DNA of 64,000 bases from Flaccisagitta enflata (lineage: Eukaryota): the NCBI GenBank assembly GCA_965153355.1, contig OZ231126.1, positions 5,270,001-5,334,000 on the forward strand, read 5' to 3'. The notes below the pieces were generated by a model. The model was not told where the DNA came from. It was given only the letters and a program-made list of their open reading frames with translations, and ran no database searches. The position numbers and the translations under genes were made by a program. Shown here in pieces: positions 1 to 64,000 of this stretch (position 1 is its first letter; each line of letters opens with the position of its first letter).

Positions 1-225
1 ATGTTTCGCTCTGGCGGAAAAAGCAACTGTACTTGTACCTAGTGGATCAGCTTTATTGGATATTAGACCGATGGTCAATCATTGTCCTCTCTGAATCCTT
101 GTTCATGTTTGTATGCGAGATGGGGTGCTCAATATCGTCTCACTTGTCAGTTTATCAAGCATCAAGACCGCACAAATTTGCGCGTAACTCTTATTTCTTG
201 CTGTTTGTGCATTTTCTTTGCCAAG

Positions 226-367
226 GTGGAGATCTGTCCTAGTTGCAAAGGAAATCGAACGACGAGCAAAGACGGTTTGACTAAATGCACTCATTGCAAA
301 GGATCCGGAATGGAGACGTTTACTCAAGGACCTTTTGTCATGAAGAGCACCTGTCGGAAGTGCGCTG
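226..367 (+). CDS. DNAJA3: Mitochondrial DnaJ/Hsp40 (Tid1-like), internal exon with CxxCxGxG zinc-finger repeats; the gene starts before the window
   Basis: Reads VEICPSCKG..CTHCKGSGMETFTQGPFVMKSTCRKCAG. Acceptor ccaag|, donor |gttagt, phase 1 matching the next exon. Confidence 0.88.
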
Positions 368-442
368 GTTAGTAAAGATACCGCGATGTAAACGGGTGAA
401 AGAATGAATTTATGATTGAAGGGTCCCGAATGGAAACGATTA

Positions 443-845
443 CAGACGGGACCCTAATAAGAGCGGAGGAGGGACCAACAGTTTTAGCATCACCCCCTAC
501 AGTTTATGTGGCTCAAGCAAATTTCTCACTTACTGTGGCGGACTATACTTTAGATGGATACAATTGGCGCCACCGTAGTGATTTTTGAATTTCCACCTAG
601 AACACCCCCAAATTGTCAAAATTGAAGAAAAAATTGCTCATTTTTTATGTAGGCCCCGGGGAGTAATTTTGCGAAATTTAAGGGTGTTCTAGGTGGAAAT
701 TCAAAAATCGCCACGGTGGCGCCATTTGTATCCACCTAAGGTGTAAACCGCCATAGCAAGTGAGAAGAATGCTTGAGCCATATAAGCTGTAGGGGGTGAT
801 GCTATAACTTTGGGTCCTCCTCCGCTCTTATTAGGGTCCCGTCTG
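443..845. mobile_element. MITE (Tc1/mariner-type, TA target duplication)
   Basis: TA|CAGACGGGACCCTAATAAGAGCGGAGGAGG ... CCTCCTCCGCTCTTATTAGGGTCCCGTCTG|TA, with ~170-bp imperfect inverted arms. Confidence 0.9.
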
Positions 846-1121
846 TACTCAAAGGACCTACTGTCATGAAGAGCACCTGTCGGAAGTGCGCTGGTTAGTT
901 GAGATGCCGTGATAGGAATGAATGAATAAATGAATGAACGAATGAACGAATGAATGAATGAATGAATGGAAAAATACCCTAAAGAGTCTTCAGTGCTTTG
1001 GTAGTGAGACGACAGCATTTACAGTACTTGTTACCACAATAACGAGTGAGAATAGATGAACCTTAAAATTGTCGATTTTCAATGGTTGCAATCATGATGA
1101 AAGCGTTTCTCCGACTCGCAG

Positions 1122-1328
1122 GTCAAGGAACGATGTTAAAGGATCCATGTATGGAGTGTTTCGGCAAAGGCCGCGTTCAAGGCCGGAAAGAAGTGACAGT
1201 TCCAGTCCCTGCCGGCGTGGAAGACGGACAGACCATCCGGATGTCTGTCGGTGACACCGAAGTCTACGTCATTCTCAGAGTCGCGCCGAGTGAATATTTC
1301 AGGAGAGAGGGCGCTGATGTGCATTCCG
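1122..1328 (+). CDS. DNAJA3: DNAJA3-like exon (last zinc finger and start of the C-terminal domain)
   Basis: Reads GQGTMLKDPCMECFGKG..VPVPAGVEDGQTIRM..FRREGADVHS. Boundaries cgcag| and |gtaaga. Confidence 0.9.
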
Positions 1329-1449
1329 GTAAGATTTGGATTTATTTGCTCTTGCAGCAATGGCTTCACCAGTAATGGCCTGCTATAAGTTCATATAATC
1401 TACCAATCAGAAGAACTAACAAGCAATATCTCACCCGAACAACATGGCA

Positions 1450-1685
1450 CTCAAACGCATTACCAAACGAATTATCAACCAAACGGAGTATACTCAAACG
1501 GATTATCAACCAAACGAATTATCATCCAAACAAACTATAATCTAAACCATCTATCGACCAAACAAACTATCGACCAAACAAACTATCGACTAAACAAACT
1601 ATCGACCATACAAACTATCGACCAAACAAACTATCAACCAATCGATCCACCAATCGATCTATCAATTACCAACCAATCGATCAAC
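1450..1685. repeat. Degenerate 16-bp minisatellite (AAACAAACTATCGACC)n
   Basis: Tandem copies visible directly. Confidence 0.8.
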
Positions 1686-1741
1686 TTAGAGATCATTGAA
1701 TCCATAGTTGTTTTCACATTTTTAATGAACCCGTGTTTCAG

Positions 1742-1870
1742 ATTTGAAAATCTCCGTGGCTCAGTCGGTTCTTGGGGGATCGGTTCGCGTCCGCGGCATC
1801 TACGAAAACATGGACGTGGATATCCCAGCTGGAACAGGCTCGCATAAGATCATCAAACTCTCCAACAAAG
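1742..1870 (+). CDS. DNAJA3: DNAJA3-like exon
   Basis: Reads DLKISVAQSVLGGSVRVRGIY..IPAGTGSHKIIKLSNK. Boundaries tttcag| and |gtaagc. Confidence 0.9.
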
Positions 1871-1936
1871 GTAAGCGCAAACGCATCAAGCCAGATTTCA
1901 AACATGGCCCGCCTGTGACGATTGTGGTTTCCAAAG

Positions 1937-2230
1937 CTTTGGAAATGCCAGTCGGACATATGACCTAAGTGTGCACAAAAACGATATATAAACACATGTG
2001 AAAGGAAAAAGTAGTCACACCATATCATTTACAGTCGTGCCACACTCCTTATTTACATTGTAATGAATAGGGAGAAGGAAAAGGAAGAGGAAGCTCCTAT
2101 ACTTTACTATGGGAAAGGTAGGGTTGGCACGACTATAAATGATAAAATCTCATGAACTTTTCCTTCTAGTTCTCAGGTTGTTATGTGATTTCGCATGGTC
2201 TGGTGATATGTCCGATTGGCATTTCCAAAG
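1937..2230. mobile_element. MITE-like inverted-repeat element
   Basis: CTTTGGAAATGCCAGTCGGACATAT ... ATATGTCCGATTGGCATTTCCAAAG, plus an internal inverted pair near 2025-2041 and 2126-2143. TSD not clear. Confidence 0.6.
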
Positions 2231-2292
2231 TAGGTTGATACCGACACCCCCCCCCCCATTGAATATATTTTACTTCGCCTTCCTCTCTCCAG

Positions 2293-2591
2293 GATTAAGT
2301 CGCGTCAACTCCTACGGATACGGCGATCATTATCTCCACGTCAAAATCCACGTGCCGACGAAATTGACGGAAATGCAGCGTTCTTTACTCGAGGCCTACG
2401 CTCAGACTGAGCTCGATCGCGTAGGCAGCGTCAAACTGTCGCCTTCCAACACTCCTCCTCCTCCTCCTCCTTCTTCCGGTGGAAACGATCATCGAAACAA
2501 CGAAAACGCGCCAGGAGACAGAGATTCGTCATCTACCAACGCCGAAGATGACGAAACCATTATGGACAAAATCAAGAAAAAGCTGTTCTGA
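2293..2591 (+). CDS. DNAJA3: DNAJA3-like last coding exon
   Basis: Reads GLSRVNSYGYGDHYLHVKIHVPTKLTEMQRSLLEAYA..MDKIKKKLF*. Acceptor ctccag|, TGA at 2589-2591. Confidence 0.9.
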
Positions 2592-3222
2592 AGACCCAAA
2601 TGTTGTTGACGTGGCGAGCAAACTTTGAGTAGAAGATGAGAGGGTGATTGACTTTTTTGAAGATTCTCTCACCTGCCCTAGTACCCCTCAGCGTTTTATC
2701 GACCTTGCATGAAAACTCTGTTTTGAAATTCAATCCGTATTCGCTGTGATAACTGGTTTTGTCATGATGACGATGATGATGATGGTGACAAATTGACAAT
2801 GCCTTTGCTGAGGAGAATGACCGCGTATGGGAATTGATTGACAAGCCGCGGCGTAATCAATCATGTGAAGTTATATATTACATACTATTTTGGGACAAGT
2901 CCAGGAAAATAACCGGGGAGTTTGGTTTGTCTCAGTGAGCTTCATGTATACCAAGTTGGAAAAATGGAATCAGAAAAAAATATAATTCTTGTCGGTAAGT
3001 TCCAGTTTAAATGTCGTAGATATGCGTTATAGAAGTTAGCACATTTTTCCTCCTTACAACGTGCGCCGTTTTTGTTTTCAGTTTTTCTGAAGAAATCACT
3101 TTCAACGCTCTCTGATGTCGACGACTTGAGTTTCCCTTGTGGAATCTCGCCTATCGAGTGAAACTGGTTAAATTGCTGAACTGACTTGAGACAAATATTG
3201 AAACTTGAAATAAAACTCGAAA

Positions 3223-3324
3223 ATGGGTTCTTTGGCTCCGATGCGCATGCGGTTGATGTTGTTGCAAGGAAGATCCGCCTCTTCGTTTGGCGTTTTAGCC
3301 AATGGATCTGCAGTCCACAATCAG
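3223..3324 (+). CDS. NDUFS7: NDUFS7 first coding exon (mitochondrial targeting peptide)
   Basis: Reads MGSLAPMRMRLMLLQGRSASSFGVLANGSAVHNQ (R/S/L-rich, no acidic residues). Donor CAG|gtatga, phase 0 matching the next exon. Confidence 0.75.
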
Positions 3325-3527
3325 GTATGATTATGTCATGCGTCGTTATTACGCCTTGTAGACTGGTTGGGAGAAGAGCATGCTTATATGTATGCATATA
3401 CTTATACGTGTGGATGTGAATGCACTGGTTGTTCGTCCGCTGCTTCTCACCGGTTCACGCTGCAACCGTTTTCGTAAATCGTAACTTGTTCTCTTTTCAA
3501 TTCCTTTCCTTACCTCCGCTCGCTCGC

Positions 3528-3930
<403 letters not shown>

Positions 3931-3944
3931 TTTTTATTTTTCAG

Positions 3945-4256
3945 CGTCAATTGTCCACCACGACCCCAGCCACCGCCTCCCTCGTCCCCATCAACAACAA
4001 CAACAACAACAAGAATAGTTTGGCGTTGATCTCCGCGGTGCCCTCGACGGCGTTGACGTGCTTTGCGGTGCCCGTGGCTTCGTTCCATACGACGCCCGAG
4101 GATGCCAAAGAGGCTCAAGTGGCGAAGAAGGAGGAAGTGGTGCCGTTGTTCTCCCCGGACAGGAAACCTTACTCTCCCTTTCAAATCGACCCGAAAACAA
4201 GCAAAGCCGAATACGCCCTGGCCAGAGTCGATGATCTCGTCAATTGGGCTAGAAAG
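3945..4256 (+). CDS. NDUFS7: NDUFS7 exon
   Basis: Ends ..PYSPFQ..AEYALARVDDLVNWARK. Boundaries tttcag| and |gtgcgt. Confidence 0.92.
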
Positions 4257-4325
4257 GTGCGTGTGTGCTTAAGCGTGCGCGCGTGCGTGTGTGTTTGTGT
4301 GTCTGATATTGTGTTTGTGTATATA

Positions 4326-4843
4326 CAGTAGATTCCATCTAGACTTAAGATAACAGGGGCAAGCATTGAGGAAAGACAAATAAAGCCAGGGGGGTGATAT
4401 TTGGAATACAGACTAATAAAAGGATGCTTTATTCCCCATGATAGCTGGTTGCCATGGAAACACATTTCCATGTATTCTCACTAAAATATCAATATTTTGA
4501 GAAATTTTTTTAGGGAACATTGCTTAAAATCAAATTTGCAACAACTTTCCCACAGTATGTTCTGTAAGAATGTCGCTCGTTTGGCCGTTGCTAGGGGCTG
4601 TCACACATGGTTAGCTACGGCAACGGCCAAAAGCGATATTCTTACAGAGTGTGCGTGTATTGCAAGACAATGTTCAAAAGCTATAAGATGTTGATATTTT
4701 CTGAATACATGTAATGTGTTTCCATGACAACCATCATGGTAATAAGCATCCTTTGGTTTATATTCTAAATATCACTCCCCTAGCTTTATTTGTCTTTCCA
4801 TAATTCTTGCCCCCGTTATCTCAAGTCTAGATGGAATCTACTG
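4326..4843. mobile_element. MITE (Tc1/mariner-type, TA TSD)
   Basis: TA|CAGTAGATTCCATCTAGACTT ... AAGTCTAGATGGAATCTACTG|TA, with long imperfect inverted arms. Confidence 0.9.
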
Positions 4844-5203
4844 TATGTGTGTGTGTGTGTGTGTGATTGTATATATATGTGTGTGTGTGTGTCTGCGTTC
4901 GTATGTGTGTGTGTGTGTGTCTGCGTTCGTGTGTGTGTGTGTGTGTGTGTGCGTGCGTGTGTGTCTGCGTGTCTGCGTGCGTGTGTCAGCGTGTGTGTGT
5001 CTGCGTACGTGTGTGTCTGCGTACGTGTGTGTCTGCGTGCGTGTGTGTCTGCGTACGTGTGTGTCTGCGTGCGTGTGTGTCTGTGTGCGTATGTGAAATG
5101 TGCAACAAGAAGTATCTTACAAAAAACTTTGAAGAAATGGTTTTGAAAAATCAACCGGACAATTTAAAGAAAACGGCCAATTGATATCTCTGCGATCGGC
5201 TGA

Positions 5204-5311
<108 letters not shown>

Positions 5312-5834
5312 TGAGACAAGGAAACTGTTTATGTGCGTGTGCGTGGTTCTGTGTGTGTGTGCGCGCGTGTGCGTGTGTTGCGCCGTCGAGATGATGCACC
5401 TCGCCGCACCCAGAAACGACATGGACAGGTGAGACTAGGAAACTGTGTGTGTGTGTGTGTGCGTGTGCGTGTGCATGTGTGTGCGTGCGTGTGTGTGCGT
5501 GTGTGCGTGCGTGTGCGGTTGCGTGCGTGTGCGTGTGTTGTGCCGTCGAGATGATGCACCTCGCTGTAACCAGAAACGACATGGACAGGTGAGACTAGGA
5601 AACTGTGTGTGTGTGTGTGTGCGTGTGCGTGTGCGTGTGCGTGTGCGTGTGTTGCGCCGTCGGGATGATGCACCTCGCTGCAACTCGCTGCACCCAGAAA
5701 CGACATGGACAGGTGTGACGATGAAAATGGTGATGTATTTTTGATTTTAGAAAATCCGCACCGACGGTCTGGGGCTCTTGTCTGGTTGACTTAATGTGTA
5801 AGGAGAGAGAGAGACAGAGAGAGAGAGAGAGTAA

Positions 5835-5972
<138 letters not shown>

Positions 5973-6223
5973 TGATCAATCCTATTTCCTTCTCATGCTT
6001 CCATTCTTCTAGTCTTTCCATTCTTTAAGTCTGTCACTTCTTCAAATCTTTCTATTCGTCAAGTCTCTCCATTCTTCAAATTTCTCCCATCTTTCAATCT
6101 CCTCCAATCTTATCATATCTCTCCCATCTCCTGATCTTCCCGATTTTCGAGCCTCTTCATTTTTCGGATCTTCATTTTTCAATTCTTTCCAGTTATTCTT
6201 TCATTCATAAAGCCTATTGCATA

Positions 6224-6823
6224 CAGTACGATGGGAGCAATGACGACCTAGACTGGAGGATAGATTTTAGGTATTTTAATTTCATTTGTATAATGAAATA
6301 TTTGAGATCTTAGTTAATCAAAGGTTGCTCTATTGAGTGAATGTATTTGCGTCTCTTAAACCTCATTTTGTGACTTGACATTATCAAGACTTCATTTTTC
6401 AATGCTTTAACCATTTTTATTAGATTGGGTGAAAAATTTTACATAATAAAAAAAAAAAAATCAGTTTAAAGGGATTATTTTTACCGCGTTTACGGCTATG
6501 TTTTATAAACAAAAGTTATGCAAATTAATCTTTGGGCAAAACTTGAAATGGCCGTAAAACCTGTAGAAATGGACCGATTGAGTTCATTTTTTTTTCAAAA
6601 CTATATAAAATTTTCCACCCGAGCTATTGAGATAGGTTAGCACTTTGAAAAATGAAGTCTTGATAAGGTCAAGTTGCAAGTTGAAGTTTGAGAGACGCAA
6701 ACATTTTCACTCAATAAAGCAATCTTTAATTACCCAGGATCTCAGATATTTTAGGATACAAACAAACTTAAGGTACCTAAAATCTATCCTCCAGTTTAGG
6801 TCGTCATTGCTTTCATCGTACTG
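6224..6823. mobile_element. MITE (Tc1/mariner-type, TA TSD)
   Basis: TA|CAGTACGATGGGAGCAATGACGACCTA ... TAGGTCGTCATTGCTTTCATCGTACTG|TA; almost the whole element is palindromic. Confidence 0.9.
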
Positions 6824-6874
6824 TATATTCTCAGTTTTTCCATCCACTTCATTCATCTTTCCCGCCTCTTTCAG

Positions 6875-7108
6875 GTTTATGATCAGATGCCGGAGCCCCG
6901 TTGGGTGATTTCGATGGGCAGTTGCGCCAACGGCGGTGGATATTATCATTATTCATATTCGGTGGTTCGCGGGTGCGACCGCATCGTCCCCGTCGACATT
7001 TACGTCCCCGGATGTCCACCCACCGCGGAAGCGCTGCTCTACGGAGTGCTGCAATTGCAGAAGAAGATCAAGAGAATGAAGCATATTCAAATGTGGTACC
7101 GCAAATAA
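6875..7108 (+). CDS. NDUFS7: NDUFS7 last coding exon
   Basis: Reads [62 protein letters not shown]. Confidence 0.98.
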
Positions 7109-7708
7109 GAGACTGGCACTTATTCAAATGGGGTGCCGAATCTGAAGACGGGAAGTATTCGTATGGGGGATACCTCGGCTCATTTTAAGACTGATCAGAT
7201 ATTTGGTATCGCGGTGGGGTCAAACAGGGGCATGAAATTGTGTACGGTTGATTATCTTTTACTGAAAAGAAGGATAGAAAGATTTACTTGCGAATGATCT
7301 ACTGCTAAATATTCTAAAAAGTATAGTGTTCAAATGTTCATCATTTCGTCCCACTGACATAAGATCGGCCTCATTCGTTGCACAAGCTACTGTTAACTGA
7401 CTAAATGTTTTAGCGGACACTCGAAATATTAACAAAAATGAACCCGGATAGTTTTCTTATACTAGATGTTAGCTTACATCTCCTTTGTGAGGTCCTTGTC
7501 CGGAACGGGGATGGTTTTGAATGATGTCCTGAGCGTAATTGATTGCAGCCAGACTAAAAAGCCACGGTAGTCATTATTCTGGCCCATGTCAATCGCTGTT
7601 GTTTCACTTGATTGTATGTCTTATTGTATAAAATAATATACTCATCTTGATCCGTAGTTCTGTACGGCTCTGATATGTTTTTTCGTCTCTACTTATCGAA
7701 TCATCAAC

Positions 7709-7836
7709 AACAAGGCCAAGTAGGCCAACAAGGTGCGACGTGTGGATCGTCGAACGAATGCGTTACCAACTAACCAACCAACCGACCGACCGACCGACGG
7801 ACACAGCCAGTAATAGAGGTGCTTTGTCGCACCTAC
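7709..7836 (-). mobile_element. DINE-1/HINE-like non-autonomous element (AGGTGCGAC subfamily)
   Basis: Subterminal IR AGGTGCGAC/GTCGCACCT, (GACC)n tract, terminal GGCC-stem hairpin followed by TTGTT. A near-identical copy lies at 40164-40293. Confidence 0.7.
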
Positions 7837-8364
7837 AAAATTCCTACAACCAATCTGTATAATAACTTTTTGCTCGATTGTCGGTCGAGATCTCGACGAC
7901 GATCAATTGCAGTCTAAATGATAACTAAGCTAGATAGCGAAAAATAAACCCTGTTCCTCTTCAATCACAACCTCGAATTTTTGCCTGAATGTCCGCGATG
8001 GTCATGCGAGTGCGTACATCAAATTTCAAGTCAATATCTTCGATAGTTTAGAAGTTATGATAATTTTTCTATATTAAAATCCAGCTTCGATAGGAAACAA
8101 TTTCAAAACGGCATTCAATCCTTACTCAACTACCAACTGACTTTTGATTTACTCTGCTAAGTGGAAGAACTGCTTAATGAGCGCTAAGAAACCGCGCGCG
8201 AAGAAGCTGCTTAATGAACGCAAGCCGTGAACCTTAGCCGTGCGCGTAAATAAATGAATCCTTCGCCAAATAGAGAAGGGAAAGAAGGGAGAAAAGAGAG
8301 AGAGAGAGAGAGAGAGAGAAGAGAGAGAGAGCGAAAGAGAGAGAGAGATGTTTCATCGGCGAAG

Positions 8365-9133
8365 CACAACGCAATCCTCCTTATTACTTCTGAACTGGTA
8401 ACGGGTCAGGGATCTTCTTGATAATTATCAATTGATCCCAGTCTGTTCACTTATCCTTTTGGATCTCGCGGGATCTTTTCAGATCTGGATCCAGAGCTCC
8501 CTCTAGTGCATCAAAGTAAGCTCAATTTTCTTTAGAAAAATCTGATTCAGTGCATGACACTCAGAGATACTATGTAAGAGAGAAAGAGAGAGAAAGAAAA
8601 AGAAAGTGAAAAAAATTAAGTAAAAAATTTTGAAGCAAAAAAAACTTTAAAAGAAAAAAAATTTTGAAGCAAAAAAAATTTCAAAGTGAAAAAATTTCTG
8701 AAGTAAAAACAATCAATGAGTAAAAAAAATTAAACACAAAAAATTTTGAAGCTAAAAAAATTTTTAGCAAATGAAATTAAAAAAAAAATTTTTTTGAGTG
8801 AAAAAATTTTTTTGAGCGAAAAAATTTTGAAGCAAAAAAATTTAAGAGCAAAAAAAATTTTGAAGCAAAAAAAATTTTGAAGCGAAAAAAATTTCAAAGG
8901 AAAAAAATTTTTAAAATGAAAAAAAAAAATTTGAAGCGAAAAAATTTTTGAAGTGAAAAAATATTTTAAGTAAAAAAATTTAAATGGGAGAAAAATTTTG
9001 AAGGTAAAAAAAATTTTGAAGCAAAAAAATTTTGAAGCAAAAAAATTTTTAAAGCGAAAAAATTTTTGTGGCAAAAATTTTTTGAAGCTTTGACATGGCG
9101 CTTTTCAGCCTATATTCTCTCTCTCTTTCTTTC

Positions 9134-9230
<97 letters not shown>

Positions 9231-9432
9231 GTATCTCTGTTAAACACTGAGTGTTATGCATTGAATCAGATTGATGCACTAAAAGTAGCTCTGGATCTGG
9301 ATCCGAAAAGATCTAAAAGAATAAGAGAACTGACTGAGATCAATCAATAATTATCAAGAAGATCCTTAACCCTTTCTTAAAAGATCCCTGACCCGTTACC
9401 AGTACAGAAGTAATAGGGAGGATTGCGTTGTG
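8365..9432. mobile_element. Foldback-like non-autonomous DNA transposon with an internal A-rich tandem array
   Basis: ~210-bp inverted arms CACAACGCAATCCTCC... / ...GGAGGATTGCGTTGTG. The interior (8600-9090) is degenerate (AAAAAAATTTTGAAGC)n. Confidence 0.75.
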
Positions 9433-10415
9433 TGCAGTGCCTGAGATGATGATTCACGTGTATCAATTATCAGTACTGGGCCGGATCGAGCATAAGATAT
9501 TTTGGGGCCAGATTGATTTTAATCTGCACAGAAAACGACCTACTAACAATAATGGCCCGTAATGAGGATAACTTAATCAAAACTCAAAGGAGGGGCCGTA
9601 TTGAAAAAAAGACTTGTGTTTTTTCAGCGCGAGGATGCGATCGTTTGCCAATGTGTCATCAATAAATCAAATACTACCTATTGTAATTATTTCGCGCTAA
9701 AAATTTTCTATTGAAATCCAAAGCAGAACTACAAGATCTATGCATTGGTGCCACTCCCAGGGTAATAGAAGGTGGCGTTTAGCCGTACAGGCAAGATCTT
9801 ACACGCAGTTGAGTTTGATTTCAGAGCAAAATCATAACTGTTCCAACCCTCATGCCCATCTTGTTCAAGCCCTAACTAAGCTCGTTACAACGTCGCGTTT
9901 AAGCTGCACATTGTTGGAATGAAGAAATTTTACTCCATAGCCAATTAGCCATCATGATATCAGTTGAATTAACATGCAAATTTGTTTAGTTTCTGCAACT
10001 TGGTCAGCTTTGTGAGACATGAATCAGATTAATGGAAACTTGACGGTTAAGGAATATAATAAAATGATTGTGAGTAATGATAGTCAAGCATCTTTGCCTA
10101 GCATAGACAGACTTTTTGAAACAAGGGAAGGACTGCTGACAATTGACGTTCTAGCCGAATTGGGTTTCTGGCATCTGGTAGTGTGTTTTGTTTTTGTCCC
10201 CGACGAACTGTTTTCGTCGGTGGACTATGAAGTAGCATGGTCGTGTAGTCTGTCTGTGTCTGTGTCTGTGTATGAAACCATATCTGTGTCTGTGGCTGTG
10301 TCTGTGAATGTGTCTGTGGCACCGTCTGTGTCTATGTCGGTATATATGTAGGTGTCTGTGTCCGTGTCTGTGTCAGAAAATTAAAAAGTAAAAGCTTTTA
10401 CCTACGCTTTGCCTA

Positions 10416-10925
10416 TTATTTTTGTAGTAATATTTAGCTGGGACTTAGGTGGTTTACATAGGTAGAGGGTAGTAAAGGTTTATGAATTTTTTTTTTAATT
10501 TGGTATACAAGCAGAGGGTAGTAAATAAACAACCCACTGCAATTCGGAATTAAATACGAAGCCTAGTTTATAAGATGTGTGTTTATTTATGTAGTAATAT
10601 ATTATTAGGACTTAGGCAGTTTACGTAGGCAAAAAGTAGTAAAGGTTTATGAATTTTTTTTTAATTTGGTATGAGTAGAAGGAAAGTAAATAAGCAGCCC
10701 ACCGCAAGTCGAATTAAATCTGAAGCCTGGTTTATGAGATGGAAACTCTTATTTATGTAGTAATATGTTCTTAGGACTTAGTTTTTATATAGGCAAAGGG
10801 TAGTAAAAGTATGTGAATTTTTTAAAAACTTAGTAAACAGGTAAATAATGTCAATTAAACAGCTCTTTTAAAATTAGATTTAAATACAAAGTCTAGTTTT
10901 ATGATATATAAAACTTATTTATGTG
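10416..10925. repeat. Three diverged tandem copies of a ~166-bp unit
   Basis: The motif TTATTT(A/T)TGTAGTAATAT..GGACTTAG recurs at ~10416, 10583 and 10749, with a partial start at ~10915. Confidence 0.75.
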
Positions 10926-12629
10926 TATACCTATAAAGCTGTTGTGAATACGCATACACATACGCACACACACACGCACACACACACACACACACACACA
11001 CGCACATACACACACACACAGCACACATGCAAAAACACACAGCGCTTACATTACCAGCTGGCACCTTTTCATGCTGTGTGTACTTGCCTTGCGCGGTTGC
11101 ATCGAGACTCAAGGACCAAGGTTTCTTTGGACTTAGTGTTTAATGTTGAGTGTGTAGTCGTAGGCTTAAGGTATGGGTAATGTTTAGGTATGTAAATAAA
11201 TGGATGCATAAGAGGCCTCATCTTATACGTGGACGTCAATTATTTTTAATTTTTTTTGAAATATTTTGAAATTTTTTTGCTTTGAAATTTTTTTTTTTTT
11301 TGAAATTTTTTTGAAAAAAATTTTTTTTATAAGTCTTTTTGAAATTTTTTTTTTGAAATTTTTTTTTTAACGTAGTGTATCTTCTCGAGTCGCGTTTACG
11401 CGACGAGAAAGCTTCAAAAATTACAGTCCCCAGTCGGGGACTGTAATTTTGAAGCTTTTTTAAATTTCATTCACTTATTTCGGATATGGACATAGTTATT
11501 ATTTACTGAAAGCGTCAAAATGTCTTATCTAATGGGAAGTCGAATCCATTTGATATATTTAATTTTAGCTTCAACAATCAACAGAGACCGTATTCCCTTA
11601 CAATATTTCTACTAAACATTGGAACTAAGGGTTTTGAGTTGACGCGGTGTGGCGCCCCTTGTCTTTGCGCTTATGCCTCTGCTCTGCCCTTTGCTGACTC
11701 AGCTGATGAGAAATGAGACAGTTTTGACTTTTGAATGATTACTAGATTCTGGGAAATAGGACACGAGATCGTTAAGAAACAACCGGAACGTTGTCAAATA
11801 ACATTTTGGAAGGTTGAACGAAGAATTGGCTGTTATGGGACATTAACTTGCCTCGGCAGTATCGCAGAATCCGCGGGAATTGCCTCTGATCCCGGGTAAG
11901 TTCACCTACGGGAACCTTTCAATCAGTCAAAGCTTGTATGTACAAAGCTTGTCCGTCACATAAGCTGGTTCTAGAACTGCTTGGTTGTATGACAATTGGA
12001 ACAATATCCCTGACTATACCCAACTGATGTATAACTATATATTGCCACAATGCTACATGTTCTTAGTATTTTGCATTCGATTGATATGGTCAGGGACGTG
12101 ACTGATGTGATTTAGTCGACTGAATGAACTGATCGGAACATTTAAATGCATCAAACCATTGACTTGGATTACTTATTGGCTCAAACGATTTGATTCGATT
12201 AATGAAACTGGCTATTAAATGACCTGATGGTTCCATATGTTAAGTAACAATGCGTCAGCCCAATGGTCGTATTGCATTGTCATTTTCTGGCGGATTTCAA
12301 ACATTGCCCATCTTCACACGACGTTTGTAGGGTTACTTTGTTCAGCCCCAAATAAATTGGGAAATTGTTTGATTGTCATGATTCGATAAGCTGTAAAATT
12401 GTCTTTATACATTAATAATTACTTTGTTACAAATTGTACTGCGAACAGGAGGACCTATTTACTTTAGCTTCAAATAAAGAGAGTGATTCAAACTGCATAA
12501 TTTCAATAAATAATGGACAAGTCACACCCGTAATGGTTAACTCATATTGACAAACGAAATATGAGATTTGTTTGTATTTTGTATTTAGGGTGAACGGAGT
12601 CATCATCCCGGGGAGGTTGACCATTGACG

Positions 12630-12669
12630 ATGGCGTCGGACGGTGACAGGATGATGAGGGCCCTTGAAG
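12630..12669 (+). CDS. Putative first coding exon of the ADAR gene (exon 12589-12669)
   Basis: Acceptor tttgtatttag| at 12588, then ATG GCG.. MASDGDRMMRALE-G|gtgagt. The phase-1 end matches the phase-1 start of ADAR exon 31884. No homology support. Confidence 0.4.
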
Positions 12670-13239
12670 GTGAGTTCTCTTCTACATTACGATGCCCTTA
12701 CGGTGCCCTTACGATGCCCTTACGGGCCCTTGAACTTTCGCTTCTTCCGTATCGTAGTATCCCTTCCACATCCCACGCTGAAACGATATTTGATAACACA
12801 TGGTAACTTTTCACAAGTTTCAGTCGTGTGCACGAGGATCTTACCTGCTTTGTGTGTCGGTCGGTCTGTCAGTCCGTCAATCTGTTGGTCCATTTGTCCG
12901 CATCATTGCCTCTTTATCGGTTTCATTGCATTGCAACTCCTGCCCAAAAACTTGGTTCATGCTGTTTTAGACTGGGAGTAAATTTCCAGACATCCGAAAT
13001 CCGTCTCCCCCCTCTATGTTACAAAGTGCCTTTCAAATATGTTATTCAGACCCTCTTGGGCTCAAAATCAATGTGCTGCTCCTCTCTTTGCCCCTGGGAT
13101 TGGTGATGAGTGCACACCACTCCAACCACCAATCAATAAAATGGCCATAATATTATTCAAGATTTAACTGTACCATGGGAGTTCGATTTTTAGGAATTTG
13201 GGTTGATGTAATATTTGGATGTTAAATAAATATTTTAAT

Positions 13240-13990
13240 TTTCTGACTTAGCAAAAAAATCAGAATTCAAACAAGTTAATTTTTGTGTCCGCAGCATTAA
13301 CTTTTGTGAACAATATTCTAATACAAATTGATCAATAACTTTTTACTATGATTCTTTTTAGAACTTTAAAAAATGCCTTTTTTTCTTCATTGCATTTGAA
13401 TTTTTTAAAGATGAAGAAAGTATAAATGATACTTGACCCACCAAAAAAATCAGAACTCAAAAAAGTTAGTTTTTGTGGTCACAGTAATGATTTTGAAACA
13501 AGGGAGTAAAGTCAGTTTGTGATAAAAATTTTCTACTAACTTCAATTTTTTGCAGTGAGCTCATTTTTTATGCTAGTCTCACAATTTTTTAGGTGACAAT
13601 AGTTTATCAAATTTCCGACTCAACAAAAAATCAGAACTTAGAAATGTTGATTTTTGCACTACTTTTTGTTGATTTTACTAAAAATTTGCAAAATTATCTC
13701 TTAAACACCTGTCGTCCCATCTCTTTAATGAAATAATTTTTTGAAACAGAGGCAGCTTTTTTCAAGTGTGTGATAGTTTTACAATTTATTGATCTGCTGC
13801 AAAAATCAGAACTTGAAAAAGTGTATTTTTGTGCCTGTGGCATGAGTTTTTGTAAAACATTACAAAAACCAAAAAATGCAAAAAAAAAAGTGATTCGGCA
13901 GATCATATTTGGATGCCTTTCACAAAAATTGATGCCATGGGTACATTTGTTGACTTTTTTTAGTTCTGATTTTTTCTCTGAGCCAGAAAT
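13240..13990. repeat. ~185-bp diverged tandem units plus one inverted copy, probably the interior of a DNA transposon
   Basis: AAAAAATCAGAA(T/C)T recurs at ~13255, 13445, 13625 and 13800; inverted AGTTCTGATTTTTT at ~13962. Confidence 0.55.
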
Positions 13991-14349
13991 TTGGAGTTCT
14001 ATTACCACCTAGAAAATTTGGAAGCTAGTCAATAAATTGAACTCAGGGTAGGGGTTTGAATAGGCGGCCATTTTTATTGACGCCATGGTTAAGCCAACAA
14101 TATGACCTCTCAAGCCTCATTTTGAATTTTCCATCTCGGGCCTCAGATCTGCCCTCTACCCTGGCCTCATTTAAGTGTTCAGACTCCCCAAATCAACCCT
14201 TTACCGCCTCATATCGACCCCTTATGCAATCCAATCCGCCCTCTAAGCCCTGAAAAAGCTCCCAAGGGTCTCAAATGTGCCCTGCCCTGTTGTTACTCCA
14301 CTTCATCAGCTGATCCTTCCAAGCAGGACATCGGGTACCGTTGACCATG

Positions 14350-15790
14350 CAGGGAATGTAAGCGAATAAAAACCGCTTGAAAAAAACCGGTTTTTATTGC
14401 CGGTTTTTATTGGTTCTTTTCAAAGAAATTTTGAAAAAAACCGACGAAAGTGGTTTTTTTCAAAATTTTGACCCGAAAGAAGTTGCGCATGTGACCAAAT
14501 TCTAGGATTTCATTAAAAGCTGTAATTCTTACCCTTTTAAAAAACTTTACAGAACATTCAGAGTGATATATTTTATCTTCAAGTCATCAACTTCTTGTTT
14601 CTTCATATCAAAATTATATGACAAGTGGAACAATATCCCTCACTATACCCAAACTGAGAAATATGGCCTATGGAAGAAGGCCTCACTGACTAGTTACTAC
14701 ATGCATCACAACTAGTTTTCCATTTAGCAAAACTGACTTAGCAAACACCCATTCTGAGTCTGACCCAAAAGACTAGTTCTTACCAAATACAGATAAGGGC
14801 AAATGATTGTTACCTGTTTAACCAAAATTCAACAAATCACCCGAGGGTTACATTGTTAAGAAACCATACCCTTAAAGGATATAAATCATTGGTAATGCTA
14901 TCTGACATGGTGAGTGACAACATACTTAAAACAATGACAGAATTGTCAACAGTGAAACTGACAGTTTACAGTAGTCAATCAGATCGTATATGCATAGTGA
15001 CAAAAGTGACAACACTGACAATGACAATGATTCTCAAATGATTCTCAAAGTTCACCTAGATCTAGGGGCTGAAAAAAACCCAATAGCTTAATTTACATAA
15101 AAGCATAATTCTAGTTGGCTTGTTGCCCTAGTGAGATGAAATTCTGTATGAAGAAAGCCCATGGTTTTGCAAAGCTTCAGTTCTTATTTTATCTCACTGA
15201 GTTAACTAGAAGTATGCTTTTCATCAATTTCATGTAAATCAAGCTAAATATTGATACATGTTAGTTTCATCTCGGGTTTTTCTCTACCCTCAGGTCAAGG
15301 TGAAGTGATATTGACATTTATTCATTTTCACTTTTAGCAATGACACTAGCATGATTTACATCACATGCGCAACTGTGATTAATATAATTTTTTTTTTAAA
15401 TTGGTTTTGTATTCATCAAAACTGGTGAAATATCTTAGATCCATATGAATCATTGAAGTTGAGATCTTGGAAATCAACTACTTATGATGTTCTTCATGTC
15501 CAATCACTACTAGAAAAATAAGTTCAGTTTCCATGAGCAATAATGTCTGTACCAAATAGGCTCAATACCCTCAGTCTTACAAACTCTTTAACATCATAGC
15601 AATCTTTTTAGTATGCTTCAAAATAGTATACACCTGTAGAGTATGGTTTGAAAAGGTCATTTGTAATTAATGCGGTATTAAATTTTGAAAAAAACCGAGC
15701 TTTGAAAAAAACCCTGATAAAAATCGGTTTTTTTAAATAAATCGGGTTTTTTTGGTTTTTTTCAAAAATTTGGTTTTTTTACATTCCCTG
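14350..15790. mobile_element. Non-autonomous hAT-type element with 8-bp TSD, inserted into a minisatellite-bearing HINE-like repeat
   Basis: TGACCATG|CAGGGAATGTAA ... TTACATTCCCTG|TGACCATG, with subterminal AAAAACCG repeats. Confidence 0.88.
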
Positions 15791-18700
15791 TGACCATGTG
15801 TGATCCTTCGATGACTAATTCATCACTGCCCCTGGTCACCCGCACGCGACTTCAATAGCATTATATCCGGACTTGTATCAAGCTTAAGAAAAGTGGTCAA
15901 GCCAGAACTGCGTTGGAGACAATACATTCTAAGAGGCTCATATCAAGCCCGACTAAGTCCCCTTCTACTGTATGTTGCTGTTGGATATGTTGGATTTGGA
16001 TCCCAGTGACACTGATCTGGGAATTTGAGGTCGAGATCATAATCATCGGGACCAACATCTGTATCCCCATGGCTGAGATCTGGAATTTTTTAGGCCAGGA
16101 TCTGGGTTTTTGAACTCAGGCCTAAGTTTCCAAAGCTGTAAGTAATTTTCAAGTTATAGTTTGCTGGAGTGGGAATTACCATTTTTGGCCACATCGAGTT
16201 ATTCCTCGATGTGGTCTATAACATAGCCTTGATCGGGTAGTAAGCCGTTGTCGTTGTTGTTCATGTCAACCTTTAAAAACTTGAGAACTACAACTCAGAT
16301 CATCTGAGTCAGATGTTGATGAAACTTGGTCAGTGTGAAAAACAAGGCATATGCGGCTGATCAACGCGTGGGTAGGCAAGTTATAGTTTTGGAGTGGGAA
16401 GATCATTTGGGCACAGCAGTTATTCCAAAAACCCTATAACATAGCCTTGCGGGTAGAAGCCGGACGGTTGACATGACAACCGAAAAACGAGAACGACAAC
16501 AGATAACTGAGGATGTTGATGAAACTTGGTCAGTGTGAAAAAAAATCATATCTTCCGTTCTGATCAACTTTTGAGGTAATTCTTTTTGCTATGTGTCTAC
16601 CGACCAACAACGCATGTTTAGACACTTGAGTGCAGATCTCACTTCGATACTGCTATGTGCGTCGGTTGGTCCGTCCATCACACTTTACTTTTTTTGGGAC
16701 TTTTGCGGTTTTTTGCCTCATGGCTTCTGCCCAAATGATAAAGTGGCCTCAAATATGGCCCCTGCCCATCCGCACGCGACTAGGGTAACCGTGTATCCGG
16801 CCTTGTTCAATATCAAATCTATAAGTCCGACTTTTGAGCTTTAGTTCCGAGGCACATTGTACTAAGTGTGCCCCTGTTTCTGCCACCCTACCCAGTAGTA
16901 GGGTATGTGACATAGCGAATGTCATCAAACCATTGATACTTCTATACCCTAACAATGCAATGCTTTTATGATCGTAAGTCGGGTTCTTCCATCAAAATGA
17001 GTTAATTGGGTGTGCCAAAATGCAAAAAATTATTCTATAGAGATATAACACTAGGACAATATGGGCTTCTAATTTAAAAGCCCTCATCGTTTTTTTTTCA
17101 GATTTCGCCTATCTTCTGTTTTCATTTCAAAACCCCTGTTTTGCCCCTAATTTGCATATCGTGGTAATCATGTAATTGACTAGTTCATTTGCTGTGTTTG
17201 TTCATGAGTTTGATTCATTTCTTATGGCACCATGAGGTGTAAAACTGAACAGTAGCCCTTTTAGATCTATCTCCTCGAAAGTTCTTAACTGTAGAATGGT
17301 ATTTCTCTAAGTAAATTAACCGTGTTTTGGCAAAGAAGAGTACTGACATATCATTTGATTTGGATCGCAGGAAAAAACGGTACCCGATCGAATTTAAAAA
17401 AAAAGAAAACGGTGACCGTCTTGAAATCAAAATCCCCATCTTGAGTTAGTCCTACGATATTGAAATCGGACATCACCCCTATTTGGCACCCCTGAATGAG
17501 TTAGTGACACTTGCCTTGACATTTGATCTGTCTTTGCTACTAACGCGGGCATTTCTTGCAATAGCAGACTTGCATCAACGGAGTGATCTTTGAGCACTCT
17601 AAAAATCAATGTGGGAAGAAAATATTAGAAAATTTAAATACCAAAATTTACGAAGAGTAGGGTCCGCGACAACGTAGTCAAATGGCGTTGTCAGTATCAA
17701 AGTCTGATCTGATGCTGGTATGAGTTTCCTTCCATACATAAGATACGCATTATTCAATCATATGTCCGAATGGAACATCCAAAATCATGAACTATTGCGT
17801 CCCCCAATATTCGTACACCCAAACCGTGACTCTGTGCATGTGGATGTATACATCCGAACCCGCCGAGTCAGTGTAAAGGGGCCGCTGTTGAATATGGCCA
17901 TTCTCGTATTCTTGTTCGGTCTGAACGCAAATAGTGAAGTATGCCAGTATCTTACCTTTTCCCCCTTTCCCTTTCTTGCAACGTAAAACGTTACACATTT
18001 CTTTGGGAGTTCCGTCCTTCGCCTTTGGGGGGTTGCATGCTGAAATCTCTGAACGCGGACGCAAAGTAATCAACCGTTGACAAACATTGCCCACTTCGAC
18101 TGTACTTGTATCATTATCGTGACACTGGATTGGGCCATACCGAGACGCTTTTTATGAGGTCCTAGTTTGTTGGTCTTCTGTAGGGCCTAGGGCCTAGAGA
18201 GGAGCAATAGTACATCTTACCACTGGCAATGAGCGAAAAAGCGAAGATGCAGATCACGGTCTTCTTGAAGTCCATATTGAAGAAGCAGATGTAAAAAAAA
18301 AGCAAGGGAAAGGGAGGAAAAAAACTTCGGGGAAAAAAATGATAAAAAGTAGGTAACGACGAAGCTTACGCTACTAAGGCCTTGCATAAGGCGTTTTTTT
18401 CCGCGGTTTCAGTTCGGGTTCAGAATATCCCAAAACCTTTCCTCGGGTTTGTCGGGTTTACATCAGTTTTTTTAAGTAAATATACCAGTAATGGCGGCTG
18501 TCGCCGTGAGGAAAAAAGTTGTAAGCATTGGACAATTTTGACCAAGCGTTTATCTTTAGTCCATGCAGTTTTTTTTATTTGTTAGATGTATGTATTGATT
18601 GCACTGTAAATCAGATAAAAAAAGAACTGAGCCAAATGAGCTAGATGAGTTACAATACTCAAAATCACTAAATCAGATATCCAGCTATGCTCACTGAAAT

Positions 18701-19291
18701 GCTTGTTTTTGCATGCTCAATTAAAACATTTATTCATCCTTTTAAAAATCAGAAAAAAAACTGAGCAAAATGAGCTGAATGAGCTAGAATACTTAAAAAC
18801 ATCCTCACAGATGAGCAGCTCTGCTCACTGACATGCTTTCTTAGAGCTGCTTACTTGTATGAAATATTTATTTCTTGTTGCATTTAAAATCAGAAGAAAA
18901 GACTGAACTAAATGAGCTTAAATGCTCAAAAACACCTTCACAGTTGAGCAGCTATGCTCATAAATATGTTTTCTTGTATTTTCATGCTAAAACAAACTTA
19001 AATACACTCCTTTATTGCTCTTACTCAAAGTAAAAAAAAATTGAAAAACAATTCAATTTGAATTTTTCATAAATAAATCTTTAAAAATTTATAATGCGAA
19101 AAATATTTGCTATAGAGCATTTTGCTTGGCTTCAAATGAAAGAGAATTATCAAATTTACTTACCTTATCAATTTTGTCCAAGGGTGCAATCGCTCGATGG
19201 AGATTCTCGACTTCCTTATAAGAAAATGAAAACCCTGTTTCTCTTGAACATGTCAAAAAGTCGAAGACTGACTTTGACTTTTTTACCGATT

Positions 19292-19678
19292 AAAAAAAAG
19301 ATAGAAAAAAGAAACTAGAAAAAAAAAGAGAGAAAGAAAAAAAGAGAGAAAAAAATAAAAAAAAAAAAAAAACACACACACAAACACGGACATAGTGAGA
19401 AAGAAAATTTTGAAAATGTGAGCAAAAAGGAAAATAAATGAATGGGAAAACCAAATTTAAGAAAAAAAAAAAAAAACAAAGAAATGAATGCAAGTAGGGA
19501 GAAAGAGAGAGAGAGAAACTGACTATCTCTCCTATGAGAAAAAGAAAGAGAGAGAGAGAAAGAGAGAAAGAGAGAAAGAGAGAAAGAGAGAAAGAGAGAA
19601 AGAGAGAAAGAGAGAAAGAGAAAGAAAGAGAGAAAGAAAGAGAGAAAGGAAGAGAGAAAGAGAGAAAGAGAGAGAGAG

Positions 19679-19737
<59 letters not shown>

Positions 19738-19757
19738 GAGAAAGAAAGAGAGAAATA

Positions 19758-19813
<56 letters not shown>

Positions 19814-20640
19814 GAAAAAGAAAGAAAGAAAGAAAAAGAAAGAAAGAAAGAAAGAGAAAGAAAGAGAAAGAAAAAGAGAGCAAGAGAGAAAGAAAGAGAG
19901 AAAAAGAAAGAAAGAGAGAAAGAAAGAAAGAAAAAGAAAAAGAGAAAAAGAAAGAAAGAGAAAAAGAAAGAAAGAGAAAGAAAGAAAGAAAAGAAAAAGA
20001 AAAGAGAAAAGAAAGAAAGAGAAAAAGAAAAGAAGAGAAAAAGAAAGAAAGAGAAAAAGAAAGAAAAAGAGAAAAAGAAAGAAAGAGAAAAAGAAAAAGA
20101 AAGAGAAAAAAAAAGAAAGAGAGAAAAAGAAAGAGAAAAAGAAAGAAAAGAGAAAAAGAAAGAAAGAGAAAAAGAAAGAAAGAGAAAGAGAAAGAAAGAG
20201 AAAAAGAAAGAAAGAGAGAAAGAAAGAGAGAGAGAAAGAAGGAGAGAGAGAAAGAGAGAGAGAGAAAGAAAGAAGGAGGTAGAGAAAGAAGGAGAGAGGA
20301 GAAAGAAAGAGGGAAGAAAGAGAGAGAGAAAGAAAGAGAGAGAGAAAGAAAGAGAGAGAGAAAGAAAGAAAGAGAGAAAGAAAGAAAGAGAGAAAGAAAG
20401 TTAGATAGAGAAAGAAGAGCAGAGAAAGAAAGAAAGAGAGAGGGTACAGAAAGAACGAAAGAGAGAAAGAAAGAGAGAAAGAAAGAAAGAGAGAAAGAGT
20501 AAGAGAAAGAAAGAAAGACAGGGTAAAGAAAGAGAGAAAGAAAGAAAGAGAAGAGAAAGAATAAAGAGAGAAGAAAGAAAGAGAGAAAGAAAGAAAGAGA
20601 GAGAAAGAAAGATATAAAAGAAAGATAAGAGAAAGAGACA
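19292..20640. repeat. ~1.35-kb A/G-rich low-complexity tract, (GA)n/(GAAA)n over most of its length
   Basis: Visible directly. Confidence 0.95.
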
Positions 20641-20714
20641 GACAGACTAACACACACACACACATAGACTGACTGGAGGATTGAGGCTGGTCTGATTGAG
20701 GCTGGTCTGACGAG

Positions 20715-20935
20715 GGCTGGCCCGATCGAGTGGCCGGTCCGACGAGTGGCCGGGTCCACCGAAAGGCCGTCCGAACGCGGCCGGGTCCGACGAGGGCGGC
20801 CCGACCGGAGCGCTGTCCGACCGGAAGTGGCCGGGTCTCACCGAAGCGGCCGGTCCACGAGCGGGCCGTCCATCGAGTGGCCGGGTCCGACGAAAAGGGT
20901 CCATCGAGTGGCCGGTCCGAACGAGTAGCCGGGTT
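20715..20935. repeat. GC-rich degenerate ~17-bp tandem repeat (CGAGTGGCCGGGTCCGA), possibly a transposon subterminal array
   Basis: Repeated GAGTGGCCG(G)GTCC motifs. Confidence 0.6.
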
Positions 20936-20980
20936 TATTTTCACTTTAGTAACCATGATGTGGCCCTTAGTTTTTCAGTT

Positions 20981-21157
20981 TTTAGTCGCCTGCACGCGAC
21001 TCTACACCCAGCTTTGTCCGTCGGTTGGTCACGTTTTACTTTTTTTTATGATTTTATTCCTTTGGCCCTACTGCTATTGCCTAGATGGTCTAGTGACCTC
21101 AAATATGGCCCCTGCCCACCCACACGCGACTTCGGTAGCCGTGTATCCGGCCTTGTT
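20981..21157 (+). mobile_element. DINE-1/HINE-like element (AGTCGCGTG subfamily)
   Basis: TTTAGTCGC..CACGCGACT at the start, (GTCG) tract, and an end CACGCGACT..GCCGTGTATCCGGC-CTTGTT. Confidence 0.7.
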
Positions 21158-21236
21158 TAATCCCGAACTCGCTACTTTATAAGAGGCTTTGTCCGTCCAT
21201 CCCTCCAAACAAGACCAAAACGCTCGAGTAGAAAAG

Positions 21237-22840
21237 TGTGTCAGGTCGCCCAAGGGCAATATGTGGACAGCGATACCTGTTGCCTTGCTTTGTATGATTG
21301 TGAATTTGAGTGAGAGGAGGCAGGGTAGCGGCTCCGAAGGGAACTAAGTCCTGTAGAACACGGGGACTTTCTTTCGTCCGTCCATCCATCTTGTTTTAGG
21401 TCTGAGAGGACACATTTGAGACTTGAGAGAAGATTTGAGGTCCGAGGGCTGAATTGATAGTTGAACAGGTCGCTCAAGGGCAATATGTGGTCAGTGATAC
21501 CTGTTGCCCTGCTTTGAGTAATTGTGAATTGGAGGGGTAGCAGGGCAGCGGCCCCAAAGGGGACAAAGTCCTGTAGAACACAAGGGGACTTTCGTTTGTC
21601 CTGCCTGGAGAAATGAATGAGATGCTATAGAGGGCTGACTGAAGGCCTTCTCAGAGCCTAAACTGAGGTCTAAGAGGGCTATTGGTTTATAATGCCAACC
21701 GGTTGAGAGACTAACTGGAGCTTGAGAGAGCTGGAATATGGAAAGGTTGAGATGAATTGAAGCCTGGAGAGAATAAATGAGCTATTAGTTGACCTGAGGC
21801 CTGAGAGGCCAGGCTTTGGAGGCCTGAGAATTTAAATTTGAAGCCAGAGTGCCTAATTTAAGACCTGAGAGGCCAGGTTTGAGGCCTGCTTGGATTGAGG
21901 CCTGAGAGATTTGCGGCCTAGGAGCGGATTCGAGGCCTGACAGGCTGGGACTGAGGCCTGACAGGCCGGGTTTGAGGCCTGACAGGCCGGATTTGAGGCC
22001 TGACAGCCCGGGTTTGAGGCCTGAGAGGCTGGATTTGAGGCCTGAGAGGCCAGATTTGAGGTCTGAAGGGCCTGATGGGGGGGGGAGACAAACAAACGGA
22101 TGAACAAACAAGTCATCCAAGGATTGCACATGGTCAGCGGTACCCGATGCCCTGCTTGGAGTGATAGCTGAAGAAGTGGTGTGAAAGCAGGGCAGCGGCC
22201 CCAGAGGGCCAATGTCCTGTAGGACACAGGGGTGAACCATTACGTACGCCTGTCCTGACAAGGCTGATTTAGAGACTTTCAGAGCTAATTTTGGGCCCCT
22301 CAGAGACTGATTTTGGCTTGAGAGGGCTGACTTGGGGCCTGAGAGGCTGATTTCTTTTGATAGGGCTAATTTGGGGCCTCAGGCCTTGGGGGACGGACAG
22401 ACAGACAGACAGACGATTTAATGGTTCACTCCTGTAAGCAGGACATCGCCCTTTGCCATGCTCAACAAAAGTCCCCCTGTGTTCTACAGGACTCCGTCCT
22501 CTTCGGGGACACTGCCCAAAAGCAAGATTTGAAGCTTGAAAGGACTGATTTCGGGCCTGGGGCTGAGAAGACAGATTTTAGGTTTGAATGGCAGATTTTA
22601 GCCCTGAGAGGTTGGATTTCAGGTCAGAAGGGGCAGATTTCCAGCCAGAACAGAGAGGGCCGATATTAGGTCTAGGAGGGCATATTTTAGGCCTGAGGGG
22701 GCAGATATCATACCTGAGAAGGCAGATTTCAGGTCTGAGAGGCCTGGTGGGGGGGGACAAATGAAGGGACAGACAAACGAATGAAAGTCTCCCTGTGTTC
22801 TACCGCACCATGTCTCATTCGGGGCTGCTGCCCAAAAAGG
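21237..22840. mobile_element. Cluster of related repeats carrying a 21-bp minisatellite (GAGAGGCTGGATTTGAGGCCT)n; same family as 37597-38587
   Basis: Shared GCAGGGCAGCGGCCCCA..GTCCTGTAG(A/G)ACAC motif in several copies, and 21-bp tandem units at 21860-22075. Confidence 0.7.
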
Positions 22841-22850
22841 CGATTGTATT

Positions 22851-23105
22851 TTTAAGTGCGTCCTCGCACTTCTATAAGAGGTCATGTCCGTCGGTCGGTC
22901 GGTCGGTTGGTCGGTCGGTCGGTTGGTCGGTCACGCAAACGTTTGAAATGCGCAAAACGGCTGATTCTGACGTATTTCTTCATTCCTATCACCATCATTC
23001 ATTCATTCATTCATTCATTCATTCATTCATTCATTCATCAAAAACGTTCATTCACAAAATCTTAATCAAGCGAGGCGCACTTATTGGCCTTCACTTGGCC
23101 TTGTT
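22851..23105 (+). mobile_element. DINE-1/HINE-like element (AAGTGCG subfamily)
   Basis: TTTAAGTGCGTCCTCGCACTT start, (GTCG)n and (CATT)n tracts, and an end GCGCACTT..GGCC-TTCACTT-GGCC-TTGTT. Confidence 0.7.
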
Positions 23106-23303
23106 TGAAGTGTGTAGGGGGGGAGGGTTTCACGCCCCTACCTAGGACATTGTAACTCCGGGTTACTTGTTTAACTTCACACAATTGTTTTGAGTTGAAT
23201 TGTTAAAAGCTGAAAGCTTAGCCAGTCAGTAAATCGATTGGTACATCGGTTTATCCCCCCCATTTTGTACAGCCTTGACGCTCTGCCACCATATATACAT
23301 ATA

Positions 23304-23613
23304 CAGGCCTGTATATTCTTGAGTTTGGGGAAAAAAAATCAAAGGGTCTGGAGATGGGAAAGGAAAACAAAGGGGGAAAAAAGAGAAAAAAAGGAAATTT
23401 GGGGAAAATATAACTTTTTACAGTACCAAATCATAAAACTTAATTAGTAAAACACAATTTAACACTATTTAAACCTTAACTACATAGTTTTATTGCTATA
23501 TGGGGAAGAAAATCATGGATATAAAAATGCGACGCGACACATCGCGGGGAAGAAAATCAAAGGCAGGGGGGGGGGGGAAAAAATCAAAAGTGACTCAAGA
23601 ATATACACCCCTG
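23304..23613. mobile_element. hAT-type MITE with 8-bp TSD
   Basis: TACATATA|CAGGCCTGTATATTCTTGAGT ... ACTCAAGAATATACACCCCTG|TACATATA. Confidence 0.82.
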
Positions 23614-26308
23614 TACATATATTCAGTCCACCTCGTTCAATGTTGTTAGTTGATAGTTACAGGGTATTCCATTACATCTTCGGTCTTTGGTCTTTTCTTA
23701 TTATATGACTACCACTCTCTCGTTGTGGACATCCTAGCCTTGGTTGAATAAACATTGTGCTAACCATTTTTTTCCTGTTTCGCTAATCGTCTCTCGACGC
23801 TAAAACTGCCTCAATTGCCACTTTCTCGTTTCTTTCTTTTTTTTTTTTTTTCATTTGGTCGATTTCTGCGTTCCCATCTTTGGCCTCCTTTCACTCATTT
23901 CTCCTTTGTCCTATTCATGTTGGAACCTTTCTGTCCATTCATGGTATCGTTAATTTTTTTGGTTTTCTTTGTCGTCTTTCATCTCTCCCGTCTTTTGACA
24001 GCCGTATAGTCTCCTCCTCTTCATCATCATCTTTTTCATCATCCTCTTCATCATCATCTTTTTCATCATCCTCTTCATCATCCTCTTCATCATCCTCTCC
24101 ATCATCCTCTCTAGAACTCCTTCTGCTCCTCCTCCTTTTGCTCATATCTTTTTCCATAGAATTAAAGAAGACTCTTCCTGTTTTCCTCCAAATGTAGTGT
24201 GTATAAAGAAGGATTTAAGGATTTAAGCAAATGAGCGAGCGCTAAAGAAATGAGCAGGAATGAGAGAAATATCGCATAATCGGGCAAAAAAGAGAAAAAT
24301 GAGGAAGAGAGGAAGGAAATGATAAGGAGCAGACTCAAAGGAAGGAACGGAGGAAGAAAATTGTCTTCAGAGATAGAAAAGATACACAAGGGGTTACAAT
24401 GTTGTCGCGGACGGCAAGGCTGGGGAATACACCCCCCCTCCACGCACACCCAATACAGATTTGCGCTTTCGAGGAGCATGATGGACTGGACGGGCCAACA
24501 GACGGACAAAGCCTCCTATAGAGTAGCGAATCCGCGATATAAAATGGAAAACTATTAGAGCAAGAGTCAAAACGCAACAGAAACTTTCATTCCGTAAACC
24601 TCTATCATTTGCATTGATGCCATTTTTACGTGTGTTTTTTTGTATTGACATTCGTTCCTTATTCTGACCTATTTCCTCCAGCGGCTTCTTCTGTCCATTT
24701 TGATGTCAAATATCGTAACTTCTGTATTTCCCCGGACGATGAATGATGGTTGAGGGGGAAAAGTAATTTATTCACTCTATAGACGCACATTTTTTTTTTG
24801 TGGGGGGGGGAGAGCATCAGAGTAAAGGATAGCATTAGGCAACTTCTGACTCTGTCAACGAAGCAAGGCCCGTTACGTAGTCGAATATTTCGTGTGAAGC
24901 ATGGGCCGGGGCACTAAGAACGGATACATCGGCAGACATGGGATCCATTCTGAATCGCCGAGCCTGCCAAAAATGCATTTTCGGGCTCCTGTAACACTTT
25001 CCTTTTCCACTCTTGCTTTACTGTGGGTGTGTATAAAAGGCCTTGCAAATTACTATGTAAAATGAAGGTGTACAATTTTTTTTGAAATTCAAAAATGAGG
25101 GTCAAAGGTCATCAAAGTCAAATTTTCAGCAAAAGATCGATTTTGATTGTGGTTTTAGAATCTTCCAGAACAGATCACGATTGTCAGGTGTGCGGGGATA
25201 ATGCTAAAAAGGCCATGTTAGATCAGTTATTTGAGCAAGTTTACTTTTCCTATGGTTAGGGACGAAAGGACCTAGCTGCCTATTACACTGATCGACATAA
25301 TGAACGTCAGAATAGTTACAGCCTTGCATGAATATACCAAAAAAAGGGTTTTTACCAAATATTGTCGCCTGAGGATACAATCTCCATTTCAAAAAGAGAA
25401 AGACTTGGTGCGCAGTTAAAATTCCATGGATATTCAATTGTGAATGGATGCGACTACAGAGTTTTGACATAACAAAAAAAAACGAAAGGGTGAATGCTTT
25501 CGTTTTCATTTCTCTCTCTTTTTCAAGTTTTTCTCAAGGGAAAAAAAACTGAAAATTCTGCATCATCGCGGCGCTCTTTTCTCTTTCTTTTTTTTTAGCG
25601 AAGAAGGCCTTTACTTAAAGGGTCCATTGATGAGTAAAAGCTCTATTCTCATTCATTCATCATGGAGAGTTAGAATTTCCTTTTCATCATGAAACTTCCC
25701 TCTCTTTCTCCCTCCTGAGTTACCTAAGAGTTTGTGTTCTCTTTCTCCTTTTCATGGTTTGTTTTGACGAGGCAAAAATCAAGGAGGAAATTGGTAGAAG
25801 AAGAAGAAGAAAAAGAAAAAGAAAAAGAAAAAGAAAAAGAAGAAGAAGAAGAAGAAAGTCTTTGTTGTAAAGTTAAACAGGGTGCAGACGAAACTATCAA
25901 ATTTTAAAATTCGATTTACCTCCTTGGAAATGACATCTTTCACGTTGTCTGTATGGTGTCAGAGGCACCAACAGTAATATGTCTCTTGAACTCACATTGA
26001 GGGTGTGGTGTGGAAGAAGAGGAAATGACTGAGTATCACACATCCTGGTCAGTCAGCGGTTGTTATTCGTTGTAATTGGTACCTCTGCGCACCTCCATCT
26101 ATTGTATAGAGTCGTGCTTCCCGTCTGTCCGCATAATTGTCATACTATGTCAAATAGCTATGATTTCAACTCTAATCAACTTTTACATAGCAGACTTGAT
26201 GCAAAAATGATTGATTTAGGTTTTAGAACGGTGTCTACTCAATTTCTGTATGTCCCACATGAGCGCGAAACTGACCTTATATTGTTTTGCTTTCCTCTGC
26301 TTTGAGAT

Positions 26309-26660
26309 CATGTGGCTTTGCCTTGCTGACATGTGGCTTTGCCTTGCTGACATGTGGCTTTGCCTTGCTGACATGTGGCTTTGCCTTGCTGACATGTGGC
26401 TTTGCCTTGCTGACATGTGGCTTTGCCTTGCTGACATGTGGCTTTGCCTTGCTGACATGTGGCTTTGCCTTGCTGACAAATGGTTTTGCTTTGCCGACAG
26501 GCGGCTTTGCTTTGCCGACAGGCGGCTTTGCTTTGCCAACAGGTGGCTTTGCTTTGCTGACAGGCGGCTTTGCTTTGCTGACAGGCGGCTTTGCTTTGCT
26601 GACATGCAGCTTTATTTTGCTGACAAATGGTTTTGCTTTGCTGACATGCGGCTTTGCTTT
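26309..26660. repeat. 21-bp minisatellite (ATGTGGCTTTGCCTTGCTGAC)n, about 17 copies
   Basis: Visible directly. Confidence 0.95.
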
Positions 26661-26735
26661 CAGTCTGATCGATCATCGATAAACTTTTTGTGAGACCCAC
26701 GTAAAAAGGGCAAATATGCGCATTCTCTCTTTCTC

Positions 26736-26766
<31 letters not shown>

Positions 26767-27157
26767 CTCTTTCTCTCTCTCTCTCTTTCTTTCTCTCTCT
26801 CTCTCTTTCCTATTTCAATTTTTGTTCTCCATCAGCGATAACGCAAAAGTGCGATTTTTGTGCGGATGCTCATTCATGGATTTGCCTCCGAGGAATTAGG
26901 CACCGTGTAACCTCATTACTACCGAGATCTTGTTACATTGAATCAACTTAATGACTTCAATATTTAAATCGGTCGTCGGTAGTTGGTGGGTGAAAGAGGG
27001 GGGGGGGGAAGGAATGATTAAATATATTTAAATACAATCACAGTCGGTGAACAGATTTTGCATTTTCGGTTTTGAAACGCAATGATTCTTTTTGTAAAGT
27101 GTAGATTAAGTTCATTAATATGTTCACAGCAGGTGCGGTTATGCATCTCCCTAATTT

Positions 27158-27315
27158 TTAGTTGCGGACACGCAACTCTATAAGAGGCTTTGTCCGTCTG
27201 TCCGTCCGTCCGTCGGTCGGTCCGTCGGTCCGTCGGTGAGTCGAAAAGTGTGAAAACGCGCATTTCCGCTCCTGCCCACCCGTCCGCAACTGGTGGCCGT
27301 GTATCCGGCCTTGTT
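27158..27315 (+). mobile_element. DINE-1/HINE-like element (AGTTGCGGAC subfamily)
   Basis: Subterminal IR AGTTGCGGAC/GTCCGCAACT, (GTCC/GTCG)n, hairpin GGCCGTGTATCCGGCC followed by TTGTT. Confidence 0.75.
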
Positions 27316-27441
27316 TTACGTATACCGTACGCCTATACGCTTCGATGATTTTTGCATGTGTTACCCCGTTCAGTCAAAACTGATTTGGGTGAGCAAAGAG
27401 AGGATTATCCTACTGGCCCTATAGGTATTCGTTTGTAGCAT

Positions 27442-27795
27442 CCGGGGTGCCGATTCTGTAAAGCTGCCGCGTAGCATGAAAATTCCTCATAAGGCTGCCG
27501 CACTTTGTTTACCAATGACATCCCTCTGTTTTCTTTCAAAACTAGCCCTGTGAAGCTTAGTTGATAATAGTTTTACTTATTTACAATGATTAAAAGAGGT
27601 TTTACTTCACATTTAACAGGTTTTCATAAAAGTTACATCCCACTTAAGCCATAAGAATGTCTTCTGTTATTCATCTCTTCCTCTCTCTTATACTTATTTG
27701 CCTTTTTCGATATGTTTTCCCCACCATCTGCCGCAACTGCCGCACCTGGCGGCTGTCCTGCCGCGTAGCATTGCTACCCTAAATCGGCACCCCGG
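27442..27795. mobile_element. hAT-type MITE with 8-bp TSD
   Basis: TGTAGCAT|CCGGGGTGCCGATT ... AATCGGCACCCCGG|TGTAGCAT. Confidence 0.88.
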
Positions 27796-28483
27796 TGTAG
27801 CATGATACTATACTATATAATACAAACACTGAAATTATAACAGGATGATAATTGAGCAAGTCCAATCTGCCTTCGAACTGAACGGATGTAGGATTGCAGC
27901 TTGAAGGGAGAGATTTTGCAATCGAAGCGAGCCGTCGGCCGTCATCATCAGAGTTCTGTGGTGTCTGATCTAGTTGCAGACATTTAATAACAAGAGACAC
28001 GTGTGTACATTGAAATTCAGACGTGTTTTAATAGGTATCCAAGATCGCGAGAATTTCAGGATAAAAGGCACCTCGGGGGGACAGCCCCTCATTCACTTAT
28101 CCGTTTCTTTCACTGGTGCAATGCGTTTTTAGCTGGAAATTTCATGCCTAGTTTTAAGTTGGGGGGAATAAAATCCAAGGGTTTGGAGATGAGGAAGAAA
28201 ATCATAAGGTGGAAAGGAAGAAAAGAAAAAAAATTTAAAAGATTTTACACTTATGGCATTTCCAAAAGATAGTGTTTGATCACTACAACACTATTCTGCG
28301 CTACTGATCATATCCAGATTATATTTCATGGGGGAAAGTATCTAAGACCAGGAGAGGAGGGGGAAGAAATCAAAAGCTGCTCAACTTTATACACCCCCTG
28401 ACAGGGGCCCTGTTGAAACTGTCTCCGGTTCATAAGTGACCAGAATTGATTGAACTCCATGAGTAGTACAACATAACATTACA

Positions 28484-28673
28484 AACAAGGCCGGATACAC
28501 GGCTACCCTAGTCGCGTGCAGGTCGGCATGGGCAGTGGTGGAGAACGTCACTGGGGCATTTGGGCAGGTGCAGTGAGCTCAAAACGCTCAAAAAGTAGAA
28601 TGGGGACTGACTAACCAACGGACGGACGAACGGACGGACAAAGCGGGGTGTAGTCGCGAAGCACGCGACTGAA
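28484..28673 (-). mobile_element. DINE-1/HINE-like element (AGTCGCGTG subfamily)
   Basis: AACAAGGCCGGATACACGGCTACCCTAGTCGCGTGC ... GCACGCGACT. Confidence 0.75.
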
Positions 28674-29025
28674 AATTAGAATAAGGACAAGAGCCTTAGG
28701 AGCTCTTACTGGTGTTTAATGCGCACCCTTAACAGTTTTCCTTAGAACCTAGGAAAAAGAAAACTTAAATCACGCCCATTTTCCAAAGATAATAAATGAT
28801 CAGGGCTAACCCTATTCATTCAACTATGTAAGAGGCTTTGTCGAGCCGTCGTTCCCTCGGTCTGTGATGTTCTAGTGGAAACGAGTGAGAACGTGCACTT
28901 AACACGAAGTAGTTGCGATTGAATGTGTATGGACTATGGAGGGGGGTTTCTCGCCCCTGCCCACCCGTCCGCGACAATTTTGTTACCCCGCGTCAATTGT
29001 TTCACACTCACTTATCGGAGGGCTT

Positions 29026-29219
29026 TTTAGTCGCGTGCTACGAGACTCTACACCCCGCTATGTCGGTCCGTCGGTTGGTCGGTCGGCCCCCGTTTTACTT
29101 TTTCAGCGTTTTTTAGCTTTTTGAGCATACGGCTCCTGCCCAGATGCCCTTGTGACCTTCTTCAGCACTGCTCCTGCTCACTCGCACGCGACTAGGGTAG
29201 CCGTGTTTCTGGCCTTGTT
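29026..29219 (+). mobile_element. DINE-1/HINE-like element (AGTCGCGTG subfamily), inverted relative to 28484-28673
   Basis: TTTAGTCGCGTGC ... GCACGCGACTAGGGTAGCCGTG..GGCCTTGTT. Confidence 0.75.
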
Positions 29220-29382
29220 TTTCCCCGATGCGCAGTTGCAATTGATATGTTCACAAAAAATCCTTTCGGCCTCATATTGATGATCCTCCGCCTCCGCCTC
29301 CACATATAAAGCACCTCCAGAAATCATACACAAAATATAACACGAAAAAGAATAATGATTTCCTTGTATCCTCGTGGGGATA

Positions 29383-29468
<86 letters not shown>

Positions 29469-31883
29469 GCCGGCGTGAATGAATTTGTGAGATCAAGACC
29501 GTTTGTAAAGAAAATAAATCCTGTTGCAACATTAAAAAAAAGATACTCCAAGTAGCTTTTTTTCATTCTTTTTGAGACATTTGCGTAACGCGATTTATTA
29601 CCTGATCAAGCCCATTTTCTTTACTCGAAGGAGGGCCGTTTTTCTCGCTTATGGAAAGTCCGTGCAATAAATCCTCACTATAGCGTGTGACTCGATCAAG
29701 GTTGATACCCTTTACTCCACTAGTTGCTCAATCTGCCAGTCATATTGCCCTTCCGTGTGGATCATTGGCCGCATTGCAGTAATTTGTACATGTCTGTATG
29801 TGGGCTTTTTCCGAAGCATTGCAGCTTTTTTTCTATGTGCAATATCGCATCTTTGAACGAGTCTGTCCATCCATCAGTGCCCGTCGGTCGGTCCGTCCAT
29901 TTAAAAAATAATCTGGGCCTACTTGGCATTGTTTGATGCGTCATGACATAAAAAAAGCATGTCCGGGCAATTTCAGTTGGTGCATCATCTGCATTTGCAT
30001 GGCTTTCAAGGACCAACATATTAACAGATGGATGAACACAGACCTTTTTATACACGTCTGCTCAGATTAACTTTAAAATTTTTGAATAAAAAATTGTATT
30101 TACAAAATTGTATTTACCCAAGTATTTACAAAATTGTAATCACGCAAGTCGTAACCGGTGACAAATCACACTGTTGGCTGTCATTGGATTAATTGGCTCA
30201 TATATGGCGATCATTGAGCCTTGTTGGTCCTTTTTGGTTACTTGACATTTGAGATCTATTCAGAATTCGTTCCTCACTTTGCCTCAGTTCAACCTTTGCT
30301 ATTTTTTTCCTTTTTTATTCATTTCTTTACTTTTTCTCTTGTTTGTTTTGATGATTTTTTTTTTCAAATTACCCTTTACCTTTTCTGGTTGGCACCGGTC
30401 TGAGGAAGGAAGAGGAAGAGAAGGAGGAATAGTAGATGGTGGTGGTGGTGGTGGTAGAAGAGGAGGAGGAGGAGGCGAAGGAGGAGGATGTTGGATGTGA
30501 ATGTCATAGTTGAGAAAGATGATTCACCGTCTTCTCCTTTCAAAAACTACTATTCAAAGCTAAGAGATAGTCGGCTCTAAACCGGCTTTTTTTGTTGCAA
30601 TGGTTTTTAAGACAAAAAGATTCAACCAACTCCTTTTATACTTGAGGCCAATTCGCCATTAAAACCCAGCTTGTGCTTATTTTTTTTTTTCGTGCTGAAA
30701 TCTGTTAAAAGAGCATATTTAACTCTCTTAACGGAAAGGCGCCGATTGCGTCAGCAAGGCCTGATACACGCGGCGGGATTTTTAAGGAAACAATAATGTA
30801 TAACTTGGGCAGTGTAAACCATCAGAAAGAAATGGTTTCTAATGTGGCAGAGTCTTTAATAGCAATTGCAATTATTTTTTATTTTTGAGCGCAGCGTTTT
30901 CATATAAATATAGTAGCTATTGATCAACGGGGGGGGGGGGAATTGAGTCCATGAAGACCCTTGATTTACTTGGATTTTTGCATCATTTGACGGTTAACCT
31001 TTCCCCCTAAAATTTTGGGTGGATACGCCGCAAAACATGGGCCGCGTGTCACCCTCTTCTACATATTAAAACATCGGGAGGAGGAGGACAAAATCTTTTC
31101 TGTGGGATGCATCGATATGAGGGGCTGAGGGCACAGTTTGCAGATTGAATATTCTCACTTTGATGGAAGGACAAATGAGTGGACCAACCAACCAACAAGT
31201 GGCTTAAAGAATCGTTTAGCATGCGACTTAATTAGTAGCGAAAATATAAAGAATATACGTGTAGGATCTGAGCCCATCCCCATCGACACAATTTGCTCTG
31301 GCTTGCTATTGGTGGATGTGCCCCATTTTGCTGTTTGTTTATTGTCACTTGGGCCATTTTTGATGGACGGACAGATGAATGGACCAACAGACCGATGGAC
31401 CGACCAACCAACCAAAAAGTGGCTAAGAAGTTGTAGAATCGCTTAGTGTGCGACTTAGATATATAAAGATTATATAGGATCTGAACCCATCCCCAGGCCC
31501 CATTGACACATTTTGCCCTGGCCTGCTATTGGTGGATATGTCACATTTTGCCGTTTGAATATTCTCACTTGGGTTATTTTTAGGTCAAATATAAAAGCTT
31601 CTTTAATTGTTATAATTAAACTGGACCGGGCTATGTGATTTTGCAGACCCAGGAAGCGTTGACCAAGCAACACGTGGACAATATCGATTAATTCATTGTA
31701 AACCTTAAATATGCGGAGGCGGAGGAGGAGGAAGATGCAAAAATTTAATAGCTAGACTGAGAGGAAATTCTCTCAATTATTAAAATTTTTACCTCTCTCT
31801 CTCTTTTTCTCTCTTTTTTTCTCTCTCTCTATCTCTCTCTCTCTCTCTCTCTCTCAAATATACACACACACACAATCCACAAG

Positions 31884-32521
31884 ACTCGTCGTCCTCGTCT
31901 TGTTCTTCCTCTGCCGCTCCTCCTCCTCCTCCTCCTCCTCCTCCCGAGTCTTGCTCTTCCTCTCCTCCGCCCGCTCCTCACACAATCCTTGCTGCCGCCA
32001 TTCATTCTTCATCATCAACGCCACATGATAATTTACCATCCTCAGACCCGCAACAACAACAACAACAAGGTTCTCCGTCTTCTTCTCCTACTGCGAACAA
32101 CATGCCGTACCAAGGATATGCCACCGCCGGCATGCCTCCTCATCCTCACCCTCATCAAGCTGGCATGCCGGGTAGTATGAAGCGACCTTACCCGGGCGGC
32201 GGTCCTCCTATGATGATGGGGGGAGGGGGTTATCCGCCCCGTATGCCGATGGGTGGTAGACCGCCTTATGGCTACGGCATGCCTCCACATCACATGGGAG
32301 GATATTTCCCACCCGGGATGCAGCCGCCGTTTAAGAAACAGAAAGGTGGCATGATGATGATGCCAGGAGGAGGAGGAGGAGGAGGAGCAACTCCGGGTCA
32401 TGGCAAAAACGCCGTGATGCAGCTGAACGAAGTCAAGCCGGGCGTAGAGTACAAATTCGTCTCACAAACTGGCCCAGTTCATTCCCCCATTTTTAAGATG
32501 GAAGTGGAAATTAACGGAACG
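31884..32521 (+). CDS. ADARB1: ADAR2-like dsRNA adenosine deaminase: low-complexity N-terminus, NLS-like motifs and first half of dsRBM1
   Basis: Open from cacaag| after a (CT)n tract. Contains KRP...FKKQK and [39 protein letters not shown]; donor |gtaagt. The 5' boundary is less certain (in-frame ATG at 32102). Confidence 0.85.
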
Positions 32522-32826
32522 GTAAGTTATGTGACAGAGATGGATTCATTTGAATAGCTGTCAAGGGATGGATTGGAAAATATATACTTTTTTGATGATA
32601 CAAACTTCCTTCAATGAAGTTCAAGATTATCATCGCAGCAAACTCAAGACTGTGTCAAAAGACGGTGGATTTATTCAGCATATAGATTGAATAAAAATTG
32701 AAAAAGCGCATACATATGTATGTTTGGCAACGACAACACAAACAAAATAATTGGTTCAATGAACATCATTTGGTTAATTTTCTCTTAATTTCACCCTTCG
32801 GTTCCCCTTTGATTACAACCTTGTAG

Positions 32827-33493
32827 GCTTACAGCGGCGAAGGGAAGACGAAAAAACTGGCGAAATTGGCGGCCGCGGAAGCGGCGCTCAAATCGTTCAT
32901 CCAATTCGCCGACGCCTCTTCAGCGCACAAAGCCATGGGTAAGGACAAATCCCTTCAATCCCTCACTGACTTTACCTCCGACGATCACTTTGGCGGAAGC
33001 GGTGGGGGAAGTGGTGGAAGCGGAAGCGGTGATGGAGGCAGCGATTGCGGCAGCACCACCAGCAGTAGTAGCAGCGGTGGCGCCGGTGAGAAGGACTCGT
33101 TAAAGCACGCCGGACTGGCAGATGGCGTCGCGATGATATTCACGCCATTTGAGACGGAGTCGAGTGCGGCGTCATTATCATCATCATTTGAGAACGACGG
33201 CAACTCGAAAACAACAACAACTAAAAAAGCAACAGCGAAAGCGTCAATCAACTCCTCAACAGTCAGCAACAAAAGCAACAACAACAAAAAGAATCTCTCC
33301 GTGATAAGCAAGAAATTGGCCCGGAAAGACTTGAAGAAGGTGAAATCGAGTCAGAAACGCGCCTTGGCATTTCTCAACGGCAATCATTCTCATTCTCATT
33401 TGCATCATTCTCATCATTCTCATCATCATCGTCCTCTTCTTCTCAATTCCGGATTTCCATCTTCTAGTCTCAATAATTTGACGCCTCTTCATG
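32827..33493 (+). CDS. ADARB1: ADAR2-like exon: second half of dsRBM1, DFTSD motif and start of the linker
   Basis: Reads AYSGEGKTKKLAKLAAAEAALKSFIQF..DFTSD. Acceptor ttgtag|; the donor at 33494 (|gtgtgc) is inferred from phase. Confidence 0.8.
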
Positions 33494-34141
33494 GTGTGCT
33501 GAATCTGATGATTAGACGACGCAATTTGAAGTCATATATGATTATGTGTATATATATACATAAATATGTACAACAGGCTTCTATACAATATTATTTATTT
33601 ATAGGTTTCTTATTGCCCATTTGAAAATCCTAGCCACATGTAAATAGAAAAAACATGTAGTTATAAGGGTATATTTGGGTCAAAGTTTTAAACTTAGTCC
33701 ACCTTTAAACCATACACTAAGTGGCAGTAAATCCAACAAGCAGAGTTTGATACATAATTGGGAAACTGGGGTGTGGGTTTTTTGATCAAATATCGGCATG
33801 TGCTTGTCTCGTTTTACTCGTACATGAACAAGTGACGCGGGGTCACAATATCGTTGCGGATGGGTGGGCAGGGGCATCCAACCCCTATCCAAACCCATAA
33901 CCATCCCCAATACTCAAACAGGCACAAAAAGTATCAAAAACGCTTGTTTTTCCACTTTCCAACTTGATGACCACAGACCGACGTACCAACAGACGGACGG
34001 ACAAAGCAGGCTCAAAGCCTCTTATAGAGCGCGTCCGCAACTAAAAATAGAATATAGAAATAATTGGTTGAGTTCTAAAGAAATCATTTTTCAAGCCCCT
34101 CGGGTAACCGCCCTTTAGTCGTTTGGGTAACCGCCCTACAG

Positions 34142-35154
34142 TGTCCGTCTATCCTCAAGATTTAGAGCACCGTGGAATGTCGATCTCGTCCCCGATCTCT
34201 TCTCCAGCCGCCGCGGCACCAGCGAGATTTTACTCACCCAATCACGATTTGTCTTTCCTCTCGCCGGCCACCGGATCTGTCGCCGCCTTTCCCGGCGCTT
34301 TTCCGGTCGTTGGCGCCACCACCAACGCCGCTTCAGCCGATTTCAGCGCCGATCCGGCGTTTACGTCTTTCTCCTCGTCTTCTTCCTGCTCGTCCGGATT
34401 AATCGCTTCCGGAAGCCAATGCGACTTTTCCAAGGATCTCCGCGATGATGACGATGAAGGCGTCACGAAAGTTGGTAACGCGAGTTCCGTCGCCGACAGA
34501 CTGAACGGTAACAACTATGATTCTTCTACTTCTTCTTCATCTTCCAAATCCGTCAACAACCGTAACGGGTCATCATCATCAGCGTCAAAATCCGATAACC
34601 AAGAATCTCATCCCTCATCTTCTCCGCATAGTCACGTTAGAAAAGACAAGGATAAAATAATAAGCATGAACAAGAATGACGACTCTACGTCTCGTTCCGT
34701 CTCCGCGCCCCCATCAACCAACAGAAAGAGACTCAAGGCGAAACGGAAGAATAAAAACAATCATAACGCGAGTAATAATGATTATAAAAACGATAGTACG
34801 ATGAACAATGTGACGAATAACAGTAAAACCAATAGTAATAACAAGAAAAAGCACAAGCATAATAAACAGAAAACTCAATCGTCCTCATTTTTGTTGTCAT
34901 CCTCCTCAGCCAAAAACGATAACGGCAACGGCGGCGGCGGAAATGGAGCGGAGTCAAACGGAAATGGCGCCGCCACTCCTTCGTCGGAACCAGTAGATGC
35001 GGCGTCATCCCCCAACTCCTCGTCAACCGCGGCGGCGGCTTCTGAAGAGGCGGCGCCATCTACTCCCGGCAAAAACCCCGTCATGATTTTGAACGAGTTG
35101 AAGCCGGGATTGAAGTACGAGTTTGTGTCGGAAGTCGGAGAAAGTCACGCCAAG
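34142..35154 (+). CDS. ADARB1: ADAR2-like exon: S/N/K-rich linker and first half of dsRBM2
   Basis: Ends GKNPVMILNELKPGLKYEFVSEVGESHAK|gtcggt. Three in-phase acceptors are possible (34142, 34160, 34166). Confidence 0.8.
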
Positions 35155-35655
35155 GTCGGTCGATGTGGGTTAGTTTGCTGGCGTAAGTTTGTCAGTCGAT
35201 GTGTGTTAGTTTGCTCACTTTGCTGGCGTTTGTTTGCTAGTCGATGTGTGCTAGTTTTCTAGCGTTAGCTTGTTCCTCCCTTCATCGTTCAACGGTTACA
35301 GATTTTTAGTTGATTTTTAGGTGTAAAGATGAATAGAACGGTTATGTATGTTACGCGGAGGTCTTGTCTCTTAGCTCAAAATTTGCGCTCTCTTTTACTA
35401 CACCAATTTCTGTGCCATCTTTTCTTTTTGAAGTCTTAATGATTTTTAGTTGCGGACACGCAACTCTATAAAGGTTGGTCCATTGGTCCGTCTGTGGTAA
35501 TCGAATCGAAAAGTGGAAAAATGAGTTTGAGTGTGTGGGAGTGGGGGTTTGGATGTAGATGGGGTTTGGATGTGGATGGGGGTTGGAGGCCCCTGCCCAC
35601 CCGTCCACAACGCGTCACTTGTTTCAAAAATTTATCATCAATTTTCCCAATACAG

Positions 35656-35788
35656 GTGTTCAATCTAGCGGTGGAGATTGACGGCAAACGTTTCGAGGGC
35701 TCAGCGAGAAACAAGAAGTTAGCCAAAAGTCGCTGCGCTCAAGCCGCACTCTCCAAACTCTTTGGCATGGATTTTACAAAAAAGAAAG
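35656..35788 (+). CDS. ADARB1: ADAR2-like exon: second half of dsRBM2
   Basis: Reads VFNLAVEIDGKRFEGSARNKKLAKSRCAQAALSKLF. Boundaries atacag| and |gtaatt. Confidence 0.93.
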
Positions 35789-36227
35789 GTAATTGAAAGA
35801 CGAAATTGGCTAAGACTCGCTGTGCTCAAGCCGCACTCTCCAAACTTTTTGGCATGGAAAAAGAAAGGTAAGTGAGAAAAGTTAGCCAAAAGTCGCTGTG
35901 CTTGAGCCGCACTATCCAATTTCTTAGACTTGGGTTTTACGAGAAAGAAAGGTGAATGAGAGAACCATAGTAAATGTGGAGTCTCACTTTCAATCAATGT
36001 CTCACCTATTGCCGTCCTTCAACCGCAGTTGTATTCTCGTCTTCATCATTATCATCATAGTAATGATAGTAATAATAAGAATCGTCGTCATCATCATCAT
36101 CATCATCATCATCATTTCCAAGTAGTATTTGAGAAAGTTGCTTGATGACCTGGGTTGTAAGAGCATGGCGGTAAATACCCATATCCATGGCTGATGGATG
36201 CATCGATCTTGATCTTGCTTTTGCTAG

Positions 36228-36325
36228 GTTTGGCTCCGATCCCTCGTCAAGGATCATCAAGAATCGGCTGTCAACAGGCACTCGCAGACAAAATTGCCAA
36301 AATCGTCCTTCAAAAGTTTTCAGAG
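36228..36325 (+). CDS. ADARB1: ADAR2-like exon: start of the deaminase domain
   Basis: Reads GLAPIP..QALADKIAKIVLQKFSE. Boundaries tgctag| and |gtgagc; phases consistent. Confidence 0.9.
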
Positions 36326-36949
36326 GTGAGCCAGAAACGCCGATCAAGCATAATTTACGATATGGTTGTATCTGTTTTCCATGAAAGCGAAGAGAATGGG
36401 TTCGGGCCGCGGATATATAATTTATAAAACTACTCAAATAGATAATAGAATGCGGGCTCGTTGTCATCAGTAGGGCGCTTCTCACTTTTAATTCATCAAT
36501 TATCAACAGCCCTCGGGTCTCGAGCATCTATTAAATTCTTTAAACGTGGTGTTTTGATGGCGCACTCAATTTAAATAGATTACTCCTTGTTGCTCAAATT
36601 AATTTGACTGAGAAGAAAAAGAAATGATGCGTGGGGTTGAAAGAGGCGTGATTTCAAGATTCTATTTAGAAAGGGAGGGTAGTTGGGGGGGGGGGAAAGA
36701 GAGGGGTGTGGATAAATGGAAACATAAGACCACAACAAAATTGAATAAGGCCAGCGGTACCCTCGCGTGGCTAAATTATAGTAAATTTGCCGACGATTAA
36801 AAACGTTAAACAATGAAAAATTGATGGGTATGTTGTATTAAAGGCAAGACAGTTTCAATAATTGAACCAAGTAATGAATTTTACAGCAAAGTAGAATGAG
36901 CATTTGATTATAGAAATTTGTTCTTTTAAAAGATTGTATGATTAAATCT

Positions 36950-36981
<32 letters not shown>

Positions 36982-37596
36982 ACGCTTTGAGGCTACTATG
37001 TTGGCTTCATTGCTGGTTTTAGATGGAACTAATAGTAGTACTACAGAGAATTATTTATCCATGTATATTTCGAATTCGGGTTACGGCAATTTTAGGGCCG
37101 CCGGCCAAAATTGGACAGAGGTGGATACAGAGACACAAAACGGATGGACGGTACTAAGAGACGCTCACTCATTTCACGTTCTCTCTTATCTCTCTCTTTG
37201 ATTCTTACCTGGTTGGTATCTTGCGCGATTCTTTTTATTCAAATCTCGCAACAAAAAAAAAGTGAATTTGATCTTGTTGACTGCCAACGAAGGGCGATAA
37301 ATCCTAAAGAAACGTGACCCACTTCGCAATTTTAATCTCTTTCGCTTTTCACTGTTGCGCCCAATTTGATCATATATCCGCGCTTCTCTCTTAAATTTAT
37401 CCTCGATCCTCCTTCCCCCACTTCGATCTTTACGTTCTTGCGCCCATCTCGATCATATAACCGAGCTCTCTAGCTCCTCACTTCTTTCTCCTCTTTCCCC
37501 TCTCCCTCCTCAATCCTCATTCGGTTCTTGCGCGCAATTGGATGTCATTTGAAAGCGCTTTCTTCTCCTTTAAACCCCCCCTTGGGCAGCGGCCTA

Positions 37597-38587
37597 AGGG
37601 CTGATGTCCGGGACACAGGTGAATTTCTACGCCTGTCCGACAGACAGTCCGCCCGTCCGACGCCCCTCTCAAGCTTGCTTTTAGGCTCTCAATTCCAGCT
37701 TCAGCCTTCAAATTCAGCTTTCAGGCTCAATCTGGCCTTCAGGCTCAAATCTGGCTTCTCAGGCCTCACCTAGCTTTTAGGCTTCAAAACTAGCCTCTCA
37801 GGCTCTCAAATCCAGCCTCTCAGGCTCAAATCTGGCCTCTCAGGCCTCAAATCTGCCTCTCAGGCTCTCAAATCTGGCTTTCAGGCCTCAAACCCAGCCT
37901 CAGGCCTCAAATCCAGCCTCTCAGGCCTCAAATCTGGCCTCTAGCTCAAATCTGGCCTCTCTAGGCCTCAAATCTAGCCTCAGGCCTCAAACCTAGCCTC
38001 TCAGGCTCAACGGCCTCAGGCTCTCAAATTGGCCTTGGCCTCCTAGCTTCAGTCTCAAATCCAGCCTCAGGCCTCAAATCCAGCCTCTCAGGCTCAAATC
38101 AGCTCTCAGGCTCAAATCTGGCCTCTCAGGCTCTCAAATCTGGCTTCAGGCCTCAATGTAGCCTCAGGCCTCAAATCCAGCTTCAGGCCTCAAATCTGGC
38201 CTCAAATCTTCAAGCCTCAAATCCAGCCTTTCAGGCCTCAAATCCAGCCTCACAGGCCTCAAATCCCACCTCTCAAGCCTCAAATCCAGCCTCTTGGGCC
38301 TCAAATCCAGCCTCTTGGGCCTCAAATCCAGCCTCTTAGGCCTCAAATTCCCATTGAATAACGTGGCAAATTTAAAAAAATTGAAAAAAATGCAAAATTC
38401 CCAATGAATATCACGGAAAATTACCCCAAATATGCCCTCTCAGGATGTATGGAAATTCACCCCTGTGTCCTACAGGACATCGGCCCTTTGGGGCCGCTGC
38501 CCTGCTCTCACTCCACTTCTTCAGCTAATCACTCCAAGCAGGGCATCGGGTACCGCTGACCATGTGCGATCCTTGGATGACTTGTTT
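37597..38587 (+). mobile_element. HINE-like repeat with a long internal 21-bp minisatellite (AGGCCTCAAATCCAGCCTCTC)n
   Basis: Tandem array at 37700-38350. The conserved 3' block (..GGTACCGCTGACCATGTG(C)GATCCTT..GACTTGTT) is also seen at 22110-22230 (minus) and around 14330/15800. Confidence 0.7.
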
Positions 38588-38699
38588 CCCTCAACACCCT
38601 CTCTTCTACCTTCCCCCCTTTCCCCTCACCGCCCTCTTTTCACTACCCTTTTCTTTCTCAGTGATTTTTTTTTCGCCTCCATAGTCCTTATCGTCTTTC

Positions 38700-39485
38700 C
38701 TAGCCTGCCCTTCGCCCTTCCTGGTCCTCTCTCTTCTTCCCCTGCCCTTCGCCCTTCCTGGTCCTCTCTCTTTCTCTTCCTCCCCTGCCCTTCGCCCTAC
38801 CTGATCCTCTCTCTTTCTCTTCCTCCCCTGCCCTTCGCCCTTCCTGGTCCTCTCTCTTCCCTGCCTTTTGCCCTTCGCCCTTCCTGGTCCTCTCTCTTTC
38901 TCTTCCTCCCCTGCCCTTCGCCCTACCTGGTCCTCTCTCTTTCTCTTCCTCCCCAGCCCTTCGCCCTACCTGGTCCTCTCTCTTTCTCTTCCTCCCCTGC
39001 CCTTCGCCCTACCTGGTCCTCTCTCTTCCTCCCCTGCCCTTCGCCCTTCCTGGTCCTTTCTCTTCCTCCCCTGCCCTTCGCCCTTCCTGGTCCTCTCTCT
39101 TCCTCCCCTGCCCTTCGCCCTACCTGGTCCTCTCTCTCTTCCTCCCCTGCCCTTCGCCCTTCCTGGTCCTCTCTCTTCCTCCCCTGCCCTTCGCCCTTCC
39201 TGGTCCTCTCTCTTCCTCCCCTGCCCTTCGCCCTACCTGGTCCTCTCTCTTCCTTCCCTGCCCTTCGCCCTACCTGGTCCTCTCTCTTCCTCCCCTGCCC
39301 TTCGCCCTTCCTGGTCCTCTCTCTTCCTCCCCTGCCCTTCGCCCTTCCTGGTCCTCTCTCTTCCTCCCCTGCCCTTCGCCCTACCTGGTCCTCTCTCTTT
39401 CTCTTCCTCCCCTGCCCTTCGCCCTCCCTGGTCCTCTCTCTTTCTCTTCCTCCCCTGCCCTTCACCCTCCCTGGTCCTCTCTCAT
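38700..39485. repeat. 35-41-bp pyrimidine-rich minisatellite (CCCTGCCCTTCGCCCTTCCTGGTCCTCTCTCTTCCTC)n
   Basis: About 20 tandem copies visible. Confidence 0.93.
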
Positions 39486-39776
39486 CTCCCTCTCCCCACC
39501 CTAATTCAGTCACCACTTGATATCTAGTCCTTTTTTTTTTTTACGGCGGCCATTAAGTCCCATTATGAATTATGAGGTTGAGTAAATCTTTGCATTTATG
39601 TTAAATTTGAGCTTTTATTTTTCGGCGGCGGCAACCGACCCAACAAATATCAAGAGAGAGAAAAAGCTCGAGAGAGAGAGAGAGAAATAGAGCTAAACAT
39701 TGACAGATATTTTCTTTTTTGTTTGCGAGATTTCTGATCCGCGAATTCGAAACATTGACAGATTGTAATCAATAAT

Positions 39777-39933
39777 AACAAGGCCGGATACACGGCCACC
39801 AGTTGCGGACGGGTGGGCAGGAGCGGAAATGCACATTTTCACACTTTTTGACTCGTGCTCACCAACGGACCGACCGACCAACCGACGGACGGACGGACAA
39901 AGCCTCTTATAGAGTTGCGTGTCCGCAACTAAA
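39777..39933 (-). mobile_element. DINE-1/HINE-like element (AGTTGCGGAC subfamily)
   Basis: Near reverse-complement of 27158-27315. Confidence 0.75.
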
Positions 39934-40163
39934 AATGGATAGAGAGAGAGCGCAAGCGCGTGTCCGCTTTTTTACTTCAGATTATTTAGGGGCAGATTGT
40001 GGATATTTTCTTCAAAGAGACTTGTGGCAGAGGTGACACAGACGGTATAGATCCTGCCGTTGATAGGCGTCCAACGATGGCTGTGATATGTATTCTCTCC
40101 TTATCGTTCTTCGAAACGATGCCTCTGCTCTGGGGCCCTCGAGCCGGTAGTTTTCGTTGTCTA

Positions 40164-40293
40164 TTTAGGTGCGACAAAGCACCTCTATACTTGGCTGTGT
40201 CCGTTGGTCGGTCCGTCGGTCTGTTAGTTGGTCGGGTAACGCATTCGTTCGACGATCCACACGTCGCACCTTGTTGGCCTACTTGGCCTTGTT
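40164..40293 (+). mobile_element. DINE-1/HINE-like element (AGGTGCGAC subfamily)
   Basis: Near reverse-complement of 7709-7836. Confidence 0.75.
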
Positions 40294-40964
40294 ATGACTA
40301 TGAGCTTGCTCATTTGGTCGATTCGGTGGGTCGCTAGCTTTACTTTATAAAGCGCGCGACGGTCGGACGGACACAGACCTGACAGCGATGCCACTTTTGT
40401 GTGAAATGTTTCCCGCTTTCCTTTACTGATTAGTTAAGGGTGTTTATCCAAATGGGCTAATAAAGTTAAATAATAAATGGACTTTTCACTCTTTCCAATA
40501 GGCTCGAGCTCTCTTACCTTTAGATCTTAATGCGAGCCTCTCGATGATATAATGGACAAATGAAGAATTCTATCTGGCTCTTCCCAAATTCTTACACGAA
40601 GCTGAAATTTGTTTTGAGCATCTTGATGAAAATGGGTGAAGTGAGCCAAAGATTATTGACTCCTGATTCTCTCTCTCACCCAAAATAACAAGGCGAGGCT
40701 CTTTAAAGATCGAGACTGTACCGGAAATTGGGCTTTTCTCCACGTCCAGTCTCTTTTAGCTTTTCCAAGATTTTCTTTTGGATTTCCTTCTCGTTCTCTT
40801 TCGTTCTTTCTTTCTTTCTTCCTTTCTTTCTTTCTTTCTTTCTTTTTCTTTCTTTCTTACTTTCTTCCTTTCTTTCTTCCTTTCTTCCTTTCTTTATCGT
40901 TCTTTCTTTCTTGTTCTTTCTTTCGTTCTTTCTTTCTCTTCTTTTCGCTCTCTCTCTCTTTTTT

Positions 40965-41040
<76 letters not shown>

Positions 41041-41423
41041 CATTTGATTTAAAAATCCAGCTGAGGGGGCATAAACGTTGAGTGCCACATTTGTTTCGTT
41101 AATTTGTCGGAATCCCATCAGGTTGAATTAAAGATGTTGGCCCATTCTACATGTTTCGGTCTCGAGTGAAAAAAAATGAAATATAAACAGTTTGATCAAA
41201 TCTTTAGCAATAGTCTATGCTGAGGTGAAATGGGGTGGTCGTAAGTACGGTCAGCCCCCCCACACACACACACATACACATTTTTTCCCCCATGGGTGTC
41301 ATGAAAAAGCGATTCAATGTTGGAGCTCCTACATGCAATTCCGTTTGTATTGGCTTTCAAAATGGAGTTGTATCAAAACGTGATATTAGGTTTACTTGTC
41401 ATGTACAAATTGTCTTTGGACAG

Positions 41424-41582
41424 TTAACGGACGGATTCGTTTCTCCAAACGCTCGTCGGAAAGTATTGGCGGGAATTGTGATGACGTCGTCAGCGGACGA
41501 CGATCAAGCAGCGTCAACAGCCAAAGTTATCTCACTAGGCACAGGCACCAAGTGCATCAATGGAGAATACATGTCGGACAAG
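41424..41582 (+). CDS. ADARB1: ADAR2-like exon: deaminase domain
   Basis: Reads [40 protein letters not shown]. Boundaries gacag| and |gtagga. Confidence 0.95.
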
Positions 41583-41599
41583 GTAGGAAGAGGATGATG

Positions 41600-41648
<49 letters not shown>

Positions 41649-41779
41649 CGATGATGATGGTCATGGTGGTGGTGATGATGATGATGATGGTGATGACGAT
41701 GATGATGGTGACGATGATGATGATGGTGACGATGATGATGATGGTGACGAATGGCGATGATGGTGGCGAATGGCGATGA

Positions 41780-42455
41780 TGGGGCAGGGTATACCTAGTC
41801 GATCCATGAGGGATGAGGCAATTACCATAAATATGACCAAATATCCACCATGTCACCAATTCAAAGCTACTTACTAACCTTGTTCCTTGACTTGTTCCTC
41901 GACTTGTTCCTTGACTTGTTCCTTGTTCTTAAACGATCTACCTCAAAGGAGACCAGGTTTCCTTTGCCCACTATGAGTGTTTTTAGTGTTACATCGCCAA
42001 GTAAGCCTCTAAGGCATATCACATCTGAGTGAAAGAAGAAGAACCTATTTAGCTTATTTTATACAGTTGTTGCCTTTATTAAGAATACACACTGAGTATC
42101 TGACAATGATGATATACTACAAGCTGGAAGTGGGAGGTCATCAAGTGACTGTGTCCCTGAACTTGGTAGACCCAAGCTAAGTGGCTAAGTTTTCCTTTGG
42201 ATAGATCAAAACTACTAAATACTATCAAGCCACTCAGAGTTGAGACCAACAAGTGATTATTTAACTAGTTTATCATCAATAAAACCATAAAAACAATATA
42301 GCTATGAAAACTAGACAACAAGAGGAGTAAGGATAACTAAATAACAAACTAATGAAAATATAACATGAAAACTTATAAGTCGATGAATGCTCATCGACAA
42401 TATGCAAATGAGATTATTGCATCACTCCTCAGTGGATCACTTACGCTCTGCCACA
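41780..42455 (-). repeat. 3' LTR (676 bp)
   Basis: Direct repeat of 58353-59028; I found one mismatch (A42018 vs T58591). Confidence 0.97.
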
Positions 42456-42931
42456 TATACGTTGGCCTTCCGGAAATAAAGACGTCCTCGTCGCAAAAAT
42501 AACAAGAAAAAAAAAGGAAGCTAGTCAGCCGTAAATCACAGCCTCAAGGGCAGTGGCGACCAACAGAAGGAAGAAAGAAAAAGTGAAAAGACACAACGCA
42601 AGAAAAGAAAAAAAAACTAGGAAAGGAAATGCCGTAAGTCGCGACCTCAAGGGCCGAGGCGACAAAACCAAAGAAGAAAAAGAGTAAAAAATGAGGACGA
42701 GACAAAACACTGACCAACAAATTCCAAAACATAGGCCAAAAAAACGCAAAAAACGACGTACAGATCAAAACGGGAATCTAAATGCCAACGGGACAATGAT
42801 AATCAAAAACATGATCAACAGAGAAAGTATACCACTAATCTCGTCAAAATCCGCGGAAAGAGAAAAAAAAAAACAAGAAAAACATCAAATTCTTTGTAAA
42901 GAGAAGAAAATGGGTAACAAAATAACGAGAA

Positions 42932-44239
42932 TCACAGAGACAGAGAAAAGGAATCAAGGTGATCATAGAACCTCACGAGCGTAACGTCGTTACCACGGGC
43001 ATAGATGATGGAAAGTCCAAAAGGCTCAAAACAGAAAGTCGGAATGACGAAGTCGACATATTCGCAAACGCGGAATCTGTTCTCACCTACGAAGACGAAG
43101 CGCGTACCCGGTTCGCTGTAGTCGACCAAGGCATGAAAGAAGACGTCAGAAGAGGTTGCATGGTGCAACATGTTGGCCCTGATTCGCGAAAAATGGCGTG
43201 GAACACGAATCTCGCCATAACGCCGACCAGGATCATCGATGACGATGTTGACGCCATAGAAACGGAAATTTTCATCGGCGTAGTTGGCGTTCCCGGACAA
43301 GGGCTTCTGAGCGATGAGGACGTGAGGATAAGCCAGGCGCGGCTCATGGAGAACCGACGGGGAAGCGACGAGGAATTTCTCCGTGATTTGGCCAGAGGGA
43401 ATGTGGTGGCGTTCAACAACGAATGAGGCATCGCGGTCAATGAGAAGGAAAATATCCTTCCCGACAACGTCGTAGTCGTAGACGAAGGAGATTTGCCCAC
43501 TAACGCTCCTATTGTAGGAGATATTGACCGGAGTGGGATTGAAGTCGTCGTGACGGCCCAACGAATACGCAACGATGCCATTGAAATCGAGGATGAAAGT
43601 AGCCAAATAATACTCCGATTTCTTCAACGGTCGTCGCATGGCCGGAAAATAACGTGGGACAACCGAGCAGACGTCCGCATGGCTCGCCCAGTTGTAGACG
43701 TCGAAATGATGACGATGTTCATCGACCGGAGGACGCAAGAAGAGGAAGTCGCCATGGAGAACGATTTGGCGATAACATTCGATCGCCGTGTCAATAGTGA
43801 CGATCGCCGGACTACCAAACTCAAGAAGAGAGAAGATCTCGATCTTCTTTGATGTCGCAACCGCCATGAGAGAGGCAGCCGTGTCCACGGAGATGCCGTC
43901 CACCACCGTAGGGAATGACATTGAGACGTCGGAGGCTGAGTCAGCCGAGAAGATTTGCGCTTTGATGGCGCAGTATTCGATGTGCGCCTCACAAACTTTC
44001 TTCACTAACACACTCTGCTCATAAACTGATGGATCTTTGAGGGCACGAAAGTGGGCAGGATCAATTGCAAAAAGCTGCTGGGCTCTCTTGAGCCAGAATT
44101 CCCTTATGGTGACAACTTGATGGTGGATATATTTCGAGGTTATCATGAGTTCTCTGGCGTCATCTACCGAGAGATACTTCAAAATGCATTCTGACACATC
44201 TTGATTCGGAAATGGAATTTTGCTGATTTCAATTCCCAT
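42932..44239 (-). CDS. Retroelement ORF4: F-box protein with a beta-rich (propeller-like) C-terminal domain, 435 aa
   Basis: Intact and intronless, ATG at 44239. The N-terminus IPFPNQDVSECILKYLSVDDARELMITSKYIHHQVVTIREFW fits the F-box consensus. The downstream part has short hydrophobic strand repeats (DGISVD..LMAVATSKKIEIFSL). Confidence 0.7.
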   Translation of the reverse strand: MGIEISKIPFPNQDVSECILKYLSVDDARELMITSKYIHHQVVTIREFWLKRAQQLFAIDPAHFRALKDPSVYEQSVLVKKVCEAHIEYCAIKAQIFSADSASDVSMSFPTVVDGISVDTAASLMAVATSKKIEIFSLLEFGSPAIVTIDTAIECYRQIVLHGDFLFLRPPVDEHRHHFDVYNWASHADVCSVVPRYFPAMRRPLKKSEYYLATFILDFNGIVAYSLGRHDDFNPTPVNISYNRSVSGQISFVYDYDVVGKDIFLLIDRDASFVVERHHIPSGQITEKFLVASPSVLHEPRLAYPHVLIAQKPLSGNANYADENFRFYGVNIVIDDPGRRYGEIRVPRHFSRIRANMLHHATSSDVFFHALVDYSEPGTRFVFVGENRFRVCEYVDFVIPTFCFEPFGLSIIYARGNDVTLVRFYDHLDSFSLSL

Positions 44240-44437
44240 GATTAAATCTGATCTTGTCTGATTGGAATGTGTCTCTTGTAAATCAAAAGAGAAATATGAC
44301 CTGAATGACTTGAAAAATAAAGGCAACAACAACCGAAAGTAAATACTTAACCTTGAGCAGATATGAAGGATGATCAATGTAGAACGTAGAGAGTTGATAA
44401 CAGAAGCGGCGCAATCGCGGAAAAACTTGATTTAATA

Positions 44438-45199
44438 CACAGCCATCAATCTCGTTTGAAAAATTGTTTTAAGCTTTTTCTCAGAGATGCATCAACTGAG
44501 TGATCTGAAATCAATTTTTCCTTGAAGAGCATTGATTGACGTTTTTTGTATCAAAATTTTATGGACTTGGGTAGAATAGTTTTCATTTTATGTCAATTTG
44601 AAGTATGAGTAGTTTCAGAGGTAAAATATAGGAAAATTGTTGTTTGACAAAGCAGTTCCTCTTTAAATTGGTCTCATTTCTAAACGGCTTGAGCTACAGA
44701 TGCCAGATTGGTCTCAAATGAAAGATAATTTAATGTACTTTTAGCTAACAAAAAGAGGAAAACAGTCTTGAACCTATTTGTCATACTTTTCATTCAGAAA
44801 CTTTCAAATCAAAGGAATTTTGTTAAAGAAACGATTTCAAGGATATGAAACTTACTTTAAATGCCAATTCATTTACCAACCGAAGGAAATTTGAAAAACT
44901 ACATCAAATTATCTTTCATTTGAGACCAATCTGGCATTTTTAGCCCTAACGGTTTAGAAATGAGAGCATTTTAAAGAAAGACATTCTTGTCAGCAATGTT
45001 TTAATTTCTCTTCAGCTGTAAATACCAAAATTACTTCAAATTGAGGCTGCAAACAAACTATTCAACCTAGACCAATGAAATTTTGACACAAAAAACGTCA
45101 AACATAGTACTTGAGAAGAAAATTCATTTCAGATCATGAAAATAAACCATTGAGGCACAAAAGCTTAATACTTTTTTTCAGTTGAGATTGATGACCCTG
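44438..45199. mobile_element. Diverged MITE (TA TSD) nested between ORF3 and ORF4 of the retrotransposon
   Basis: TA|CACAGCCATCAATCTC ... GAGATTGATGACCCTG|TA, with ~300-bp imperfect arms including ATGCCAGATTGGTCTCAAATGAAAGATAATTT and its exact inverse. Confidence 0.85.
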
Positions 45200-45549
45200 T
45201 AACGACGGGAAAAAAAAGGTTTAACTTGATCGTTGTAAATGTAAGTAATACGTAAACAGTCTGGAGGTAGAAAAGTCGTTTTGTAAATGTCGTGATTCTA
45301 ATATTTTAAACTATATAGACTTACCAGTAAATTAAAAAAAAAAAGTCAAACCCATGAGGCTCAAGAAGAGAGGGAGAGACGATAAAAAAAAGATAAGCGC
45401 AAAAAGAAAGAAAATGAAAAAAACCTAAGTGTCAAAGCCACAATCCCCAAGACGGAGAGGCAAAGACGAGAGAAAAAAAAACCTGTAGGATAAAATGAAG
45501 AATGTTAGACGTTTCAATGAGTAAATATCACAGTAAAGAGATAGACGAA

Positions 45550-48500
45550 TCATTTCTTCTTCAAGAAGTCCTTTCTATTTTTTCCCTTTCTGTTGTAAAT
45601 GATCTCGGCCGTAGCCGCAAGTCCCTTGTTCCAAACTTCAGTGCCAAGGAACTGCACTGCAAAGAGACGGAGAAGCCGGAATTTGATGATGATGTGCTTC
45701 TTAGAAAGAGTAGAAATCGAAAATTCCCGTGGGGATGCCAAGGTGCGTCGGCAGAAATCCTCGTTAAGAACCGACTGCGCAAGAGTGTTAAAATCTCCTT
45801 TCATATTCAATTGGTTTGCAAGTTGGGCGTGATCAAGGATGTTCTTCGGGGCAAAGGTGCCAATGAATTTCCTTGCCAAGGTAACGGTAAGTTTCCCCAT
45901 GTGAACATAAAGTCTGGCTTTTTCAACCGCGCAAAAGAGTTCCTGAACAACTTTTCTGTCAACATGGAGATCGTTGACTTTGAGAAAGAAGATTTGTTTG
46001 TCAACGTAAAAGATGAAGAAAACAACATCGGAAGTTTCAAACACGGAATTGTTCTGCAGTTGGCCCATGACAACCACGTCGGCCTTTTCAACATGATTTC
46101 GTAAGACTTGGATCTCATCAAATTGTGTGACCACCATAGAGGATTGATTGACGATGAGTTGATGCAGATTTGGGGAGTTAGTACATTGTACGTCTATCCA
46201 GGGTGTGTGATGAGGCGCAAGTTGACGTTCCGTGATTGGGGCATTGGTCATGAGGCTGAGATGGTAAGCAAGTTGGGGTATTTCTATGTCGAGATACGCG
46301 CAAATTTGACGACTGATCTCCGGGTTAGTGCAGAACGCGTATATTCTTTCCTTCAACTCACCCTTTTCAATTTCGCCGACTTTGAACGAGTCGCAATAAG
46401 ACCGAATGTAAGGCTCGACGGCGACGAAGTACTCGAGAAAAGGATTTCTTAACATCTTTCTTTGACTCAGGGTTTCCACCTGTTTGCTCACGTTTACAGG
46501 CGAGAAGTCGACGTTAAAAAATTCATCTACAGCAAGAATGGGATTGTCGGGTGGCAAAATACCAAATTCCTGGATGATTTTCGCCTTCTCTTCATCGCTC
46601 TTAAAGGCAAAATGAGTCGCGTAAGTGAGAAAGGCAGAAATGGTTTCGACGGGAATAAGAGTGGTAAGTTGGAGAAAATTTGGGGCTTTTTTGGTGCGGC
46701 AATGGAGGATGAGATATTGGGGCTGAACTCGATCGAGAATGTCAAGACGGAAAAAAGTGAAGAGAGGATCAGAGTTGTAGGTTTCATGTTTTACAAAAGA
46801 TTGAAAAAGCAGCTTCCAATCCCAATTTGAACTCGCGACGGAAATCGCGACCTTGCCGACTTTCGATTTCAGCTTAAGATCCTGAATCTTCTTAATAGTG
46901 AGGGCCATCGCGTCATAAATGTTAGGCGAGGAAGAATGACATGAAAATTGTACGAAAGCGTCGCTACAAGTGTCGTGATAATCGGTGGCCCCGATCATGC
47001 GGGAATATATATGACCCTTAATGGATTCCAGCGAGTCGGCGTCGTCATCGAGGGCGTAGGACTCAGAAGGCCCCAAAATCTCGGGAATTCTAACTTCATC
47101 TTCATGCGGACCAACTTTGACCTGTTTTTCCGAATAAATATCGTCCCGCTCAAAACTACGACGTTTGCGCAACGATGAGACAACTTCAATGGGTTGCTGC
47201 TCAGCACAATCCTCAACATTGCAAACCATAAGATTCCTTTCGTTTATGAAGGCTGATCGTGAATTGTTTATGACATCAGAATGTGAATCAACCGGCATTT
47301 TATCATTGACGAGACTGTTGTTTCCGGAAATGACGACGGAGATTGGAAGGTTATCACTTACACGATCATCTAATTCCGACGTCGCTTTACCGTTAAAAGA
47401 GTCGTCTTGGGCGTGGATTCCCGGAAATTGATCGGCGTTAGAGTCTTTGTTTTTGTCGTCATCGCCGGAACCGAAGCTGTTGATGTCTTTTGTAGAGCTG
47501 TAAGCGGCCCCCAGGGGCTTAGGGGACCGGTGCACTAAAGACGCGGTGTAGCCCGATTCGTTTTGTTCATCAGAGGCGGCTTGAGCGGTGACTGAAATTT
47601 TTTCAATTTGAGTGGAACTAACCCCCCTATCTCTAACTGATTCCACGACTTTACCGGCGTCGCCGTTGGAAACGTAAGACGGGACCAAAGATTTGTGAAA
47701 GGGCAGAGACAAATCAGCCACAATAAAGGCGTTTACCAGATTGTCGTAGTCAATGACAATTGGGTCCAAATTAAGACCAAGAACTGGAAAAATACCATCT
47801 TCGCGCACGTGAATAGCCTGAGCGAATTTCGCGATGTCCCATTGAATTCCGTCATTCACCTTAATACCACCCCAACCTGTTGTGAATATGCATTCACCGA
47901 AGAAAGTGTAGAGAATCAATTTGGGGTCGGCCGGGGCGTAGCGGCGCATTTTACTTGACCAAGCTGAGAGTTTCTGATCCCATTTTACCATTCGCGTTTC
48001 AACGTCTTTTTCCCAGACGATGGGGGTTGTTGGAGGGCAAGTGCCGAAAACAAAATCGAACGCATCTTTGGCCGACCATGTATCTTTGTCATTGTTGGAC
48101 GTCTTATTCAACCAAACGCGAATCTTTTTGTAAATCGCTGTAACGTCAATGATCTGGGTGATGGCATCATTCAAATGGTATTGATTGTTTATCATTTTCA
48201 ACTCAACAAAAAGTGCGGCATCACCTACAATAACCGTATTTTCGTCCGACAATACGTCCATAAACGACCCATGGAGGAACTTCTTTCTTCCCGCTGCAGC
48301 GTGTTTCGGTGGACTAATTGCACAAAAGTCGGTTAAGATGACGACGGTGCGGATCAAGTAACGATTTACGCTGTACGATAATTGTATTACGCAAACTTGG
48401 TTAGGCTGACGTGGAATCTGTTTCTGCTCTGTGTCAAGGGAAATGAAGTTCTTAAATCCACGTTCTTTCAACTCACGGGATCTATTGAGGATTTTCTGCA

Positions 48501-48738
48501 TTTCCGTTGCTAAACCCGCGTCGTCATCAACAAAAGTGACAGTGTCCATGTCTATGGGGAGACGTTGAATGGTGCCCGCGTTCACTAACTTATCCTCCCT
48601 TTCCTTTAGTAAATTCGCCTCCTTGATTTTATCGCGAGTCTTTTCCCACTTCGTTCTTTGTTTCTTCCCGGCATAGTTGAGGTTGAAGTCGTTGAGCTCG
48701 GGAGAGGGTGAACGCGAAGCGCGGCCGCCGGAGGCCAT
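45550..48738 (-). CDS. Retroelement ORF3: DEDDy 3'-5' exonuclease-domain protein (WRN/EXD/Mut-7-like fold), ~1062 aa
   Basis: Intact and intronless, ATG at 48738. ExoI-like ISLDTEQ (DTE 48427-48435), then VCVIQL, VLSDENTVIVG, IIDV, K..W..L and ExoIII-like YAPAD (47926-47940). Confidence 0.75.
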   Translation of the reverse strand: MASGGRASRSPSPELNDFNLNYAGKKQRTKWEKTRDKIKEANLLKEREDKLVNAGTIQRLPIDMDTVTFVDDDAGLATEMQKILNRSRELKERGFKNFISLDTEQKQIPRQPNQVCVIQLSYSVNRYLIRTVVILTDFCAISPPKHAAAGRKKFLHGSFMDVLSDENTVIVGDAALFVELKMINNQYHLNDAITQIIDVTAIYKKIRVWLNKTSNNDKDTWSAKDAFDFVFGTCPPTTPIVWEKDVETRMVKWDQKLSAWSSKMRRYAPADPKLILYTFFGECIFTTGWGGIKVNDGIQWDIAKFAQAIHVREDGIFPVLGLNLDPIVIDYDNLVNAFIVADLSLPFHKSLVPSYVSNGDAGKVVESVRDRGVSSTQIEKISVTAQAASDEQNESGYTASLVHRSPKPLGAAYSSTKDINSFGSGDDDKNKDSNADQFPGIHAQDDSFNGKATSELDDRVSDNLPISVVISGNNSLVNDKMPVDSHSDVINNSRSAFINERNLMVCNVEDCAEQQPIEVVSSLRKRRSFERDDIYSEKQVKVGPHEDEVRIPEILGPSESYALDDDADSLESIKGHIYSRMIGATDYHDTCSDAFVQFSCHSSSPNIYDAMALTIKKIQDLKLKSKVGKVAISVASSNWDWKLLFQSFVKHETYNSDPLFTFFRLDILDRVQPQYLILHCRTKKAPNFLQLTTLIPVETISAFLTYATHFAFKSDEEKAKIIQEFGILPPDNPILAVDEFFNVDFSPVNVSKQVETLSQRKMLRNPFLEYFVAVEPYIRSYCDSFKVGEIEKGELKERIYAFCTNPEISRQICAYLDIEIPQLAYHLSLMTNAPITERQLAPHHTPWIDVQCTNSPNLHQLIVNQSSMVVTQFDEIQVLRNHVEKADVVVMGQLQNNSVFETSDVVFFIFYVDKQIFFLKVNDLHVDRKVVQELFCAVEKARLYVHMGKLTVTLARKFIGTFAPKNILDHAQLANQLNMKGDFNTLAQSVLNEDFCRRTLASPREFSISTLSKKHIIIKFRLLRLFAVQFLGTEVWNKGLAATAEIIYNRKGKNRKDFLKKK

Positions 48739-49680
48739 AGTGAAAGATGATGATGATGAATAGAAAAGAGAGAAATGAAAGAGTTTAGAGATGGTAGTCT
48801 GCGCCACAATCCCCAAGACGGAGAGACGCAGACAGAGAAAAAAAAAGGAGAGGATAAAATGTTTTTCAGTGGGAGGAAGCAGTGAAATAATGAAATTAAG
48901 AAAGATGATGAGATGAAATTAGAGAAATGATGAGGACAGTAAGCGATGAAATGAACAGGCCCTTGCCACTATCCCCAAGACGGAGAGACAAGGACAAGAA
49001 AAAAACAATTAAGAGAGAAAAAAATATGATGATGAATAGTTTCACAGAATGGTGACTAAAGAAGGAAAAGGGTGGAAATGGATGATGAGGGAAATTGAAG
49101 AGAAGAATAGCGAGTTGGCGGCGATGGTATGAAAGATATCACGTGAAGACTATCATTTTCGACTATCACAGAAAGATTATCACTTTATGACATTAAGAGG
49201 CAGAAGAAGATGGGTTTGACACAATTACGTCCTTATTTTATCGACGATTTATTTACGACAGTCAATTTCTGCTACCGTCTGTACACTCAGGTCCGAATAT
49301 TCTCTAGTCGGCGTTTTATACTATGGACTAATTATTGTAATGACCGACGAAGAGAGGAGTGAGAGCGTAGTAAATTTAGCCATCATATTTTTGGCAGACT
49401 CGAAATTTTCATGTTGATCCGTTTTAATTCATTGCGGCGATGAGAAGAGAATTTACGCGGTCCACGACGGGTATAATTCTGTCGCGTAGACGCGACCGAA
49501 AAACGAGTCTAATCTGCACGAATTTCTATAAGTAATTTATCCTTCAGCCTGTTCAAAGGGAAATAACATTTCTCATAATGAATTCAATTGCAATTTGATG
49601 CCGATAAAATTGGTATCCCTTTGGCCGATGAAATTCAAGTGTTAAAACCAATACAAAGACAGCAGATATGAAGAACGACA

Positions 49681-52600
49681 CTATTTCGGCGTGCTAGCTT
49701 TGGGACAAAACCCGTCATCATCATCGTCAAACGAAGTTTCTTCTCGATCATCACTTTCCTCCTTTGGAATATAGGGTGTCGCCACTTCTAGTGATTGGAA
49801 CATGTCAGACTCAAAACCCGTTTCATCGGCATCTGCTTGAGCTTGAATGGCGCAAGTGTTAATTTTATTGCAAATGTTTACCATCGAAGTCGTGGGCGCC
49901 TTCCGTTTTGATGATTTGCCCTTCTTAGGCTTTTGCTTCGCTGGCTTTTCAGTTGAATCAGGCCCAGCCACTTTTCTCTTCCGGGAGTTGTACTGCATTT
50001 CGCCACCATCGGAACGAGGGGACAGATTTGGATCATCGATAAGGATTACCGTGCTATGAATAGCCTGAGAAGTGCCCGGCTGGGCATTTTGAGCAAAATC
50101 GGCTAAAGTTTCATTTTCATCAAAATTAGACTCAGGGTATAAGGCTTCCTGGTCAGTTTGGACTGATAGATCAGGTCTAGGCATTTGAGTAAAAATGTGC
50201 GGATTTGTACTAGTGATTGTCTGAGGCGAAATACGCAAATGACTGGTTGCTGAATTGTCCGGAGGGAATAGTAGTGAAGAGTGGGGGGTGGGAGAAAGAG
50301 ATGGTAACGAAAGAATAGGTCTAGATGCGGGTGGCGTTGCCAGGTGAGAATGAGGAAAAACAGTAATATCTAGAGTTGTTTCGGAAGCAGGCGTTGGAGG
50401 TGGGGGATTTGGATGGTCAGCGTCTAACGTTTGAATGACTGGTGTCGTTGGGGGTGCTGGAGCTGTAGACGGGCGATCGTACGACAACAATGAACCAAGC
50501 AAAAAGGCTTTAGATTTTGATCTAGTCATTATTTCATTGTTAGGGTCTACAGGCAGGACAGATTTAGGCACAACAGACGCGGAAGCAGAAGAGCGTAGAA
50601 TAGATTTCCGCGCATTTGCCCCCGTAATTGTAAGACCAGGGCCCTGATCAGCCGATTGAATACTGCCATGCGAAGCCGCGGGAGGAGCGAGAGGAAGAGG
50701 AGCAGGAGGAGGAAGAGCATGGGAAGGAATTATCTGTTGGTTTGAAGGCGTGGCAGGAACAGTATAAGGTTTAAGATGGTTGTGGTGTTTCGTGCGTGAG
50801 ATACCATGCTGGTCCTGACAGGTGTAGTTGACACTGGCCTCATCAGGCCTCGGAATAACTTCAACCACTGTTGAGGGCCCGTCCCAGTTAGGAGTGAGTT
50901 TTAGAGGGACATTGCGTGGCTGAAATTCCCATACATCATCGCCGCTTTTGTAGGGGACATATTTGGCCTGTTTGTCGTAGTTTGTCTTCTGTCTTTCTTG
51001 TTCCTTCTTCATTTGCTCTTGGACCTGCTGAATGGCCTCAGTTTGTTTATTGCTGTAGGAATTGACATAGTCCCTTACTGAAAATTTGGCTTCAGGAGAT
51101 GGTAGAATGCCATCAATTGGGAGGGTTGGTTGAAAGCCGTAGAGAACGAAGTAAGGAGTCTGGCCAGTGGTGGCGTGTACAGTTGTGTTAAAGGCATACT
51201 GTAGGAATTTAAGCAGGTCAGGCCAATCTGCCTTGGTTTCTAGGATGCGTTTTGTGAGTTCCGTGATAATTTGACGATTTTTGTTTTCCACCACCCCTTG
51301 AGATTGGGGGTGGTAGGGTGTGCTAGAGGACTTCTTGATCTTGAGATACTGGCAGAGAGCGTTGATGATATCATTTTGGAATTCTCCTCCGTTATCACTG
51401 CTGAATGACTCAGGTGGCCCATGGCGTAGAGAGAAATCCGTGAGGCAGTCAACGATGGCAGTAGCGGTCTTGGAGCGAGAAGGGTAGAGTTCGACCCATT
51501 TTGAAAATAAGTCGATAATTACGATGACATAACAGTAACCCTTGCGAGAGGTAGGCAGTTTGAGTACGTCTGCCATCACACGTTGAAATGGTCTGGAGGC
51601 CTTGATGGAGATCATAGGAGCCTTGTTAGGAGGGTTGGGTTCACGAAGGCATTGGCACTCCCGACAATTTGATACGAACTTTTCGATATCGCTCCAAAAG
51701 GAAGGCCAGATGGCATAGTTTTTGACCATGCGAATCATCTTGTCTTTTGAAGGATGACCGACGAGGGGACCACCGTGTAGGCTCTGAAGGACTTCTTGCA
51801 CCATAGTTGGCGGGACAATTGCTTGGAGAATCGTGCCTTGGAAATCATCAGTCTTCGCAGCGCGGTAAAGGACACCCTTTTTGAGTCTGAGGTGAGGATA
51901 GTGTTTAGCATACCAAGGATCGTTGATCGCACCCTCGTCTGGTCTGAGACGCCTGTGTTTGAGTTTTTGTTCAATAACCGAAAGGATGGTGGGGTCGTTT
52001 CTCTGTTCCGCCACAAGTCTTTCTTCCTTCTCTTCCTCGCAGAAGATTGAAACTAGAGGAGCTTCAGTGATGTCTAATGCACCCAGGCAGTAAAGATTCC
52101 GATCATCGGCAGCCGTAGTGAGATCAATGAACTCTTGTCGGTCCCAGTTTTGGTCCTCAAGTGCCATTGAGCAAAAGAAGTTGGCAAAATGGTTATCTAG
52201 GCCATCAGGGACTTCGACGTCATCTTCATCCTCCATAGGACGACGACTCATGGCATCAGCATCAGAGAGTTTGGCGCCAGGGACATAGACAAGTGTGTAG
52301 TGGAAGCTAGCCAGGAAAATTTTCCAACGGTTTCTCCTTCCATTTGGGTCATCTGTGTTTGGATCAGGTTTCTTGATAGAGAGAAGAGGTTTGTGGTCCA
52401 CAATGGCGACAAAATGGGAGCTGGCCAAGAAATGACGGTAAGTTTTTACCCAATTGTAAAGAGAAAAGAATTCCCTGTCAAAGACCACCCAAGTGGTTTG
52501 CCGGTTGGTTAACTTTTTCGAATCAAAGCAGATAACACGCGTCAAGTCATCATGGATTTGCTGAAGGACGCAGCCGATGGCAAGAAGGCTCGCATCGGTT

Positions 52601-54597
52601 TTGAGAATAAACTCCTTGTTGAAGTCTGGAACTGCAATGACAGAATCAGAAGTGACTGAGCCAACAAGTTTGTCAAAAGCAGCTTGACATTCAGGGGACC
52701 AATGGAAGGGGACGTCCTTCTTGGACAAGTCCGTTAGAGGAGCGGCGATATGCGAGTAAGACTCAATAAATTGACGATAGAAGGAGACTAGTCCAAGGAA
52801 ACCTCTGGTTTCCGTCAGGTTCTTAGGCACTGGCCAACTGAGTATTTTAGAGATGTTGTGCGGGTCAGGCTTCAAACCGCTAGCCGAGAGGAGGAATCCA
52901 AGAACAACGACTTCCGTTTGACAAAACTTTGACTTTTCAGGATTTAACTTTAATCCAGCCCTCTCTAGAGCAGAGAGGACCTCGTCGAGTAGATGGAGAT
53001 GATCACGGTACGTTTCCAACGCCATCAATATGTCGTCAAGGAAAGTAATCAGGAAGCGAGGGTCGAAGTTACGAAAAGTGATCTGCATCAAGGCATTCAT
53101 GGAGGAAGTTGCGTTTATTTCCCCCTGCGGGCACCTGGCCATTTGCCAGTGCCGCATGGGGGTACTAAACGCATAAAACTTACAATCACAGCGAGCAATG
53201 GGGATTTGATGGAACCCCGAACTTAAGTCGGCCTGAGAGAAAATGGAGCCTTTGACCCGATGTAGACAGTCTCCGATGTGAGGCATTGGGAAGTGTATAC
53301 GTTCAGACATGGCATTGAGCCGTCTCAGGTCAACAACAAATCTCGAAAGCTCACCACTTTTTTTCGGCACCATAAGCACTGGAAAGTTATAAGGACTGTC
53401 GCTTGGCTCAACAATACCATCACGATGCATCTGGTCCACTTGGCGTTCAATGATCTCAGCGATCTGAGGTGTTGTGCGGTATTGGGGAACGTTGATGGGA
53501 GGACCTGGCTTGATGCGACAGAAATGCTTAAGCAGGGTGGCCTCACCTAAATCACTTTTAGTCTTCGAGAAGGCTTTTTCATGCTTCACTTTGAGAAGAT
53601 GCTCCAGTTCGGCAGGATCTTCTCCAGGAGGAATTTTAGCATTGGAGAGGTCCAATATCAATGGTCTGGTTGCATCATCAGGGTCCGGAGCTTTCACGAC
53701 CCGAGGGATGGATCTTTTTCCTTTGGCAGCGCAGAATTGGGAGTCAGAGTATAGGCAGAATGAGTCAGAAGGAAGTTCAGTTTGCTCTGGAAGGGGGATT
53801 TTATCGATAGCTTCAAACACGCAGAATGGTTCTTCAAGCTGGGAACCACAGAACTCAAAAGTTGCTAAGAGTGTTTCAGCTGGAATGACTGCTGGCGTAG
53901 GGAGAGTATTGAAGACCTCACAGTATGTGGTACCTTGATCCATAGAGGAAAGAGATGATCCGACTAAGACACCCTCTGCTGGACAATAGTCAATAAAAGG
54001 TTGAGACAGAATTGTTGAAGAGCCAGACCTTTGAAGATATGCTAAGTCCGCGTGAATGTAGGCTTTAATAGGCATGCGCGAGAAGGGAGGGATGACCACT
54101 GGTTCGAAGGCTGAAAGATGAGGAGGATGCGGCGGCTTCTCTCTCAAAAGGAAGGGGGTGGAGACACCTTTGATAGTGAGATTGTTCGATTCCAGATTTA
54201 TGATAGCCTTCCTGTTGCACAGAAAATCCCAACCGATAACAATTGGACGGACGAGACCACGCATAATCCTACAGTTGACCACGAAGTGTTGACCAGAAAT
54301 GTTGAATGGCAACTCGATCAGTCCAATGGTGACAACATCATTTCCATTGATTGAGTGCCCAACATCAGTTTGGGGTGAAAATTTACATTTTTGCAAGAAG
54401 GGACATCTCTGTACTTCCATCTCAGAGATTAGGCAGGTGGAGCAGCCAGTATCGACGAGAGCACAGACTGTTCGATCACCAATGGAGACTTGAATTTCTG
54501 CATAAATATCTGGTTTTGGTTCCTGACTAAGTTGAGCCTTAGGTTGAGTTTCGCCGACACGCTCCCGACTCTCGGAGGTGTCTGCATTTAAAAATCC
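49681..54597 (-). CDS. pol: Gypsy pol (protease, RT, RNase H, integrase), expressed by a -1 frameshift from gag
   Basis: Frame is open upstream of the listed ORF and contains protease ALVDTGCS (~54439-54462). RT DLSSGFHQI..FLDD; RNase H TDAS; integrase H..H..CREC, D..DNG.EF..E; WDGP. Confidence 0.96.
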   Translation of the reverse strand, partial: GFLNADTSESRERVGETQPKAQLSQEPKPDIYAEIQVSIGDRTVCALVDTGCSTCLISEMEVQRCPFLQKCKFSPQTDVGHSINGNDVVTIGLIELPFNISGQHFVVNCRIMRGLVRPIVIGWDFLCNRKAIINLESNNLTIKGVSTPFLLREKPPHPPHLSAFEPVVIPPFSRMPIKAYIHADLAYLQRSGSSTILSQPFIDYCPAEGVLVGSSLSSMDQGTTYCEVFNTLPTPAVIPAETLLATFEFCGSQLEEPFCVFEAIDKIPLPEQTELPSDSFCLYSDSQFCAAKGKRSIPRVVKAPDPDDATRPLILDLSNAKIPPGEDPAELEHLLKVKHEKAFSKTKSDLGEATLLKHFCRIKPGPPINVPQYRTTPQIAEIIERQVDQMHRDGIVEPSDSPYNFPVLMVPKKSGELSRFVVDLRRLNAMSERIHFPMPHIGDCLHRVKGSIFSQADLSSGFHQIPIARCDCKFYAFSTPMRHWQMARCPQGEINATSSMNALMQITFRNFDPRFLITFLDDILMALETYRDHLHLLDEVLSALERAGLKLNPEKSKFCQTEVVVLGFLLSASGLKPDPHNISKILSWPVPKNLTETRGFLGLVSFYRQFIESYSHIAAPLTDLSKKDVPFHWSPECQAAFDKLVGSVTSDSVIAVPDFNKEFILKTDASLLAIGCVLQQIHDDLTRVICFDSKKLTNRQTTWVVFDREFFSLYNWVKTYRHFLASSHFVAIVDHKPLLSIKKPDPNTDDPNGRRNRWKIFLASFHYTLVYVPGAKLSDADAMSRRPMEDEDDVEVPDGLDNHFANFFCSMALEDQNWDRQEFIDLTTAADDRNLYCLGALDITEAPLVSIFCEEEKEERLVAEQRNDPTILSVIEQKLKHRRLRPDEGAINDPWYAKHYPHLRLKKGVLYRAAKTDDFQGTILQAIVPPTMVQEVLQSLHGGPLVGHPSKDKMIRMVKNYAIWPSFWSDIEKFVSNCRECQCLREPNPPNKAPMISIKASRPFQRVMADVLKLPTSRKGYCYVIVIIDLFSKWVELYPSRSKTATAIVDCLTDFSLRHGPPESFSSDNGGEFQNDIINALCQYLKIKKSSSTPYHPQSQGVVENKNRQIITELTKRILETKADWPDLLKFLQYAFNTTVHATTGQTPYFVLYGFQPTLPIDGILPSPEAKFSVRDYVNSYSNKQTEAIQQVQEQMKKEQERQKTNYDKQAKYVPYKSGDDVWEFQPRNVPLKLTPNWDGPSTVVEVIPRPDEASVNYTCQDQHGISRTKHHNHLKPYTVPATPSNQQIIPSHALPPPAPLPLAPPAASHGSIQSADQGPGLTITGANARKSILRSSASASVVPKSVLPVDPNNEIMTRSKSKAFLLGSLLSYDRPSTAPAPPTTPVIQTLDADHPNPPPPTPASETTLDITVFPHSHLATPPASRPILSLPSLSPTPHSSLLFPPDNSATSHLRISPQTITSTNPHIFTQMPRPDLSVQTDQEALYPESNFDENETLADFAQNAQPGTSQAIHSTVILIDDPNLSPRSDGGEMQYNSRKRKVAGPDSTEKPAKQKPKKGKSSKRKAPTTSMVNICNKINTCAIQAQADADETGFESDMFQSLEVATPYIPKEESDDREETSFDDDDDGFCPKASTPK
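54556..54597 (-). promoter_or_regulatory. -1 programmed ribosomal frameshift signal
   Basis: Slippery G GAU UUU (54597-54591) just before the gag UAA, an 8-nt spacer, then hairpin GACAC-CTCCGA-GAG-TCGGGAG-C-GTGTC. Pol is in the -1 frame. Confidence 0.8.
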
Positions 54598-56156
54598 CCA
54601 TGATGAGCAAAAATTGGTGGCTCACACTGTTGGGCATAGTGAGCAGAGTGGCTTTCATCAGCAGGCATGTTAAAAGAGACAGACTTTGGAGGGAGCATTG
54701 GCGTAGTTAAGTTATGATCGATGTTATTGTAGTAAGGAGGCCCATTAGGCTCAGGCATTGGGCCAAATCCATTGAAGTTTTGAGAGGACCCGCGATTTTG
54801 CATTTGGCCAGAAGCACCCAAGTTACGAGAGCTGCTGCCGGAGTGCGGCGGCGGCGGAGGCTGTTGCGGCGGCGGCTGCTGCGGCTGCTGTTGGCCTTGT
54901 TGATGTTGATTGCGGAATTGGTTAGGCTGATAAGGGCGGCCGCTTTGATGATTCGAAGAATTTTGGCCATCTTGTCGGTAGTGCTGATTACCTTGCTGAT
55001 AAGACTGCGAACTAGGCCGATACTGCTGATTTTGGTAAGAGTGTTGATTGGTCTGATGATGAGATTGCTGATAAGGCTGTCCGCTCTGTTGAAAAGGAAG
55101 ATTGTTTCGATGATAGGATTGTCCACTTTGCTGATAAGGACGATGAGGACTGACCGGCTGATTGGGTTGATAAGATGGGCTGGGGTGATACGGCTGATTG
55201 TGGTGCTGAGAATTATGAGAGGGATAAGGCTGCTGCGGAGGGTAATTGCGATCGAAGGAGGGAGGCCGGCGATTGAAATCCTGACCGTTACGATTTGGCG
55301 AACGGAACGGCGAACCATGAGGGGACCGTTGGCCATATGCGGGTGTAAAGTTGCTTCGACCGCCAGGGGAGTAAGCGCGAGAGCGGCGCTCGGTCCCAGA
55401 TTGGGTTGAAAGATGTTCGATTAAGCTATTGATAGACTTGTTTGTCTCTTTCTGCATGGCAAGAGACTCTTTGTGCGCGAGCGATAGTGCACTGATCTGA
55501 TCGGTGAGATTATCAACCACGGGGTTCTTGAAAGCAGCCAGAACGGGAGGGACAGCTAAGGCAGCAGAAAGAGGCAGTTTAGAATTTAACAGACCAGTGT
55601 ACGGCGAAGTGCCGTTGTTGCGGGACAGGATGTCTTTAAACTTTACGGCGCGTACGCGGGCCATGGTGACGTCGGTAGACCTTACAGGCATCCCAGCATC
55701 AACATAGTGTTGGTAGTCGGGAGGCAGACCAGCGATGAACCGTTTGAATACCTCACGATTAAACAAATCCTCGTTGGCAACGACATCAGGATCGTATTGG
55801 CGGGTGGCAGAAATGATTCTATTTTCGTAAATTGACAGTGGGGACTCACCATCCCATTTGATAAAATCAAGCTTAGACTTGAATGTCTGTGCCTTCGAGG
55901 GGTCCGTAAATTTCTGTATGAATTCCGCTTTGAGAGCTTCCCAATCGTCATTATTCTCAGAGGACTCATACAGCGTTAAAGAGAAATCATCAAGTTTAGT
56001 TGGCAGAATCCGTAGGTAGGCAGATTTCTTTTGAGCGGCAGTAGCATCGGCGGCCAAATGCGCATCAACAGACCTCTCATACCTCTTCAGGAAGATGGTT
56101 ACGTCTTGGCCGCTTTCATAGGAAAAGGGCTTTATATCGACGAATTTGTGCTCCAT
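54588..56156 (-). CDS. gag: Gypsy gag, 522 aa
   Basis: ATG at 56156. Capsid-like PFSYESGQDVTIFLKRYE..WEALKAEFIQKF..FIAGLP, followed by a Q/N/P/S/Y-rich tail; lies directly upstream of pol. Confidence 0.9.
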   Translation of the reverse strand: MEHKFVDIKPFSYESGQDVTIFLKRYERSVDAHLAADATAAQKKSAYLRILPTKLDDFSLTLYESSENNDDWEALKAEFIQKFTDPSKAQTFKSKLDFIKWDGESPLSIYENRIISATRQYDPDVVANEDLFNREVFKRFIAGLPPDYQHYVDAGMPVRSTDVTMARVRAVKFKDILSRNNGTSPYTGLLNSKLPLSAALAVPPVLAAFKNPVVDNLTDQISALSLAHKESLAMQKETNKSINSLIEHLSTQSGTERRSRAYSPGGRSNFTPAYGQRSPHGSPFRSPNRNGQDFNRRPPSFDRNYPPQQPYPSHNSQHHNQPYHPSPSYQPNQPVSPHRPYQQSGQSYHRNNLPFQQSGQPYQQSHHQTNQHSYQNQQYRPSSQSYQQGNQHYRQDGQNSSNHQSGRPYQPNQFRNQHQQGQQQPQQPPPQQPPPPPHSGSSSRNLGASGQMQNRGSSQNFNGFGPMPEPNGPPYYNNIDHNLTTPMLPPKSVSFNMPADESHSAHYAQQCEPPIFAHHGDF

Positions 56157-57024
56157 AATTGGTGTAGGAAGTTGAAATATCGAAAGCAGATCTAAGGCAG
56201 CGCCCAGGTTTAGGAATCGGGAGAAGGCGTGGACTAAGTGCAACCAAGCGGCAGCGGTCCAGTCAGCCAAAAAAAAAAACTATGATAAAAATTTTAATAT
56301 GGATGATGAATGGTCGGATATATTGGTAGGTAAATGTGGCACGCTCGCGTTGCTAAACTAACGACAACGGCGACGACGACGACGACGACGACGACGCAAC
56401 TACGGCGATGAGAGAAAGATTTGAGGGGGGGTACAATTATAGCAAGTTGCGGACGGGTGGGCGCGGGCGAAAAGTGAACGAAAATTGTGAGCAGAGAAAT
56501 GAAAACGGCGGGCGAAGGGTCTGATGAATGAGAGGAAGAGCACTTGATGCCTAAGTGCAGCCAGGTGGATGCGGGCAGCAAGTGAAATAAGATTTAGAGA
56601 TGAGAACCGGACACAATCACTAGTACTTAAAAGAGGCAATGATGGCACCCAAAAAAAAGATGATGATCCGGAAAAAAAATGATTTTTGCAAAACTTGGAG
56701 CTTTTTATTCCCATATTCCAAAATGTAAAAGAGTAGAGAAAAGAGGAGAGAGAAAAAAAACGCGGATTTTGAGAGAAGAGACTTAAAGCTAGTGGACTAA
56801 GTGCGGCCAAGCGGCGCGCGGTCCTGCTAACCAAAGAGGAGAGATTTTGAGTAAAAGCAGATTTGTGTAAAATCGATTACCATTTTATGGTAAGAAGAAA
56901 TCAGTGTGTTCTTTCAAGGCAACGCAAAATGATGGTTAAAAACATGGAAGCTAATTACTTTTTTATTCCTAATCCGCGAATTCTCGGAGCTTTAGCTCTT
57001 TGATTACAAAACCGTAATTTGTAT

Positions 57025-57192
57025 TCAAAACTTAAGCGTTCTGCGCGCTTTTGGTCCCTTTGGAGTTGAAGGGACTGGTTCTCTGGTGGCCAATTTAAAG
57101 ACGGTAAGACGAGTATAATGAAGAATGTCCCTCAAGGTAATCAGGATAGCCACCAGGACGACGAGAATCAGCATGTCAATGATGAACTCCAT
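57025..57192 (-). CDS. Small single-pass membrane ORF in the retroelement 5' leader, 55 aa
   Basis: Reads MEFIIDMLILVVLVAILITLRDILHYTRLTVFKLATREPVPSTPKGPKARRTLKF: a hydrophobic helix and a Pro/basic tail. ATG context AAACATGG. Confidence 0.5.
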   Translation of the reverse strand: MEFIIDMLILVVLVAILITLRDILHYTRLTVFKLATREPVPSTPKGPKARRTLKF

Positions 57193-58332
57193 GTTTATAT
57201 TTGAGCTTGGGACCAAGTTTCAACTAAAACGTAAAGATACTCTTGAGATAAAACAATCGGCAATTGTCGGCAACAACCAGGGAAACGGAGATATTAATGA
57301 ATGCGTCCCTAGAGCTGACTTGGCGGCATTAAAGTTGTAGTTGCATCGGTATTTGAGAAACGAAAATTTATAACCAACGGGGCAAAAAAACGGAGCCTTC
57401 CCAAATTTAGCCGCAAAAAAAAAGGAATCAGAGACTTGGCAGTGGTGTTGTAATTAACAGGATCGAATTGCTGTAAAGCTATCATACGTGTTTTGACTTA
57501 ACCGACGACAAACGGAGCAGCTTAAGGTAATTATCTAAGAAAAGAATCTCGTCCACACTTTTGCAGTCTGCACACCCCATGATGTGTTGCACGGGAAACC
57601 ACTAGTCTTACGAAGTACAACAAGATTATTAGACTGGACGACGACGGTAGGCAGGCTCGCAGATAAAGACACCGGGGCATAGTCTTGTATCGGTGTTTGG
57701 ACGTCCTTGTATGAGTTTTGGTATCCCCCGGCAAGGCAAAGACTTCACCCTCTCGGCAGAAGCGAATACGCGCGCATTTCGCCGCGCAACCCTCGCCAGG
57801 AATCCGGCCAATGAGGTAGGAACGACGTGATAACGATAACGGACGACGAGACTGGCAACTTCCAATGCCAGACCTGCATAGTTTGAATGAGAAAAGTCTC
57901 CCCTGAGATCCGACTGAACAAGTACTCAGAGGTTCAGATAAAGATGGATGGTGGCCATTCATACATGGGCATGAATTTTCATCAACTTCTCCCCTGCCAC
58001 AGGATTCCCGAAGAAGAACTTAACCAAGGTTACCGGGGAAACGGCGGAGTTAACTTCCATTACCTTGAGCTTGCTCCCATTTATCCCGGGAAATGAAATC
58101 CAAAATTCTTGAGTGGGGAAATCTTTGGCTCCGACGATAACTTAAACCGAAATAATCGAAAAGGTTCTTACCAAACCACGTTGGCTGAAGAGTGGAAATG
58201 AAAGCTCGCATGAAATATCTTAAGTTCAGTGGCATGAGTTAATTTACAGCATCGGTGGTGAAGGGAATCATTTTGGGCTACGAAACCAGACACGCTTAAC
58301 GGCCCTCTGTTCAGGTGTTTGCACCCTAAGTG

Positions 58333-58350
58333 CAATCCCAAGATGCACCA
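58333..58350 (-). promoter_or_regulatory. Primer-binding site, probably tRNA-Gly(GCC)
   Basis: TGGTGCATC.. starts 2 nt after the 5' LTR. It is complementary to the ..GAUGCACCA 3' end of invertebrate tRNA-Gly(GCC) (from memory; 9 nt exact). Confidence 0.7.
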
Positions 58351-58352
58351 AA

Positions 58353-59028
58353 TGGGGCAGGGTATACCTAGTCGATCCATGAGGGATGAGGCAATTACCA
58401 TAAATATGACCAAATATCCACCATGTCACCAATTCAAAGCTACTTACTAACCTTGTTCCTTGACTTGTTCCTCGACTTGTTCCTTGACTTGTTCCTTGTT
58501 CTTAAACGATCTACCTCAAAGGAGACCAGGTTTCCTTTGCCCACTATGAGTGTTTTTAGTGTTACATCGCCAAGTAAGCCTCTAAGGCATTTCACATCTG
58601 AGTGAAAGAAGAAGAACCTATTTAGCTTATTTTATACAGTTGTTGCCTTTATTAAGAATACACACTGAGTATCTGACAATGATGATATACTACAAGCTGG
58701 AAGTGGGAGGTCATCAAGTGACTGTGTCCCTGAACTTGGTAGACCCAAGCTAAGTGGCTAAGTTTTCCTTTGGATAGATCAAAACTACTAAATACTATCA
58801 AGCCACTCAGAGTTGAGACCAACAAGTGATTATTTAACTAGTTTATCATCAATAAAACCATAAAAACAATATAGCTATGAAAACTAGACAACAAGAGGAG
58901 TAAGGATAACTAAATAACAAACTAATGAAAATATAACATGAAAACTTATAAGTCGATGAATGCTCATCGACAATATGCAAATGAGATTATTGCATCACTC
59001 CTCAGTGGATCACTTACGCTCTGCCACA
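58353..59028 (-). repeat. 5' LTR (676 bp)
   Basis: Direct repeat of 41780-42455 and adjacent to the PBS. Confidence 0.97.
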
Positions 59029-59152
59029 ATGATGGTGGCGAATGGCGATGATGGTGACGTTGATGATGATGACGATGATGATGGTGATGATGATAATAAT
59101 GATGATGGAGACAGTCAGAACGTGTCGCATCTTCACCATGTCCTTTTAACAG

Positions 59153-59259
59153 GGATTGGCGCTGAACGATTGTCACGCTGAAATCATCGCCAGACGAGGA
59201 TTGTTAAGATTCTTCTACGACCAACTCAAGTTACATTTGGAGGAGGATGAAGATAAAAG
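59153..59259 (+). CDS. ADARB1: ADAR2-like exon with the catalytic CHAE motif
   Basis: Reads [25 protein letters not shown]. Boundaries ttaacag| and |gtactt; in phase with exon 41424-41582. Confidence 0.96.
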
Positions 59260-59617
59260 GTACTTAGTCATTTATTCATTGAATCATTCATTCATTCATT
59301 CATTCATTCATTCATTTACATATCCATTTCCAAATCCGTCAGCCACTCTTGAAAATAAAAGACAGGTGAATGCAATTTGAAGAAAAATGAGATTGTCAAA
59401 TTCGAATTCAAAACTCAATTTTTCGTGGGCTCGTGGTCTTCGATTTCACTCGGCCCAAAGCCATCCCCAACTAAAGACTGATAATTTAGTGCGCCTAGTA
59501 AAAAAAATACGCATGATGACTGTTAACCACTCAAACAAGAGATTGTAGCGCGCGTGATGAAGAAAAAAAAATACCACCGAGGGCTGAAAGTTTGTCTTTT
59601 TCTGTTTGTCTTTACAG

Positions 59618-59693
<76 letters not shown>

Positions 59694-59704
59694 GTCTGTG
59701 TGTG

Positions 59705-59735
<31 letters not shown>

Positions 59736-59772
59736 CTTTCTTTCTCTCTCTTTCTTTCTCTTTCTTTCTCTT

Positions 59773-59907
<135 letters not shown>

Positions 59908-59924
59908 CTTTTTCTTTCGCTGTT

Positions 59925-60197
59925 TTTAGATGCGTTCTCATATCTCTATAATAGGCTATGTCTGTTGGTTGGTTGATCGGTTGGGTAACAAATACATAAA
60001 AGCCATAAGAATCATGCATTATTTCAACAGAAAATTCGTACCAACTCTGTAAAAGTAGCATACATTGAATAACTCATTCATTAAATCATTCATTCATTCA
60101 TTCATTCATTCATAAATAACTTCATTCATAAAAAACATTCATTAATAAAGAAACTTGCATTCAAAGAGGGCGCATCGTTGGCCTACTTGGCCTTGTT
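59925..60197 (+). mobile_element. DINE-1/HINE-like element (GATGCG subfamily)
   Basis: TTTAGATGCG start, (GTTG) and (CATT)n tracts, and an end CGCATC..GGCCTACTTGGCC-TTGTT. Confidence 0.65.
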
Positions 60198-60419
60198 TTT
60201 TCTCTAGTCTTTGACTCTATCCCTCTCTCTTTCTCTTTCTTTCATCTCAAATTAATCACATCTCTCCTGTTGAAATTCATATGACAAAAGCAATTCATTA
60301 ACGGGTGGCGATCGTGGGGAAAAAAAGAGGGAATTGATGAACTTCTTTCATCATTTGGAATTGATGGTCGCCGCGCCTTGACTCGATGTTGGGAGAGGCG
60401 GGGAAGAATTTCCAGGGGA

Positions 60420-60660
60420 AACAAGGCCGGATACACGTCTACCCTAGTCGCGTGCGGGTGGGCAGGGGCTGTATTTGAAGTCTTTAGATTATTTTGGCAA
60501 AAGCTGAGAGGCTAATGACCGCAAAAACCCTGAAAAAGTGAGTGTGATGGACGGACCGACGGACGGAAGGACCAACAGACCGACGGACCGACCAACCGAC
60601 GGACCAACCAACTGACGGACCGACAAACCGACCGACCGACCCGCCTAGCACGCGACTGAA
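60420..60660 (-). mobile_element. DINE-1/HINE-like element (AGTCGCGTG subfamily)
   Basis: AACAAGGCCGGATACACG..TAGTCGCGTGC ... (GACC)n ... GCACGCGACT. Confidence 0.72.
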
Positions 60661-60838
60661 AAGATTGGAAGGGGGAACAAGTAACGCGGGGTTGCAATAT
60701 CGTCGCGGACGGATGAGCACTGAGCAGGGGCGCACTACCTCCGCATAACCGCGAAATCTAAATTGCGCAATCTCACACCTTTCAACCCTATCACCACGGA
60801 CTTGGCCGCTTCAAATAACGTTGATGCACTGTATCCCT

Positions 60839-61889
60839 TCGTCCCGCTTACCCAAAATGGAGTGAGAAAATTATGAAGATGACCGGCTTTCTTTTCTCAA
60901 AATTCAATCATCTTCCGTTTTTTTTAGCTCTTTAAGTTTCGTATAGAGATCAATGGGGAAGCAAATTTCCCCATGCTCTTTCGTTGCTAAAAAGACTAAC
61001 GATTGCCGCAGAAAATTCTTTATTAAACAAAGATCCTACACAAAACAAAGATGAAAATGTTGTGGGTGTTGTCTGTTACACAGTTGAACGATCTGAATAA
61101 TGTACAGGAAGATGTTCAAGGTATACGAACAAACTGAAGCCTGACAGTATTTCCTACAGCATTATGCAAATTAGGATGTAAAAGAAGGCTGCTACTATCT
61201 TCGCCAAAAGAAACGCGACACCTTCTACCTTGAATACTTTGACTTCTCGAGAAGCTAGAAACTTTTGTAAAAAAACAAATTAATATACTCCAAAAGATCT
61301 ACAAAATGAGTCCAATCTGGTAACTGTATCTTTAAGCGTTTAGAAATGGCAAGCAGAAGAAGGGAAATAGTCATTTTCAGAATTGATAAAAAATTATGAA
61401 AAAAAAATAGAAAAAATTTCACGTAAGTTTAACTTTGATTATCTCAGCTTCTGGAAAAGCTAAATACTTTTTCCAAAAAAGCAAATTAATCTACATCGAA
61501 AAATCTAAAAGATAAGCGCAATCTGGGTTCTGTAGCTCAAACCGTTTGGAAATGGCAAGCAAAAAAGTAGACATGTTTTAAAAATCATAGGTGGTAAAAA
61601 CTGTGGACATATGAGTAAAGGTTATCAAATCTGTTAATGAAGAAATGCTTCAGAAATTGCAATTTAGACTCACAGCCTGATTTATCTCTCATAAAAAAAA
61701 ACTAATTGACATACAAACCCTTTCAGTTGCCAAATTTTGTCAGATTATGGTCAATAAATCATATCTTTCCCACAGTGTCGCGTTTCTTTTGGCGAAGATA
61801 GTAAAGAAACGGAAGATAGACTATTTTTGAAAAAAGAAAAACGGTCAGGGCCTTGAAATTAGTCCCTCTGTTATTGGTAAGCGGGACGA
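60839..61889. mobile_element. TIR element (TCGTCCCGCTTACC termini) hosting a nested MITE
   Basis: TCGTCCCGCTTACC ... GGTAAGCGGGACGA, plus subterminal inverted similarity. TSD unclear. Confidence 0.55.
61195..61801. mobile_element. Tc1/mariner-type MITE with perfect 27-bp TIRs and TA TSD
   Basis: TA|CTATCTTCGCCAAAAGAAACGCGACAC ... GTGTCGCGTTTCTTTTGGCGAAGATAG|TA. Confidence 0.9.
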
Positions 61890-62024
61890 GAAGAAATTCC
61901 AAACTTTTGCTATGTGAAGCGCCCAAACCACGGACGGCCCAACGAACGGACGGATGGCTCTACAGACCAATGGATTAAAAAGACAAGAAAAGACTAAGGA
62001 AATAAATTGTTAAATGGAACGAGT

Positions 62025-62882
62025 CGGCCAGGAATCCCGTTGGAGAAAATCTCAATTCTAAGGGTTATGAAAAAAAAAATGGACCCATCACAAATTTTGC
62101 ATGTGGGTCCTAAAAAGCATGTAGAACAAGAATCTGATACTTATTTTGGCCTATCATGAGCCAAAAAAAAAAAAAGAAACGGTTTTTTGTGCCAAAAACA
62201 GCTATTTTTCCTTAAAAAATGGTATAAAATAAAATATTTTTGAGTTTTTTTTTACAGAAATATAAAGTACCAATAGTAATTGATATTTGAGTGAATCTAG
62301 AACAATTTTGAATAGGTCTATGAGGTTCAAAAATAGCATTAAAGTGCTCAAAAGTGGAGAAATGACCTAAAAAAAAAAAACTGATGTTTTGGAACAGTTT
62401 CTTAGGGTAAAATATGCTGTCACTGTGAATTCCATTGATTTACTTTAAAAAACATGGCCACAATAAGCGAAAACGCGAAATGGCAATATGCAAATGAGAT
62501 CTCATTTGCATATTGCGGTTCTGCGTTTTTCGCTTATCACGGCCATGTTTTTTTATAATCGATGAAACTCATACTGACAGCATATTTCACCCTGTTCCAA
62601 AACATCAGCTTTGACAATTTTTTAATTTTTAGGTCATTTCTCCACTTTTGAGCACTTTAATGCTATTTTTGAACCTCATAGACCTATACAAAATTGTTCT
62701 AGATTCACTCAAATATCAATTACTATTAGTACTTAGTTTCTGTAAAAAAAAAGTCCAAAATATTTCATTTGATACCATTTTTTTAGGAAAAATAGCTGGT
62801 CCCCTGTGCAAAAATCTGGGATGGGTCCATTTTTTTTTTTTTTTTTTTTTTTTAAGAATTTTGCAAGTGGGAATCCTGGCCG
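62025..62882. mobile_element. Palindromic non-autonomous DNA transposon with 4-bp TSD
   Basis: GAGT|CGGCCAGGA ... TCCTGGCCG|GAGT. The long inverted arms meet at a perfect 34-bp palindrome (62483-62516). Confidence 0.82.
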
Positions 62883-63282
62883 GAGTATGAAAATTGATGA
62901 TATGATCACCTCGATGCTAAGGGAGGATAGAGATTGGATGAAGAAAAGACGGGATGAGGGGGAGGGGAAATTGAGAGAGGGGAGATTAGAGAAAGGGGTT
63001 AATTGAAAGGAAGTTCATCAACGCCGTGAATTAAAACGCCGTAAATTAAGACAGAAAGAGAAAGCCATATAAACAGAATGAATAGGGAAAAGAAACAATA
63101 ACGAATTGAAAATTGGTATGAAGGAACCAAGGCTGTCTATCTGTAATAGGCGGATTTGCTTTACTGTGGGGTTCGTTACACCGGGTTGTCACGGTCCAGC
63201 GACGAAATAATGTATAGATTGGATCTATTGGTCAGGGATAAACGAAGCTAATCATCAACTTGTCTGTCTCGTCTCATTTTAG

Positions 63283-63425
63283 AAACAGTTCCATCTTCGA
63301 AGAGCGCGACGATGGTCAACCTGGATTCCAGCTCAAAGGCGAAATTCAGTTCCATCTGTACATCTCGACTTCTCCTTGTGGAGATGCCAGAATATTCTCC
63401 CCACACGAAGTCAATACGAATGAAG
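63283..63425 (+). CDS. ADARB1: ADAR2-like exon with the zinc-ligand PCGDARIF motif; the gene continues past the window
   Basis: Reads [34 protein letters not shown]. Boundaries ttttag| and |gtatgt. Confidence 0.96.
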
Positions 63426-64000
63426 GTATGTCTGTTTGCTAGGATATTCGCTGTTGATGACAATGCAATGGTGCTAATGCAATGGCAGACAGACAGACCC
63501 CAGATAGGATGCGTGTGAAAGAGTTTTAACAACTTTGAAAATGAGACCAATTTAGCGTCTATCCGTTTAGGAGCAGCTCCCATTGAAAGTTTGGAGCCAG
63601 TGCAAATACAGACGGAACACTATTTTAAGGAGAGGAGGCAGCAGAAGTTTTAGCCACCCCCCCCCCCTACAGGTAAATTGGTTTCATCAATTTACTGACT
63701 GAAAGTGGTTTTGAATATTTGGGGAGATTTGTTGTGGTGCCACCGTGGCGATTTTTGAGTTTCAATCTAGAACCCGCATATATGCCCCCTATTAACCCAT
63801 AAATAACCACCCCGCCGAGGGTAAAAAAATTGAAAAATTTGAAAATTGATTTTTTAATGAAAAAACTCAAAACAAACCAAAAAATTGTGATTTATAGTGT
63901 ATATGGACACCATTGAACACTATTCTTCCAAAAAATTTGCAAAAATTATGAGAAAAAAAATTTCAATTTTTTTGACTTTGGCAGGGTGGTCATCTAGGGG

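Follow-up and report, generated by a model that had tools for sequence, protein, structure and literature searches.

A young 17-kb Ty3/Gypsy element with two additional genes between pol and the 3' LTR, one predicted to combine two exonuclease folds and the other a probable F-box gene

The window considered here, a 64-kb stretch of DNA with a GC content of 42.5% in which scans found no Rfam family and no tRNA gene, contains an intact Ty3/Gypsy element of 17,249 bp on its minus strand (41780-59028). The two long terminal repeats (LTRs), 676 bp each, are identical at 675 of 676 positions, with the sole mismatch being an A at 42018 against a T at 58591. Read on the sense (minus) strand, each begins with TG and ends with CA, and a putative primer-binding site, which begins TGG, is found 1 nt past the 5' LTR. 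The element is recently inserted and intact, and it belongs to a high-copy Ty3/Gypsy family. The original prediction of a young, giant Gypsy element with LTRs one base apart was thus accurate, and the ATGA target-site duplication can be added to it. The features of the element are as follows.

41776-41779, no strand: target-site duplication ATGA, left copy; the same four bases lie beyond the other LTR
41780-42455, minus strand: 3' LTR, 676 bp, matching 58353-59028 at 675 of 676 positions
42932-44239, minus strand: ORF4, 435 residues, probable F-box protein whose C-terminal region is beta-rich (ORF scan, relatives, Pfam)
44436-45199, no strand: MITE-like nested insertion, 764 bp including one TA, between ORF3 and ORF4
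45437-45459, minus strand: 23-nt motif, copy 3, part of a pyrimidine-rich 61-nt repeat shortly after ORF3 and before ORF4 (repeat search)
45550-48738, minus strand: ORF3, 1062 residues (ORF scan, Pfam, relatives, structure of the C-terminal half)
48803-48825, minus strand: 23-nt motif, copy 2, likewise part of the 61-nt repeat, 65 nt ahead of the ORF3 start codon (repeat search)
48965-48987, minus strand: 23-nt motif, copy 1 (one mismatch), in the pol-ORF3 spacer (motif search)
49681-54621, minus strand: pol, its frame open from 54621 and -1 relative to gag, with a long Pro-rich tail
54588-56156, minus strand: gag, 522 residues, with a Q/P-rich C-terminal half (ORF scan)
56157-58352, minus strand: leader of 2.2 kb from the 5' LTR to gag, with two ORFs inside that have no Pfam match
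58353-59028, minus strand: 5' LTR, 676 bp (LTR comparison)
59029-59032, no strand: target-site duplication ATGA, right copy, mirroring 41776-41779

The pol frame encodes 1579 residues from its first ATG (49681-54420). A VDTG protease motif lies upstream of the reverse transcriptase (RT), and the Pfam matches follow in the order RVT_1 (residues 352-509), RT_RNaseH (599-706), Integrase_H2C2 (869-924), and rve (942-1038); this PR-RT-RH-INT order assigns the element to Ty3/Gypsy. The gag ORF sits upstream of pol as expected and matches Retrotrans_gag with an E-value of 9.5e-4, at 19.8 bits against a Pfam cut-off of 24.1. Between pol and the 3' LTR, the two intact, co-oriented ORFs of 1062 and 435 residues that had been described there are present; at 61/64 per codon, the chance of an open frame is 7e-23 for 1062 sense codons and 9e-10 for 435. 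Neither resembles an envelope protein, as had also been proposed. A membrane helix is usually taken at a Kyte-Doolittle mean of roughly 1.6, and the 19-residue maxima are 1.28 for ORF3 and 1.42 for ORF4; a signal peptide and a membrane anchor, the env hallmarks sought, were found in neither ORF.

ORF3 can be divided into four regions.

47839-48486, minus strand: DEDDy-type 3'-5' exonuclease domain, residues about 85-300 (Pfam, relatives, motif alignment)
46939-47661, minus strand: Ser/Asp-rich, acidic, poorly conserved linker, residues about 360-600; the modelled part (560-592) is of low confidence
46246-46926, minus strand: all-helical conserved domain of unassigned kind, residues about 605-831 (model, alignment)
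45592-46173, minus strand: Nibbler/RNase D-like DEDD fold, predicted pseudo-exonuclease, residues about 856-1049, followed by a basic tail (model)

A word-based search with full-length ORF3 gave no match, and an exhaustive HMMER search among 1.84 billion representatives gave 32 relatives. The ORF3 architecture is conserved over lineages at 28-33% identity, being kept in the relatives P0016 (835 residues, 33%) and P0051 (1008 residues, 28%), the second of which matches both ORF3 halves (E-values of 2e-58 and 2e-11).

The N-terminal domain of the window copy scores 16.5 bits against PF01612, under the gathering score of 23.6, and its membership in this family comes via relatives. P0016 (3e-9, 37.4 bits), P0034 (26.9 bits), and P0043 (24.1 bits) pass the gathering score, P0024 (22.5 bits) falls under it, and the passing homologues are tied to ORF3 at E-values of 5.5e-117 to 7.8e-11. 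DEDDy enzymes are defined by DxE in ExoI, an Asp in ExoII, and Yx3D in ExoIII. The catalytic residues in the window ORF3 are D102, E104, E179, Y267, and D271, and this D-E-E-Y-D set aligns with the D-E-(E/D)-Y-D motifs of the relatives, such that the original identification of ORF3 as a DEDDy exonuclease stands for this domain. ExoI DxE is present in 7 of the 8 sequences covering the site and ExoIII Yx3D in 5 of 6. At ExoII, the window copy and P0041 have Glu, and P0016, P0024, P0034, and P0043 have Asp; with E179, the window copy is a conservative DEED variant. The N-terminal domain is probably active. The lineage of P0046 and P0051 is without the ExoI and ExoIII residues, indicating that catalysis is not indispensable everywhere. 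Identity of ORF3 to solved DEDDy structures is only 8-14%, and no match was found at the sequence level in the PDB: the N-terminal domain profile had none, and the best match of P0016 (Rrp6, E-value of 0.74) is not significant.

A second, catalytically dead exonuclease fold and the helical domain in front of it were not foreseen in the original prediction. The AlphaFold2 model of the C-terminal half of ORF3 has a mean pLDDT of 83.6, and its best Foldseek match is the EXO domain of Drosophila Nibbler, with an E-value of 4.8e-5. There are 32 matches at E-values of at most 0.001; among the matches listed, all have a DEDD-type exonuclease fold, and they include nucleases, Pol I, and the inactive Exd1 and Egalitarian. 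The fold search thus gave a confident, Nibbler/RNase D-like answer for this half of the protein. In VIA-align, the C-terminal domain aligns with Nibbler at a Z-score of 19.2 and an rmsd of 2.9 (196/226 residues), and the other members of the Nibbler/Mut-7/EXD1/EXD2/RNase D/Rrp6/WRN-exonuclease superfamily compared extend the Z-score range to 13-19 (RNase D, 18.6; Rrp6, 16.5; WRN, 15.1; Exd1, 13.6), with Egalitarian at 13.4. The proposed placement of ORF3 in the Mut-7/Nibbler/EXD subgroup survives in part: Nibbler heads the structural matches, but only for the dead C-terminal domain, and there it is tied with Escherichia coli RNase D, which is within 1 Z unit.

At the catalytic sites of the C-terminal domain, whose positions were taken from secondary structure and not from residue-level superposition, the ExoI strand has the sequence VVMGQLQ, and the helices of ExoII and ExoIII are GKLTVTLARKF and KKHIIIKFRLL, respectively. 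The conserved acids are absent, and the ExoI Glu is missing in all aligned relatives. A DEDD fold without catalytic acids suggests a pseudo-exonuclease, and the C-terminal domain as modelled has the DEDD exonuclease fold without being an enzyme of that family. Active-site acids are likewise missing in Exd1 and Egalitarian. Unlike the named DEDDy proteins, ORF3 would have two exonuclease folds in one chain and is encoded by a transposon. Profile-profile comparison of the N-terminal and C-terminal alignments found no relationship (probability of 0.04), and an internal duplication is therefore unsupported by sequence. For the helical domain, an Atlas search with residues 600-850 returned no usable match, and no structural match is listed either.

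As the original prediction noted, an exonuclease gene in this position has a precedent. In the sections consulted of Rodriguez et al. (2017) (PMC5408684), a DEDDy-type ORF3 is described in bdelloid rotifer LTR retrotransposons (Juno, Vesta) and in Athena/Terminon retroelements. Like the window ORF3, it is an RNase D-like DEDDy gene that is found downstream of a Gypsy-like pol, replaces env, and is without a transmembrane segment or coiled coil; the ExoII Glu of the window ORF3 also has a counterpart among the bdelloid elements, for which a change from DEDD to DEED is reported (PMC5408684, same sections). Compared by description, the window ORF3 differs from its bdelloid counterpart in its length of about 1060 residues, its helical domain, and its second, apparently dead exonuclease fold. 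The window element also differs from the bdelloid elements in having the F-box-like ORF4 after ORF3, in that DNA of its family is present in runs labelled marine metagenome, and in its setting in a window of 42.5% GC. An F-box is not mentioned for the bdelloid LTR elements in the sections consulted of PMC5408684, nor at all in those of PMC6431247 and PMC13547354, and among the papers listed by a literature search, none describes a retrotransposon F-box gene in its title or abstract.

It is possible, if doubtful in our view, that ORF3 is a helper of replication that trims the 3' ends of element RNA or cDNA, removes mismatched 3' termini left by an RT that lacks proofreading, or matures primers; the dead and helical domains would tether it to RNA or Gag, and ORF4 would govern the turnover or trafficking of element proteins. 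The proofreading exonucleases of A-type DNA polymerases belong to PF01612, and Pol I exonuclease domains and WRN are among the structural matches of ORF3. The element is unusually long at 17.2 kb, exonuclease-bearing Terminons reach up to 40 kb, and the published view on bdelloid elements leans towards a role in processing the 3' ends of RNAs or ssDNAs (PMC5408684 and PMC6431247, sections consulted). The cargo spacers also contain three matches to a 23-nt motif, with 0 expected in 100 shuffles. The motif ends GGGGATTGTGGC, similar to a purine run followed by the first bases of the LTR, TGTGGC, and could serve to prime plus-strand synthesis internally. However, no observation connects ORF3 with RT, the P0046/P0051 lineage keeps the protein despite its lost catalytic residues, and an F-box partner has no obvious part in replication chemistry. 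If the exonuclease does serve reverse transcription, it would bear on how retroelements grow beyond their usual size, much as large RNA viruses have a proofreading exonuclease.

The assignment of ORF4 centers on its N-terminus.

44090-44218, minus strand: F-box-like region, ORF4 residues about 8-50, aligned to relatives with sub-threshold PF12937/PF00646 matches at 11-50

The window copy itself has no Pfam F-box match even at an E-value of 10, but 6 of the 8 family sequences scanned do have an F-box or F-box-like match, always at residues 11-50 and always below gathering scores. The E-values for PF12937 are 2.4e-4 to 5.7e-3, and the best scores are 21.2 bits against 24.3 (PF12937) and 20.0 against 20.5 (PF00646). 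Language-model neighbours in the Atlas are F-box clusters in 27 of 30 cases, with a top score of 0.95. The fold model is poor (mean pLDDT of 38.9) and shows, at low confidence, helices at residues 15-97 followed by about 20 beta strands; the ORF4 profile had no PDB match at E-values up to 10. ORF4 is probably an F-box protein, and the original prediction is thus supported in part, through its relatives and language-model neighbours; the lack of a Pfam match in the window copy, the poor model, and the empty PDB search count against it.

An alternative is that ORF4 is not an F-box protein but a beta-rich, possibly N-myristoylated protein, associated with membranes or particles, that replaces env or matrix and serves egress or cell-to-cell spread. 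We consider this alternative unlikely. ORF4 does occupy the position of env, its F-box matches are all sub-threshold and in the window copy nonexistent, and a model with so low a pLDDT constrains little. Its N-terminus is MGxxxS, with M1, G2, and S6 invariant in both deep lineages, A2 and A5, a pattern that we take to resemble the N-myristoylation signal consensus. On the other hand, a signal peptide and membrane helix are absent, the sub-threshold matches in three lineages fall on the same N-terminal residues and are to F-box models only, and nearly all of the language-model neighbours are F-box clusters.

Both cargo ORFs appear to be genes of the element. The changes that separate the window ORF4 from its copy on a sister contig (DNA run X1) are synonymous in 18 cases and non-synonymous in 9, giving a pN/pS of 0.146 with a binomial P of 1.3e-6 against neutrality, and ORF4 is under purifying selection. 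Relatives of ORF4 are intact at 98-99%, 81%, and 43-47% identity, and 9 of the 10 members of the 98-99% cluster have the full 435 residues. For ORF3, the between-copy differences listed number seven (three synonymous, four non-synonymous), too few for a selection test. Word depth in X1 is 592-818 for ORF4, 336-1535 for ORF3, and 541-1035 for gag-pol, making the cargo comparable to gag-pol. Divergent intact relatives of both ORFs, together with the ORF4 pN/pS of 0.15, thus indicate selected element genes rather than a one-off host capture; retention in other copies had been named at the outset as one test of the idea, and the ORFs are retained. The bdelloid extra ORFs, by contrast, are reported not to deviate significantly from neutrality when compared within genomes (Rodriguez et al., PMC5408684, sections consulted).

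It is very unlikely that either ORF, or both, was taken from the host in a single capture and brings the element no benefit. Such an origin would fit their base composition, with GC3 of 0.51 and 0.59 against 0.46-0.49 in gag-pol and CpG observed/expected ratios of 1.2-1.3 against 0.72-0.96, and the 61-nt direct repeat on both sides of ORF3 is reminiscent of a recombination scar. The between-copy pN/pS, the intactness of ORF4 and of the ORF3 architecture at such low identities, the intact near-identical ORF4 variants, and a cargo depth close to that of gag-pol all argue against it.

Taken as a whole, our reading is of an intact, young Gypsy element with its own double-exonuclease ORF3 and F-box adaptor ORF4, both serving the element, and we put the chances of this reading at about even. 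In ORF3, a disordered linker and the helical domain would connect a putatively active N-terminal exonuclease to the dead Nibbler/RNase D-like domain, which by analogy with Exd1 or Egalitarian most likely binds nucleic acid or protein, and the protein may process or sequester 3' ends of RNA or DNA. ORF4, with its F-box-like N-terminal helix bundle and beta-rich C-terminal recognition domain, is most likely a substrate adaptor, and it could link the SCF ubiquitin ligase of the host to a host factor by which the element is kept in check. The pyrimidine-rich 61-nt repeat ahead of each of the two genes, which holds copies 2 and 3 of the 23-nt motif, may provide a splice acceptor or act as an internal control element through which subgenomic RNAs are expressed. 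The family, young and high in copy number, would keep a probable ubiquitin-ligase adaptor alongside a live/dead exonuclease pair, the dead domain being of a type used in small-RNA 3'-end processing.

Retroviruses and plant viruses have accessory genes with which they disarm the defences of their hosts, and lentiviral Vif, Vpu, and Vpx use cullin-RING ligases. To our knowledge, very few such genes are known from LTR retrotransposons. Polerovirus P0 is a viral F-box/cullin-RING hijacker (PMC6593998, sections consulted). Like such hijackers, ORF4 is an accessory gene of small size located towards the 3' end of its replicon, and its F-box-like N-terminus could, by analogy, couple a host protein to ubiquitination. 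The likeness to P0, Vif, Vpu, and Vpx is one of concept; no sequence relationship is claimed, and the F-box of ORF4 is sub-threshold. As far as we know, P0, a plant-virus protein, is without a beta-rich C-terminal domain of the size seen in ORF4. The VANC protein of Arabidopsis VANDAL/Hiun Mu-like elements is a transposon-encoded anti-silencing factor and, as an accessory protein that counters host silencing, is similar in concept to the role proposed for the cargo; it differs in belonging to DNA transposons, having MAIN-like kin, acting on DNA methylation, and containing no exonuclease or F-box (PMC13547354, sections consulted).

If either gene acts on the host silencing machinery, the element would be a clear instance of a non-plant transposon that encodes counter-defence. 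In a specific two-part version, ORF4 would send a silencing or restriction factor to SCF, the dead domain of ORF3 would capture the 3' ends of small RNAs or those bound by Argonaute/PIWI, and the live DEDDy domain would trim or destroy them. We think this version improbable; if true, it would be the counterpart, in an LTR retrotransposon that is possibly an animal's, of viral RNA-silencing suppressors and of lentiviral Vif/Vpx.

Physical linkage of ORF3 and ORF4 was seen only within the family of the window element. JGI metagenome contigs gave 66 pattern matches with the ORF4 profile and 150 with the ORF3 tail profile, and IMG/VR gave 147; none was confirmed. Of 12.16 million reads from X10, a poly-A RNA run that belongs to the same study (about 6% of the run was read), 0 fell on the element, and the presence of the organism in this run is not shown. 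The similar sizes of the public ORF4 contigs (1.5-2.1 kb) would suit a subgenomic mRNA, but a contig of 1735 bp from a DNA run covers the same stretch, and the sizes are not taken as evidence either way.

The insertion between ORF3 and ORF4, also new relative to the original prediction, has imperfect terminal inverted repeats, a TA duplication, and an internal 250-bp inverted repeat. The family in its common form does not contain it, 44435 being joined directly to 45200 (seen in X1, X3, and X4), and this MITE is very high in copy number in the host, with a word depth of 274,110 against about 600 alongside.

A direct-repeat scan of the window revealed two identical 300-nt blocks at a spacing of 16,573 bp, and extension of these blocks gave two LTRs that differ at one position only (A at 42018 versus T at 58591). 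The LTR sequence on the minus strand, TGTGGC...GCCCCA, has the usual TG...CA ends. The element is 17,249 bp long on the minus strand, and its four long ORFs, all on that strand, together fill it.

Features of the element and its surroundings
41780-42455 and 58353-59028, minus strand: LTRs, 676 bp each
41776-41779 and 59029-59032: flanking ATGA at both element ends
54588-56156, minus strand: gag, 522 aa
49681-54420, minus strand: pol, 1579 aa
45550-48738, minus strand: ORF3, 1062 aa
42932-44239, minus strand: ORF4, 435 aa
41593-41765, 40797-41038, and 59621-59904, and also 3444-3952 and 19333-20400: simple repeats around the element, from the repeat scan

The Pfam domains of pol (RVT_1, RT_RNaseH, Integrase_H2C2, and rve) follow the Ty3/Gypsy order. 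Open from 54621, the pol frame is in -1 to gag, whose end it overlaps, and a VDTG protease motif is encoded there, so Gag-Pol would presumably be produced by a -1 frameshift. Open frames of 1062 and 435 codons have chance probabilities of 7e-23 and 9e-10, respectively, and the reading frames of ORF3 and ORF4 are not chance. With the element, its LTRs, and these long ORFs in place, the original prediction of a giant Gypsy element carrying two intact cargo ORFs between LTRs that differ at one base is confirmed at the coordinates originally given, as is the absence of a membrane anchor, no suitable hydrophobic stretch being present in ORF3 or ORF4. The leader between the 5' LTR and gag (56157-58352) is unusually long at 2.2 kb, its word depth is raised close to the LTR, and its two open frames (158 and 162 codons, stop to stop) have no Pfam match. 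A (GAT)n microsatellite directly adjoins the insertion site and long CT/TCTC microsatellites lie on both sides of the element; these microsatellites account for the "8-bp period" families of the repeat scan.

DEDDy nucleases are defined by a DxE-type ExoI motif, an ExoII acid, and a Yx3D ExoIII motif. The match of the window ORF3 to DNA_pol_A_exo1 (PF01612) is weak (E 0.0075, 16.5 bits, residues 91-162). Word-based searching of 5.8 billion proteins returned no relatives of ORF3; exhaustive HMMER searching of 1.84 billion representatives returned 32 (28 at E<=1e-10, 15 at E<=1e-30), mostly fragments on short ENA contigs. Three relatives that span the N-terminal domain, P0016 (37.4 bits, 3e-9), P0034 (26.9), and P0043 (24.1), pass the curated PF01612 threshold. 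In the alignment, the ExoI DTE (D102, E104) is present in seven of the eight sequences covering the site and the ExoIII Yx3D (Y267, D271) in five of six, which supports a DEDDy-type exonuclease domain in ORF3. At ExoII, four relatives have Asp, and the window ORF3 (E179) and its close relative P0041 have Glu; the ExoI and ExoIII residues are lost in the P0046/P0051 lineage. One public predicted protein, P0035 (153 aa), carries the last 57 residues of ORF3 (96% identity) behind an unrelated N-terminal part; on its short contig, this is probably a chimeric gene call.

The best-conserved part of ORF3, residues 560-1062, matches no Pfam family. A model of this C-terminal half (mean pLDDT 83.6, pTM 0.69, 21 aligned sequences) comprises an all-helical domain (~605-831) followed by an alpha/beta domain (~856-1049). 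Searched against the PDB with Foldseek, the model has 32 matches at E<=0.001; those listed are all DEDD-type exonuclease-fold proteins, the best being the Drosophila Nibbler EXO domain (7jw6, E 4.8e-5, TM 0.66 on the target). An independent all-against-all aligner placed Nibbler at Z 19.2 (rmsd 2.9 over 196 residues, model 297-502), Escherichia coli RNase D at 18.6, human RRP6 at 16.5, WRN-exo at 15.1, and the inactive-type proteins Exd1 and Egalitarian at 13.6 and 13.4; viral structural matches are Pol A exonuclease domains and giant-virus DEDDy exonucleases. The fold match of ORF3 lies in this alpha/beta C-terminal domain. This domain is devoid of catalytic acids: the strand expected to end in DxE is VVMGQLQ, and the ExoII and ExoIII helices are GKLTVTLARKF and KKHIIIKFRLL, all placed by secondary-structure order and not by residue-level superposition. 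The ExoI Glu is absent from every aligned relative. ORF3 thus combines a probably active exonuclease fold with a dead one. Profiles of the two halves did not detect each other in sequence profile comparison, and the helical domain has no counterpart among the structural matches listed and no usable one in an ESM Atlas search. Two divergent relatives share the entire arrangement: P0016 (835 aa, 33% identity to ORF3, matching in two stretches) and P0051 (1008 aa, with 28% identity in the C-terminal half, E 2e-58, and 23% in the N-terminal domain, E 2e-11).

Relatives of ORF4 fall into three clusters by search and four with a profile. Ten are near-identical variants (98-99% identity), of which nine are intact (435 aa) and the tenth has an altered C-terminus; further away are a 427-aa relative at 81% identity and a deep lineage of 429-431 aa at 43-47%. 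Even at E<=10, Pfam returns nothing for the window ORF4. Of eight family sequences scanned, six match F-box-like PF12937 (E 2.4e-4 to 5.7e-3) and F-box PF00646 (best 20.0 bits, below the cut-off of 20.5), with the matches falling on residues 11-50 in every case; the window copy has no match, and neither has P0003, which is truncated at its N-terminus. F-box proteins make up 27 of the 30 nearest ESM Atlas clusters (top score 0.95, 190 shared features), neighbours that the tool itself warns should be read as a lead rather than as proof. With a pLDDT of 38.9 the AlphaFold model is poor; helices span 15-97 and ~20 strands come after them, which fits an F-box plus a beta-propeller-like domain, a layout that so poor a model cannot establish. 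The ORF4 profile has no match among PDB sequences. ORF4 is probably an F-box protein, judging from the sub-threshold matches in the family and from the Atlas neighbours. Both deep lineages keep M1, G2, and S6 without exception, a pattern resembling an N-myristoylation signal. The window copy comes from a slightly different sub-lineage, as its Phe215, Asn220, and Asn243 differ from all ten near-identical variants, which have Tyr215, Asp220, and either Asp (8/10) or Glu (2/10) at 243.

The element was compared with DNA run X1, whose organism may be the one that the window comes from, and with X3 and X4, two runs of one marine-metagenome study. Contigs aligned to the element numbered 3174, 909, and 1554, covering 30, 23, and 26 of its 30 bins, respectively. 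Their identity to the element ranges from 95 to 100%, which marks an abundant and variable family. In X1, word depth, which is not copy number, is of similar order throughout (592-818 for ORF4, 336-1535 for ORF3, and 541-1035 for gag-pol) and suggests that most family copies carry the cargo. One X1 contig of 1735 bp spans the whole of ORF4 with 29 differences, 27 of them inside it: 18 synonymous and 9 non-synonymous, giving a pN/pS of 0.146 (binomial P 1.3e-6 against a neutral share of 0.77). The seven ORF3 differences listed (3 synonymous, 4 non-synonymous) are too few to judge selection. This comparison of copies and the deep intact relatives argue against both decay and one-off capture, either of which would have told against the original prediction. 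A related locus showing ORF3-ORF4 linkage outside the family was not found in JGI metagenome contigs or IMG/VR. Codon usage of the cargo correlates moderately with that of pol (r 0.44-0.62), and GC3 and CpG o/e are higher in the cargo than in pol.

The anatomy of this element is solid and unusual; what its cargo does, we can only infer. The data show the domain identities, the conserved architecture, and the selection on ORF4, and we infer that both proteins work for the element. It is most economical to suppose that ORF4, as an SCF adaptor, would mark a host protein for degradation, and that ORF3 would bind nucleic-acid 3' ends via its dead and helical domains, the live domain then trimming the bound ends. 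Lentiviral Vif, Vpu, and Vpx employ the same strategy of host-protein degradation. Degradation of a host protein via SCF is also the strategy of polerovirus P0, as described in PMC6593998. The 3' ends could belong to the element's own RNA or cDNA, with ORF3 helping replication and possibly proofreading, which we regard as a tentative possibility. If the substrate were instead host small RNA, ORF3 would act in counter-defence; this full two-part anti-silencing reading, the one originally proposed, seems to us improbable. In the bdelloid rotifer study of Rodriguez et al. (PMC5408684), both 3'-end processing and a mut-7-like silencing role were weighed. That study bears out the claimed precedent, an exonuclease ORF3 in LTR elements; it reports no significant departure from neutrality for these ORFs within genomes and a DEDD-to-DEED change such as that of the window ORF3. 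Exonuclease is likewise counted among the accessory domains of LTR elements in a further paper (PMC6338049). Within the literature covered, main texts without supplements and few subscription journals, we found no double-exonuclease architecture with a dead Nibbler-like domain, no F-box-like gene in an LTR retrotransposon, and no pairing of these two.

The spacers around ORF3 hold an insertion and a repeated motif.

Features of the cargo spacers
44436-45199: nested MITE, 764 bp, in the ORF3-ORF4 spacer
48803-48861 and 45437-45497: 61-nt pyrimidine-rich direct repeat bracketing ORF3, copies 87% identical
48965-48987: third copy of the 23-nt core, in the pol-ORF3 spacer

The insertion has imperfect terminal inverted repeats, a TA duplication, and an internal 250-bp inverted repeat. 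Its word depth in X1 is 274,110 versus ~600 alongside, ~450-fold above the surrounding retrotransposon, and contigs of X1, X3, and X4 join 44435 straight to 45200; it is a nested MITE absent from the common form of the family. The MITE-like element is also very abundant in two marine-metagenome runs. The 61-nt repeat stands 65-120 nt ahead of the ORF3 ATG and again 53-113 nt past the ORF3 stop, and its 23-nt core, CTCTCCGTCTTGGGGATTGTGGC, has three matches, all of them on the sense strand, against a chance expectation of 0. The repeat could be a splice acceptor or control element for both cargo genes or a scar of ORF3 acquisition. A further possibility is internal plus-strand priming, given that the repeat ends in GGGGATTGTGGC and TGTGGC is the start of the LTR.

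Other features of the window
31784-32557, plus strand: open frame whose match to the double-stranded-RNA-binding motif (dsrm), E 1.2e-4, just equals the 23.0-bit cut-off
38616-39481: tandem array, period 37 (16 copies)
26232-26693: tandem array, period 21 (16 copies)

The dsrm frame may be an exon of a host gene; the adjoining frames, 32827-33624 and 34108-35262, have no Pfam match. Both tandem arrays lie inside long open frames and are possibly repetitive coding exons or minisatellites.
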